Shown here: positions 1 through 64,000 of the stretch, one piece after another
Numbering within the stretch: position 1 is the first letter of the stretch
How the letters are laid out: the number at the start of each line of letters is the position of its first letter
Assembly (NCBI GenBank): GCA_973895155.1
Contig: OZ316897.1
Location: forward strand, 1,204,515-1,268,514
Reading direction: 5' to 3'
Length of the DNA: 64,000 bases
From: Marsupella aquatica
Lineage: Eukaryota > Plantae > Marchantiophyta
Translations under genes and position numbers: made by a program
Notes under the pieces: generated by a model
What the model was told of the DNA's origin: nothing
Databases searched by the model: none
What the model saw: the letters and a program-made list of their open reading frames with translations, nothing else

Positions 1-3000
1 AGAATTCAAGTGGCATTCCAATCAATACACGCCACATTCCAGCGAGCACCCCATGCATTGCATGCTCACGCGGCAAATTAATAACAAGGCCCACGACATC
101 AAAATTGCCAACTAAAATACCCCAATTTTTGGAAATCATCCATGCCAATGTCTGCGGGCCAATTAACCCACCGAGCGGACCATTCCGCTACTTTATGGTA
201 TTAATCGACGCATCAACTAAATGGTCAAATGTGACACTACTTTCAACAAGGAACATGGTTATGCCTCGCATTTTGGCGCAAATCTTGCGCGTGAAAGCAC
301 AATTCCCAGACCACCCCATTAAGACTCTAAGGGTGGACAATGCAGGGGAATTCACATCGGAAACATTTGACGACTTTTGCACATCACTAGGCATCAACGT
401 ACAATATCCTGTACCTCACGTGCATTTCCAGAACGGATTAGCTGAAGCGGTCATTAAATGCCTTCAGTTAATTGCACGCCCATTACTAATGCAGTCAAGA
501 CTTCTCGCCTCAGCATGGGGACACACCATATTACAGGCTAATGCATTAATCCAATACCGCCCATCGGCTTTTAATACCTATAGCCCATACCAAATTGCCA
601 ACGGTATCAAACCTGACCTATCACATCTTTGTTCATTTGGATGTCAAGTAATGGTCCCTATTACTCCACCCAAACGAACCAAGATGGGACCCCAGCGACA
701 GTTGGGGATATACATCGGATTTGACTCACCGTCCATAATCCGATATATAGAGCCTACAACTGGCGACGTTTTTAAAGCCAGATTTCTAGATTGTCATTTT
801 GATGAACACATTTATCCACCATTAATAACCCCTGAACACCCACAACCTCCTTTGGAGTGGGAAAGACACTCGCCATTTTGGCAAGACCTTAGAACAAATC
901 AAGGGGAGAAAGAAGTTCAAAGAATTCTGCAACTCCACAAGATTGTGGAAGAACTTCCTGACGCTTTCGTTGACACATCACAACTTACTCGCTCACATAT
1001 TCCAGCTGCGAGTGCATCTGCTCGCATCGAATTATCAAGTGAGCCAGCAAGTACATCCCAACCTCGTGCAAAATGAGGTAGACCCCTGGGATCAAAAGAT
1101 AAACAACCACGAAGGCGTGGTTCATCTATACCACCTTCACCTGATGTCGATCATACCGAATCTACATCCCATGAAGAGATCTCTATCCACTACGCACACA
1201 CAGGTGCGATGTGGGATAGAAATACTACTTCAATAGATGATGCTTTTGCATTAATGGTTGCAACACATATCACAGACGAAACACCCGAACCAATATCCAT
1301 ATTAGAATGCCAAAATAGACCAGATTGGCCTGAATGGCAAAAAGCTATAAACGGAGAATTAGATTCCCTACTAAGCAGACACACTTTTGGCCCAGTCGAG
1401 CCAACATCGCAAGACGTACACCTCATTGGCTACAAGTGGACATTCGTCCGCAAAAGAAATGATAAAGGCCAAGTTGTACGCTACAAAGCACGTCTGGTAG
1501 GGAAAGGATTTACCCAACAACCGGGAATTCATTACGATGAAACTTACTCACCGGTTATGGATAGCACAACATTCCAATATCTTGTCGGATTTGCCATTTT
1601 CCATCAACTACAGATGCGACAACTGGATGTTGCAACTGCATATCTATATGGCACTTTAGACACTTGTCTATACATGCGATCACCTCCAGAGTTGGAGCAA
1701 CGTCGTCGAGCTTTAGCTCAAGGGGCTAAATCGCATATCCCATATTTACATAAGATTATAACACAATTAACTCAAGTTACACCTCATGTGTCACCTACAC
1801 GTGTAACTTATAATAATGACACCATTGTGTCAATCGTACGGAATACTCACCGTGGACTAGCTATCCGCGTGTTGAAGGCATTATATGGCCTGAAACAAAG
1901 TGGCAGAGTATGGTATCAAAGATTTACCGATGAAATGATTGCCATGGGTTTTTCCCATGATGCCATTACACCATGTTTATTTATTAAACATGTGAATGAT
2001 GAATATGTCATTGTTTCTATTTATATTGATGACTTAAATATATTTGGGACACCCCAACTTACAGAAGATACTATTACCAATCTTAAATCCACATTTGAGA
2101 TGAAAGACCTTAGATATACAAACTTTTGCTTAGGATTACAACTGGAGATCTTACCTACTGGCATGATGCTCCATCAAACAACACAAACTGAAAAGATCCT
2201 AAAACAGTTCAATATGAACCTAGCACACCCATTAACGTCACCAACGGTTGTACGTTCATTAGAAAACACCACTGGTATTTTTCGCAAGCGCGAAGAACAT
2301 GAACCCATATTAGGACCATAAACTCCATATCTTTCTGCAATAGGAGCATTAATGTATCTAGCAAATCAGACTAGACCAGACATTGCATTTGCAGTTAACT
2401 TACTAGCGAGACATAGTGCAACTCCCACAGCCAGACACTGGAACGGAGTTAAGCACATATTTAGGTATCTGCGTGGCACCACCGATACAGGGTTATTTTA
2501 TCCATTCGGTGCAAACCACGAACTCATAGGATACGCGGATGCCGGATATCTTTCCGACACTGACACTGCAAAATCCCAAACCGGATATGTTTTTACTATT
2601 GGGGGTACCACTTTTTCTTGGAAAAGCGTGAAACAGACCTTAACAGCAACCTCATCAAATCACTCAGAAATCTTAGCTCTACATGAGGCTAGTCGTGAAG
2701 CCGTTTGGTTACGATCCTTTATAAACCACATCAACACCAAATGCGGCCTACCACCACTAACGAAGCCTACTAACATTTTTGAGGATAACGCAACATGTAT
2801 ACAGCAGATCATGAAAGGATTCATCAAAGGCGATCGCGTGAAGCACATAGCTCCAAAAATTTTCTACACTCATGAGTTACATGGAAAAGAGATCAACATT
2901 TTGCAGATTTCAAGTGCAGACAACTGTGCGGATCTCTTCACCAAATCACTACCGCCATCAGTTCACCACCGACACTGCCAGGCGATTGGACTACGGAGCG

Positions 3001-3047
3001 TACGAAGCATGATGACCGTGGAGGCTCCTGCTCCACATGATACTTGA
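1..3047 (+). pseudogene. pol: copia pol (integrase, reverse transcriptase, RNase H) with two in-frame nonsense codons
   Basis: ORFs 105-1076, 1209-2321 and 2352-3047 share one frame; TGA 1074-1076 sits in RAK*GRPLGSKDK (CGA>TGA) and TAA at 2319-2321; ADLFTK RNase H motif. Confidence 0.92.
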
Positions 3048-3372
3048 TAATATCGACGACATGATGCTGATGATATGCTGTTGACGACTTACTGATGAGA
3101 CAAATGTTAAAACTAGATTTACTATAGCATCTAACTTTACTTAACATTGACATTTATTACGACGAGGACTGTTAGGCTGCACTCTTTTTCCTTTAGCACT
3201 CATATTTTTCTCTGCTACACTGGTAGAGTTTTTACTAAGCTAGAGTTGATAAAGGTTTTTTAACGAGGCAGTCTACCTCGCTTGTACTTATATAATGTAT
3301 TTCTTATGAACATGATATAATAGGTATAGTCTATGTTGTCTATATAGTTGTCACTATATATCCAAAGGGGAG

Positions 3373-3694
3373 TGTTAGACTCTACCTTGTAGTCGGATGA
3401 CCGGACCAGCCGGTCACCAGACATGACTATATGTACCGCCACTGGCTATTCAGAGATTCATTCCATTCGGATCATTACACTTGAAAAGCAATACATATGT
3501 AAAGATTAGAAAAATATCTGCAAGTGAAAGAAGATGCTAAGGAGACATATAAAAGAGCTTTGCCATGGAGTTGTTGGTATTGGCGCAATCCTGGCCATAC
3601 AATTGTTGTGGTTGTCTTCTGTAACTTGTGTTACACATAAAAATTGGAGAAGCGAGATAGCAACCACCGCATCATAGAGTTTAACCGAGTGACA
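3373..3694 (+). repeat. 3' LTR of the Bianca-like copia (right end approximate)
   Basis: TG start directly after the PPT; TATA-like ATATAAAA near 3547; second LTR not in window to confirm the end. Confidence 0.55.
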
Positions 3695-4515
3695 GGAAAA
3701 ATGTGTTTTTTAATTAAATTTTTCAATTTGTAGAGAAATAAGCATTTTCTGTGATTTGTTTACATTCCATTTCAAAACAATAAAAAGTGTATCCCCATTT
3801 TTCTAAATATAAATACAGTTGATTATTTAAAGTTAACTTATTATCTTGGGTAGGTGCAAGAAGGCTAAATTGTAGTTAGGGTAGACATTTATTTGAAATG
3901 GTGTGTATGGATAAATCTGACAGTGTAAAAAAACAATATTTTGATAAAGGTCTAAGATTGATTCACATTTTTTTTATGAATTTGGAAAAGAACTATTTCA
4001 TCTTCTTGGTAGAATAGGGTATTATATGGGAGACACTCCTTCCCCCTATCATTACATCAAAGATACATTAAAAGGGAAAATTAAATTTTAACTTTTTGAG
4101 AAAGAAAAAAAAACCAAAACTACAAAATTCCCTTCCCACTAATAAATATATTGTTCAAAATTATCTAAACCCATTTAGATGGAGAGTATTTCTAATTATA
4201 CATCTATTTCCTTCCAATAACACAAACCAGTATGTGGGTCCAGTTGGGATTTGCTACCACCATGTCTATCATTGTTTAAGTACCCTCTCCATTAGAACAT
4301 TGCCTTATCACAACACTGCCCACAACATTGCCAAAAGAATTACATAGAAATTCATATATATATATTTATTTTAATGTGTCAAGTGAACAGTTGCAACCCT
4401 TCAATTAATAAATTTTTGATTCATAGAAAGAGTAGGTCAGGTTTCATTTACTTATTCTCTCTTTCCCACATTCATTGATTGATCTTCAGCATCTTCCTAT
4501 GCAAATTAAGGTATG

Positions 4516-4839
4516 TGTGGGGAGAAATTAGATCAGGAAATACACTCCAAACATACACGTGCTCAATAGTTACGTGGTTTGCCTCAAGGTTGGCTACGTC
4601 CACGGGAAGACCAAGCTTTATTAACGGTTATGTGTCTACTCAAGCATCACCATAGCTCCCATCTCTTCAAGCTCTCATCTCTTGCTATATCACTGTGTTC
4701 TCTCTTGAGAACTCTCTTGTATGTTCTCACACCACATACAAGTTGAAGAGATAAGGACCAATCTCTTCAACTAGGGTTTACTCTAACCCTAGTTAACATA
4801 CTAACCATAGTTCAACCCAAGACTGAGTTAACCTCTACA
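4516..4839 (-). repeat. 3' LTR of copia element
   Basis: Direct repeat of 9736-10059, offset 5220. Confidence 0.96.
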
Positions 4840-5033
4840 AACTCCCCCTTGACTCACGTCTTGGGAGGGTTCATAACATTGTCTTTTCCTTACAAGTTCC
4901 TCCGCGGGAAGTTCAAGACAGTAGGGCCAAAAGACCCTCCCCCTAATGCAAGGGTTAACTAGAACTAAGCCGTAGCCGATAAGCCATCGGATGGAGTACT
5001 CATATAGAGACATTTTCTTGGTTAACTCTATAT

Positions 5034-8000
5034 TTACAATATTTGTAAATAATTACAATGCCTTGAAAAACTATTGGAGTCTAATACTTTGGTAAAAGCA
5101 TCCGCTGGATTAAGCTTTCCATCAATCTTGACAAGCTCAAATTCATCATCCGATAATGCCTGTCGAATGAAATGATAGCGGAGATCAATGTGCTTTACCC
5201 TGCCATCTATCACCTGATTCTTGGCAGTGTAAATTGCACTTTGACTGTCACAATGAAGATATGCACACTCTTGTGATAAACCCATCTCCGTGACAAGCTT
5301 TTTCAACCAAATGGTCTCTGATGCTGCTTCTGCTGCTGCTACATACTCGGTATCCATAGTAGACTTTGCAACACACTTTTGGAGAGTAGACTTCCAACTA
5401 ATGCATCCACCAGCAAGTGTAAATACATATCCAGTTGTCGATCTCTTCTTATCCAGATCACCTGCGTAGTCTGCATCCACATAACCTTGAAGCACTTTCA
5501 TATTGTTTGAACTTGCATCAAACAATAAACCCTTCTTAGTGGAACCTCTGATATAGCGCAAAATCCATTTCACTGCTTCCCAATAAACTTTTCCTGAATT
5601 TGCCATGTATCTGCTTACCTTGCTAACGGCATAAGCTATGTCTGGTCGGGTGCATACCATGAGATACATTAAACTACCCACAGCACTTTCGTAAGGAACT
5701 TTGGACATCAAACTTTTTCCTGTCGCATTCGATGGACAAAATGCTGCAGAAATATTGAAATGCCTTGCCAAAGGAACACTCTCAGCCTTAGCATCTGCCA
5801 TGTTGAATTTTGAGAGTACCTTCTTTGCATATCTTTTTTGCGTCAGCCAAAGTTTGGCTTTGTTAACATCCCTGACAATCTCCATGCCTAGGATCCTCTT
5901 GGCTGTGCCCAAATCCTTCATCTTAAACTCAAAACTGAGTTGGGCCTTAAGCTTATCAATTTTGCCCCTATCTTGTGCTGCAATGAGCATGTCATCCACA
6001 TAAAGTACAAGGATGACAAGCTTAAAACCTGTGTTGTTCGCACGCCTGATGTAAACACATGGATCGTACACGCTTCGCACAAATCCAAGCGATTTCAAAA
6101 ATTCATCAAAATGCTTGTTCCATTGCCTTGGGCTCTGCTTTAATCCATACAAGGATTTTAGCAACCTGCATACCAAATTTTCCTTGCCCTTTTTGCACAA
6201 AACCCTCTGGTTGTCTCATGTAAATCACCTCATCCAACGATCCATATAAGAATGTCGTGACAACATCCATTTGATCTAAAACTAGATCAAATAAAACTAC
6301 AAGAGCACATAGCAAACGTATTGTTGAATACTTTGCTACGGGTGAAAAAACCTCATTGTAGTCTATACCTTTCTGTTGAGTAAAACCCTTGGCTACCAAC
6401 CGAGCCTTAAATATCTTCTCAGCATCCTCTGTGGGTCCATCTTTCTTCCTATACACCCACTTGCTGTCAACAGCCTGCTTGTCACTAGGTAGACTTGTGA
6501 GTTCCCAAGTCTTGTTATCATGAAGTGATTTCATTTCCATGCGCATCGCCACCTGCCACTGTTGCTTCTCCATAGAAGCTAGGACCTCTTGAAATGAGGA
6601 TGGATCTCCATCTTCTATCACCAATGCATCAATAGATTCTTCATCCAAATCCAGATCAGAAGGAAGCCAAGTTCCATACCTTTCCCGGGCTTGACGTTTT
6701 CGAGTTCCTCTTCGCATTGAAGACTCTGGCTGATCTGATTGTGGTGTGCTTTGCCTTACAGTGGTGTCAACATATTCGTTATCTGACACATCCTTTCCCC
6801 TTATATGCACAATACGTGTTGAACTTGCCAGAGGTGTATTCACCACCATTATCTGATCATAGATGTCTCACATTCTTTGCAGTCTGTGTCTCAACTTGAG
6901 CTACCCATTGTTTGAAGATGGAAAGCACTTCAAACTTATGGGCAATGAAATAAATCCAAACAAACCTTGAGTAATCATTGATATACGATACATAGTATTG
7001 TTTGCCTGAATGTGAGGAAACCGGAGCAAGACCCCACACATCGGAATGAATATACTCAAGTACAATTTTAGAATGATGAATGGTAGTCGGAAATGGAGTT
7101 CTTGTTTTCTTGCCAACAATGCAATGATCACAAAAACTCAACTTGCATGCTTGCAATCCTGGTAGGAGATGTCGCTTGTGTAGGATTTCCAAACTTTTTT
7201 CACTCATGTGACCAAGCTGAGCATGCCATAAATTGATTTTCTCCTCCTGAGATGTGACCAAATTGACTTCGGCAAGAAGTGTGGTCCCTTCCAAGACATA
7301 GATGTTTCTTTTCCTCTTGCCAATAAGAACTTCAGTTGATCCATGCGTGACTGTTAACACCCCATCAGTTGCACTCCATTGATAACCCTTCGCATCCAAG
7401 TAGCCAAGAGAAATCAAATTCTTACACATTTCTGGAATGTGTCTGACATTTGATAGAGTACAGTAGTTGCCATTGGGTAGTTGAATCTTTACGGATCCAA
7501 TCCCTAAAACTTTGCAAGAATGATTATTTCCCATCAAAACAGATCTGTTGATAGGAGTGTAGGATGAGAAAAGTTCACGCATATAGCACATGTGATACAA
7601 GCAAGCGGAATCCAAGATCCATTGACAATCCTCAACTTGGGAAGTGGTACACAATGCAAATCCTTCACTATCATCTTCTCGAACAACTACTTGGGCTGAA
7701 GAACCGACAACTTCCTTGAATGTGTCTTTGACGCAACAATCCTTCTTCATGTGGCCCACTTTGTCACACTTCCAACACTTTATCTCACGAGTAGACTTGG
7801 ATGGTGATTTGGATTGAGATCTAGATCTGGATCTAAACCTCCTCCTACCAAAAGATCGGTCGTGAAACCTTCCTCGCTCCATGGGAAGTGGGTAAAACCT
7901 TTTGTTTTCATGAGATGGCTCCCTTGATTTGCCTCTTTCTACCAACAGTGTTGTTGATGATGAGGTTGAGATAGGATGAGCTGAAGAAACCAACTTAGAC

Positions 8001-8533
8001 TGCATGTCATCGGTCAATAGGGCACTCACCACATCATTGTAGGATATAGTTGTCTTATCACGGAATAGAAGAACTCGAGACAAAGATTGGTACAAATGTG
8101 GTAGTGAGCTCAAGAGTTGTAAGGCTTTCTTTTCTTCGCTCAAATGCTCCCCCAAATTCTCTAGGTCAACCACAAGATCATTGAACTGATCGATATGATC
8201 TTGAATCTTGACTCCATCAGCCATTTTGAATTGCATGAGCTTCAGGCTTGCATACATTCGGTTTGACATCTCCTTCTTGTAGTACTTGTTGCGCAATGCT
8301 TGAAACAAGTCCGTCACCGTCTGTGTTGCTTTTTCCTCGAACTGCTTCTTCACATTGTTTTTCAGGTACATGCCAACAATACTTACCGCTTGATCCTGGA
8401 GATCATGCCAATCATCATCTTCCATCTCCTTGGGTTGAGATCTTAGTACCTTGCCTAGGCCCATCGCCCTAAGTGCATCCCTCACGTTACGTTCCCACAT
8501 TGTATAGTCCATCCGAACATCAAATTTTTCCAC
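5034..8533 (-). pseudogene. copia gag-pol (gag, zinc knuckle, protease, truncated integrase, RT, RNase H)
   Basis: CWKCDKVGHMKKDC knuckle; WILDSA protease; HHCC of integrase; stop at 6857 in RHL*SDNGGEY, then loss of the rest of the integrase core; frameshift near 6200; YVDDML; ADAFTK. Confidence 0.92.
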
Positions 8534-9721
8534 CTCAAACCTTTGACCTCCAATCCTAGTAGTGCCATCGCTGGAATGCCAAATGTAGTGTGGAGTCGCC
8601 TTTCAACAAGAAATAAATGTCGAATGCTCAGATGTGGGGTGTGAAAATAAGGCCAAAATTGAAAGTTGGTGAATTTTGAAACTGATCACTCCTATATGTA
8701 GCCCACAAGGTAACGCTCCAAATTCTGAAAACGGTTTGTCAAATGGACTCTCGAGTGCCGAGAATTTTTACTCCGACCGGAGGGGGTAAAAGATAAAATA
8801 ATTACCCCTCGAGGGAATCTCTTATGCCAAAGATTCCACTAGTATACTTTTTCAGAATTGAACGCACCAATACTTGCCTAGCTTCCCCAAGTACGCCTCT
8901 CCAAAAGTTGAAGTTGATCCGATTTTATTTGCCGCTCGGAATCTTTGACCTTCGATAAAAATTTAAGCCTCTAGAAAAGAATCTTTTTGAGAAATTTCGT
9001 CCGCCCTTGTACAGCCCCTGTGGGGGACTTCACAGGGGGCACTTCCCCCTGCCCGAGCCCTGTCGAGCCCTAAAAGGCCTCCTCGAAGTTTTCGACATCC
9101 TCGCACGTCCGCGGAAGTCGCGACTACTCGCGGTAGAAAGTACCCTGGGCGGATTCACTCAAATTCCCGTCTCAGTTTTTGACGAAATCCAATTCTGATT
9201 TCAGATTCAGAAACTAGACTTTGAGGGCATCAAGATTGATATAAAGAACTCGCAAAACGGTGGAGTAATGAGGGAGAAACAATTCGGTGAAAGTGACTGA
9301 TATTAAGTTATCCGCCATAGCCAAATTTCGAGCTCAAAAAATGAGAATTGAAATTAAGATTGCTTCTCAATCGATTGACAGAATTCAACGATGTTAATAT
9401 CGAAACGTCTAGAAAGACAAGGCGCTCAAGCGTATCTCAGTTTCAAGTCCCGATAGAACAATCAAAAAGACTGATCTGAGAAATTGACCTTATCTCTTGC
9501 CCGATAACGTAAATTGAAAACCGTCACTTACAATTGTTTCTGTTTCTGACCTCAGGCCTTCATTGCTTCACTGAAATGAGCCCCTGGTTGTGTGCTCCAC
9601 ACTTGTGAGAAGATTGAGTCCGATCTTCTTTCAATAGCTCCACTTTGAAGAGAAAATCATCCGCTATTCGCTTTGCTTGAAGCAAGTTCTATGGAGTTCC
9701 TAATCGACTGAAAAAATCTGA

Positions 9722-9733
9722 GCTCTAATACCA
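9722..9733 (-). promoter_or_regulatory. Primer binding site, initiator tRNA-Met type
   Basis: TGGTATTAGAGC on minus, 2 nt from the LTR; one mismatch to canonical TGGTATCAGAGC. Confidence 0.85.
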
Positions 9734-9735
9734 AT

Positions 9736-10059
9736 TGTGGGGAGAAATCAGATCAGGAAATACACTCCAAACATACACGTGCTCAATAGTTACGTGGTTT
9801 GCCTCAAGGTTGGCTACGTCCACGGGAAGACCAAGCTTTATTAACGGTTATGTGTCTACTCAAGCATCACCATAGCTCCCATCTCTTCAAGCTCTCATCT
9901 CTTGCTATATCACTGTGTTCTCTCTTGAGAACTCTCTTGTATGTTCTCACACCACATACAAGTTGAAGAGATAAGGACCAATCTCTTCAACTAGGGTTTA
10001 CTCTAACCCTAGTTAACATACTAACCATAGTTCAACCCAAGACTGAGTTAACCTCTACA
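9736..10059 (-). repeat. 5' LTR of copia element
   Basis: Direct repeat of 4516-4839; followed on minus by the PBS. Confidence 0.96.
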
Positions 10060-10797
10060 GTATGCCCATCAATAATCTTCCAAATGTCTGAAAATTATGG
10101 ATGTTGATTGAACATATCATGATGGATGTGTGCCTTGCTCAGTCCAGAAAATATGACTGACTTGATTTTGAATTTGTTTATTGACTTCATTATTGTTTAT
10201 GTGGGAGTTGAGAGACAAATGTGGCTTGATTGGTCCTGAACCTTTGGCGGTTATGACTGGATTGACTAACAATGCTCATGGTGGGATATTGGTTGGTATT
10301 TTGCAGAGCTTCTCAATTTGTTGAGGTTGTTGATAATATTAGAGATGTTGCTAACAAGATATCTGATCGAAAGCTATTTGTGGGGAGACTTCTTCACAAG
10401 CTTTGTGTGATGTGAGTGTAATTATGGATTGCCTGCCTAAATAGGTGTTAATAAACATTGTTTGAGAGTGGACCAAAAATGAACAATTCTTTCTTTTGTT
10501 GGTCTGAATTTTGTAGATTTGAGGGCTAGTTTCAATTGGATTTGTACCCTCACATTTTCTTCAGGTTCAACCGATAAGAAAGTATCTTTGCACTAGTCAT
10601 GCTTCCCTAGAATATACCTTTGTTCTCACCATGAGGCCCCTCAAGAAAGAACTCATTTTTGTTGGCTGCATGCTTTGGGCAGGGATATTAATTAGGACGT
10701 AGGAAGATGTGAGGGTTTAGATGAAATAAATGTTCTAGATGAGGAGAATACCCTTCTATAGATGTTTGCACCTCTCAAGAAATTATGAATAAAAAAT

Positions 10798-10866
10798 GTT
10801 ACAACTTAAGGCATTCTGATACACACATCCGCAAGGGTCGGTGTATTGTTTGACCCCAATTGTGAC
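10798..10866 (+). repeat. Solitary copy of the GNRA-capped hairpin unit also found at 19782-20068
   Basis: GTTACA..AAGGCATTCTGATACACACATCCGCAAGGGTCGGTGTATTGTTTGACC..TGTGAC matches the tandem units. Confidence 0.85.
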
Positions 10867-10887
10867 CTTAACATCAATAAATTGGAA

Positions 10888-11409
10888 CAGCTTTTTATTA
10901 TACTACCCCCAAAACTGGTAGTTATTAGGATACTGCCCCCAAAACTAATATATTTAGTATACTACCCCCCAAACCGTATCACATCACTTTTAACCCGAGT
11001 ACTTGACCATTGCTGTGTTCCGATTGGCCAAAAAGTAACCATAGCCGATGACCAACCTTACCACAGTATCATCTTCACCCGGGCTCAAGGTGCAACCGTG
11101 TTTGATCAGTGTGTATGGGGTCAAAAGTGCCGCGCTCGCATTGGGGATTGCGGCCTGAAGTGGTTCTGACCCCATACACAGTGATCGAACACAGTTGCAC
11201 CTTGGGCCCGGGCGAAGAAGATATTGCAATAAGGTTGACCTTAGGTCATCAACTATGGTTACTTTTTGGCCAATCGGAACACAGCAGTGATCAAGTACTC
11301 GGGTTAAAAGTGATGGGATACGGTTTGGGGGGCAGTATACTAAATATTTTAGTTTTGGGGGCAGTATCTTAATAACTACTAGTTTGGGGGGTAGTTTAGT
11401 AAAAAGCTG
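10888..11409. mobile_element. Mutator-like foldback MITE
   Basis: ~235-bp imperfect inverted arms (CAGCTTTTTATTATACTACCCCC.. / ..GGGGGTAGTTTAGTAAAAAGCTG) with a short spacer; 10-bp TSD TAAATTGGAA at 10878-10887 and 11410-11419. Confidence 0.88.
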
Positions 11410-12073
11410 TAAATTGGAAACATCAATAAATTGCAAACTGTTGTCATTTCAAATAAAATTATCATTTCTATCAGCTGGACTCTAAAATTGGCATTACTTG
11501 TTTTGTGGGTACAAATAACATTTGAGGAAGGTGATTATTGGGATTAATTTAGGGTTAAGATGGGACAACATTTCCTGGATGGCCATAATCATAAAGGTTA
11601 GCAAAGTAATTTCATTGTTAATTTACACTCAGGCTGTGTGGTATCTTTCAACTTTTGCTTACAATTTGATTGGCATTTTGGGCTTTGTTTGCCTATTGTG
11701 CCCCCCTTCCAAAATAGTAATTATTTTTTTCTAAATATTTGCAAAAGGCCTGAACAAAGGGGTCAAGGTGTGGCTGGGTTTTAGTCAACCCATCATTTCT
11801 TTGTTAACATGTTTTAGACAAACCCGTACTATCCAATTGCTCACCTGGCCTCCTTAATTTGTGTGTGAGGGCTCTTCCCATCTTTGCTAGCCTACTACCG
11901 CCATCCAATTCAACCATAAAAGAGCTTTGGACGAACGTTTTCTCTAACCTGCTCCCAAAACTGATATACGCAAACAATATCCAGAACCAACATTGTACAT
12001 CTATGGGGGCTTAAATTCTTCAGGGTTCCAAGAACACTAGAGAAAATTAGACTCCATAATCCTATATATAACA

Positions 12074-12345
12074 TTGACAAGATGCTTAGATGGGCTCACA
12101 AAACCAGATTATCAGGGTTCTATGATTCCATAGGGGCATCTTGTCAACCTTTGTGTCTATGAGTGATAATCCACTTCATCAAACTATGCTCTTTAACACA
12201 ATTTATAATTTCTATACTTACTTTTGACAAGATGCTTACATGGACTCATAGCACCAAATTTTCCCCGTGCTGCGATTCCATGGGGGCATGTTGTCAAACC
12301 TTTGTGTCGATGGGTGATAATACACACATCAAACTGTCGTATGCT
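12074..12345 (+). repeat. Tandem 150-bp repeat, each unit containing a ~74-nt hairpin
   Basis: TTGACAAGATGC..GCAT(C/G)TTGTCAA at 12074-12147 and 12224-12297. Confidence 0.8.
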
Positions 12346-13394
12346 AACAAAAGCAAATATCATCGAATATATGCTAAAAACTCGGTGTTCGTTCCCTTGG
12401 AAGAACAAGAATGGAATGAAAAGATGTTTAAAAGTGTTTTGAGTGGTTTAGAGATGGTACTCAACATCTATAAGAAAAATGGGATCTTAAACAAAACACA
12501 GGCAATTAACAAAATAAGAACAAAAGTGACATTTGCTGAACAATAGAATCTTAGAGCTTTTAGAGGTATAGCTTAGCAATATTTAACTCTGTCACCATGT
12601 CTTAAGAAAGAAGTATGGCATTATTTAAGACGTTGATAAGTTAAACATAACCTTGCCATAACTGCTCTCTAGGTTTCTATCATAAATCTAAGTTTAAGAA
12701 GTGTTTATGCTCACAAAACCCAAGATAAGTTTCGGATTGTGTGTATAGTAGTGTGTCATTAAAATGCCGGCAACATGTTTCCTTCTTCAGCGATGCGCAA
12801 TTCCAAAGGAAAACTAATGCACATTCAGTATACCACAATGGTACTTCAAATCCGTGAATTAAGAATGTCGCTACTTCTTAATCATATAGATTTCTATTTC
12901 TTGATTTCATGCAATACTTATCTTCCAAAGATAAGTTCTTCATGTAAATACAGAAATGGACAACAAATGTTGTAGTTTGGATTAGGCACCGACCAACGGA
13001 TCTTCTAATACATTCCACAAACTGTATTTTTATGGGTTTTACTTCTTACGGTAATTGCAACATGCATTACCATACGAAGGAGGGGTAGACTCCTAGCACA
13101 AGTAATCAAATTCCAAGGTATGCAAATCTTCCTTGCAAAATTGCATTACACGTACAAGGGACAAAACTCCAAGATGAGGAGATGCAAATAACTATCCACA
13201 CTGTCTCAAAAGGAGACTGGTATCACAATAAGTACATGAGATCCCCGACGGGCTAAGGAGAATGAAGAGACATGCCTCTTCATTTCCTAAGTCTAAACTA
13301 AGTAAAATAAAAGTCAGATTTGACTAAGAGATAGTCAAATAATCAAAACTAGAATAAACTAAATAAAAATAAGTCTACAAACTAAGTACTATCC

Positions 13395-15125
13395 TCATAG
13401 TATGATAGGAGGAGGATCGACTACAAGTAGAGGGAGGCGAGCTACATAACCAAGGGCTATCTTCCCTTTGGACCTCTGTCCCTTCAAATACTGTCGACGG
13501 AAAAGGTCCTCACGATATCGGATAAGCTGTGGCTCACTGGTCTTCCGGATGGGATGTCCATCCGGTCCGATCCAAACGAAGTAATCCGATGGCCATGGAA
13601 TGTCTGGAGCTGGAAGAGGGAAAGGTGCTATGACCTTTCGACAGTAATAAACCCAACTCCAAAGGTCAGGAGTCTCAATCGTGGGTAATCTCAGCTTGTC
13701 GATAGGTAGCCATAGAATAGTACGAGAAATCGGGATCATGTCGTAGGTGTGTGGAAAAGGGAAAGACTCACGACCAAACATAAGTGGAGGCAAAGGAGGT
13801 GCGAGAGGAGTGCGTGCATCGATAAGTGACGTAATCATCCTATCAAGCTGGGCGGGAAAGACAAAAAGAGGCTCAATGTCAGCAACAGAAGAGACAATAG
13901 GAGGCGGAGACATCAAAGGTGTAGGAGCTATAAATGGTACACTGGGTGGCACTACAATCTCAGGCTCAGGCTCAGGCTCAGGGAGAGGAGATGGAGGATG
14001 ATCAGGTGTGAATGTAAGAGGGATAGGGGAGTCGGTAATAGGGAAAGGAATGGAATCAGGTAGAGGGGGTGTAGGTGAGGATGGAGGGGTAAGTGAAGGA
14101 TCAGCAATAGGTATCTCTGGCTCATCCACATCCATAGGGTGATCAGGCTGTGGTGAAGGTGCAAGGGGTGAAACAGGAGGGGGTGGAGGTGTACGAGACT
14201 CAGAAAGCAAAGCACAAATATAGTCAAGTAACTGTGGAGGGGTACAACTCAAAAGTCTAGTGGCCTCATCTACCAAATGCTGGTTGAAACCAGCCACACT
14301 AGCTAGTCGCTCAGCATCACCAACAAAATCAGTCCATGATGGGTAAGAAGTGGAAGCAACAAATGAGGGAGAAGTCATCCCTGGTAAATCCGGTGCTGTC
14401 GTCTGCTCCACTGGAGGGGGTCTCGGAGATGTCGTCGGTGGTGGAGTCAACTCTCTCGCTAACTCTGGCTGAGGAAGCTCAAAGTGTCTCGCTCTCCTCC
14501 TCCAATCGCTCAGCTCCACTGGTGTCAAGCAGTCTCTCGAAAAGTAAATGTGCGCCAAGTAGGGTGTCAAATAGGTATCACCTGTAGTCGTCAGGACAGC
14601 TACCTGCTTGGCGATCACCTCCGAAAGAGCTAGGGTCCAGTTGATCCTCCTCTTGCCAGTCCATGAAGCGATAATGGAACTGGTCAAGTAAACCATAGCC
14701 CTGGTGGGTTTGGTCGGATGAAAGATAGGTACAAGGAATCGGAGTAGATGAGCTAACTCCCGGTTCCTGCACTGATCAATCTTCCAACCAGACCTCCGGT
14801 CCCTGGTACCTCTAAAGTAGGGGACAGTCAAGTCCTCCCCAATGGAGATCAGTCTCTCTCCCTCCTGGCTCAATTGGTACACCTCAGAAACAACGGCGAC
14901 GGTACATACATCAGCGGAACCTCTAGTAGAACTCCGGAAAGCTCCAGCTCGGGGTGGACGAAGAAAATCGGCAATGATGGACCCATGTACCACATCCCAA
15001 GGAAGAAAGAGTAAGGAGCTCAAGCCCATCTCTACCAGGTTACTAAGGAGTCTAAAGTAAGCCTTAGGACCTGGTGGTAGAGTCACCCTAATGGCCTTAC
15101 TAATGGGTAAACTCTTGGTGGCCAT
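13395..15125 (-). CDS. Retroelement accessory protein (globular N-terminal domain plus proline-rich region), 576 aa
   Basis: Uninterrupted ORF; N-terminal GWKIDQC..LRFLVPIFHPTKP..INW..YLTPYLAHIY resembles extra ORFs of non-chromovirus gypsy elements (recollection, not searched); upstream GC-rich repeat block like those in the gypsy LTRs. Confidence 0.6.
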   Translation of the reverse strand: MATKSLPISKAIRVTLPPGPKAYFRLLSNLVEMGLSSLLFLPWDVVHGSIIADFLRPPRAGAFRSSTRGSADVCTVAVVSEVYQLSQEGERLISIGEDLTVPYFRGTRDRRSGWKIDQCRNRELAHLLRFLVPIFHPTKPTRAMVYLTSSIIASWTGKRRINWTLALSEVIAKQVAVLTTTGDTYLTPYLAHIYFSRDCLTPVELSDWRRRARHFELPQPELARELTPPPTTSPRPPPVEQTTAPDLPGMTSPSFVASTSYPSWTDFVGDAERLASVAGFNQHLVDEATRLLSCTPPQLLDYICALLSESRTPPPPPVSPLAPSPQPDHPMDVDEPEIPIADPSLTPPSSPTPPLPDSIPFPITDSPIPLTFTPDHPPSPLPEPEPEPEIVVPPSVPFIAPTPLMSPPPIVSSVADIEPLFVFPAQLDRMITSLIDARTPLAPPLPPLMFGRESFPFPHTYDMIPISRTILWLPIDKLRLPTIETPDLWSWVYYCRKVIAPFPLPAPDIPWPSDYFVWIGPDGHPIRKTSEPQLIRYREDLFRRQYLKGQRSKGKIALGYVARLPLLVVDPPPIIL

Positions 15126-15489
15126 GGCTCAGAAAAATCCTGAGAAAGCTCGAGAGCTCTCCTCCTAAAAACGGTTAAGCATTGAAGCTCAGGAATGAAA
15201 TCTCAAGGAGCTAAGGCATCTGCGCTGCTGTGGGAGAAGAAATGAACTGGAAAGAGATAGAAATGAAGGAGTTCTGATCAAGCAAAGCTCTCGAAATGGA
15301 ATTTCTTCAGTTTCAAGAAATCAGAGAGCTTCGATGACCCAATACTCCTCAACGTCTTATCAATGGCAGTTCAGAATTGGGGTGAACATTCTCTAGGCAG
15401 TTGCGCTGCTATAGCAAGTGAAACGAGCTTCAATGGTGGTCTAACGAGTGAGTTCTGAAGGTCGAAGCTCTCGCCCTACTGCCGGCCGC

Positions 15490-15770
15490 CATGGACGTCC
15501 CTCGGAGAAAAGAAGAAAATTGAGATCAGGCCGGCGCGGACGTCAGGTTAGGTCGTGGCGGGTGGACATCCCGGACGTCCCTTCGTGAAGGCCGTCCAAG
15601 ACGTCCTCAAGTTTTTCATGCGGGCCGGCGCAAGAGGAGTCGGCCGTCTTGGCGAAAAATGGGTGCCGTCCCTGTGTAGAAGCCGTCCAAGACGGCTGCC
15701 GTCCCGTCCGTCCAAGACGGCTGCCGTCCCGGCCGTCTTTGTGTAGAAGCCGTCCAGGACGTCTTTGAGT
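15490..15770. repeat. GC-rich array of GACGTCC/GCCGTCC/GACGGC short palindromic motifs upstream of the accessory ORF
   Basis: Repeated GCCGTCCAAGACGGCTGCCGTCCC units. Confidence 0.7.
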
Positions 15771-18265
15771 TTTTTCCATTTTTTCTCCAACTTCTTGCCG
15801 TCTTGATTCTTAGTATGTGAGAACTAGGGTGGCCTTGATGTCTTCCAATGGTGTCCTTACTCCTTTGTGCTTACACTAAGTTAATTTGGCTAAAAATGCC
15901 TTATAAGAACTTGAAAAAATTTAAAAATATATAGTTTTGATACTCTAACTCTCTTTTTGAAATAATCACCTAATTACACAAACTATGCTCCATAGCACAA
16001 TTTAGGGGTATTTGGTTGCCCATTTGGTTGATGGCCCCCCAAAAGAAAAGTGTTGCTCCATAGTACCCCTGAGTGATCCAAACCGTTGATTGACCATGAT
16101 AGAGTTTCAATCAACGTTCCCCAAAACTCAAGAGTCCTATCAAGTAACACTGTTCTCTTGACAGAGGGCCTTTGTGTTATTGTTGGGTCCAATTGTGCCC
16201 ATCAGAGTTTCCTGAACCTTTCTTTAGGTCTATGAGGGCTTTTCTCTAGGGTTTCGAGATCCAGAAACTCCTTCTCAGGAATCTGAGCAGCCGTATCTTT
16301 TCTTGATTTTGTGCTTGATCTTTGTGATTCCTTGTTTTCATGTTTGCTTCATTGAAATTGGAGCTCACTGTTCTCTTCATGGTCTACTACTGCACTCTTT
16401 AAATTTTCTGTAGTCCGTTTGTTATAAAGTTTGCGCCTCAAGTGTCTGTGGAATCTCTCTGGTTTCAAGGGGATTATGCTGACCGTGCCTTTCAACTTTC
16501 AATGGAAAAGTGAGCTGACCTATAGCCTACATCGTGCGCCTATAGTCATACACCCTACAAGCAAACTTTGTAAGTTTTTTCTCGTACTATGAGAATACTG
16601 CTCTGTATCAATTGTATGATTGTGCGAAGAGCATTTTTGGAATGGAATGATCCATCAAATTAAAAGTGATTGGATGGTTGAAAGTCTACCTTCCTGCGCT
16701 ACATCTCTACGATGCACCAACATAGGGTTCACTCAAACCTGTAGTTGTCATCTTGCTCTTTTTAATGATTATCCTCAAGTCCAGTGGAAAAGGGAGGGCT
16801 ATTGTTCTTCTCGGGCTATCCTATCGGGAATCCTAATTAATTGGAAATCTATGATCCATGCAATTGATCAAAATCTACTATTGACAGGTTTAAGACCAAT
16901 TTCAGCCTCGACGCAATAAACCTCAATCTCCTTGTTGTACGCTTTATATATCTAATATATCCTTTTGTGGTTTTAACTTTACGACTAGCTTCCATTTTCT
17001 CCCGTTGAATTATTCGCTCCCGTTGAATTCCAGTAGATCCTTAGTGGAAATTTGTCTAACATGTGGACAATCAAATCTCTGTGTTTCCTCACACCTCCAG
17101 TGTTTGAACTTCCTATCCGTTTGATCGGTGTTGCTGCTCGGGGTGCTGCTCCCTCAATGGATGAGAGTGCTAATATTTCTGACTATGCAGTGCTATCTGG
17201 ACCGCATCTGAGCTATCTCCAACAGTCCTCAAATTATTTTCGACTCGGAGTCCAGCCCTGAATATAAGTTGAACTTGCACATCAGTGTCACTTATTCGAG
17301 AGTACCTAGTGCGTTAGTTAGTGTCAAAAGTCAGTGTCTTCAAATTAAATGGCTTGGAAACTTAAGAACCTGGCAAGGTATTCCCAATACAGTTTAAAAT
17401 GATGTTTAATGACGTAGACTCATATTTCAAAAAGTTGTTGTTGATTGTTTCTGAAGCGACTTCATTCATAAGTGAATGAAATTAAACATCGCTTGAAACG
17501 GTGCTGGAATACTTTGTCATTGGAGTGACATAATTGAACTTAATTTAACACCAGTTGACCAGCTCGGCTATACCTGTTGCACAACACTTACCTAGGTGCA
17601 CAGTTTCCGCCATCAGCTATTAATTTTGAATTGATAGCAGTCGTGGATAGTCCTTGTGAGAGGTTGTCAGCTTCCCAATGAACCATGTGCGACAGACTTA
17701 GCAGAATTGCAGAAAGAGTACATATATTACCCGCAATGGAAGAGGATTTGCCGCTCATTACAATTAGTTTGGGATCGATCAAGGAAATGACAAATGGTCA
17801 CGGAGGGTTCAATCAGTAGTGCTTACTTACGCATACATAAGGCCTTTCCAATTACTTGCAGTAGGCAAGGGTTTACTGCTTGTGAAAGGGTTCATGTAAT
17901 TGTTTGTGTTACTTACTTAAGTTCTCTTCAGAGCACCATCTTCACGCCCAGTTGGGATCAGAGCACTCTCTGGTCAATCATTTGTGTTTATTGCCCAGGT
18001 AAACAACTAGTGACTATAGCTACTGAATATCTTTATACAGTAGAGTTAGAATTTTTTCTCGCTCAATAGACTGACTCCATAGAAATTGTCAACCAGCATA
18101 TATTGCAGCAGTGGGAACATCAGAGAACATTAGACAGCGGCATGCCGTCTGGGAAAACATCTCTTCTCCTTTAGTGAGCACATATCCTGTACAGTCAAGT
18201 GCATTCCGGCGACCGTCCACTTTAGCAACCTGCTCAACTTCCCGTTGGAAGCCATTGCTGGGAAG

Positions 18266-18722
18266 TGTTGGGTATTTACTCTTACGTCTAGGTTAGGTAT
18301 GACGTGGTTGGTACAACAACGTGGGTTGGTACAACTACGTGGTTAGGTACAACTACGTGATTAGGTACAACTATGTGGTTAGGTACAACTACGTGATTAG
18401 GTACAACTATGTGGTTAGGTACAACTACGTGATTAGGTACAACTATGTGGTTAGGTACAACTAAGTTGCACACTAGATCATAAGAGGCATGTGTGCTTGG
18501 AGAGGTAGAACCAAGGCTCATTGTTATGGAGCCACTTGAGAGATAGGGAGAGCTTACACTGTGCAGACTCGGTATAGCCGACGGGCTTAGAGTTCAGTAA
18601 AGCTCTCTTGTGTGTTCCTGTGGACGTAGCCTCAAGGAGGTGAACCACGTATCTCTTGTGTCGACTATTGTGCGTTGGATGGTTCATGGGCTTGCCGTTG
18701 CGATCGTCGTCTATGCTCAACA
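18266..18722 (+). mobile_element. Copia-type solo LTR
   Basis: TGTTG..CAACA termini; TSD GGAAG at 18261-18265 and 18723-18727; GTGGACGTAGCC..AACCACGTA motif shared with the 4516 copia LTR. Confidence 0.9.
18291..18463. repeat. 18-bp minisatellite (GGTTAGGTACAACTAYGT), about 9 copies, inside the solo LTR
   Basis: Direct reading of the tandem units. Confidence 0.93.
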
Positions 18723-18818
18723 GGAAGGAGAACAAAATCATGTCATACGGTCCAAAAAGAGTACTGCTTGGGACCTTCAAATTGGCAAACACGCTATAAA
18801 TCCTGATCGCTTTGCTAT

Positions 18819-19105
18819 CTCAGGGGGTTAACTAAGTGTATATTTTGGGGTACCACGTGTGATCCTAGCCTAATATAAATAGACCTATTTTATAAAGAAA
18901 ACATTCCAAAAATATTCTCCATTTTCAACATTAATAACCTATTTTACTTTATAAAAGGTATATATTAGAGAATATTCTATAAACATGGGGTTATAATACC
19001 TTCTTTTGCCTCTTACGCTTTTTAAAAATTTAGTTAATTTCTATTAAAAATACCTATTTTGGATCGCACGTGGTTCCTAAGATTTTTGATAGTCAACCCC
19101 TCGAG
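18819..19105. mobile_element. MITE with ~45-bp TIRs starting CTC(A/G)(G/A)GGGG and 8-bp TSD
   Basis: Left CTCAGGGGGTTAACTA..CCACGTGTGATCC; right (reverse complement) CTCGAGGGGTTGACTA..CCACGTGCGATCC; TSD TTTGCTAT / TTTGCTGT. Confidence 0.82.
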
Positions 19106-19596
19106 TTTGCTGTCATCAAACTGTTTGTTTGGGGAGCAGGTTAATGAATATGCACTAGAGGTTTGCATATATGCGGTTTGAATATCGCACCTACACTAGA
19201 GGAAGACAACAGAATATGGTTGAGCTAAGATTTGGCATACACCTTTGTGACAGGTAGCTGCACTAGGGGATGACAACAAAACGTGGTTGAAGCTAAGGCT
19301 TGACACACACCTATATTATAGGTATTTGCATGTGTATCAGTCAAGGGATGCTTTATCTTGCAGTTTGAGTTTCCTGTGGTCAACAATACATTGACTAGGG
19401 CTTTGAAGAAGGGCTCTCTGCTAAGGAAGAGAGAGGAAGTGTCCATGGCAGTGTACTCACAACCATTGCAATAGGCATTAATTTTCTATGTCTTTTATAT
19501 CCCGTTCAATCCATCCTTGGTTGTGTGGTCTATGGAAAATAACCTAACCTTTTTTGGGTATCATGTTTCTAAGTTTTTTGTGTTATCCACTTGCAG

Positions 19597-21526
19597 ATTG
19601 TGGACAACCTTGAAAGTTGGAACTTTATGAGAGTAAATAGACCTTTTGCTACGAGGCACATTTACTCTTCTCCTTCATACAAACAGCGCCAAGAAAGTAA
19701 GTATATCATGAGCCCCCGTTGGAGAAGAAAGTCTTGTCCTTGAAATAACAAAATACATGTTTGAAAAAATTCTAAAACTTAGTTACAAATCAAGGCATTC
19801 TGGTACACACATCCGAAAGGGTCGGTGTACTGTTTGACCTCAGCTGTAAATTTACAAACCTAAAAAATATGTTTGAAAAAACTATGAAAAGTTACATATT
19901 AAGGCATTTCGGTACACACATCCAAAAGGGTCGGTGTACAGTTTGACCCAAGTTGTAACTTTACAAACCTAAAAATATATGTTTGAATTTTTTTTTAAAG
20001 TTACAAATTAAAGCATTCTTGTACACACATTTGTAAGAGTTGGCGTCTTGTTTGACCCAAGTTGTAACTTTATGAACTTAATAATTTTTGTTTTCTTGTA
20101 GATGGTCAAACCAAAAAAAATCACCTGATTGAAAATAAATGTGAAGCATGGGGAGATGATTTTTCTGTTAATTTATTTGTTCAAATTTGGGTATACTTGA
20201 GCAAATTGCACCTTCAAAAAGAAAGGTTTGCACTGTCTTGGATTCTAAGAGATGAAAAAGTTCTTGTACTTTTTGTTACAAAGTACTCAATATCACGCTC
20301 AATAGATCCTCAAAGTTTTCCAAAGCTATACTTTGGAATGGGTATAAAAATTGCAAGGAAAGACAAAATGAAGTTCCTGTGTTCTGTCCGGATACACGGA
20401 AAGAAATTGATGAAATGTTTTCCAATCATCAATGTAGGTTGAACTTACCAAAACTCATACGTCAGTTCATTGGAATATTTTCTCACTATACTGAAAGAAA
20501 ACTTCAAACTATGAGAAAAGTTCAAGAAACCTCTTGTGCTACAAGTAGTTTTTTTTCTAAAGTAGAAGTAACTGTCCACCGTATCTCTTCCTCTCGTGTT
20601 GCACATTACAAAGGGTGCATCCTTGGAACATGGAATGGTAAGAAGACTAGTTCTTCCTGTGCTAATGTTGGGTTTATATTTAGGGACTTCCCTAATGATT
20701 TTGTGGTTATGGACAAAACCAATAACTGTACATATTTTTACGATAGGTCAGGATCCAAGCCTTATCTTATAGCAGTGGTTCTACGCCATCAAAAACTATC
20801 ATGTGAAACTATGAGTTTCATTTGAAGTTTATTAGTTTCCTTATTTGATTCACATTACGAGATTAAAAGGGGAAAAAACAAGGCATCATTCGAGAGTTAC
20901 ATGACAGGATTTGGTCCTTTTGATAATCCATATACAAGTCCAAAAGAGTATCTTTTTATACTCACAAAACAAAAATCAGGCATCTCTGAACAGACTGTGC
21001 ACAATCCATGACTTCCGCTTTTGAGGATTTAGTTGATAAGTACTCTCATCTTGAGCTTGTCAACATCATTTTGGCTCTTTATATGTGGTGGTGCCCTAGA
21101 GTGTTGGAAAGTTATTTCAAATACTCCCACCCATATCTTGCTCCTGAAGACCATGATATGTCATTTTTTGAGAAAGAATTGGAAAGTAAAGGGCCAAGCT
21201 CTTATCAACTTTACATCAGCAAAGATTTCTGCACCAAAATGCACGAAGATGAAGACACGGCAGAGTTTACATTATGTTATGCTAGTCATCTAGATTCAAC
21301 AATTTTGCCAATCGATTTTGTGATTCCTGAATATGGAATGCGTCTGGGAATTGAAGATGGCAACCTCTTTGCTTTCCGTAGTGATGTTGTACATGGCACG
21401 ACATACATGAGCTCAACTAGTAATGCCGCTTATGTAGGTGCTCTTACGATAAATAAAAATTGGATAGATTGTTACAAAGGAATCATAGAAATACTTAAAT
21501 TTGTTAGATTGTGTATCCACTTATAA
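19597..21526 (+). pseudogene. Spliced, degenerate gene with a C-terminal TET/JBP-like Fe(II) dioxygenase domain
   Basis: Exon 19597-19696 and GT..AG intron 19697-20101 join in frame to the 20197 ORF frame; further pieces 20379-20825 and 21008-21526 with frameshifts and stops; H-E-D at 21242-21250, FVIPEYG..DG.LFAF, distal H-G-T at 21392. Confidence 0.65.
19757..20075 (+). repeat. Tandem 109-bp repeat x3, each folding into a long hairpin, located in an intron
   Basis: Hairpin units start GTTACA at 19782, 19891 and 20000; core GTACACACATCC-N4-GGGTCGGTGTAC. Confidence 0.9.
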
Positions 21527-21621
21527 AACTTTCAAAAATGATTTCTTTCTAGTCTATAGTAGTGATCATAAAAACTTAACATTGCTAGACCTTTACAAAT
21601 GATTAAAAACATTTTTTCAGT

Positions 21622-21965
21622 CTATTTTGCACTACATTTTTGACAACTTCTATTCTCAACTATTTGATAAACATCCCAAAGCTCTTCCAAAAGTTCCATA
21701 CGAGCCTCTTCTTCCTCGAATGTTGGCTTGAAAAACATTTTCAGCAACCGATCATATTTCCATCAATACATGGATTTTCCTTCACAACCTCCGCTGACTA
21801 GCCCACTACAATGAATTCTTGGATTGTCTATGCATTCAGTTTGAGGACTAGTATTCATGCTGTAAATAGTCATAACACTACTGTCACATGAACTGCAACC
21901 AGACTCTTGCAACAGTCCAATCAAATTCACAGTACTACTCAAAATGCAGTAATCTAGATTGTCTC
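21622..21965 (-). pseudogene. Small degenerate ORF with CxxC motifs, unknown function
   Basis: ~110-codon frame ..ESGCSSCD..SMY*WKYDRLLKMFFKPTFEEEEARMELLEELW..RSCQKCSAK* with one internal stop. Confidence 0.35.
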
Positions 21966-22002
21966 ACAAAGATATAATTGTCATAGTGACTAGTCACTCA
22001 GG

Positions 22003-22308
22003 CCCGGGGTCCTCACTTCTTTTCTTCCGACCCATCATGCGCGAATAAGTATAGGGTTTTTTTATTGGCTTTAGTGAAATACTTTTAAATTTTTGTTTAA
22101 GAAGATTAGGGTTATTTTAATCCAATTTTGAGAATTATAAGAATCATAGGGTTTTTTATTATCAAATATAGGAATATTCTTGGAATATTCCATTAAGTTA
22201 GGGGTAAAGAAAGTCCTAAAAAAACTTTAATGACTTAACTTTTAGGGTGTTTATTCCCCCAAAACTTTGAGCGTGATATGGGACACCCCTTGGATTGAGG
22301 CCCCCGAG
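22003..22308. mobile_element. MITE with TIR C(T/C)CGGGG(G/T)CCTCA and 8-bp TSD
   Basis: TSD CACTCAGG 21995-22002 / CACTTAGG 22309-22316; AT-rich interior with GAATATTC motifs like the 18819 MITE. Confidence 0.78.
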
Positions 22309-22569
22309 CACTTAGGCAATTACTTTTTTTGTCACCGAATCAGTCATGTACTTAAAAGGTAGTACAATATAGCATGGTGAAATGTTTTGTGTGTGCTGAT
22401 CTTTACAAATTAAAGTAGCAAATAGTCTCACGCTTATGATAGCATCCACATAACACTACATGTAGTTAAAACGTATGTGTTCTATGTACATTTACGTTTT
22501 CTTGGAGATACTTCTATCTTAATACTTCCAGGAAAGCTAGAAGTAGCACCATCATCAAACAAAGAATGC

Positions 22570-22974
22570 TTAGGAATATATATCTCGTAATCCACCTGCA
22601 TCTCGTTTGTTGTTCATTTGAGCAATGACTTTCCCTGCCTGGTTTGCTGTCAAATTGACCAAAATGTCCACAGGTTCTTTGAATGAATGACGTAGCTGTC
22701 TCAACTGATCTATCGCTTCTCCTCTTGTATGACATTTCAGTAATTTCATGCTCTCTTTCCTTGTCAGTGTTTCATTATCAAATGAAACATGTTTGTAACG
22801 TAGACATTCTTTTACAATGCCTGCACACAAGTCCAGATGTACATAAGAATCACACAATATATAATCTAGTATAAAAAGAATTTGCCATGTATATATAGCT
22901 AAAAAATTTAGAAAGTAAGATTCATACCAGATGTCGGATACTCTCCATGCATATCCAAAAACATTTGTTACCAT
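22570..22974 (-). CDS. Hypothetical protein downstream of the helicase
   Basis: 134-aa ORF whose ATG overlaps the stop of the upstream ORF; no recognised domain. Confidence 0.35.
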   Translation of the reverse strand: MVTNVFGYAWRVSDIWYESYFLNFLAIYTWQILFILDYILCDSYVHLDLCAGIVKECLRYKHVSFDNETLTRKESMKLLKCHTRGEAIDQLRQLRHSFKEPVDILVNLTANQAGKVIAQMNNKRDAGGLRDIYS

Positions 22975-23282
22975 TCCTTTTTAGCATCAATGAGAAGACT
23001 CATGCCCTTCACACTTATACCACCTTCCCACTCTGTCATCTCTATCCCCAATGAATCTGCATAGCTAATTTGTTTTGGTGTAGGCTCCTTCATTGGTTCC
23101 TCCCCTTTATCTTCTATGTCTTCATCCTTGATATCAACAAGGATCATTCGTAAATCCTCTTTGGCTGTCGGGGTTCCGTGTTTTGTTGCCGTTGCTCTTA
23201 CTTTCACTTCAGGCGACAATTCAGATGCCAAGTACGTTGACTGGAGATTGTTGTGTACCATTTCCGTAATTGAAAACAACAT
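22968..23282 (-). CDS. Hypothetical protein with a PTPKQISYADSLGI..SLLID motif
   Basis: 104-aa ORF directly downstream of the helicase stop; small helical motif of the T-x-KQ-xx-YA-x-LGI type. Confidence 0.4.
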   Translation of the reverse strand: MLFSITEMVHNNLQSTYLASELSPEVKVRATATKHGTPTAKEDLRMILVDIKDEDIEDKGEEPMKEPTPKQISYADSLGIEMTEWEGGISVKGMSLLIDAKKEW

Positions 23283-23375
23283 TCTCAGTTGCTTTCAAGT
23301 TCTCTGTGTTGTGCAAGTTCCTCTTCGGTGCCATTTCAAAAGATCTGCGCATGTCATTCCCCAACTTACTACATC

Positions 23376-23624
23376 TCATTCTCTATAGACAATAAAATCC
23401 ATAGGAGATAACTTACCCACAATTTTTAAATTCTTCCTGTTTGTAACACGACTTAACATCACATATGTTAGACCAGGAGCAAATGCTTCAGTTAGCACAA
23501 CCAGAACTTTTCCAGTTAAAGTACATCCTTGTGATTTATGTCCTGTAATCAAATATCCTAACATTAGTGGAAATGTTGACTTCTGGTAACTAATCATGTT
23601 CTTGATTCTTTTGTATTTAGTACA
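23376..23624 (-). pseudogene. Pif1-family helicase, C-terminal piece (motifs V and VI)
   Basis: STFPLMLGYLITGHKSQGCTL..EAFAPGLTYVMLSRVT. Confidence 0.9.
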
Positions 23625-25250
23625 TGTGACCGGGTTCCCGTCACTAAAAATCCTCGATAATTGTTTAACTGGGTTGTGCCATGTAAATAACCATTGTAAA
23701 TACCGTTTTTAAAATTTTTTGAAGTTACTTCCGTCATTATAAGTTGGTAATGCCCCGGCGGGCTTAACTTATTCTTTTTTCTCTCTCGCAATAGTTCTGA
23801 GGTTTACGACAACCTAAGCGAGCACTTGTAGGATTTACCGTTTAACTTGGGCTATTTTTGAGACCCCAATAGCAAGGTTTAAGGAGACAAACTTTAAGTT
23901 TTATGGTTTAAGGGGGGTTTAAACAAAATAAAGGGGGAAACCCCTTGTAAACAATGGGGGCTAAGAAGGGGTAGAATTGAGTGGGGCCAGGTGGAGCCCG
24001 GGAAGGCAAGCCCCCTCACTAAAGGGCTGCTGGTCCATAAGGGGCACCCCTAGGGCTTGACATGTGGAATCTTGGGGGCTAAGGAGGGAGCTCTGCGAGT
24101 AATAAGGATGAGAAGGGCGAGTGCCGGGGTGTGAGCCGGGCCAACGCATGGAGAGAGCCGGGAGGCGCAGTAGACAGAGCGCAGGAAGTCGGGGGGGAGG
24201 CTAATTTTATCCTCCCAAGAGGGGGCCAAACGGCAGCCGAGGCAAGCAAGCAGCCGGGAGGCGCAGCAGACGGGACGAAGACTGCCGGGGCAAAAAGGAA
24301 ATGCGCCCTGCATAGGGTGGCGTGAAGGAAGGGGGGAAAATTAAATTCCCCCAGCCTCGGAGGTGACAGGGCACAGTGCGAGCCCTGCATAGGGCCGTGT
24401 GCTGCCAGGTGGACGCTCCCACGAGCTGTGTGAGAGGGGGACGTGGGGCCGCGAGCTGGGGCACGCATTAGTTGTGTGGAGGGGGATTAAATCCCCCGAT
24501 TAAAGGAAGGACGGGGCCCACAGTTAGGTCCTCCCAGGAGGAGGCCGCAAGGCAGCAGCCGGGGCACCTGCCGGCAGCCGAGTGAGGAAACCGGGGGGGC
24601 TTATGGAGGCGAGAGAGAGAGAGAGAGGTACAAGGGGGAGTAAATGCTCCCCAACTAGTGGGAGGCAGGTACGGGGTATAGCGAGGGCGTGAGGTGGCAG
24701 CCGTGGACTGGAGCGCAAGTGAGGTACAGACGGGAGGCATCAGGCCGAGGCGCAACTGAATAAAGGGGGACAAGTGGTGCTCGATGGGAAGCCGCAAGCT
24801 AAGAAGGGCCATCCTTAAGTTAGTAAGGAAGGGGTTTTCTCCCCCTTCGTTTATTCTTTGGTTTTTTTCTTCTTCTCGTCTTTCTCCGCCACGCGCGACT
24901 CATTCCATTGCTGAAAGCAAACTTTGAGTTCTCACATCCCATGGCCGAAAGCTCTTGAGTGTCTCCCCAACTTTCTCAAGTGCCCCCTTGGTGCTTGGCT
25001 TGGAGAGGTAGGAAGTTGAATTGAAACCTCGTGACGGTAGCGCACCGACAACATCATTGAGTGACTTCTGGGAAATTGAGAGTGGTTCTTGATCGTGATA
25101 CGGGGGCCGTTCAGGCCAGGATTTAAATTCGGTGACGGGATTTTGTGATTGAGCTTTTTTTTGGAGCATGAATGCTTGATCAGCCCAAGTTCAGCGCGGC
25201 TTGCATTCGTAGATACAATGCCGCTTACCGTGAGTACATTGGGACACTAA

Positions 25251-27012
25251 TTGAGGAGGAGAGAAGAAAGAAGGGTAGCAATGAGCACTGGACCAACAAC
25301 AAGCCTCGCACCGGTTATGAGGAAGGTTTTTTGTCGAATTTACCCCAAGACCTCTGCCAAGGTGATGGAAGATTGCAAAGCTATGTTCCAGGCCATCGGG
25401 CTCACCGACTTCATGAGAGTAGAGATTAGAATCCCTCCAGGGAAGAGTTGGGACTTGGAGGCTGGAATGGAATTGGGCACGGAGGGGATTTATTTTGCAT
25501 GTATTCAGCGTTTGGTAACTCATGCAGAATTGGCTAAGCTTCTATTTTTGGAGAACCAGCAGTTCTCATTCATCCCCCGGAATTTAGCCGAGGATCTCAC
25601 GTTGACAATGGTGGCCTGCTGGGTGAACAATCCCACCTCCACCATGGCCATTCATCTCTCGGCTGTCAAGGATGCAGCACACGTCAAGGGATTTCTGGCC
25701 AAGGTTCACCAACGGGTCCTTGGTAATGTGAAATCCAGGGTAGTGAACGGGGAGCATTTCATAATTTCTCTGGATATTCAGAAACATCTAGCCCATGCTT
25801 ACAGATGGTGGTATTACGGATTGACCAAGCTATTGGCCGCTGATCCTATGAGTCTGAAACCGGGGGGAGCTTTGCATTTGATGGGGTCATTTTTGTTGGC
25901 CAGGGCAGAAGGATTGATTGCCTCCCCGGGCCCCAAAGAAGCTGGGTCATCCCTTACCATAGAAATCCGCAACATTGCCACTACCATCTTGGGGAAACTC
26001 ATGGAGGTGCCAATAGTGTCAACAGGAATGGGAAAAAGTCAAGTCGAGGAAGAAATCCAGGATGAGGAGTACACGTTGGAGTGGCTAGAATCTCTGGTGG
26101 GGAACCCCAAGGAGCCCCTTGCTTATGTCATTCCAGAGGTCTACTTGGCAGAATTACGGGATTTTTGTGAGGGGGCCCATGAGGGGCTCTGAAAGCTAGC
26201 CCACACATTGAGAGATGCGCTCTCAAGTAGGCCAACACAAGGGTGGAAACATTGCAGCAGGGTACCGCGTCGATGAAGGAGGTGATCAAAGCTAAGGAGG
26301 AGGCCACAAAAGAGAATGCCAAGCTTCTCCAGGCGGCTCAAGTGGAGATTTCTCACTTCTTGAGGGGGGCCTTGTCTACCAAGGCCAAAGAAGCGGAGGA
26401 AGTTGGGGTGTTGAGGGAAGCATTGGCCAAAGAGAAGCAGAATACGAGAGAAGTGGAGAGGTTAAGAGGTCAGATTGCAGAACTACGGAGTCAGGTGGGG
26501 ATCTTTGAGACTAGGGCCAAATGGAGTGAGGCCTTGAGTTTGGGGAAGCAGAAGAGTTCCTGCCCACCTTTCCCCTGACCTGGTCTCCAAGGCCATTGAA
26601 GTACGGTCCCCTGCTGGAAGCAGCCAAGAAGAATCAGGAGAAGAATAAGAGCTTGGAGAAGAAGCTCAAGGAGGTACGTAAGTCATTACGGGAGGCCCAG
26701 GTCAATATGGGAACCCCGGGGATGCCGCCCAGATCTGTGACACCAGGGACTCCTATGGCCACCGGGCAGGTTTTACCGTTGGAGTTGCAGTCCGGGGAGG
26801 AGGCTGCTTTGTGGAAGGATACCATCGGTGAGGGCTATGTCATGGCTTGGCAAGCCTTGGCGGCATTGAGGAAGCATGGGAGCACTAGCGGGAGGAATAC
26901 ACCTGTGAAGAAGAAGAGAAGCGGAGAAGTCTCCACTCCAATTGAGAGCGACGAAGAGACCAACTCACGGGGCTCAAGCCATGGCACTGTGAGTGAGAAG
27001 GAGGAGGACTAG
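25251..27012 (+). pseudogene. Retroelement accessory protein with coiled coil (arm A)
   Basis: ORFs 25251-26192, 26243-26578 and 26596-27012; clear paralogy to 31088-32426 (AKVHQR, WWY.GL, LMxSFLLAR, PEVYLAELRDF, GQVLPLEL). Confidence 0.7.
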
Positions 27013-27715
27013 GGTAGCCATACGGATTTGGTCGTATGATCTCTAGATTTTTAAACTTTTTGGAAAGGTGCACTCACGGGCTTGTTGGAAAGAGCTCACG
27101 GAGTTGATTTCAACAAGAGGCAGCGCTCCTCAAATGGAGCCAGGATGAGTAAGTTAGGGCCCGACAAAGTTGGTAAGTAAGTGATATTGAAATGGCCATA
27201 ACTCGGTCGTCCGACGTCCGTTTTGGGAGCGGTTTTGTGATTCATGATCAGAGGGAGTGGGGCTACCCAAGGGTGAGCTCAGAGGTGCAATCAGAATGGC
27301 ACCTAGTTTTGGCAATAGTGGGGTTCCTTGCATTTTTGCGGTTCACGGAGCAATGTTGGGGCGCCGTCAAAGGCACCGTCGGTTCCATAGTTAGATTAGG
27401 GTTTTAGAAGCATGTGTGTGCTGCATGCTTTAGGAATAGGGATTTCTTTCATGAAGGTTTTAGCGGCACCACTAGGGTAGCCGCCATTCTTGTGACCCCG
27501 TGAGGGGTGCTTTGGTGTGTTTTTTTTTAGTATTTAAGGGGAGAGCCCCGGAATAGTAGGGGGCAAATAAATCTAGTGTTCATTTTAGGGAAGTTAGCTC
27601 ATAGCCAGAAGGGGAAATCGAGCCAAAGTAGTGAGGTAGAGGTGTAGCGCTTGGCACAGTGAGGCAGGAGTTGGCCCGAAAATGTAAATTTTGATCAAGT
27701 CTACCGACTAGCCGG

Positions 27716-28347
27716 CTCATTCACAATTGGGTGTACCTTGCAGGAACCACTATCAGGACTCAAAAACATGTTTTTTTAGTGAAAAATGACTTTCGTAACA
27801 TGGAAAAAGGTTCATCATGATTTTATCTCAAGACATTTAAGTCTAATTTTTTCACAAGACTATTTTTCATGGTGTAACCTACCTCACCGTGTAGATACAT
27901 CAAAGTTTCAACTGTTTTAAGGGATCCTATTATTGATGGCCCTAAATAAGCCAAAATTACTAATTATTTTTGTCCTGTATATAAAGGTTTAGTGTGTGTC
28001 ACTATTTAAGTTTTGAAATATAAGATTATGCTATTAGTATGCATGCTTTGGTAAAATTTCATTATCTAAAATGCATTTTTTAGAGTCCTTTTGAGTCCTG
28101 AAATGATGTGACCCGTTGCGTGACAAGTCCTTTTATCAATCTTTGAAGGACATATAAGGAAAGCTTCAAAGTTTCAAATGCTAGATAGTTTAATGAATGT
28201 TATCAACCTATAGGATGTTTATTAAGTATAGTACATCAAATTTTCTATATCATCTTATTACATCCTAAAAATGATATCCTAAAGCATAATAAACTATGGT
28301 CACTTTTGAGTGTGACGTTCCTTTTGGGTCCTCCAATTGTGAATGAG
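27716..28347. mobile_element. MITE with a perfect 15-bp TIR CTCATTCACAATTGG
   Basis: 27716-27730 and reverse complement at 28333-28347; AT-rich interior; TSD unresolved. Confidence 0.7.
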
Positions 28348-28522
28348 GCCAACCGCTCTGTTTTTGATCAAGTCTTATGGACTACGCCACACACACACTC
28401 CTACTGGTCGTTGGTGGAGTGCTGTCACCACCCCTCCTACTCACATGGTTGACCAAACCGTGCAAGGATTCCTTAGACACTTCTTGGGAAAGAACACAAT
28501 CGTGAACCAGAAAAGGTAAAGA

Positions 28523-30230
28523 TGTTGTATAGATGGAAGAATCAAAAGTGTCTCTTATCACTTAAAAACTTGAGTTTCGATCCCTTTAAGAACAGAACTA
28601 GATTGAATTGAACATTTTTATCTTTTTGAGAGTTTTAGAGCCTCTTACTCTCTATTATTCACATTTACTCCTAATCAGTAGTAAACAAATTAATCAAAAC
28701 AAACACAAATGGTCTTCTGAGTTATAGGAGAGAATAAGCTTAGACTAAGATGATTTAATTAGCATTTTAACATTGCCACTCCTTAAGAAAGGACTCTGGT
28801 CTTAGCATGTATAGAATGGTAACTTGCTATCAATCTTCAATCAACCTTTCTCTTTAACCTATAATAATGTTGATTGTGGGAATTCTGCTCACCAAACCCA
28901 GGGTAATTTTCTGGTTACAAATGCAATGATAAACTTTAAGATGCCGTCAACATGATTCGACTAAGTATGATACATGACTTAAGTCAAATTCTAAAGTTTA
29001 TTCCAGTGCATAGTAATTGGTACTAATTACTCTGAGAATGGAATTTTGCCTCTCACAAACAAAATTCATCCTCAAATTGGCTAACGAATCTCGTCACAGC
29101 AAGTAAGCTTAGCAGTGAATTCGATGTGAATCTCAGAAGCTAATTATTAAACTCAATCACCACAAATGTGTCATGAATTTAATCATACTTCAAAATCAAG
29201 CTTTACTTCCATACAAGACCTTGACTCTCCAAGTCTTGTTACAATGGAAGGAGGAGAATTAGATAGCAAATTCCAAACTGAATAAGATTCTCTTTTCCCA
29301 TGGAGTAACTTTAAAAGACTTTATAGGTTTGGAAGCCTAACATAAAGGAGGTATGGAAATGTATACCCTTTTGAGACTAACAAAACTTGACAAAATATGA
29401 TTCTAATACTAAGTTCCAACAAAAACTAAGTCTAAGTGTTGAAATGGCTAAGTGTCATTAAACTTTTCTAATAGAATATAAGATTTGACTAGATTTCTAT
29501 ATTTTTAATTCCTCATAACTAACACCCAAAATGCTGATTTTCCTACAGTGGCTTGTACTACCTTCAATCTGCAAGCAGGAAAAATCTCAGACTTTTCTGA
29601 GTGGTCTAAGTACTTCAAAGAAATTGGATAAAAGTGTTGTTGGATGGAAATTGAATTTAACACAGATGTTTTTAAGTGTCGGAAACTAAGTACGTGGACG
29701 CTTTGCAAACCGTCAGAGTATTGGGGACACTTTCAGGAGCGTCCATACTTTTGTCATCGGGGTTAGGGACATTTTCCAAGGCGTCAAGTCTTGAAGTCGG
29801 ACGCTTTCAGAAGCGTCATAATTTTGGTGGACGCTTTCAGGAAGCGTCCAAAAAAGAATACTGTAGACAAAGACTTAGTAACTTTGAAAAAATCATAACT
29901 TCTTAACGGCTGCTCCGATGAAGCTCAAATCTTGCTAGGATAATCTCCTATGTTCATTCCATTTGCTGCCCAAGTTTCAGACATTTCTGAGGTCTCTATC
30001 ATTTTAAATAAAATAGGAGGAGATTTAACTTTGTAATCTACGTCAAACACTTAGAATCTGTGCAGAAACTAAGTTTCTTCACAAAAAGACTGCAAAAATT
30101 TGGGAATAAGCTCCAAACAAGGTAATCCAAACAAAATGTCCATCCACAATGCCACACCAAAACTTGAGGAATCAAACCAAATCCATATCTTTTGGCAAAA
30201 CGTCGTAACACATTGCAAGGACAACCTGGC
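28523..30230 (-). repeat. Diverged LTR of the gypsy family at 39515-48104
   Basis: Reverse-complement matches such as TTTCGATCCCTTTAAGAACAG, ATGCCGTCAACATG, TTGTTACAATGGAAGGAGGAGAA and the GACGCT..AGCGTC array; right end approximate. Confidence 0.82.
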
Positions 30231-30242
30231 CTCCTGCCGTCT

Positions 30243-33200
30243 GCCCAACTCCCTCCTCACTGGGGCAAGTGCTACACCTCTACCTCACTACGCTGGCTTG
30301 ATTCCCTCTTTTGGCTATGAGCTAACTTCCCTCAAACCAACACTAGACTCAGGTCCCCCCCTTCACTACTCCGGGGCTCTCCCCCTAAATACTCAAAACA
30401 ACACACCAAAGCACCCCTCACGGGGTCACAAGGATGGCGGCTACCCTAGCGGCGCCGCTAAAACCCTTCACAAAGAAATCCCTAACCTAAAACATGCGGC
30501 ACACACATGCTCCTGAAAACCCTAAACTAACTACGGGACCATCGGTGCCTTCGACGGTGCCAACCGTAATCATCCGTAGTCTCGGGGAAGTGAGGGGGCC
30601 ACTCATGGTTGAAACCTCAAATATGTCCAACTACTGCCCTGAGGGGAGCCTTGCATAGCTTTGCTCCTCCTGATCACGAATCCGTAAACGGCTCCGCAAA
30701 TAGACTCCGGACGACCCAGTTATGGCCGTTTCAGTATCCCGTACCAACCAACTTCGCGGGGCCCTATCTTCCTCATCCTGGCAAGATGTGACATCTTGCC
30801 CTATCTTCCAACAAGCCCGTGATTTCCCTCATCCATGGTGTTGCATAATTCAAAATCCGTACGACCAACGTCCGTACACCTCACTAGTCTTCTCTCGACT
30901 CACTCATGGAACCAGGACTCCACCCCCTAGAATCCTCACTACCAGCGCCTCCCAATGATGTGGGTGTAACAGTCCCAATCCTCCGTACCAGGGGAGTCCT
31001 TCCCGGGGTTTGGCCAGAGGTCCTTCGTCTCCTCAAGGCCGCCAAAGCCTGCCAGGCCCTCACATAGCCTTGGCTGACCGTGTCCTTTCATAGAGCGGCT
31101 TCCTCCCCTCCCCGCAATTCCAAGGGTAAGACCTGACCGGTAGCCAAAGGGGTTCCTAGGTTTGCGGTCCTGGGTGGCATATCCAACATTCCTGCTATCC
31201 CTTGACTAGGTGAGACTTCCGTTAGTAATGACGGAGACACGATGGCCCCGTGACTCCCTTGGGTTTCCCGTAATGATTTACGGGACTCCCATAACTTCTT
31301 CTCCAATATCTTACACTTCTCCTTGTTTTTCCTTGCTGAATCCAACATGGGCCCATATTCTGAGTCACCTCTGTTACCACCATCTCTATAGCCTTAGAGA
31401 CCAAGTCAGGGGGAGAGTAGGGCTAGGTGAGGATGGGCTTTTCCTCTTCCCCAACCTCAACATGTCGTTTCTCTTGGCCCTGGTCTCATGGAGCCCAACC
31501 TGACCCCGTAACTCCACAACTTGTCGCTTCAGTCTCTCCACCTCACCGGTGCTCTGCTTGAGCTTGGCCAATTCTTCCCTCAAAGCCTCCACCTCTAATG
31601 CTTCCTTAGCCTTGGTAGACAAGGCTCCGTGTAACTGAGAAATCTGAACCTGTGCCTCCGTAAGTTGTTTACCTTGCTCTTGGATTATCACCTCCTTAGC
31701 CTTTATTACTTCCTTCAAGGCCTGGTTGCTTGTCTGCAAGGTTTCCATCCTGGCGTTGGCTTGGTTGAGGGCCTCTCTCAAGGTTTGGCACAACTTCAGT
31801 CCCTCATGCACCCCCTCGCGGAAATCACGTAATTCAGCCAAATATACCTCGGGCACATCGTAATCAAGGGGCTCCTCCGGATTCCCCACAAGCGACTCCA
31901 TCCACTCCACCGTGCTATCTTCATCCGGGTCCTCTTCGGTAGTGATGTTGGCTGTTGGTTCAGACGGTGATTCCTTCGCGAGACTACCCAAGATGGTAGT
32001 TGCAATCCTCCGTATTTCCGTGGTGAAGGGTGGCACCGCTTCTCCAGTCTCCGGAGAGGGGAGGAGCCCCTCTGACCTGGCCAAGAGGAATGACACCATC
32101 AAATGCACGCTTCCTCCGGACTTCACATTTTTAGGATCCATGGCCAACGTTTTCTTCAGCCCAAAGTACCACCATCCGTAAGTGTGACTTGGGTGAGCTT
32201 TGATGTCATTGGCAATAGCCAATTGATCTCCACTCACCATTCCAGATTGCCTTCGGCCAAGCATCCGTTGGTGTATCTTGGCCACCAACCCCTTGAAAGC
32301 TGGTTCCTTGAATGATGAAAGGGGAATGTTGGTCACGGAGGTGGGATCTCTCACAACTCTAGCCAGCTGTTCCAACATAAGTATCCCTGGTGGCTCCGTT
32401 GGCTGAAAAGTGAACGGACAACTCATTCACATTCGGCTCCTTCACCCTAAACTCCTTCCTTCACTCGTATCACAATTCACTCTCTGGCCCAAAGAAAAAT
32501 CTCGATAACACAATCAAATGCCCACAGCCAGACCACCAAGAAAACTGTCACAAAAAGTCTCACGTACACGGCAATTATCCGACAATTATCCCCCAAATCC
32601 TTGCTTCCCTTAGCCCGAACGGTTCCCATGTCACGATTGGCTCCACCCCTATCACCAGGGCACCCCGACGCTGTCGTCACAAATGTTTCTGAAGCAAGCA
32701 TTCAATCCTCCAACACCACTCAATGCCGGGCTCCGGGAAAAGAACTAGGAAAACAACTAGAGAGAAAAACTCTGGGAAAATTGGAGAACTAGGATGCACT
32801 TTACAAAGGAAGTAGTTTTGAGGGAAGCTTTCGGCATCTCAAGGGAAGCGAAAAAAATCAAGGGAAAGAAAAAGGGGCGTGGTTTCCTTAAGGGCATAAG
32901 CCCCTTTTTATGTGTGCTTCGGGGTGCCAGGTGCCTCATATTGCCCCTTCCCCGTCTGGTCCTACTCGCCCAAGGATTAGGGAGTATTTACCCCCTTACG
33001 TGCGCCTACCTGCCTCCCGGAAGTTGGGGCTTAATTTGCCCCAACCACTACCTCCTACCTGCCTTTCGAAGTCTCCCGAAGCCTCCCTCCACCTGCCAGC
33101 TCCTTCCTACGCGCGGCCCTCTTACCCGGATCCTCCAAGGCCGGGGGATTTAATCCCCCCAACCTCAACACGCAGCCCTATGCAGGGGGCATTTTCCCTG

Positions 33201-33793
33201 CCTTGGCAGCTTTCCTTTTGGGCTTTGGCTGCTTTGCGCCTCCACCTTGCGCCCTGGCAGCACTCACCCGAGCAGCACTCACCCTGGCATCCTTATGGGG
33301 GTTTTAAATCCCATTTTCTCCCCGCGCCCATCCTTCGCGCCCCGGCTGCTCACCATGGCCGCCCACTCGCGGGCTTGCCCCATCAGGCAGCGCCCTTGAG
33401 AAGGGCTCGCCTCCCTATGCAGGGGCTCGCCCCGGCTGTTTCCTTGCCCTAGCTGCTGACGTGCTTGCGGGCTCACCAAAGTGCCCCGGCCAAGCCTGCC
33501 ACTCGTGGCAACCCCTCAAACGGGGGATAATAATTCCCCCCCTTAGGCTCCCTTTTATTCCTCTTTTTACAAGGGGGTCTCAACGATAGCTCAAGCAAAA
33601 CGGTAAGTCCTATGGGGTTGGCCCTAGCGCTTTTTAAGGTCCCAAAATATCTGCTTAGGTCGCCAAAAATCTTAGAACTGTTACGAGAGAAAGAATATAA
33701 AGTCACTCGGGGCATCATCAACCTATAATGGCGGAATTAACTAAAAGTTTGTAAAAACAGCTTATTTACAGTGGCTATTAACAAGGCACACCC
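30243..33793. mobile_element. LTR-like arm A' (inverted paralogue of arm A), probably continuing at 39253-39324 beyond the LINE
   Basis: Inverted similarity to 23670-27680; TATA-like CCTAAATAC near 30385 and telo-box AAACCCTAA near 30517 on +. Confidence 0.68.
31088..32426 (-). pseudogene. Retroelement accessory protein with coiled coil (arm A')
   Basis: 346-aa and 86-aa ORFs, roughly half identical by eye to the arm A protein. Confidence 0.7.
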
Positions 33794-36700
33794 CTCTGCA
33801 ACCCATTATTTGTGATTTTGAGTGACATGGACCTCGTCACACTATGGGACACTGAAAGGGAGATCCCGGCTAGCGCTCGGATTAGAATTAGAGATGACTT
33901 TATAATCTGGCAGCCTGTTACATTCAGGAACATCCCGTATCATTGCTTTAAATGCAACCTTAAAGGTCATCTAGCTAGAGACTGTGTCATGGGAAGCACG
34001 GAAGTGGAGAATGAAGCTCCGAGATTATCTAAGAAGACTTTGGACCCGGTGGCTACCCTTACCGGGTGGCTGAAGTGGCAACGGATCCTCCTTCAGCGGT
34101 AGCTGAGGTACGTACTGATGGTCTTCAGCTTAAGCCTGGTATGGTTCCAGGTCATACTGGAGTGGAAGCAGACTGTATATTGCAGGTGGAAAATATTTTG
34201 TTGCAGGCTAGACAGTGGTACACAAGGAGGAATTATTGGGGCTGCACCTGTGACTGTCGGTGATCAGAATGGTAGCGGACCGTCTGGGGTTTTCAGGTTG
34301 GGGGTCGGACCCTCTTTTCTTGTGGACCCTGGGGATGCTGGTGTGCACCTGGACACTTTGGGGCTTGACGAGAGGGGGACAGGGGACAATGGTGAAGGAG
34401 TTGACGGGGGAAGGAGCCTGGGTGAAGCTAGGCCTAACACTTTGCTGCAGCCGGGGACTGTTGGTGCTGATGACTACTCATTTCATGGGGATACTGACAT
34501 GGAGCTCTCAAAGTACGAAGTATACATATCACAAAGTCAAACTAAACTTAGAGCCAAGAAACAAGAGCTGAGAACCCCCCCGAATCGCAAACTGGAAAAA
34601 GATAAGATGGAAGGGAAAAAACAGCGCTCCTTAAGCTTCTCACATGAGCCGTTGTTGGTTGCAGAGGGAAGTGGACCGGGAGGTGTTCCTGCTGCCACTG
34701 AGGAGGCTGGGGAGATAGCGGAACATATGGGTGGGTCTGCTAGGAGCTTGACTCCACTGGTTACTTCTTCTCCTGTGGGGACTCGGATCCTGAGTAACCC
34801 GGTACTAGGGGTCACTCCCCCGGCTGAAAGAATTGGCAGGGTGGCCTCACCTGGGGCTCGTCCTTGTATCTAGGTGAGGGGGATTGTTGGATCCTCGGGC
34901 TTACCTCTGTTGGATAGCCTGAATGGATAGCCCGTGGAAAATTGCCTTTTGGAATGTGTGCGGGCTGTGTGAGCCCAATAGGAAACATGTGATCAAAAAC
35001 TGGGCCGTGGCATTAAGGCCCCCTCTGGATATATTTGCATTACAAGAAGTGAAGTCAGAACAGTTCAGATTGGACATTGCCCTACGTACTATTCTACCAC
35101 TGTATCAACACTTCTCTACGGCCCCGGATGAGGGACATGGGGGGTCAGCCCTGCTCATGCATACAACCCTTGCTTAAAGTGATTAGATCCGGTACACTTG
35201 AGCTTGGGAGAGCGGTATGGGTGATTATTGAGCATACTAGTGATCTGATTGGAGTGGTAAGTGTGTATGCCCCCAACTCTGCAAGACAACGGGATTTGTT
35301 ATGGCATGATCTCAAGGTAGAAATGCCACAAGCAAACTGGATTTTGTGCGGTGATTTCAACATGACTGAATCTAGGATGGTATCATCGAGCGGATCCTCC
35401 TTACTGAAGGGACAGGAGGCAGAATTTTGGTGTTTTTTACAAGTGCGATTGGATCTTATTGATGTGTATAACCTGGGCCGCACAGTGATAGGATCAAGAT
35501 GCACGTGGAGACGCCTCCGGCATGCAAACCTCACCCAGTCTAGACTGGACAGGTTTTACCTTAGTGGTCTTGGAGGTTGGATTGTTGGCACTGTGGAGCT
35601 AATTAACTCATGATGGGGGCTCGTCACTGTCGGACCATGATCCCATTGTGGCTGTTTTGCGCTTTCAGATTGAGGAGAGGGAATCTGAAAGAGATAAGTC
35701 CCACTTTTTTAAAGCTAACCCATACATACTTCGGGATCCAAAGAATATTGATCAATTGGAGGCTGCCTGGTGGGCGGGGGGGGGAGGGCAAGGTGAACCC
35801 TCATAGTTTGCATTTCTCTTGTGCATGTAATAGACTGCGGAAAAAATATATGGAGCTGCAATCCTCACCAAGATAGTCTGAGGAGGAGATGAACTTTTTG
35901 AGAGATAAAGTGAGAATACTTAAGACTACTATTGTAGATGAATACTCACTTGATGAACTGACAGAGTTTCTGCAATGGGAGGACATGCTTCACGTAGCTG
36001 AAGTCGAGACGGCGCACCAGGCCAGACGGTTAGCCAGAATTCGATGGCTGGGAGAAGGGGAGGAATCAACTAAATTTTATTTTGCCACAGTCAAGGCTAA
36101 AAAAGAGAGAGAAGCTATGAGGATGCTGGTAAAGGAGGGTGGATCGGTACTTACAGATTTCAAGGACATCATTGGGGAAGTAGAGCAGCAATGTGAGGAG
36201 CTGTACTCTCCTGGGCAACCATCTGAGGAGGAGCTACTAGAATGCAGGTGCAATAGGGATATAAGCTATTGCAGAATACCAAATCGGCATTCACGGCTGC
36301 GGAGATACACAGGATGGAGGCACTTCCTACGATCTCCGAGGTGAAAGAGGTGTTGTGGCTTCTCCCGAAGGACAAGGCCCGTGGGACGGATGGGTTCACG
36401 GCTGAGGTATACAAGGCCTGTTGGGAGTTCATGAAGGATGATATGGTGGCAATGATACAGGATTTCTGGCTCACAAGCGACTGGCTGCTGAGATCAAGGA
36501 TGGCCTGATAAAGCTGATACTTGAAGGACTGGTGCCCTTTGACGATGCTTAACACTAGCTACAAAATCCTGGCCAAAGTGATCGCTTTGCGAATTAAGCA
36601 CCTGCTATGTAATCTGATCAGCCCTCAGCAGACCGGGCCGGGTTTATCCCGGGTAGACATATCTTAGAGAATATTTCGCTTGCTTGGCTTACAAGTGACT

Positions 36701-39252
36701 GGGTTCAGAATTGCAGGAAGGGAGCATTATTCCTAAAACTTGATTTTGAGAAAGCATTCGGCAGGGTTAACCACGAGTATCTCTGGGAGTCTATGTTGCT
36801 GTTGGGATTTAGTAGTAGGATTGTGAACATAGTTAAAGCCTTGTTCTCTAATGCCAGCTCTTGAGTACTAGTCAATGGCTTTCTTAGTAAATCTCTTTTG
36901 ATGTGCTGGGGGGTGAGGCAGGGATGTCCTCTCTCCCCTCTTCTATTTGTGATTTCTACCCAACCTCTCATGGATTTCTTGGATGCTGAGCTTGCGGCTG
37001 GTCGACTTGCTGGTATCCACGTTTTAGATGTGCTTACAGTGTGCTACAGATTGTTTGTTGATGATGTGGGGATGTTCATCCCTGCAACAGAGGAAGCGTT
37101 TAGGGATGCTACTACGGCTTTGTCATGTTATGAAAGTGCATCTGGTGTTTGGTTGAACTTACGAAAATCTGTTATCATCCCACTTGCTTTGGACCTAATT
37201 CCAGACTGGCTCAAGGCTACAGGCTGCAAGATTAGTGGGCAAGGTGAAGTGCAAAAGTATCTGGGTGCTCCATTTGGTATTCCTGGGGAAATTTTTAACT
37301 TTATAAATTGGGCCGCGAAAAGCCCCAAGGCAAGGGCAGGTATTGGACTCTCAGTGGGTAATTTACATCGCTTTTGCCTGGATAAGGTTGCTGCCCGCTT
37401 GTCCTCTTGGTCAAATAAGTTGTTGTCCTTCACAGGTCGGACACTGCTGGTGAAACATGTGCTAATGGCAATACCTATATATCATGTAATGTATATGAAG
37501 GCCTCAGAGGGGCTGGCAAAGAAACTGATTGCGGTGTGTAGGGATTTTCTATGGGGTTATAATCCTGAGGGCGGGAAGAAGATTCCGCTGGTGGCCTAGG
37601 ACAAGATGGCTCGCCCTAAGGTGGATGGCGGACTGGGGTTTCGTGACTTTAGAACTCACTCTGATGCGTTACTTACTCAGTGGTTTATGAAGGCCTTGGA
37701 CTATCCCAACACGGAATGGGTTGGCATGCTTGCTGCTAATCTGAGTCTTATTGGATGGCTGTATTTCAGGGTGATTAGGCGAAATCACTACACATTTGCA
37801 GATAAGTTGCTTTTATGTACTCCAAGATCTTGCTGCGGTCTGACATACACTTCAAGGGGAATCTGGAAGGCCTAGGAGGCTTTGAGAGCAAATCTTTCCT
37901 TTGTCCCAGGGACTGCGGGCTTTCCTGGGAGATGGAGTATACAGGACGCATTACACTGTACACCCCGCTGTACACATCGCTTTAACACTTGGCCTTCGGC
38001 ACACACAGAGTTCACTGTGGAAATCTGTGGGAGGCTTGGGATACGGGTGATAGCCGGCTGCTGGAATGCTGAGGCGCACCAATGGAAGGACTTTTCTGGC
38101 AGATGGTGTTTGCTTTGAGGGTGGGCGCTGGCTCATAGGGACACATGCCATCAGTTTCTACTTGTGATTGGCAGGGGGCGCTGCTGCAATGGTGGGCTGG
38201 TGTCGGGTGCTCGCTGTTGGCGTTGGCTTGAGATGGGGGTTCCACTAAAGAGGTTTACAATTCCTAACAAACACGCATACCAACTTCTAAGACCTAAGGG
38301 CTCGGACTACCAAAGTTGGAACAGGATTTGGCTCACCAACTGGTTGGAGGAGGAATGGGGTAAGAGATGGCGTGCTCTATGGGGTTTGGACCTGTCCACT
38401 AGAGGAAAAACCTTTCTATGGCAAATCATTGCTGGTGGCCTGTTTATGGGAGCAAGGGCCCTTACTATTGGTGCAAGTGATGGTATTTGTCGGCTATGCC
38501 CTGGGAGGTTAGAATGTATTCCTCATCTGTTCGTACACTGTGTGCATGTTGCTGAGTGCTGGAGACTGTGCTGCGATTGCTGCTTGGGAGTTTTGTTTGC
38601 ACCTGGGCAGGATCTTCTGGACAGGGTGGTGGCCTCATTTGGTCGTAGTCCATTGAGGGTGGCTCGTCTATTCCTGCTATTTCAAATTTTGTGGATGATT
38701 TGGCTGGGACATAACACACAGATGTTCAAGGAACTTGGGCGCAGATCCTTTGATGTAAGATTGGTTCTTTTTGAGACGGTTTTGCACTTGCACGGGGCCT
38801 CTATATGCTTCCCGTCAGGAAGTAAACACATTCGGCTTCTTAGGGCTAAAGAATTAATTGAAATAGAACGAACGCGCTGGTTGGTGCGTAGAGATGGACA
38901 TGTGACTTTGGGCTGATGATGCTTGGAGTAGGTTAGGCTCTTTGATTGGGTGTTGTGGCTCTTCTGGGCCTGGGCTGGGCTCACCTTGTGCTGCTCTGTA
39001 TTTTGCTTTTGGGGCTTGCCCTTGTGTTATGGCTATAGGCCATTAGGTTGCTCATGGATCTGGCTCTCGCTGTCTTTGACTGGTTGGCTAGGGTGGGGCT
39101 CTTTGCCGGGGCCGTATATGATGTCTAGGCGTGCCCTGGTTTAGGGGTGCCCTGCTGGCCTCTTGCGGGAGTTGTCCTTTTGTGTGTGCTGGTGCTGTTT
39201 GCTTCCCCCGCCGTGGGGTTTTCACAGGTTATTTCTATAAAAGAAAGAAAAA
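33794..39252 (+). mobile_element. L1-clade LINE, 5' truncated and degenerate
   Basis: ORF1 end with CFKCNLKGHLARDC; ORF2 APE (WNVCGL, LQEVK, VYAPN, GDFN, SRLDRFY), RT (KLDFEKAF, QGCPLSP, FVDD, YLG), C-terminal CRLC..HLFVHC; A-rich tail 39236-39252. Confidence 0.93.
34923..38916 (+). pseudogene. LINE ORF2 (endonuclease, RT, zinc-binding domain) with many stops and frameshifts
   Basis: Series of ORFs from 34923-35177 to 38164-38916 carrying consecutive motifs. Confidence 0.9.
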
Positions 39253-39324
39253 TTTTCCAAGGAAATGATTTTAGTAGGAGGAAATATGTATTTGTCGTGT
39301 AAATCGTTTGATAAGCAGGTGACA

Positions 39325-39514
39325 GTACAAGATCTCACAACTCTTACTAGTTTGCCGTTACTATGCAGTTTAACAATTATTGTAGACAAGTCATTCTCAT
39401 CAAAAAGCAAATCATGTACTTCTCCACTACTATCGTTAGCTACTTCATTTGAAATATCAATATTCTCAGTCAATAAAACTCTACAACCAATAGCTATATG
39501 TGTTAGTTGATGAA
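39325..39514 (-). pseudogene. Pif1-family helicase, middle piece (2B region)
   Basis: QLTHIAIGCRVLLTENIDISNEVANDSSGEV..VRVVRSCT. Confidence 0.85.
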
Positions 39515-40904
39515 TGTGGTATGGGTGTCCCTGCAATTTTTTCTGGAAACTTGTTTATTTTTAGCATATCACAAGATTTACTTACACTTTAGACACCTTC
39601 CGGCCAACATTTACTTGTTCTGGACACTTATAGAAATATTTGACATCTCCGGCTTTCCTGACGATTCCTAGTGTACTTTGCCCGACGCTGTGACCAGCGC
39701 CCGTTTCTTTTACTCAAGACGCTGCGGAAGCGTCCAACCTCCTCATGACGCTTTTGGCAGTGCCCGACCGCCACCAAGACTCTATGAGGATTTCGACCGA
39801 CGCTGTGGAAAGCGTCAGCTTCAACACACGACGCTGTGAGCAGCGTCCACCCTAGTATTGACGCTGTGAGCAGTGTGAGCAGCGTCCGTTGGTTTTACTT
39901 AAGACGCTTCTAGCAGCGTCCAGATTCTCCCGACGCTTCTAGCAGCGTCCGCTCAACACTTAGTTTTTGAAGTAGATTACTAGTAAAGTAGTATTCTACC
40001 ACCCTTGTTGAAGTACTTATGCTGTGCTTCTCCCTTGTTTAGTTTTAAGCTTGGAAAGGCACGACTGTTCTTACCTCCTCCATTTTAGGATTCCAGCACT
40101 TATAAGACAGAGTAGAATGCTCATTTGAAGTAGAGAGAAATAGAGTTAATACTGTATTCAGAATTGAGTCTTCTGAATAGTTTTCTCCTCCTTCCATTGT
40201 AACAAGGCATGCTGTGAGTGTTTTGTATGGAAGTAAAGCTATATTGATTGAAGTTAAGATTGAATTCAAGAGATTCCTGTGGTGATTGAATTCAGTTGCA
40301 GATTTCTGAAACTCGTATTGAATTCACTGCTAGGCTTGCTTGCAGAGTCGGGATTCGCTAGCCAATTCAAGAATAGTTAATGATAAATGAGAAGTAAATT
40401 CTGATTCTCAGAGTAGTTAGTACTGTTGCTTTGATTCTGGAATATGGTTTAGAGTTTGACTGAATTGCGTATCGCTGATGTCAAACCATGTTGACGGCAT
40501 TTTAAATCATATCATTCATTTGCAATCAGAAAGCTTCTGCTTCATCAGATTGAGAATTCCATTATCATTAACCTTTGTGTTTTGAAGAGTGAGATGGATG
40601 AATTATGAGATAGATTTCATGTCTATACTGAGCCCAAATCCTTTCTGAAGGAGTGGCAGTAGCAGCTTGTAGTCTCTAAATCCTTACTCATTTCTTCTCT
40701 AATTCATAAATCAGAAGTTCAGTTACTTTGTTGTTTGTTTATTCGATTTTTTTATTGAGAAGTGAAGTCAACATAGAGCTCAAGACTCTAAATCACTCGG
40801 AGTGATAAAAGTTATACAATTCATTCTGAAATCTGTTCTTAAAGGGATCGAAACCCTGGTTTTAGGTGAGGAGAGTCACTTTTGATACTTAGCACTATAC
40901 GACA
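39515..40904 (+). repeat. 5' LTR of gypsy element
   Basis: TG..CA; direct repeat at offset 7200. Confidence 0.96.
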
Positions 40905-40910
40905 TCTTTT

Positions 40911-40928
40911 TGGCGCCGCTGCCGGGGA
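40911..40928 (+). promoter_or_regulatory. Primer binding site, tRNA-Asp type
   Basis: TGGCGCCGCTGCCGGGGA, one mismatch to the Athila-type TGGCGCCGTTGCCGGGGA. Confidence 0.85.
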
Positions 40929-42122
40929 ACGAATTTAAGATTGAATTGACGTACAGGCAGTGTATGCCAGAAGGAGCTAGACGGGAGAGGAATTCACGTT
41001 CTACTATAATTGTGAAGATGCGTCATCACTCCAGTTAAAAAGATGAAGAGCTTCCATTTCGAGGTGATGCCGTACTCTATCCAAAGCGCCCCGGAAGCTC
41101 TCTTAAGAGTATTGGAAAAATTTGTGGTGCCAAACTTAAGAGAAGAAACCGCCCTCCCACCAGAAAAGGCCTCACAGAGAGGAGCTGTTGCTCGTCAAGT
41201 TGCTTTGGAGATAGTCGAAGACACCAAAGACACTTTGAGTGACAAGTGAAGTTATTCTAACGTTGCTCGGGACGTATGATTTGTAAAATTGTCCAACCAT
41301 CCTGGTTCGTGTGACCGATGCCACCTATCCGATCTTTGGGAACATTAAGAATTAGGAATTTGAGGAATCGTTATGTTAATTCTTGGGTTCTGAGCCTGAG
41401 AGGGAGGAATGGCATACATTGGTTAACTATCACCTGGTGGGAAGATGAAAGTTTGCATTTAGTAATATTAAGGCTGAATGGTAGGATCACACAGGAGTGA
41501 TATTTAGTCATTTCCATTCGGGAGTTAGCGGAAAGAATCATGCACCAGGAATTGCGTAGAAGATTAGGAAGGAGTTAGACGTCTGATTAGTAGGATGGCC
41601 TAGTGTAGCGTACCATGTGGTAAAGAAATTTCAGGGTGAAGGAAGTCGGAGATTATGGGGAACGCCCGGTTCCAGTAATCGCCACCGTAAAGGAGATAAG
41701 GAAGGACGCCGCGAAGAGCGTCCAATGCGATTCGTCCCAGAAGATTCCGCAAGTCAGGACGCTTCGAGTAGCGTCCGATCCCAGTGGACGCTGTGAGCAG
41801 CGTCCGGTGGAATCTGTGACGAACCAACGTGCGCGACGCTTCTGGTGTGCCTTTCCGCGTCTCAACCTGAAGGGCGCACCAGAGAAAACGAGGTTTTAGA
41901 ATCTCGGCTGGTCACTGAAGGGAAGTATTAGCTACGGGATAGCAAGGGGGAGGAATCATGCAAGGGATGTTGAACGACGCTACGGGAAGTCACTTTGAGG
42001 AAGCAGGTTCATATCTCCCGGAGTGGGGTGATAACGTCGCACCTAAATGGTGACTCCTTGCATAAAGACTCCTGAGGAGCGGGTCTGGTGTCTCAAAATC
42101 ACCCGTGCTTGGAGAATGAGGG

Positions 42123-45100
42123 ATGTCTGAGGGAGATCCACCGAATAAAAGAAAACCTACCAAGACCTCCAGTAATTCGGATGCTGCAAAATTAGTAGTG
42201 ACCCCTCGCACATTGTTACCCGAATTCCAGTCACCAGGAGCACCTGCACCGGGTAGTGTGTGGAAACAAGTGGGATCTATTCAAGAGGCAAGTGGCTCTT
42301 TGGAAAGGCCCACGTCGACCCGACCCCTGTTTGTAAATCTTCGTTCAGGTCCAAAACTTATTGGTTCTCAAAAGACCAAGCTCCGCCAGCAGACAGTACG
42401 TTCGGTGAACCAAATTGACTCTGGTGTGGATAGTACCACTGAGAGGGCCTTATCTCATACCGAAGGAAGAAATTTGGGTTTGCCCGAGAATACAGTTGCA
42501 GAATCGCTGGCCCAAGATAATTCTGTCGATCTTTCACAATTGGATAATCCAGAACCACTGAGTGAAGCCGGTGGTTCGTCTTCTAGTGAGACAAGCAGCA
42601 GTTCAGGCTTGGGCAGCCCAAACCCATTTGCTACCCGATCAGCTCTTCCTTTCGTTACCCTCCTAGCTCCAACCACGATGGCTCGAAATAATGTGAGGTA
42701 CGACCGGTTCTTCGGTACTTCCAAGGAGGATGCAGAGGTGTATTTGAAAGAATTTGAAGCTGCAGCTGCATCCAATGGACAGAGTCAAGACGCTGAAAAA
42801 GCCAATCTGTTTGGTGGTCTAATGAAAAAGGGTGCTCAGAAATGGTATGACCGTTTTCCGGACAAGCAGGATTGGGGGAAATTGAAGGCTGCTTTCTTGG
42901 CCAAATATAAAGAAGAAGGAGCAGCTGCGCGTGCCTTTGCCCGAATCTCACATCTGCACATGAAGAAACATGGGTCTGTGAGGAAATATGCCGACAAATT
43001 ATTGGATTTGGTAGATCAATATAATCCAGCTACCTCGAAATCTACTATCAAGGACTGGTTTATTAACGGTTTACCCTCCAGGATTGCTCGTTACGTGAGA
43101 CGAGAAGGTGGCACCACTTTGGAAGAAGTACAAGAGGCAGCCCAGAAGTACGTAGACTCGGAGATTTCAGAGAGAAAACGAGTTAAGAAGGACCTGAAGA
43201 AAGACAAAAGAAAGAAGAAGAAAACGTCCAGGTCTAAATTTGACTCGGAGACGGAATCAAGTGAAAGTAGCACTAGTGAGGAGGACGAGAGTACAAATTC
43301 GAGCACTAGTGATAGTTCAAGCTCAAGTTCCGACTCAGAATCCGTTGCTCCTAAAAAGAAGAAATCCTCTGTAAAAGGGAATAATAAAGTTCCCAACCAG
43401 AAGAAGATGGATCGCATGATGGAAGAACTCTCTGGCCAATTGTCCAAGTTGAATGTCAATATCGCCGCGGTAAAACCAGTACGAAGGTTGCCTGCTCCCA
43501 TGAGAATGAACGTATGGTGCACCCGATGCAGTCAGCAGGGCCATTACCCGAACGAGTGCCCCACATTACGAACCCCGGTGAATTATGTAGATGGTCAAGA
43601 AGAGGCTGAGGAGTATGAGTACGATCCCACGTATACCGTCCAAACAGCACCCCCTGGACAGTATTTCCCACCACCTCCTGCTTCCAGACCGACTTGGGGA
43701 CCACCTAAGCCCACTTTCAATAAACCAACGTCAAGACCACCCATGGGACCCCCGGGAGGATACCCACCACGAGGAATGCCGCGTCAAAAAGGGGCTTGTT
43801 GGAATTGTGGCCAACCTGATCATTATTCACCCCAGTGCCCTTATCCCAAACAGGAGGTGGGGTATACACCTGTCTGTGGGAACTGTGGAAAAGAAGGACA
43901 CTTACCGGTGGAATGCCCGAATCCGGCTAAGCCTAGGCTGATGGTTCGATTTGCTCAAGAGCCAGTTAAAGAAGCAAGTCGACCTGAAGCCAAGATTCGG
44001 ATGGTTTATTCTGAAGAGATGGAGCAATGCAGCTTCATTCAACATATGGATGTAAATCGGGTGGAATTAAAGCCAGATTCACTTTTTCATCAACCAGTAT
44101 CCGGGGTGGTGCCTGATGTCTTGGTAAGTCATTTAGTGAAACCTGAAGTAGTTGGTATGCCGAATGATCGAGTTCAGAATCGGGATAAAGTTCTGACTAA
44201 TATTTACGCAACTACTCGTTCGAAGAAAAAGGAGACCAAGAAGCACGAGCATCAGAAGGTCGCGAAAGCTCCCAAGGATGAAGGGCGCAAGCCATGTAAG
44301 GAAGGCCTCGACAAAGAAGACGACCCTGCTTATGACCGATATGACCCAAAATACTTCTTGCCCGACATCTCTTTGGAAGTGAAAGACCATCTGGAAGAGC
44401 TAGTTAAGGAGCAAGTGCAATCTCCTAACCCACCAGTAGTAGTCAAAGCTAAAGAGCCACTGAAAAATCCAGGTTATGATATTGTTGAAGATGTCAAGAA
44501 TCATCCTGCACATATCACCATTGGGGAATTATTACAGGACAATCCGGTTTATAGGCGACAGCTGAGGAGCCTCCTTGCAGGAAAACGGAGGAAGAAGAAG
44601 TTACCTTCTGTGGATGTGCTACGAACAGAGTGGGAGGACAAAGGACCGATGGAAATTGAGGTTCAAATCCAGGGGTGTGTCATTCGGAGAGTTCCTGTGG
44701 ATGGAGGAGCCAGCGTTAATCTGATTACACAGTCAGCAGCATTTAATTTGGGTTTCACTAAGTTTGAGCCCACTCCCAAGATTTTGCGCATGGCGGATCA
44801 GTCTCGTGTGGTACCCATAGGGAAGCTGACCAAAGTAGAAACTTTGATTGCTGGTGTCCCTTTTCTGTTGGATTATGTGGTTATTAATCCGGAAATACCA
44901 TCCAGCTTTCCTGTTTTGTTAGGCCGACCATGGTTGTATAAGGCTCAAGTTCAGGTTAATTGGCAATCTCAAGAGCTTTCATTTGGGAAGCCTAAGGTGA
45001 CTGTTAGTTGGGTTCCGGAACCACATTTTGGAGAAACACAAACAGATGATGGGTACACCTCGGATTTTTCGACCTCTTCGCTAGTCCTGCAGCCATTGGA

Positions 45101-45176
45101 ATTTGAACTGGAGGAAGTTCGTTACTTGGAAGTTTATCTGTCTGATGCTCCCATAAAACCAACTAGGCCCTCCTGA
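42123..45176 (+). CDS. gag: Gag-protease polyprotein (capsid, three CCHC knuckles, retropepsin)
   Basis: Intact 1017-aa ORF; AQKWY..WGKLKAAFL, WFINGL; three CX2CX4HX4C; VPVDGGASVN and LLGRPWL. Confidence 0.92.
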   Translation: MSEGDPPNKRKPTKTSSNSDAAKLVVTPRTLLPEFQSPGAPAPGSVWKQVGSIQEASGSLERPTSTRPLFVNLRSGPKLIGSQKTKLRQQTVRSVNQIDSGVDSTTERALSHTEGRNLGLPENTVAESLAQDNSVDLSQLDNPEPLSEAGGSSSSETSSSSGLGSPNPFATRSALPFVTLLAPTTMARNNVRYDRFFGTSKEDAEVYLKEFEAAAASNGQSQDAEKANLFGGLMKKGAQKWYDRFPDKQDWGKLKAAFLAKYKEEGAAARAFARISHLHMKKHGSVRKYADKLLDLVDQYNPATSKSTIKDWFINGLPSRIARYVRREGGTTLEEVQEAAQKYVDSEISERKRVKKDLKKDKRKKKKTSRSKFDSETESSESSTSEEDESTNSSTSDSSSSSSDSESVAPKKKKSSVKGNNKVPNQKKMDRMMEELSGQLSKLNVNIAAVKPVRRLPAPMRMNVWCTRCSQQGHYPNECPTLRTPVNYVDGQEEAEEYEYDPTYTVQTAPPGQYFPPPPASRPTWGPPKPTFNKPTSRPPMGPPGGYPPRGMPRQKGACWNCGQPDHYSPQCPYPKQEVGYTPVCGNCGKEGHLPVECPNPAKPRLMVRFAQEPVKEASRPEAKIRMVYSEEMEQCSFIQHMDVNRVELKPDSLFHQPVSGVVPDVLVSHLVKPEVVGMPNDRVQNRDKVLTNIYATTRSKKKETKKHEHQKVAKAPKDEGRKPCKEGLDKEDDPAYDRYDPKYFLPDISLEVKDHLEELVKEQVQSPNPPVVVKAKEPLKNPGYDIVEDVKNHPAHITIGELLQDNPVYRRQLRSLLAGKRRKKKLPSVDVLRTEWEDKGPMEIEVQIQGCVIRRVPVDGGASVNLITQSAAFNLGFTKFEPTPKILRMADQSRVVPIGKLTKVETLIAGVPFLLDYVVINPEIPSSFPVLLGRPWLYKAQVQVNWQSQELSFGKPKVTVSWVPEPHFGETQTDDGYTSDFSTSSLVLQPLEFELEEVRYLEVYLSDAPIKPTRPS

Positions 45177-46637
45177 CAATTAACTTCATCATCGGAAGTG
45201 GGCCCAGCAGCAGACGAACCTCCTAATACTGAGGCTAATAGGGATTTACACCATGATATGGGAGTGTCAGCTACCCTTGAGCCATTTGCACCAGAAGTAT
45301 CCAAACTTGGACTTCAGCCGGCAAACCTCACGGATGGAATTGTGGATCCAAAAGCTTGTCAGAAAATCGAAATTGAGCCAGGCAAGTTTTTGAATATTGG
45401 TAAGCATATCGAAGGAGAGCTACGGGAACAGTATATCAGTTTATTAACCCAGTATAAAGATGTCTTTGCCTGGAGTCATTCTGATTTAAAAGGTATCCAT
45501 CCACATTTGGGCGAACATCGTATTGACCTTATGGAAGGAGCAGTACCTGTCCGACAGAGACAGTACCGTTTGAATCCCAAATATTCCATCCTGGTTAAAG
45601 ACGAGTTGGACAAGCTCACGACTGCTGGATTTATCTACCCGGTCTTGAGTAGTGAATGGGTCTCACCAATTGTCATTGTCCCCAAAAAGCCGGGACCCGA
45701 TGGTAAAACGAAAATTCGCGTTTGTCAAGACTTCCGGAAGTTGAATGCTGCCACTCGGAAAGATCATTATCCTTTGCCATTTATTGATCTGGTACTTGAT
45801 TCAGTGGCCTTGCATGAGTTATACAGTTTTTTAGATGGGTACTCTGGTTATAACCAGGTGTCCATTCGGAAGGAGGATCGCGACAAGACTACGTTCACCA
45901 CCGACTGGGGTACATATGCATTTACCATGATGCCTTTTGGGCTGTGTAATGCCCCGGGTACTTTTCAGCGCATTATGATGATTATTTTTCAAGAATATTT
46001 GCGGCATTTCATGGAGATTTTTATTGACGACTTTTGTGTTTACGGGTCAGCGGCTGAACACCTCGTCCATTTGGAGAAGACATTTCAGAAGTGTAGAGAG
46101 GCTCAGTTGTGTCTTCATCCAGAAAAGTGCTTTATTGGTATGAAGGAGGGAATTTTGTTAGGCCATGTTATTTCACAACGCGGCATTGAGGTTGATACAG
46201 AGAAGGTTAGAGTAATTATGGAGTTGCAACCACCGACCGATTTAAAGCAGCTTCGTGCTTTTCTGCTCATGTGGGACATCAAAGCTACTATGGATTGTTG
46301 GAATTCTTTACCCCGTGCTTTCCAACATTCCTTTGAAGGCAAGATCAAACTGGGAGGACATGCTATTCAACACTTTGTTATTGATCCAGGCTCTCGAATT
46401 AATTTCCTCTCCCACAGACTGTGCCAGCAATTTGTTCATCAAGAAGTACAACCGATATCTGCTCAGATATCAATCGATGGACGAATCATTAATCTTTGGG
46501 GAAGAGTTAAAGGAGTCCCAATACAGATCGGAGAAGAATTCCATGACCTCGATTTTTATATTCTGGATTCGGATATCTCCCAACTCCCGTCAATGATTTT
46601 GAGCACTACTTGGATTATTAAGCCAGAATATTATTAA
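45177..46637 (+). CDS. pol: Reverse transcriptase fused to a second retropepsin-like domain, same frame as gag after one TGA
   Basis: RVCQDFRKLNAATRKDHYPLPFID, LDGYSGYNQV, MPFGLCNAP, FIDDF; after LRAFL the sequence switches to FVIDPGSRINFLS..MILSTTWI. Confidence 0.88.
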   Translation, partial: QLTSSSEVGPAADEPPNTEANRDLHHDMGVSATLEPFAPEVSKLGLQPANLTDGIVDPKACQKIEIEPGKFLNIGKHIEGELREQYISLLTQYKDVFAWSHSDLKGIHPHLGEHRIDLMEGAVPVRQRQYRLNPKYSILVKDELDKLTTAGFIYPVLSSEWVSPIVIVPKKPGPDGKTKIRVCQDFRKLNAATRKDHYPLPFIDLVLDSVALHELYSFLDGYSGYNQVSIRKEDRDKTTFTTDWGTYAFTMMPFGLCNAPGTFQRIMMIIFQEYLRHFMEIFIDDFCVYGSAAEHLVHLEKTFQKCREAQLCLHPEKCFIGMKEGILLGHVISQRGIEVDTEKVRVIMELQPPTDLKQLRAFLLMWDIKATMDCWNSLPRAFQHSFEGKIKLGGHAIQHFVIDPGSRINFLSHRLCQQFVHQEVQPISAQISIDGRIINLWGRVKGVPIQIGEEFHDLDFYILDSDISQLPSMILSTTWIIKPEYY

Positions 46638-46714
46638 TGAAGAACATGTCACTCGCTTCTGATTCAATTCGGTCATGTCTTGTGGGGACACGGCGAAATT
46701 TAAGTGGAGGGCTA

Positions 46715-48104
46715 TGTGGTATGGGTGTCCCTGCAATTTTTTCTGGAAACTTGTTTATTTTTAGCATATCACAAGATTTACTTACACTTTAGACACCTTC
46801 CGGCCAACATTTACTTGTTCTGGACACTTATAGAAATATTTGACATCTCCGGCTTTCCTGACGATTCCTAGTGTACTTTGCCCGACGCTGTGACCAGCGC
46901 CCGTTTCTTTTACTCAAGACGCTGCGGAAGCGTCCAACCTCCTCATGACGCTTTTGGCAGTGCCCGACCGCCACCAAGACTCTATGAGGATTTCGACCGA
47001 CGCTGTGGAAAGCGTCAGCTTCAACACACGACGCTGTGAGCAGCGTCCACCCTAGTATTGACGCTGTGAGCAGTGTGAGCAGCGTCCGTTGGTTTTACTT
47101 AAGACGCTTCTAGCAGCGTCCAGATTCTCCCGACGCTTCTAGCAGCGTCCGCTCAACACTTAGTTTTTGAAGTAGATTACTAGTAAAGTAGTATTCTACC
47201 ACCCTTGTTGAAGTACTTATGCTGTGCTTCTCCCTTGTTTAGTTTTAAGCTTGGAAAGGCACGACTGTTCTTACCTCCTCCATTTTAGGATTCCAGCACT
47301 TATAAGACAGAGTAGAATGCTCATTTGAAGTAGAGAGAAATAGAGTTAATGCTGTATTCAGAATTGAGTCTTCTGAATAGTTTTCTCCTCCTTCCATTGT
47401 AACAAGGCATGCTGTGAGTGTTTTGTATGGAAGTAAAGCTATATTGATTGAAGTTAAGATTGAATTCAAGAGATTCCTGTGGTGATTGAATTCAGTTGCA
47501 GATTTCTGAAACTCGTATTGAATTCACTGCTAGGCTTGCTTGCAGAGTCGGGATTCGCTAGCCAATTCAAGAATAGTTAATGATAAATGAGAAGTAAATT
47601 CTGATTCTCAGAGTAGTTAGTACTGTTGCTTTGATTCTGGAATATGGTTTAGAGTTTGACTGAATTGCGTATCGCTGATGTCAAACCATGTTGACGGCAT
47701 TTTAAATCATATCATTCATTTGCAATCAGAAAGCTTCTGCTTCATCAGATTGAGAATTCCATTATCATTAACCTTTGTGTTTTGAAGAGTGAGATGGATG
47801 AATTATGAGATAGATTTCATGTCTATACTGAGCCCAAATCCTTTCTGAAGGAGTGGCAGTAGCAGCTTGTAGTCTCTAAATCCTTACTCATTTCTTCTCT
47901 AATTCATAAATCAGAAGTTCAGTTACTTTGTTGTTTGTTTATTCGATTTTTTTATTGAGAAGTGAAGTCAACATAGAGCTCAAGACTCTAAATCACTCGG
48001 AGTGATAAAAGTTATACAATTCATTCTGAAATCTGTTCTTAAAGGGATCGAAACCCTGGTTTTAGGTGAGGAGAGTCACTTTTGATACTTAGCACTATAC
48101 GACA
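46715..48104 (+). repeat. 3' LTR of gypsy element
   Basis: TG..CA; direct repeat of 39515-40904. Confidence 0.96.
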
Positions 48105-48900
48105 ATGAAACTTTGTGTCAGAGATCCATTGCTTTTGACCACTCTCGGCAGGAGCATTTGTATGGACATTAACTTCTACTATATATATGATCTATAGGAA
48201 AAAAAATTAGTAAACACATTGTGTTATATTTAGCCACATTATCTCTATGCGAACAAATAATCGTAGTATTCTTGTCAACAAATCTGTATCCTTCTTGTTC
48301 AGAGACAAAACATTGTTGCAGGCAATTGTCTATTGCATGCTGACTAGGATTAGTTAGACGGATAGAATTTAAGAAATCTAAGAATTGAGAGTCAGATGCT
48401 TGACAAATAAGAGATGTCAAGTGATACCGCTGCATATGTTTGTATAAATAATGAATACAAAGATAAATGACACTGAGTACATATATACTCAGTTTCATGA
48501 TTACACACAGGAGGCAATTGACACATATCTCCTACCAGAACAATTAGCTTCACTGTAAATGGATCATTTCCACGATTGTTACCTTGAAGAACTTCATGCA
48601 ATCGTGAAGCTATGCTTTTCATGATTTTTGGTGTAAGCATGCTGCATTCATCAATAACTATAACATGAGAAGAAGCCAAAGAAGCAAAAATACTATTACT
48701 TCTATGCAACGGTAATAAAGCTCCTCTAACTGGTATTTTGAATGCATGATGGACAGTCGTTGCCGAAGCATCTAGTCTAATTAATTGCAGCAACTGCTGT
48801 CAGTAGTGGATGTTAAAAGCACATTCTTTCCTTGTTGCTCCCAATAGCTCTTCATAAAACCCATAAAAAAGGTTTTACCTGTTCCCGGGGAACCTGTAAT
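48105..48900 (-). pseudogene. Pif1-family helicase, N-terminal piece (motifs I-III), frameshifted
   Basis: ITGSPGTGKTF starting at 48900; ATTVHHAF, VIVIDECSML, LVGDMCQLPPV; joins the middle piece in frame as WISDTKFH-QLTHIAIG. Confidence 0.9.
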
Positions 48901-51900
48901 CTTATGAGGCCCTCAAAGGACGTGCCTGTAGGGGTTCTGAAGGGACAACGAGTTACATGATCAAGGAATACCATTTCCCAATCTAACCTTTGGAACCATC
49001 ATGAGGAATGACTGATAAGAATAAACACATTTGGAAGAAGAGGGAAGGATTTCCTGACAAACCATTAGAGTCTCCAGAATTGATTAACGAATTCCACTCA
49101 CCAAAATTTCCAGCTCCTGGGAACGTCACAAATCGGGTGTCAACCTTACAGCAACAGGAGGGAAGTGGCACATTGGAAAAGCCGTCTGCTAGCAGACCAT
49201 TGTTTGTTAACTTGCGCTCGGGACCTAAGGAGATAATTCCTAGAAAAGCACAAAAGCCGCGAGGTAACACATTAAGGAGATCCACTAGCCTAGACGAAGA
49301 CATAACCACAGGGTCACCTGGGTTTACAGCTTATGGTATTTCTAATGAGAAAAAGGTTGTGGAACATGAAATAATTTCGGTTGTTGCTAAAACAAGGGAA
49401 TCAGAAATTTCAGAACAAAGCCCAAATGAAGGCCGAGAGCCAGAAGTATTGAGTGAAGATCATGTATTGTCACCTCCGCCCTCTAAAGTTAGCCCATGGG
49501 AGCCAACTTTGGAAACCACCCTGGCTCACACTACACCTGAGGAATTCTTTGACTTGCCAGAACAATTAAGGGAAGAGGGTTTTGACCGGCAAGAAGAGGT
49601 ATACAGGAATACCACGACTGATACAGGAGGGGAGTCCAGCAGTCAAAACACTTTCGAATCAGATAAGTCCCCCAATCAAAAACTTGTGGTGCCCAATAAT
49701 TCCTTGTCAACATCACCTACAATAATACCTGTTCCGCCCATTACCCCACCTACTTTTAATAAGATTCAAACAGCAAGTATGGCTAGTCGTTCGAGAGTAC
49801 GGTACCAGAATTTTCGTGGCAGGAAGGAGGATGCAGAAACTTGGATGGATGACTTTGAAGCGGTGGCAACCTCCAATGGGGATGATGCACCGGATCTTAA
49901 AGCCAAAATATTTGGAGGTTTGATGAAAGGAGAGGCAAGAACTTGGCACTCTGGACTTGCGGACAAGGCCAATTGGCCAAACGTTAAGACATAATTTCTT
50001 AAGGTTTTCCGTGAGGAGGGAGCTACATCAAGAGCGTTCACTCGACTTAGCTTTGTAACAATGAAAAGAGGTGAGTCTTTACGAACATATCTACAGAAAG
50101 TCACCAAGTTGGCTAAGAAAGTTGCACCCGCACCACCAGCCAACATGACCAAAGAATGGTTCATCCAGGGACTTTATACAAAGTTAAATGCATTTGTTAG
50201 ACAACATAATCCTACAACACTAGAGGAGGCCTATGAAGTTGCCCAAGCATATATTGACTCCGAGCTTTCTCAAAGGAAGAATTTGTTAAAAGAATTAAGG
50301 AAGGACAGTAAGAAGAAAAAGAAGAAAAATAAGAGGAAAGCTAAGAAAGACCGTGACTCCTCGTCTTCATCTTCTTCTGGGAGTTCTACCACAACTAAGA
50401 GCAGTACCTCATCTTCCTCTACCTCCTCAAGTGATTCAGAATCCTCAACGGACGACAAAAAGAGTAAAAATAGGACGAAGAAAAAGAAAGTTGTTATTGT
50501 TAAAAAGAAAGATGGGAAAGTGGCAGATCAAATAGCGAGTCTCACCAAGGAAATGAAGAACCTTTCTGTGCATGTTGCTTCAGCCAGACCGCCTAGACGA
50601 CAACCCACCCCCCAGAGATCAAATGTGTGGTGCACAGTATGTCGGAAGATGGGTCATTATCCACAAGAGTGTCCTTTTTTGAAGTCAGTAAGTTATGTAA
50701 CCAATGGGGAATATGAGGAAGGAGAAGACCCTGCATACCCTACGTATTACCCTGATAATATTTATCAGGTGCAATCCGGACCAAGGACTAGTGGTGCAGG
50801 GCCAGTCCAATATTTTCCACCGACAACTCCAGTCTTGCACCCCAGCACTAATAGACCAACATATAAACCGCCTATGGCTCCTCCTGGAGGTTACCCACCT
50901 AGAAGCCAGTTGACCAGAGGTGTTTGTTGGAATTGTGGTGCCAAAGACCACTTTTCTCCATCTTGTCCGTGGCCTAAGAGGGATTTAGGTTATGAACCCT
51001 TATGCGGAAATTGTGGGAAGGGAGGCCATCTACCTGTAGAGTGCCCTGAGCCAAAGAAGCCCAAGATGCTTGTTAGATATGTGAAGGACCCGGTTAAAGA
51101 GACCCCCCAACCGGAACCAGCAGTACGAATGGTTTTTTATGAGGAGGAGGAGATTGACCAATGTAGATTGGTGAGAACGGAGGTACATGAGGATGTAAGG
51201 TGTGTGGCAGAGGAAAAACATCCAGTTATTCAGTTGGGTGCCTTGTCTGGAGTTACTTTTGACACTTACCACAAAAATTTGATTAAGAAGGAAGAACATG
51301 ATCAACCCAATACCCAGGTTAGAAATTGTGACAGGATTTTGAATGTGTTTGCGGCAACTCGGTCTCAGTCTTGGAAAGAGGAAATGACCACTCACTCGGA
51401 AAAGAAGAAACAGAGGAAGGAGCCAGACAGGACCAAGGAAACCAAAAGAGAAACTAAGGTGGATGAGACGAGCCTGTTTGACCGGAATGACCCAAAATAT
51501 TTCTTGCCTGATATATCCAAGGAAGTGAAAGAGATCATTGCAAGCGAAATGAATAAGGGCGAAATAAGGGGACAGAGCCTGAGAATTTGAATGCCAAAGA
51601 GCCTGAGAAGAAGGTAACATTCAAAATGAATCCTCTGAAATTAAAGATTGATGGAAGACAGGGAGGTTATGATATTGTGGATGATGTAAGTAACCTCAAA
51701 GCCAACATCACTATTGGAGAATTATTACGAACCAATGCACAATTCCGGAAGCAAATGAGAACCCTCGTGGCTTCTCGGAAGAGACCTTACAAATTGCCTG
51801 AGGTGGAGATTGATGGATTATGGAAGATTGAATGTGTAGGTCATGGACCACCAGAAATTGAGATTCAAATTGATGGATGTATTTTAAAGCGAGTACCGGT

Positions 51901-52346
51901 GGATGGAGGATCCAGTGTCAACATCATGACAGAACAGACAGCATTTGATCTAGGATATATGTCCTTCAAACCCACCCCTCGCATTTTGAGGATGGCAGAT
52001 CAGACCAGAGTAACCCCAATAGGGATATTGGAGAAGATACCAACAGTCATTGGGGGAAAGGAGTTTCCTTTGGATTATATGATTCTGAGACCTTCCACTC
52101 CATCAACATTCCCAATTCTGTTGGGGCGTCCATGGCTCTATTACGCACGAGTCAAAGTGAATTGGCATGCCAAACAGTTTACTTTCGGTAAACCTAGTGT
52201 GACCATTAGTTGGGAGGACAAACCACATTTTGGAGAAACAGATGCAGATGAAGGATATACCTCCAATTCGACGATGTCAACATCAGATGAAGATGAGCCA
52301 ATTCAAAAGCAATCTAAGAGGCTGATTAAGAAAAGGGGAGACCAAG
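48901..52346 (+). mobile_element. Truncated paralogous gypsy element (gag-protease pseudogene, no LTR visible)
   Basis: ORFs 49008-49994, 50061-51590 and 51587-52390 are collinear with 42123-45176; three knuckles, VPVDGGSSVN; cut by the CACTA. Confidence 0.88.
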
Positions 52347-52389
52347 CACTAGTACAAAATAGGGTTCTAAAAGACTGCAACAAAGACTA

Positions 52390-53120
52390 AAAACCCAGTC
52401 ATTTTTACCAAGTAATGACTGGTCCAAAACAGTCTTTCCGGTCGAGTACTAACGGACATTTTAGTCACAGTCATTCGTGACAAATGACTAAAACTACTTT
52501 GGTCATTTAAAGCGTTGCATAAATGACAGAAAGTCCATAATGACTACAAATCCGAAATGACTAGTTAGACGGCCGTCAGTCATTTAGAGACGTCTTAAAT
52601 GACGCAACATTAACTAATAGTATCACAACACGTGGCGTCAAAATGCTCATCGATGTGACTATTTAACGAGTCATATAAGACAAGTTGTAAATGACGTAAA
52701 ATATAGAACAAATGAGAGTGCGCCACATGGTGGATTGTGACCCTTTAAGTTAATGAATTTTAAGTCATTTCGGACATACGAAGTGACAAAATGACATAAG
52801 AAATGACAGAATAACAATGAAAAACAATGGGCCACGTGCAGTCATTAGGATATCCGAAATGACAAGCCATTTGACCAAACATTGGCAAATGCTAATTTGA
52901 CACATGGAGTCATTTTAGACATATTTGAGTAACTATCTAAATGACAAAGACATAGATAAAGACAATATTACACGTGTAGTCATATGGGTAGTCAATTGTA
53001 TTGTCATTTTGGTAGCCAATTATAATGTCATTTTGGTAGTCCATTGCAAGTGTCATTTAAGGTGTCATTTCGATAATACATCCAAGGCGTCATAGAAGAT
53101 ATCATTTAGATTGTCACATT
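52390..53120. repeat. CACTA subterminal repeats (AAATGAC / GTCATTT)
   Basis: Many direct and inverted copies of the 7-mer. Confidence 0.85.
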
Positions 53121-53448
53121 GGGTTTAGGGTTTAGGGACAAGAGACTGAAGAACAAGAGACTCACATCCAAAAATGCTTTCGCAACAATTTGAGAAGGTC
53201 CTCTGAACAACAATGTCAACTCTATGACCATGCCATCATACCAAGAGACTGTGCTACATTTCAGAATCATATGAATGAAATACAAAAATATTTACTATAT
53301 ATTGCCTTTAGTGGACAAGTACACAAAAAACACCTCACTGTTCCGCAGAAGTCTATAACTCTGCAAATATCATAGATGAAGATGTTCTTTTCATGTACAC
53401 TTCAACAAAATTGAGACCAAATTTCAAGAGAGCTGGCCTGACTACAAT

Positions 53449-56400
53449 CTAATACTTTCGAAGGTATCTAGAATTCCATAAAGCATTCATCCCTTTCACA
53501 TCCCCTAAACATATTTGCTTCTCCTCTGCATTTGGAATTGGCAAAGCCGCTTCAGGACAAAACACTTCCTTCACACTTACGCGAATAAAAGGACTCTCAA
53601 ACGAGGCACAATGAAACCGATCTTCTCCTGGCAGCCCTGTAACTTGAGCCAATGCAAGTACAGAGTGGTCCACAATGCTTCTTAACTCAACAGCATCTCC
53701 TCGCATAAACTGTTAATGTCAACCACACTTCAATTAGTATTTACTGATACAAAACAGATAGAGAGACAACACAACTGAAACTCACTATGCAAAAAAATAA
53801 TACAATTTCATTACCTTTGCCGTTGGGTTTGGAGAGACTACTGGTACACGATGTACACTAGGCGAGACAGGAACAAAACTTGATTTCTTGGACTTCTTTG
53901 ATTTCTTCAGTGGTGTTGCATGTTCCTTAGCCACTACATCTGTGGTTTCTTTCTCAACATCATCTTGCTCCTGCAGGACAGTAATTGGGTCTTCTCGTTG
54001 TTCTTGTACAAGAGATGGCTCTTTCATTGTTATCACGTCAACATTTGTTCCTTGCAAATCATGATTCTCTCCTGAAGAAATGGTCTTTGCTCCCTGTGAT
54101 ACAGGATTCTGTCCTGAAGAAGCTATGACAATCCAAAACAACCATTGCTTAGAAAAATTGAACTGTAAGAAGAGACCATATTCTGTGCAAGAGATTGGAT
54201 TTTGTGCAAGTCTAAATGGGCCAAGTTATCAAGTACTTACCAGGGCACTCACCAGAGAAAGTCAAAGACCGTTTTCTGCTACTGCCTTTTGGTTCAATAG
54301 CAACCTTACTACCACTTGGCAATGATGTAGGTACATCATTGGATTGGCTTATTTGCCATTGTTGTTGATGCTGTACAATGAAGTTAGTCATCAATGATGT
54401 CAAACTCTCCAAACTCTGCTCTATTTTACATATTCGTTGTGGATTAACAGGAGCAGTATCCCTTGAAAGTGGAGTCTGCATTCACAAACAGACAAGTTAG
54501 TTTTGTGAGTCTGTTGGAAAACAACTAGAGTCCAACAATTTGATAGTACTGGGCACAAACTACCATAGTCCAACAACTTAGATATTCAGACATGAATGGG
54601 TTTAGGGTTACATACTGCTGATCCATGTGCTGATCCAGGTGCGGATCCAAGCCCAACAAAACTACCAGGTTGTTCGGCGCTTGCCACACATGGGCTGACA
54701 ACCACCTTTGGAGCTGAACAAACAGGAATAGGGGCCTTCACCTCTGTTATACCTGGACTTGCCCCTCTTTGCCGCTTCTGGAAAGAGACAATCAAATACA
54801 ATCCAAGATAAATGTCAATGAAAGCTAACATCATGGACTATTCTAGCAAACAGAATATGAGATTCTAGTGGACAACTGTAGCAAACAGTAAAATCATGGA
54901 ATGTTCTTACCAATCGTTTGGCTGCTGCATTAGCACCTCCCCTGCCAAAATGCTCCATGTTTACCACTTCTGCTCTCCTTGCCTTCATGACAGCGCTCTT
55001 TGCAATCAATGCTGGACTTGTGAAATGATCCACTAGTCTTGCCCACTTCTGTGGATCCAAATATGAGGGTCCAGGTTTGGAACGATCAGCACCACATACC
55101 TTCCTCCAATAAGTATGCAACTTGTGACGTTCTCGCTTCAGTAATGTACGACAGTGACTGCTAAATTTCTTGTCACTTATTTTTCCTCCACCAATGTACT
55201 CCCAATCAGCATTCATCAATCCCCACACGTCTTCAACAGTCTTTGGAGATTGTCGGTTCCAATCTGGCACGGAAATGTCAAAACATCTAAGCACAGCGGT
55301 ACGCAGGTCTTCCATCCAGTACTGTTTATTTGGATGAGAATCGTCAATATCATTGTCAAAAACCTGCAAAAACCACCATGATCGATCAATTTCTACACAT
55401 GAACAAGCACCACAGTTACTGTGTAAATAAAATTGTACACCTTGCCCTATACTATTTGTAGGTCACGAAAGGACAAAGCTCAATTGACAGTAGATCTGTG
55501 GAGTAATTCAAGTCTTACCGCTATTTCTTTGCCCTTCAGGTTTTGAGACTTCCTCTGTTGATAAGTAGCATCAAATTTCCTCTTGGCCTGCCTAGACTGC
55601 CTACGCTGCTGGGATGGATTGCTGGTGTTCTCTACATTGCAGCTTGCAAAATTAGATCTCATAATTGTGTAATACACAAAGAAAACTGAACCTTCATCAG
55701 TCATGAATGACTTTGACATACCTGAACGTTGAGTAGAGCTCACTACTCCAGACTGTCCTGATTTTCCGAGGGATGCTGATGGAACCACTAAAAGTCACAC
55801 CAACCACTCAGGTCATGAGTCTTATTGTTGACATAAATCAACATTATTTCACAGAATTTTGAAATTTTGAGGAAATGAAAAATCACAATGCATTGGAAAG
55901 CGTTTAGGGTTTCTCACTTTGCCATAGCTCGCCAGTGGCAGGGTCTCTCCAACATTGCACCATTCCGTTCATTGTAGGCCCTACCCTGTTGGGGGCAGGT
56001 TGTTTCTCTACAGACTTATTCTGTGGTTCCTTTTGTACCTCCTGGCCAAGTAACACACAATGTCCTGTAACTTGATGACATTACTGTTCAACATACATGT
56101 TACTCCCTTCAAGGGTATTGAAATAAAACAAGATTACCTTGGACAAATTATCTGGTCCATCATCTGCTGTGTACTCAGCCTCAGTGTCGTATTCTGATCC
56201 AGAGCCCTCCTCACTAGACTCTTCCATGTTCACTGTCGCAAGCTTTGATAATCTAGAGCTCTGCCTTCTCTGTGTGGTTATCTGAGTTGTAGTAGATGCT
56301 CGATGTGCACGACTTCTCTTTTTGGGCCCTACCTGTGCTGCACTCTTTCTGACAAACCAAACATTAATAGATCAACACCATAAGAGAGAACATGTGTTCA

Positions 56401-56580
56401 GCATGGAAGAAACTGATTTGACATAAGAGCAAAGACTGTAATTCAATCCGATTGCAACAGGACAAGTTCATACACACATGAAAAGGCTTGGACTGTCACC
56501 AAGTAGCTCTGCCAATTTCTTGTTGATTTCTGCTATGTTCCTATTTAGTTCCTCCTCATATGGAACGGTAGGCTGCATTC
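53449..56580 (-). CDS. CACTA ORF2 (TnpA/Ptta-like), multi-exon; exon structure only partly resolved
   Basis: YEEELNRNIAEINKKLAELL near 56560; W.RLVDHF..S..MKARR..HFGRGG in 54815-55369; C-terminal VSVKEVFCPEAALPIPN..LGDVKG..LW at 53449-53706. Confidence 0.7.
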
Positions 56581-56664
56581 ACAAACTGGAGCATCCATGG
56601 ATAAAACTTTAGTCTAAATTAAATAAACCAAACATACCCTGATTGTAACTAAGCTACAACCTGA

Positions 56665-59600
56665 TTACTTCTTTTTATACTTCCTTTTTCCTTTGTCGGT
56701 AGTACTTGGGCTAGGCTGCGATCTACTGGTATAGGCTTCTGCTAGCTGTATGTGATACTTGGCATTGTTTTCCATAGTATCATGGAAATCAACTTCCATA
56801 TATTCACCGGCCACCCTTGTCGACCTGGATTCTTTGTGGAGGACTGTCCTCCATGCAATCCCCTTCTCATTCGGGTAAAAGAACACTTGCTCTAACTGCC
56901 GTGGGAATACATAGTCCATTCTTTTGGAAGCACCAAGCTCCTTCTGAAAATTCACCTGCCAAAGGCCAGACTCTGAATACCTCATACTTGCAGAGGCTTT
57001 AGGAGTCCAAGATGGGTTTGCCCATCGCCCTTTGAAAAGGACCACTTCCTTTCTCAATCCCCCATAGTTTAGTACTAATATGTCTGTCAACACTCCCACA
57101 TACTGCACCAACTCATCTATTGTTGCACCTGCTCTATTCACTCGCTTCTCAGTGAATGTAGAAGCCATCCCAGAATCAAATGTCTTGAACCCAGAAGAGT
57201 CACAGTCAATCAAAGAGCCAAGTGATGGAACGGTTCTCCAATGATGCCCATAGGCTCTGCAGGCCTTATATTGCAACACCTTCAAACTAGGTGGTACACT
57301 GTACCCTGTCAACACAGATCTTTGAACCTCATCCTCAAAATGGTGGGACCTAATTGAAGCTTCAAACCATTCTGTGAAAGGAGGTAACTCTCTCAAATCA
57401 GAGGGATACTGTACAGGACGCTTTCGATTCCCTAGATTCTTCATCCATTCTTTCCTGATTTCTGCTCTGCGCTTGGTGATGGCCTCATTGGCATCATCAT
57501 AAATCCTACATGCATGGCAACAATTACCAATGTCAACTTCTAGTCCCACACAAACAACAAAACATTTTAGACTATTGACTGTCAATTAATAATGATAATC
57601 ATAATCAACATGCCTCAATGGACCAAGCTCATACCTGTACCATGGTTTCACTTGCTCTTCATTCTCCAGTATGTAATGATGCATAGCTATCATTTCACTC
57701 CATTGCATGGTTCTCTCTTTTGCAGCTCCTTCCAAGACAATGCCTGCAACACCAGGATTCTCCTCCAAGTCCCATGTTCTCTTTCCTGTCCCTTTAGCAT
57801 CTATCATGTACTCAGAAAGGAATCCTATGGATTCATCTAGAATGTAGCCTTCAGCCATGGAAGCCTCTGGACGTGCCTTGTTTCGAACAAAACCTTTCAA
57901 GGTCTTCAGATGTCTTTCTATTGGATACATCCATCTAATGTTCACTGGGCCACACAGGTCTAGTTCCTCCACTACATGAATCATCAAGTGGGTCATCACA
58001 TCAAAGAAACTTGGTGGGAAGTGAATTTCCATAATGCAGAGTGTGAATGCAACATCCATCATCAGGTCATTGTACTGTGAAGGATCCCAAACCTTGGCAC
58101 AAATGTTACGCCACACATTGCTCACCCTAGCGATGGCCAAGCGAACACCTTCATCAAGTAATCCCATAGTTGCCAATGGGATAATTTGTTGCATGAGGTG
58201 ATGGAAATCATGAGATTTCAACCCAGATAACTTCTTCTTGACTGTAACACACCTAGCCAGAGAACTAGCAAAACCAGTGGGCCCTTTGAAGGTCAACAAT
58301 ACCTCCAAGAACTTTGTCTTCTCACTCTTACTCAAGCAATATGGGGCTGGTGGCATGACCTTAGGACCTTTTGGATCCTTATTCGGTACAAGCCACAGGT
58401 GTTCTCGCACTTGCAGGTCTTTCATGTCCTCTCGAACAGCAGGAGTATCCTTAGTTCCCAGGATAGTATGTACAATGTTGTGGGCAAGATTCTTCTCACA
58501 GTGCATTGGATCAAGACAATGGTTGATGAGAAGTTGCTGCATTAGACAGTACAATACAAAGTGAGTTAGAATCAAGAATGCAGAACTTTACTGCATAGGA
58601 GTACACAAACTAAGTGGATTGGACAATCAGGAACCAGATACTTACACTCCAGTAAGGCAACTTGTATAATCCAGTAGCCCTCTTCACTCCATGCGTCTTT
58701 ATTGGAGAATCATCATCATCAAATTTATTCCCTGCTTTCTTTTTCACATACGCAGTTGTCTCCTCTCCCCAACGTAGCCTGTCAGAGCTGGACATTCTAC
58801 ATGGTGCAGGTTCTGCCTCAACCTCCCCATCAAAGTATTTTGCCACTTCTTGATTGCGAAAAGGATGCCTAGGTGGTAACCATCGACGATGGCCAGCAAA
58901 CAGTAACTTTTTCAAGTGTGAAGAACCTTGTGCCATGCATTTTGGCCCACAAACAACACATCCTCTATACCCTGCATGTTGTTGGCCAGAAACTAAACCA
59001 TATGCAGGGTAATCATTGATTGTCCACAATACCGAAGCCCTTAGCTTGAATTGTTGAGGCAATCCAGGCCTTGGTAGAACATCAAAACAATCCACTCCTT
59101 CTTTCCATAGTGTCACAAGCTCATCCACGACTGGAGCCATGTATATATCAAACTGCTCCTCAGTTACTGACTCAGGGCCCGGAATTAGAAGAGCCAGCAT
59201 GACAAAGAATTTTTTTGTGGTAAGCCAAGGAGGGATATTATAATTCAGCAGCAAGATTGGCCAGGTAGACCAAGCAGTGGAATTATTCCCAAATGGGTTT
59301 ACCCCATCAAGTGCCAATCCCATTCGGACATTCCTTGGCTCAACAGCAAAACCAGGGTCGATCTCTGTATCCACATGTTTCCATGCCTTTGAATCTGCTG
59401 GATGCCGGACCATGTTGTCCTTGCTCTTGTTCTCATGATGCCAAGTCATGAGTTTAGAAGTCCCTTTCGTGGCATACAATCTCTTCAATCGAGGGATTAT
59501 AGGGAAATATCTCAACACCTTCACAGGCTGTTTTGAATTCCCCACTAACTTCATCTTTGGCTGGCCACACTTGGAACAATTTTCCAAGTGCGCAGTGTCA

Positions 59601-60358
59601 CCTCTAAATAACATACATCCATTTTCACATACTGGGATTCTCTCATAATCTAAACCTAGTTTTCGCAGTAATTGTTTTGCAGCATATAGGTTCTTAGGGA
59701 GAGTGTGCTCTGTTGGCATTCCATGCTCAGTCAACAAAGACAGCATGGCATTCACTCCCGTGTTTGAGAAACGATTGTTGTGACAAATGTTCAAGAACAA
59801 CAACATAAAAGAAACTACATCTATCTTACTCCCTGGATATAAAGGTCGCATGGCCTCTTCTAAAGACCCTTGGACAGGCACAGGGTCTATTGGAGGTCCT
59901 GAGAGATTTGTGCCCTCATGATTGGCCTCAGTAGAGGCTGTATCTGCCTCATTCTGCTCATTCTGATCGTTTTGATCATTCTCATCATTCTGAAACATTG
60001 AGTCTAAATCAAAAGGAGCTACGTTATCCACAAATTCATCACTTTCTTCATAAGCTCTAGCCATTGTCTCCTCAAGTAAATCTCTGACCTGCTGTTCAAC
60101 ATCTATTGCAGGGTGGTCTGTGTGGGTTGCCTCAGGGCAATTTCCTGCCTTCAATGCCTCAGGGCAATTTCCTGCTTTCAATGCCTCAGGGCCATAGTGG
60201 CGTATATAATCAGTTCTCCACTCCTCATCAGAAGAGTCCTGACCCTCTCCTACCCAGACTCTACAAGCAGGGTAGCGACCATGCTTAACAAGATGTTGTC
60301 GAGTAGTCTTTCGAGTGGTCTTATAATTCCCTTTGCATCGCATGCAAGGGCAATACAT
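56665..60358 (-). CDS. CACTA transposase (TnpD/Tnp2-like), three exons, ~1151 aa, apparently intact
   Basis: Exons 60358-58646, 58536-57635 and 57505-56665 with GT..AG introns keep frame; CPC..C, HPADSKAWKHVD, LALDGVNPF, DPMHCEKN, GLKSHDFH, RWMYPIER. Confidence 0.88.
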
Positions 60359-63300
60359 TCTATGATCAGCACTACCAGCACAGGCTCTCTGTTCTCGGGC
60401 CCATAAATTATCATCTCGATGTTGGATTCAACTCGGATCGAAGGAAGGCACAGTTGGATGGTGAACTGCCTCTGTTGTATGTCCAGTGTTGCGTGACCCA
60501 GCCTGGCTAGAAGAAGCCATGATTGCAGCACTACCTAATCAAATACACAATTGCACTTCTTTCTTCTGTGTCATATTGCACAGCATACGAATTTGTTCTA
60601 GACCACTCCAAACCCTTCCATACTATTTTCTAGAGTATCATGTGAAGCAAATGTGTGCACAAGTGAAGGATACTGTACATACAATTGAGGTAGAGTACTC
60701 CAACTGACGTAAAGGCAGCCCCCACTTTAGCCTTCATTGACAATAGAATAGTACATGCATTCCAACAACAGGTAAACACTGAGCATATTAGATTGGAAAT
60801 CATTTACTTGGGTACACAACCTACTCCTCATAGAATATTGTAAGTGGTAATGGTTATTTGAAGGAGATTGGGAGAGAGGCAGAGCAATAAGCGGAATGCA
60901 GATGGAAATGCAAAGCAAGTGGCCAAGGGATGGCAGGAGAAAAGCAATCTATTCAGTGAATGCGGACATTCCCGAATAATGAAGTGAACCATCCACAGAC
61001 TTGAGCAATGCACAGTAAAAATTTGACAGATGACCCATGCCACGGAAGCATATGGATTGTTCCTCAAAATTAAATGAGACTATGAGAGGACATAAGTTCA
61101 CGACCAGGAAAGACTCTCACCTTGCAGCAAGGAGATTCTCAAAGCTCACCCGCAGGTCCTTGTAGCTCCAATATCCACCTCAAATCAGAGAAACAATCTT
61201 TGATTTTGGAAAAGGAGTTTCTTGCATAACATTACACACAATGAGCAAAGTATATCTCCTACGAAGAGCACAATCAATTTCTTTCATATTGTCAAAGATT
61301 GTTACAATTTGTTGTTGTTTCTACAAATAATGAGAACCTGCATATTGATCTTGATGGACATCAATTCATTCAACTTCTTTAAATCTCACAAATATATTCC
61401 ACCGATATATTTTGCTCTGCAGAATGGTTCTGAGCTCATAAAATGATGCACAGCCCACCCTGGGCTGAGCCAAGAACAAAAGGTAAGATTAAATTAAGCT
61501 TCCAGCTTTGGGTTTTTCCACAACCTATAGTTAGCTACACAGTTAATTACTGTAGTGATCATTTCACGCTGATCAAGATATGTGGAAACACAAGATAGGA
61601 AGCATAGAACAAAACTGATGAAGCAAACGACAGTGATGGAGACAATACGGAATTCATGAATTAAATCAGAACCGCCCTCCAAGGGAATTAGTGAGTTTGT
61701 AGCAACTTTGTTGAGGATTTTTGTAGAAAACGTCACCTTGGAATGAAGCACCACCGCAACAAAAAGCGACCTGGAAGCAAAAGGCGGGGCAAAAGGCTAT
61801 CTGCTGTCTCTTCTGACATGGTACCTTAATTTCAGTCGATCTACGCTAAAAGCTTGCATTTTATTTTCTTCAGGTAATATCATGACAATGAGAACAAGGG
61901 ACGTCTAATACCGCTGTCTCGACGCAATGAATGGCTTCGAAGTACAGGTTCATTGTATTGTATGGCATCTGGAGCCCAAATTCAAACAGGCCAAAACTCA
62001 TTTTTGCCAAAACCTCTTCGAACCCAGGGCTGAGCCAGGAACATCCGAGAATGGAAAATCAATCTTAGAGCAGGAAAAAAAATAGATTGAGATAGGCACG
62101 AACATGCATGGAAACCTATACAGACCAGAATGGAAACGCCCTTCAAACTGGGACTCTGCTCTTGGTTGATCGCTGTTGCTACTACTCGCCAGACATTGCC
62201 CTTCATTGAAACTGAAAACAAAATTTGATAGCATTGGGCAGTGTAAGTGCAAATGACAGCATTAAAAAGCAACAGCAATCTCAAGGATTGAGGTGGGGTT
62301 TCAGGTAGCGTTGGCATACAATCCCTAAGTAGGTAGCAGATGCTAGGCCTAGTCATGGGGTAAAAAATGTCGTTGCATATGGCATTCAGAAAGCTAGAAA
62401 AACAGACAAAGGGGTCCAAAAGCATTCATGAGCTAAGCGAGAGCTCTACATAGAATATTAGCAACAAATTGAATCACAGGAAGAACAGATTACAACACAC
62501 ATTGCAAGCAGTAGGATTTATATAGCATGGACAAAATACCTAGTTGCAGCCGCACTTAGCCCAATCCCCGAAGCAGTAGGTAGCCGCTCCGTTCACACCC
62601 CTCCCTTGCAGCAGCGGGTCGCCCCTTCCTTGCAGGCAGCTGCTAGCAGGTCCCTGATTGCAACTCACTTGTAGTAGAGCTCGGCCACTCGCAGGACAAT
62701 GTAGTCTCGGCCACCAAGCAGGACTAAGTTGAAGGCCACCAAGTAGGACTAAACTAAAGGCCACCAAGAAGCAAACTATATGGCAAAAGGAGAAGCCTTC
62801 CGGCCTCGGCGTAGCTCCGGCCTCTGTAGCAAGCTTGCGCGCCTCCCGATGAGTAAAGCCCAAAACCAAGGTCGCCTAAACCTCAATTGACTAACCAAAA
62901 TGCAGAGCTGAAAGCGGAGGGAACACAAAGGCAGGATGCAGTAGAGCGAAAGGAATGCAACGTAGAGATTTAACGACAGTTGCGAGAAGGCAAGGCCCGG
63001 ATCAGGCAGACTCCATACACATGTCGTCGACTATGTTAACAAATGACGGGCGTTGGAGGAAAATGCCCGAAGAAAACCCAGGCCAAACAAGGGTCCTTTG
63101 CCAAAAAGCACAATGCATAGGTGCAATAGGAGACAAAATGTGATGGCAGGACAGCCGCTGAGAGCCCTGAAACTCCTTCGCACTTGTTCACCATATGATG
63201 CAGCCTAGAGGTTGCAACTAAAGTCCCCAATACAATCCCGCACTCGTGAAAGACGTTGCTTGTGAGAATGTGGTAAGTGGAACTCTGCACACGACTCTGC

Positions 63301-63729
63301 CTTGCAACGATAAACCCTTCATTTAAGACTACGCGCAAATGCCAGAAACCCTCAACATTCAAGATGCTCTGCCAATGTTCTTCGCAAAACGGAGTCCAAT
63401 GTGAGTCGGGTGCTTGACAAGGTTCCCGCGACTAAAGGAAGACAGTGCCAGGGCATGAGGGGATGACATGTGGACGGTGGAGATGCAACGTCCAACGGGA
63501 ATGGGAACGGGAAACAAATGCCAAATCGGGGAGAGGGAAGTGGTGGTGGTGGTGATGAAGGGGGACCCATGAAACCCTTTAAAGTAAAAGGAGGCCATGG
63601 TAACATCCCCTCCCCTCATAGTCGCTTTAATATACATGTAAAATCCCCCCAAAAGCATGTCTCCAAATCCCTTGAGAGAACCGTCTCTACATTGGTAAAA
63701 CAGAATTTGGTGGATGTTGTCATACTTAG

Positions 63730-64000
63730 ACAATGACATATTAGATGACTAATCCCATCCAATTTAGTCATGGCCACATATGACCCTAATTTTTTGGCAA
63801 ATCAACAAATAGGGGTAAACTTGCAACACTTGGGGCCCTCACCGGACATGTTGCCTTAGGATTAAATGACACTGCCATTGACACATGGAATGACTTGTAC
63901 TATAGTCAATTGCAAATATGACATCTCACGACACTACACAAATGACAAGAAAGTTCACTCACGAGCTTATAAATGACACAACAATTTAGAAATGACTTCA
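63730..64000. repeat. CACTA subterminal repeats near the other end
   Basis: Recurrent AATGAC/GTCA motifs matching 52390-53120. Confidence 0.7.

Follow-up and report, generated by a model that had tools for sequence, protein, structure and literature searches.

Can a transposon in a land plant carry an enzyme that modifies methylated bases in DNA? This question was raised by a stretch of 64,000 nucleotides from the liverwort Marsupella aquatica (the window, hereafter), in which a first-pass annotation had recognized a spliced but decayed gene for a TET/JBP-like dioxygenase beside a Helitron-type helicase gene, and had proposed that a rolling-circle element family carries the enzyme as an anti-silencing module against host methylation. 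Active DNA demethylation in plants is described as proceeding through the DME/ROS1 glycosylases, with TET enzymes as the animal route (PMC10573277), and transposon-borne TET/JBP genes have so far been described from fungi (PMC12730594). Our search of the literature found no paper reporting TET/JBP genes from bryophytes.

Weighing the evidence set out below, we consider it probable that the locus holds a decayed, intronless copy of a TET/JBP-like gene family, predicted to encode a base dioxygenase with an atypical co-substrate site, and that the neighbouring PIF1 helicase gene is an incidental companion.

An intronless pseudogene with a conserved HxD...H triad

The pseudogene extends from 20101 to 21526 on the forward strand, as delimited by phmmer and by tblastn of P0001, an intact homologue of 449 residues that is encoded without interruption on its own contig. 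As assembled, the coding sequence passes through three reading frames, namely frame 1 (20101-20279), frame 0 (20280-20930) and frame 2 (20931-21526), and ends at a natural stop codon (21524-21526). The peptide that had drawn attention to the locus is encoded within the forward-strand open reading frame 21008-21526, which yields a piece of 172 aa. This piece contains an HxD motif (His-Glu-Asp, 21242-21250, with the histidine at 21242-21244 and the aspartate at 21248-21250) and the distal histidine of an HGT motif (21392-21394), which together would form an iron-binding triad; the two histidines are separated by exactly the 50 codons that the first-pass annotation had counted. H.D and HGT are the most conserved columns in family alignments of 23-27 members, the histidine of HxD being invariant in alignments A2 and A4. 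Both histidines fall in invariant or near-invariant family columns, so the motif cannot be put down to chance.

Residues 6-46 of P0001 align with 20182-20307 in frame 1, residues 54-262 with 20313-20930 in frame 0 and residues 265-435 with 20945-21457 in frame 2, the second and third segments running through TGA codons at 20823-20825 and 20987-20989, respectively. Thus, the three frames together cover residues 6-435 of the 449, nearly end to end. Homology to the intronless P0001 is unbroken from 20182 to 21457, which argues against the spliced gene of the first-pass annotation. In that model, exon 1 (19597-19700) joined to an acceptor at 20100-20101 enters frame 0 and meets a stop. We therefore read the gene as intronless, given that P0001 is uninterrupted, that homology begins only at 20182 and that the exon 1 joint reads into a stop. 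Nor is translation from the ATG at 20102 supported; this codon lies in another frame, and an intronless gene beginning there would need the A8 run (20113-20120) to be one A longer.

The 5' flank upstream of the coding region is occupied by three tandem units of 109 nt with hairpins (19750-20093, forward strand), and a candidate intron reading of this segment lacks support. Contigs assembled from public sequencing runs of related plants, of unspecified library kind, span this repeat region with no splice joint but do not bear on expression or splicing.

A recent, polymorphic or partly apparent decay

As assembled, the pseudogene is dead, containing two frameshifts and two in-frame stops and having no in-frame ATG. 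The internal stops had been recognized in the first-pass annotation and are located at 20823-20825 and 20987-20989, as determined from the reading frames and tblastn. The frameshifts, placed there near 20385 and 20955, are instead situated at about 20279, in an AAA run (20278-20280), and at about 20930, where two extra bases occur in an ATAT run (20930-20931).

For comparison we used contigs from four public runs of related plants, comprising two coded organisms and two studies, which match the locus at about 98-99% identity. These contigs differ from the window at three of the lesions (n=3 differences): one more A follows 20279 in all four runs; the two surplus bases at 20930 are absent from three runs (X2-X4); and position 20988 is T in place of G in all four, turning the second TGA into TTA. 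With these three alleles applied, a script counting stops finds the frame open from 20101 to the natural stop, the sole remaining interruption being the TGA at 20823. With three lesions out of the four absent from contigs of related plants, the decay must be either recent, or polymorphic, or in part only apparent and due to assembly error. Two of the three allele differences alter the length of a short repeat, and could reflect either real slippage or consensus errors in the assembly of the window.

In the four runs, depth across 19100-23900 equals that of the adjoining non-repeat sequence, with only a few diverged partial paralogues, and the region lacks the appearance of an amplified element. 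A plausible history is that an old, low-copy stretch later received a MITE and, farther along, retroelements nested in one another and totalling some 24 kb.

The PIF1 helicase neighbour

The gene beyond the pseudogene is represented by two separated parts, both on the reverse strand. The part adjoining the TET-like gene (23376-23800) is the C-terminal quarter only of a PIF1-family helicase; it contains the motifs HKSQG and YVMLSR, carries at least one frameshift and matches solved PIF1 structures with E values of 3e-7 to 1e-5. The N-terminal part (48105-48900) reaches E 8.7e-11 against PF05970, with Walker A at 48894, DExx at 48658 and QLPP at 48529, and contains a stop and at least two frameshifts before ending at an LTR border at 48104. 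The sequences of the two parts are compatible with a single gene, now interrupted by nested retroelements totalling about 24 kb. ESM Atlas places the helicase with PIF1 clusters at 0.97, and a metagenome scan with the helicase piece returned nothing. The stops and frameshifts leave the helicase itself dead.

The helicase stop codon (23376-23378) lies 1850 bp from the TET-like gene, a distance that falls to about 1.55 kb when the intervening MITE is subtracted. Hence, the convergent, tail-to-tail arrangement at about 1.9 kb and the presence of a MITE between the genes were both correctly described in the first-pass annotation. The MITE is hAT-like (22003-22308), with terminal inverted repeats matching at about 13/15 positions, an 8-bp target duplication (CACTCAGG/CACTTAGG), very high copy depth and loose ends at both borders. 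Two open reading frames on the reverse strand, located just beyond the helicase stop (22570-23282; 134 and 104 aa), match no family and may belong to the helicase-bearing unit.

The label Helitron-type is less secure than that of PIF1. No Rep/HUH motif occurs in any of the six frames of the whole window, where another retroelement interrupts, at about 48950-49008, what lies upstream of Walker A; the designation is consequently unproven, and PIF1 helicase alone is seen. When compared with the Helitron Rep-Hel protein Helraiser (PDB 7lcc), the neighbour shares PIF1-type motifs and a C-terminus that matches weakly (E 0.083), whereas cellular and bacterial PIF1 structures score better.

Is the TET-like gene a transposon passenger?

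It is tempting to speculate that the TET-like gene was cargo of a Helitron, or of a PIF1 element without Rep, and that its intact form removed or altered the 5-methylcytosine of the element, which in this way escaped silencing. Such carriage has precedent in the fungal Helitron1 and Helitron2 families, which are reported to carry TET/JBP genes (PMC12730594), and would sit well with the tail-to-tail position of the helicase at 1.85 kb and with the similar decay and similar depth of the two genes in four runs. Nevertheless, the window yields no Rep/HUH motif and no identified termini, the region is low-copy in the four runs, and the adjacency of TET-like gene and PIF1 gene is a single instance: eight family loci from other samples have just coding sequence in common with the window and show no helicase similarity over the downstream sequence covered (at most 1.55 kb, on contigs of at most 4 kb). 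The want of Rep in the window, together with the eight related loci that lack a helicase on their short flanks, leaves both Helitron carriage and the anti-silencing role proposed in the first-pass annotation unsupported, and we judge this explanation improbable. We give slightly less credence again to its most specific form, in which a liverwort PIF1 element, Helitron-like and possibly Rep-less, once carried a TET-like modifier of 5-methylcytosine that lacks the arginine discussed below and works with a co-substrate other than 2-oxoglutarate, directed against silencing. Were this true, land plants would have their first example of such a transposon passenger, an arginine-less, TET-like enzyme on a PIF1 element.

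A different DNA transposon (CACTA/EnSpm or IS3EU-like) may also be envisaged as the original carrier, with the present gene as a remnant after nested insertions. The fungal EnSpm and IS3EU families likewise carry TET/JBP genes (PMC12730594), and the window contains a CACTA/EnSpm transposase on the helicase strand. This is encoded by three adjoining open reading frames (56665-60358, reverse strand) with Pfam domains Transposase_21 and Transpos_assoc at 58610-60358 and DUF4218 at 57586-58575, and its best named relative is from the leafy liverwort Calypogeia fissa (52% identity), in keeping with a liverwort host. However, 35 kb and several elements separate the gene from the transposase, and neither inverted terminal repeats nor CACTA termini were found to connect the sequence left of the gene with that on the far side of the transposase, which makes this a very unlikely origin.

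The reading that we prefer is that of a TET/JBP-like family copy for which the PIF1 helicase is a dead neighbour, the link between the two being probably incidental. Fungal Tet-like genes do ride DNA transposons, Helitrons included (PMC12730594); at the liverwort locus no carriage is shown and the host is a land plant.

A divergent protein family

A phmmer search of 1.84 billion representative proteins with the 172-aa piece returned 33 matches, 19 of them below 1e-10. The best was P0001 (E 1.4e-49), with 53% identity over the last 172 aa. Almost all matches derive from short Logan, JGI or ENA contigs, and the sole entry with a named organism is a hypothetical protein from the chytrid Geranomyces variabilis. 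The family is thus small, and it is unannotated; its full-length members measure 427-459 residues. Homology links the plant-type clade to a chytrid clade (hhalign 98.5%, E 1.8e-15) that includes P0024, P0029 and P0033, and P0029 has ordinary host genes for neighbours, no transposon lying close to it. Two Geranomyces species have four chytrid relatives, all annotated as hypothetical and located among ordinary host genes (for Geranomyces variabilis, L009 10001-11038).

Membership of a recognized family is not readily apparent from sequence. Five pieces of the window found no Pfam family, and all family members fall short of the Pfam gathering scores, both PF12851 (Tet_JBP) and PF20515 (Tet-like) remaining below the cut-off. 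Below threshold, PF20515 is the only Pfam family to recur (5 of 27 members, best E 0.0014), and a single member touches PF12851 (E 0.13); the neighbours retrieved by ESM Atlas, a language-model search, carry both families. Against the PDB, phmmer with the 172-aa piece gave noise only, and profile searches of PDB sequences with family alignment A1 and with the chytrid clade (A3) brought up no TET. A match to USP16 in the PDB profile search (E 5e-4) is located in a helical insert and was taken as spurious. A word-index protein search with the 172-aa piece returned no match, a blank of little weight given the length filter and word requirement of the method, and a metagenome scan with the closer family sequences found nothing.

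Fold evidence for TET/JBP likeness

For structural comparison the three frames were searched as separate pieces, and the intact homologue P0001 was folded in place of a joined window protein. The AlphaFold model of P0001, built from the family alignment, has a pLDDT of 75.6 and a pTM of 0.80. According to this model, an intact family member would be a protein of about 450 aa in which a helical N-terminal region is followed by a double-stranded beta-helix; the latter appears to carry a His-x-Asp...His iron site and to be nearest to the TET/JBP-type nucleic-acid base dioxygenases. A Foldseek search ranks CcTet of Coprinopsis cinerea (PF20515; PDB 7vpn/8jkk) first (E 1.3e-6), with CMD1 and TET2 next, and then FTO, AlkB and plant 2OG oxygenases. 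By VIA-align, the model scores Z 15.2 with TET2 (242 residues), 14.6 with CMD1 (248), 13.0 with both NgTET1 and CcTet (261 residues for the latter) and 12.2 with AlkB (174). The 172-aa piece of the window alone also folds confidently (pLDDT 81), but its matches are weak and mixed (E about 1e-3), including CMD1, CcTet and NgTET1 and also gamma-carboxylase and prolyl hydroxylases, because it is only half a domain.

The TET/JBP assignment of the first-pass annotation is thus upheld by the fold of the P0001 model and by the triad; it is not matched by significance for PF12851 or PF20515. A best match to AlkB or prolyl hydroxylase, named in advance as the outcome that would speak against the assignment, did not occur for the full-length P0001 model. 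That the family belongs to another class of double-stranded beta-helix oxygenase, such as AlkB-like repair enzymes or hydroxylases of proteins or small molecules, and resembles TET through a shared fold is a very slim prospect: AlkB trails TET2 by only 3 Z units, the C-terminal piece alone matches prolyl hydroxylases too, the 2-oxoglutarate arginine is absent and no Pfam threshold is reached, yet the 16 highest-ranked chains all belong to the TET family and align over 70-90 residues more than AlkB does, and the Pfam signals below threshold, like those from Atlas, are Tet-like without exception. From the modelled fold and the triad we conclude that the family is TET/JBP-like and too divergent for membership to be assigned on the basis of sequence.

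An atypical co-substrate site

In TET2 and NgTET1, an arginine 10-15 residues past the distal histidine (Arg1896 and Arg289, respectively) binds the C5 carboxylate of 2-oxoglutarate (PMC7854593). The first-pass annotation had remarked that no arginine follows the distal histidine of the liverwort protein, and the family alignment agrees: 12 residues past this histidine, both the window and P0001 have alanine and the other plant-type members have valine or threonine, while the chytrid-type P0024, P0029 and P0033 have arginine. As alanine, valine or threonine replaces this arginine in the plant-type members of clearly homologous clades, it is fair to infer an atypical co-substrate for the plant-type enzyme.

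The algal enzyme CMD1 had been put forward as a parallel, and it is an apt one insofar as CMD1 has no functional contact with the 2-oxoglutarate C5 carboxylate and relies on vitamin C (PMC7854593). The likeness does not extend to the residue itself; CMD1 keeps an aligned arginine, Arg410, that points away and whose place is filled by Trp358 (PMC7854593), whereas the liverwort copy has alanine.

Family members also share a conserved arginine in an 'RG' motif preceding GFGPF, which by alignment only corresponds to ...EIKRG... at about 20870 in the window. An N-terminal arginine of TET2 (Arg1261) and CMD1 (Arg244) touches the C1 carboxylate as well as the flipped base.

An intact enzyme would be expected to bind Fe(II) and to flip a DNA base into its active site, 5-methylcytosine being the obvious candidate, and may then oxidise or otherwise modify the methyl group of the flipped base. 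Its co-substrate site would have alanine in place of the arginine that holds the distal 2-oxoglutarate carboxylate in TETs.

Comparison with known systems

Each of the characterized relatives resembles the liverwort family in part. CcTet, the top Foldseek match, shares the HxD...H triad and belongs to PF20515, the one Pfam family matched, below threshold, by more than a single member; it differs in its identity of about 10%, in the alanine at the arginine site of the plant-type clade and in that no member of the liverwort family passes the Pfam cut-off. CMD1 (Chlamydomonas reinhardtii, PDB 7cy4-7cy8) is a TET homologue of the green lineage with a closely comparable fold, but is far larger, at about 860-870 residues in the solved chains. 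The catalytic domain of human TET2 (PDB 4nm6, 7ne3) gives the best Z and has the same iron triad; conversely, the liverwort family is devoid of the Cys-rich domain and of an equivalent of Arg1896, and has a different helical N-terminal region.

A TET-shaped liverwort family with an altered co-substrate site would raise the question of whether 5-methylcytosine is oxidised or hypermodified in some land plants. The locus alone adds little to this question, being a dead copy. What it does add is that its decay appears recent or polymorphic, and that the proposed Helitron link fails on present evidence.

Repeats and mobile elements around the gene

Repetitive sequence borders the pseudogene on its left side. 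The segment 18201-18722 is a repeat of extremely high copy number (depth about 1e5, compared with about 1e2-1e3 in nearby sequence) with a sharp right end at 18722, and holds eight tandem units of 18 nt at 18292-18489. A second MITE-like element of raised copy depth follows at 18848-19080, bounded by the terminal inverted repeats GGTACCACGTGTGATCC / GGAACCACGTGCGATCC (16/20). Each of the four runs includes one or two contigs in which 18722 is followed immediately by 22003, so that 3280 nt, with the entire TET-like gene, are missing. On its shorter side this joint spans only 27 nt, and its two positions are the end of the high-copy repeat and the start of the MITE; the two sequences could simply happen to adjoin at another genomic site, or the joint could represent a presence/absence polymorphism.

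Young retroelements are evident on both sides of the gene. A Copia element at 4516-10059 has 324-bp LTRs that are 99.7% identical, and the Gypsy element that splits the helicase (39514-48104) has 1391-bp LTRs (39514-40904 and 46714-48104) that are 99.9% identical. Between the two helicase parts, 25798-27674 and 30245-32182 are inverted, diverged copies of one repeat (67-77% identity), whose long open reading frames (25251-26192, forward strand; 31386-32426, reverse strand) have a coiled-coil look and match no Pfam family. A segment at 28518-29258 is about 69% identical, in reversed orientation, to parts of the Gypsy LTRs (40183-40909 and 47383-48104) and may be an old solo-LTR fragment.
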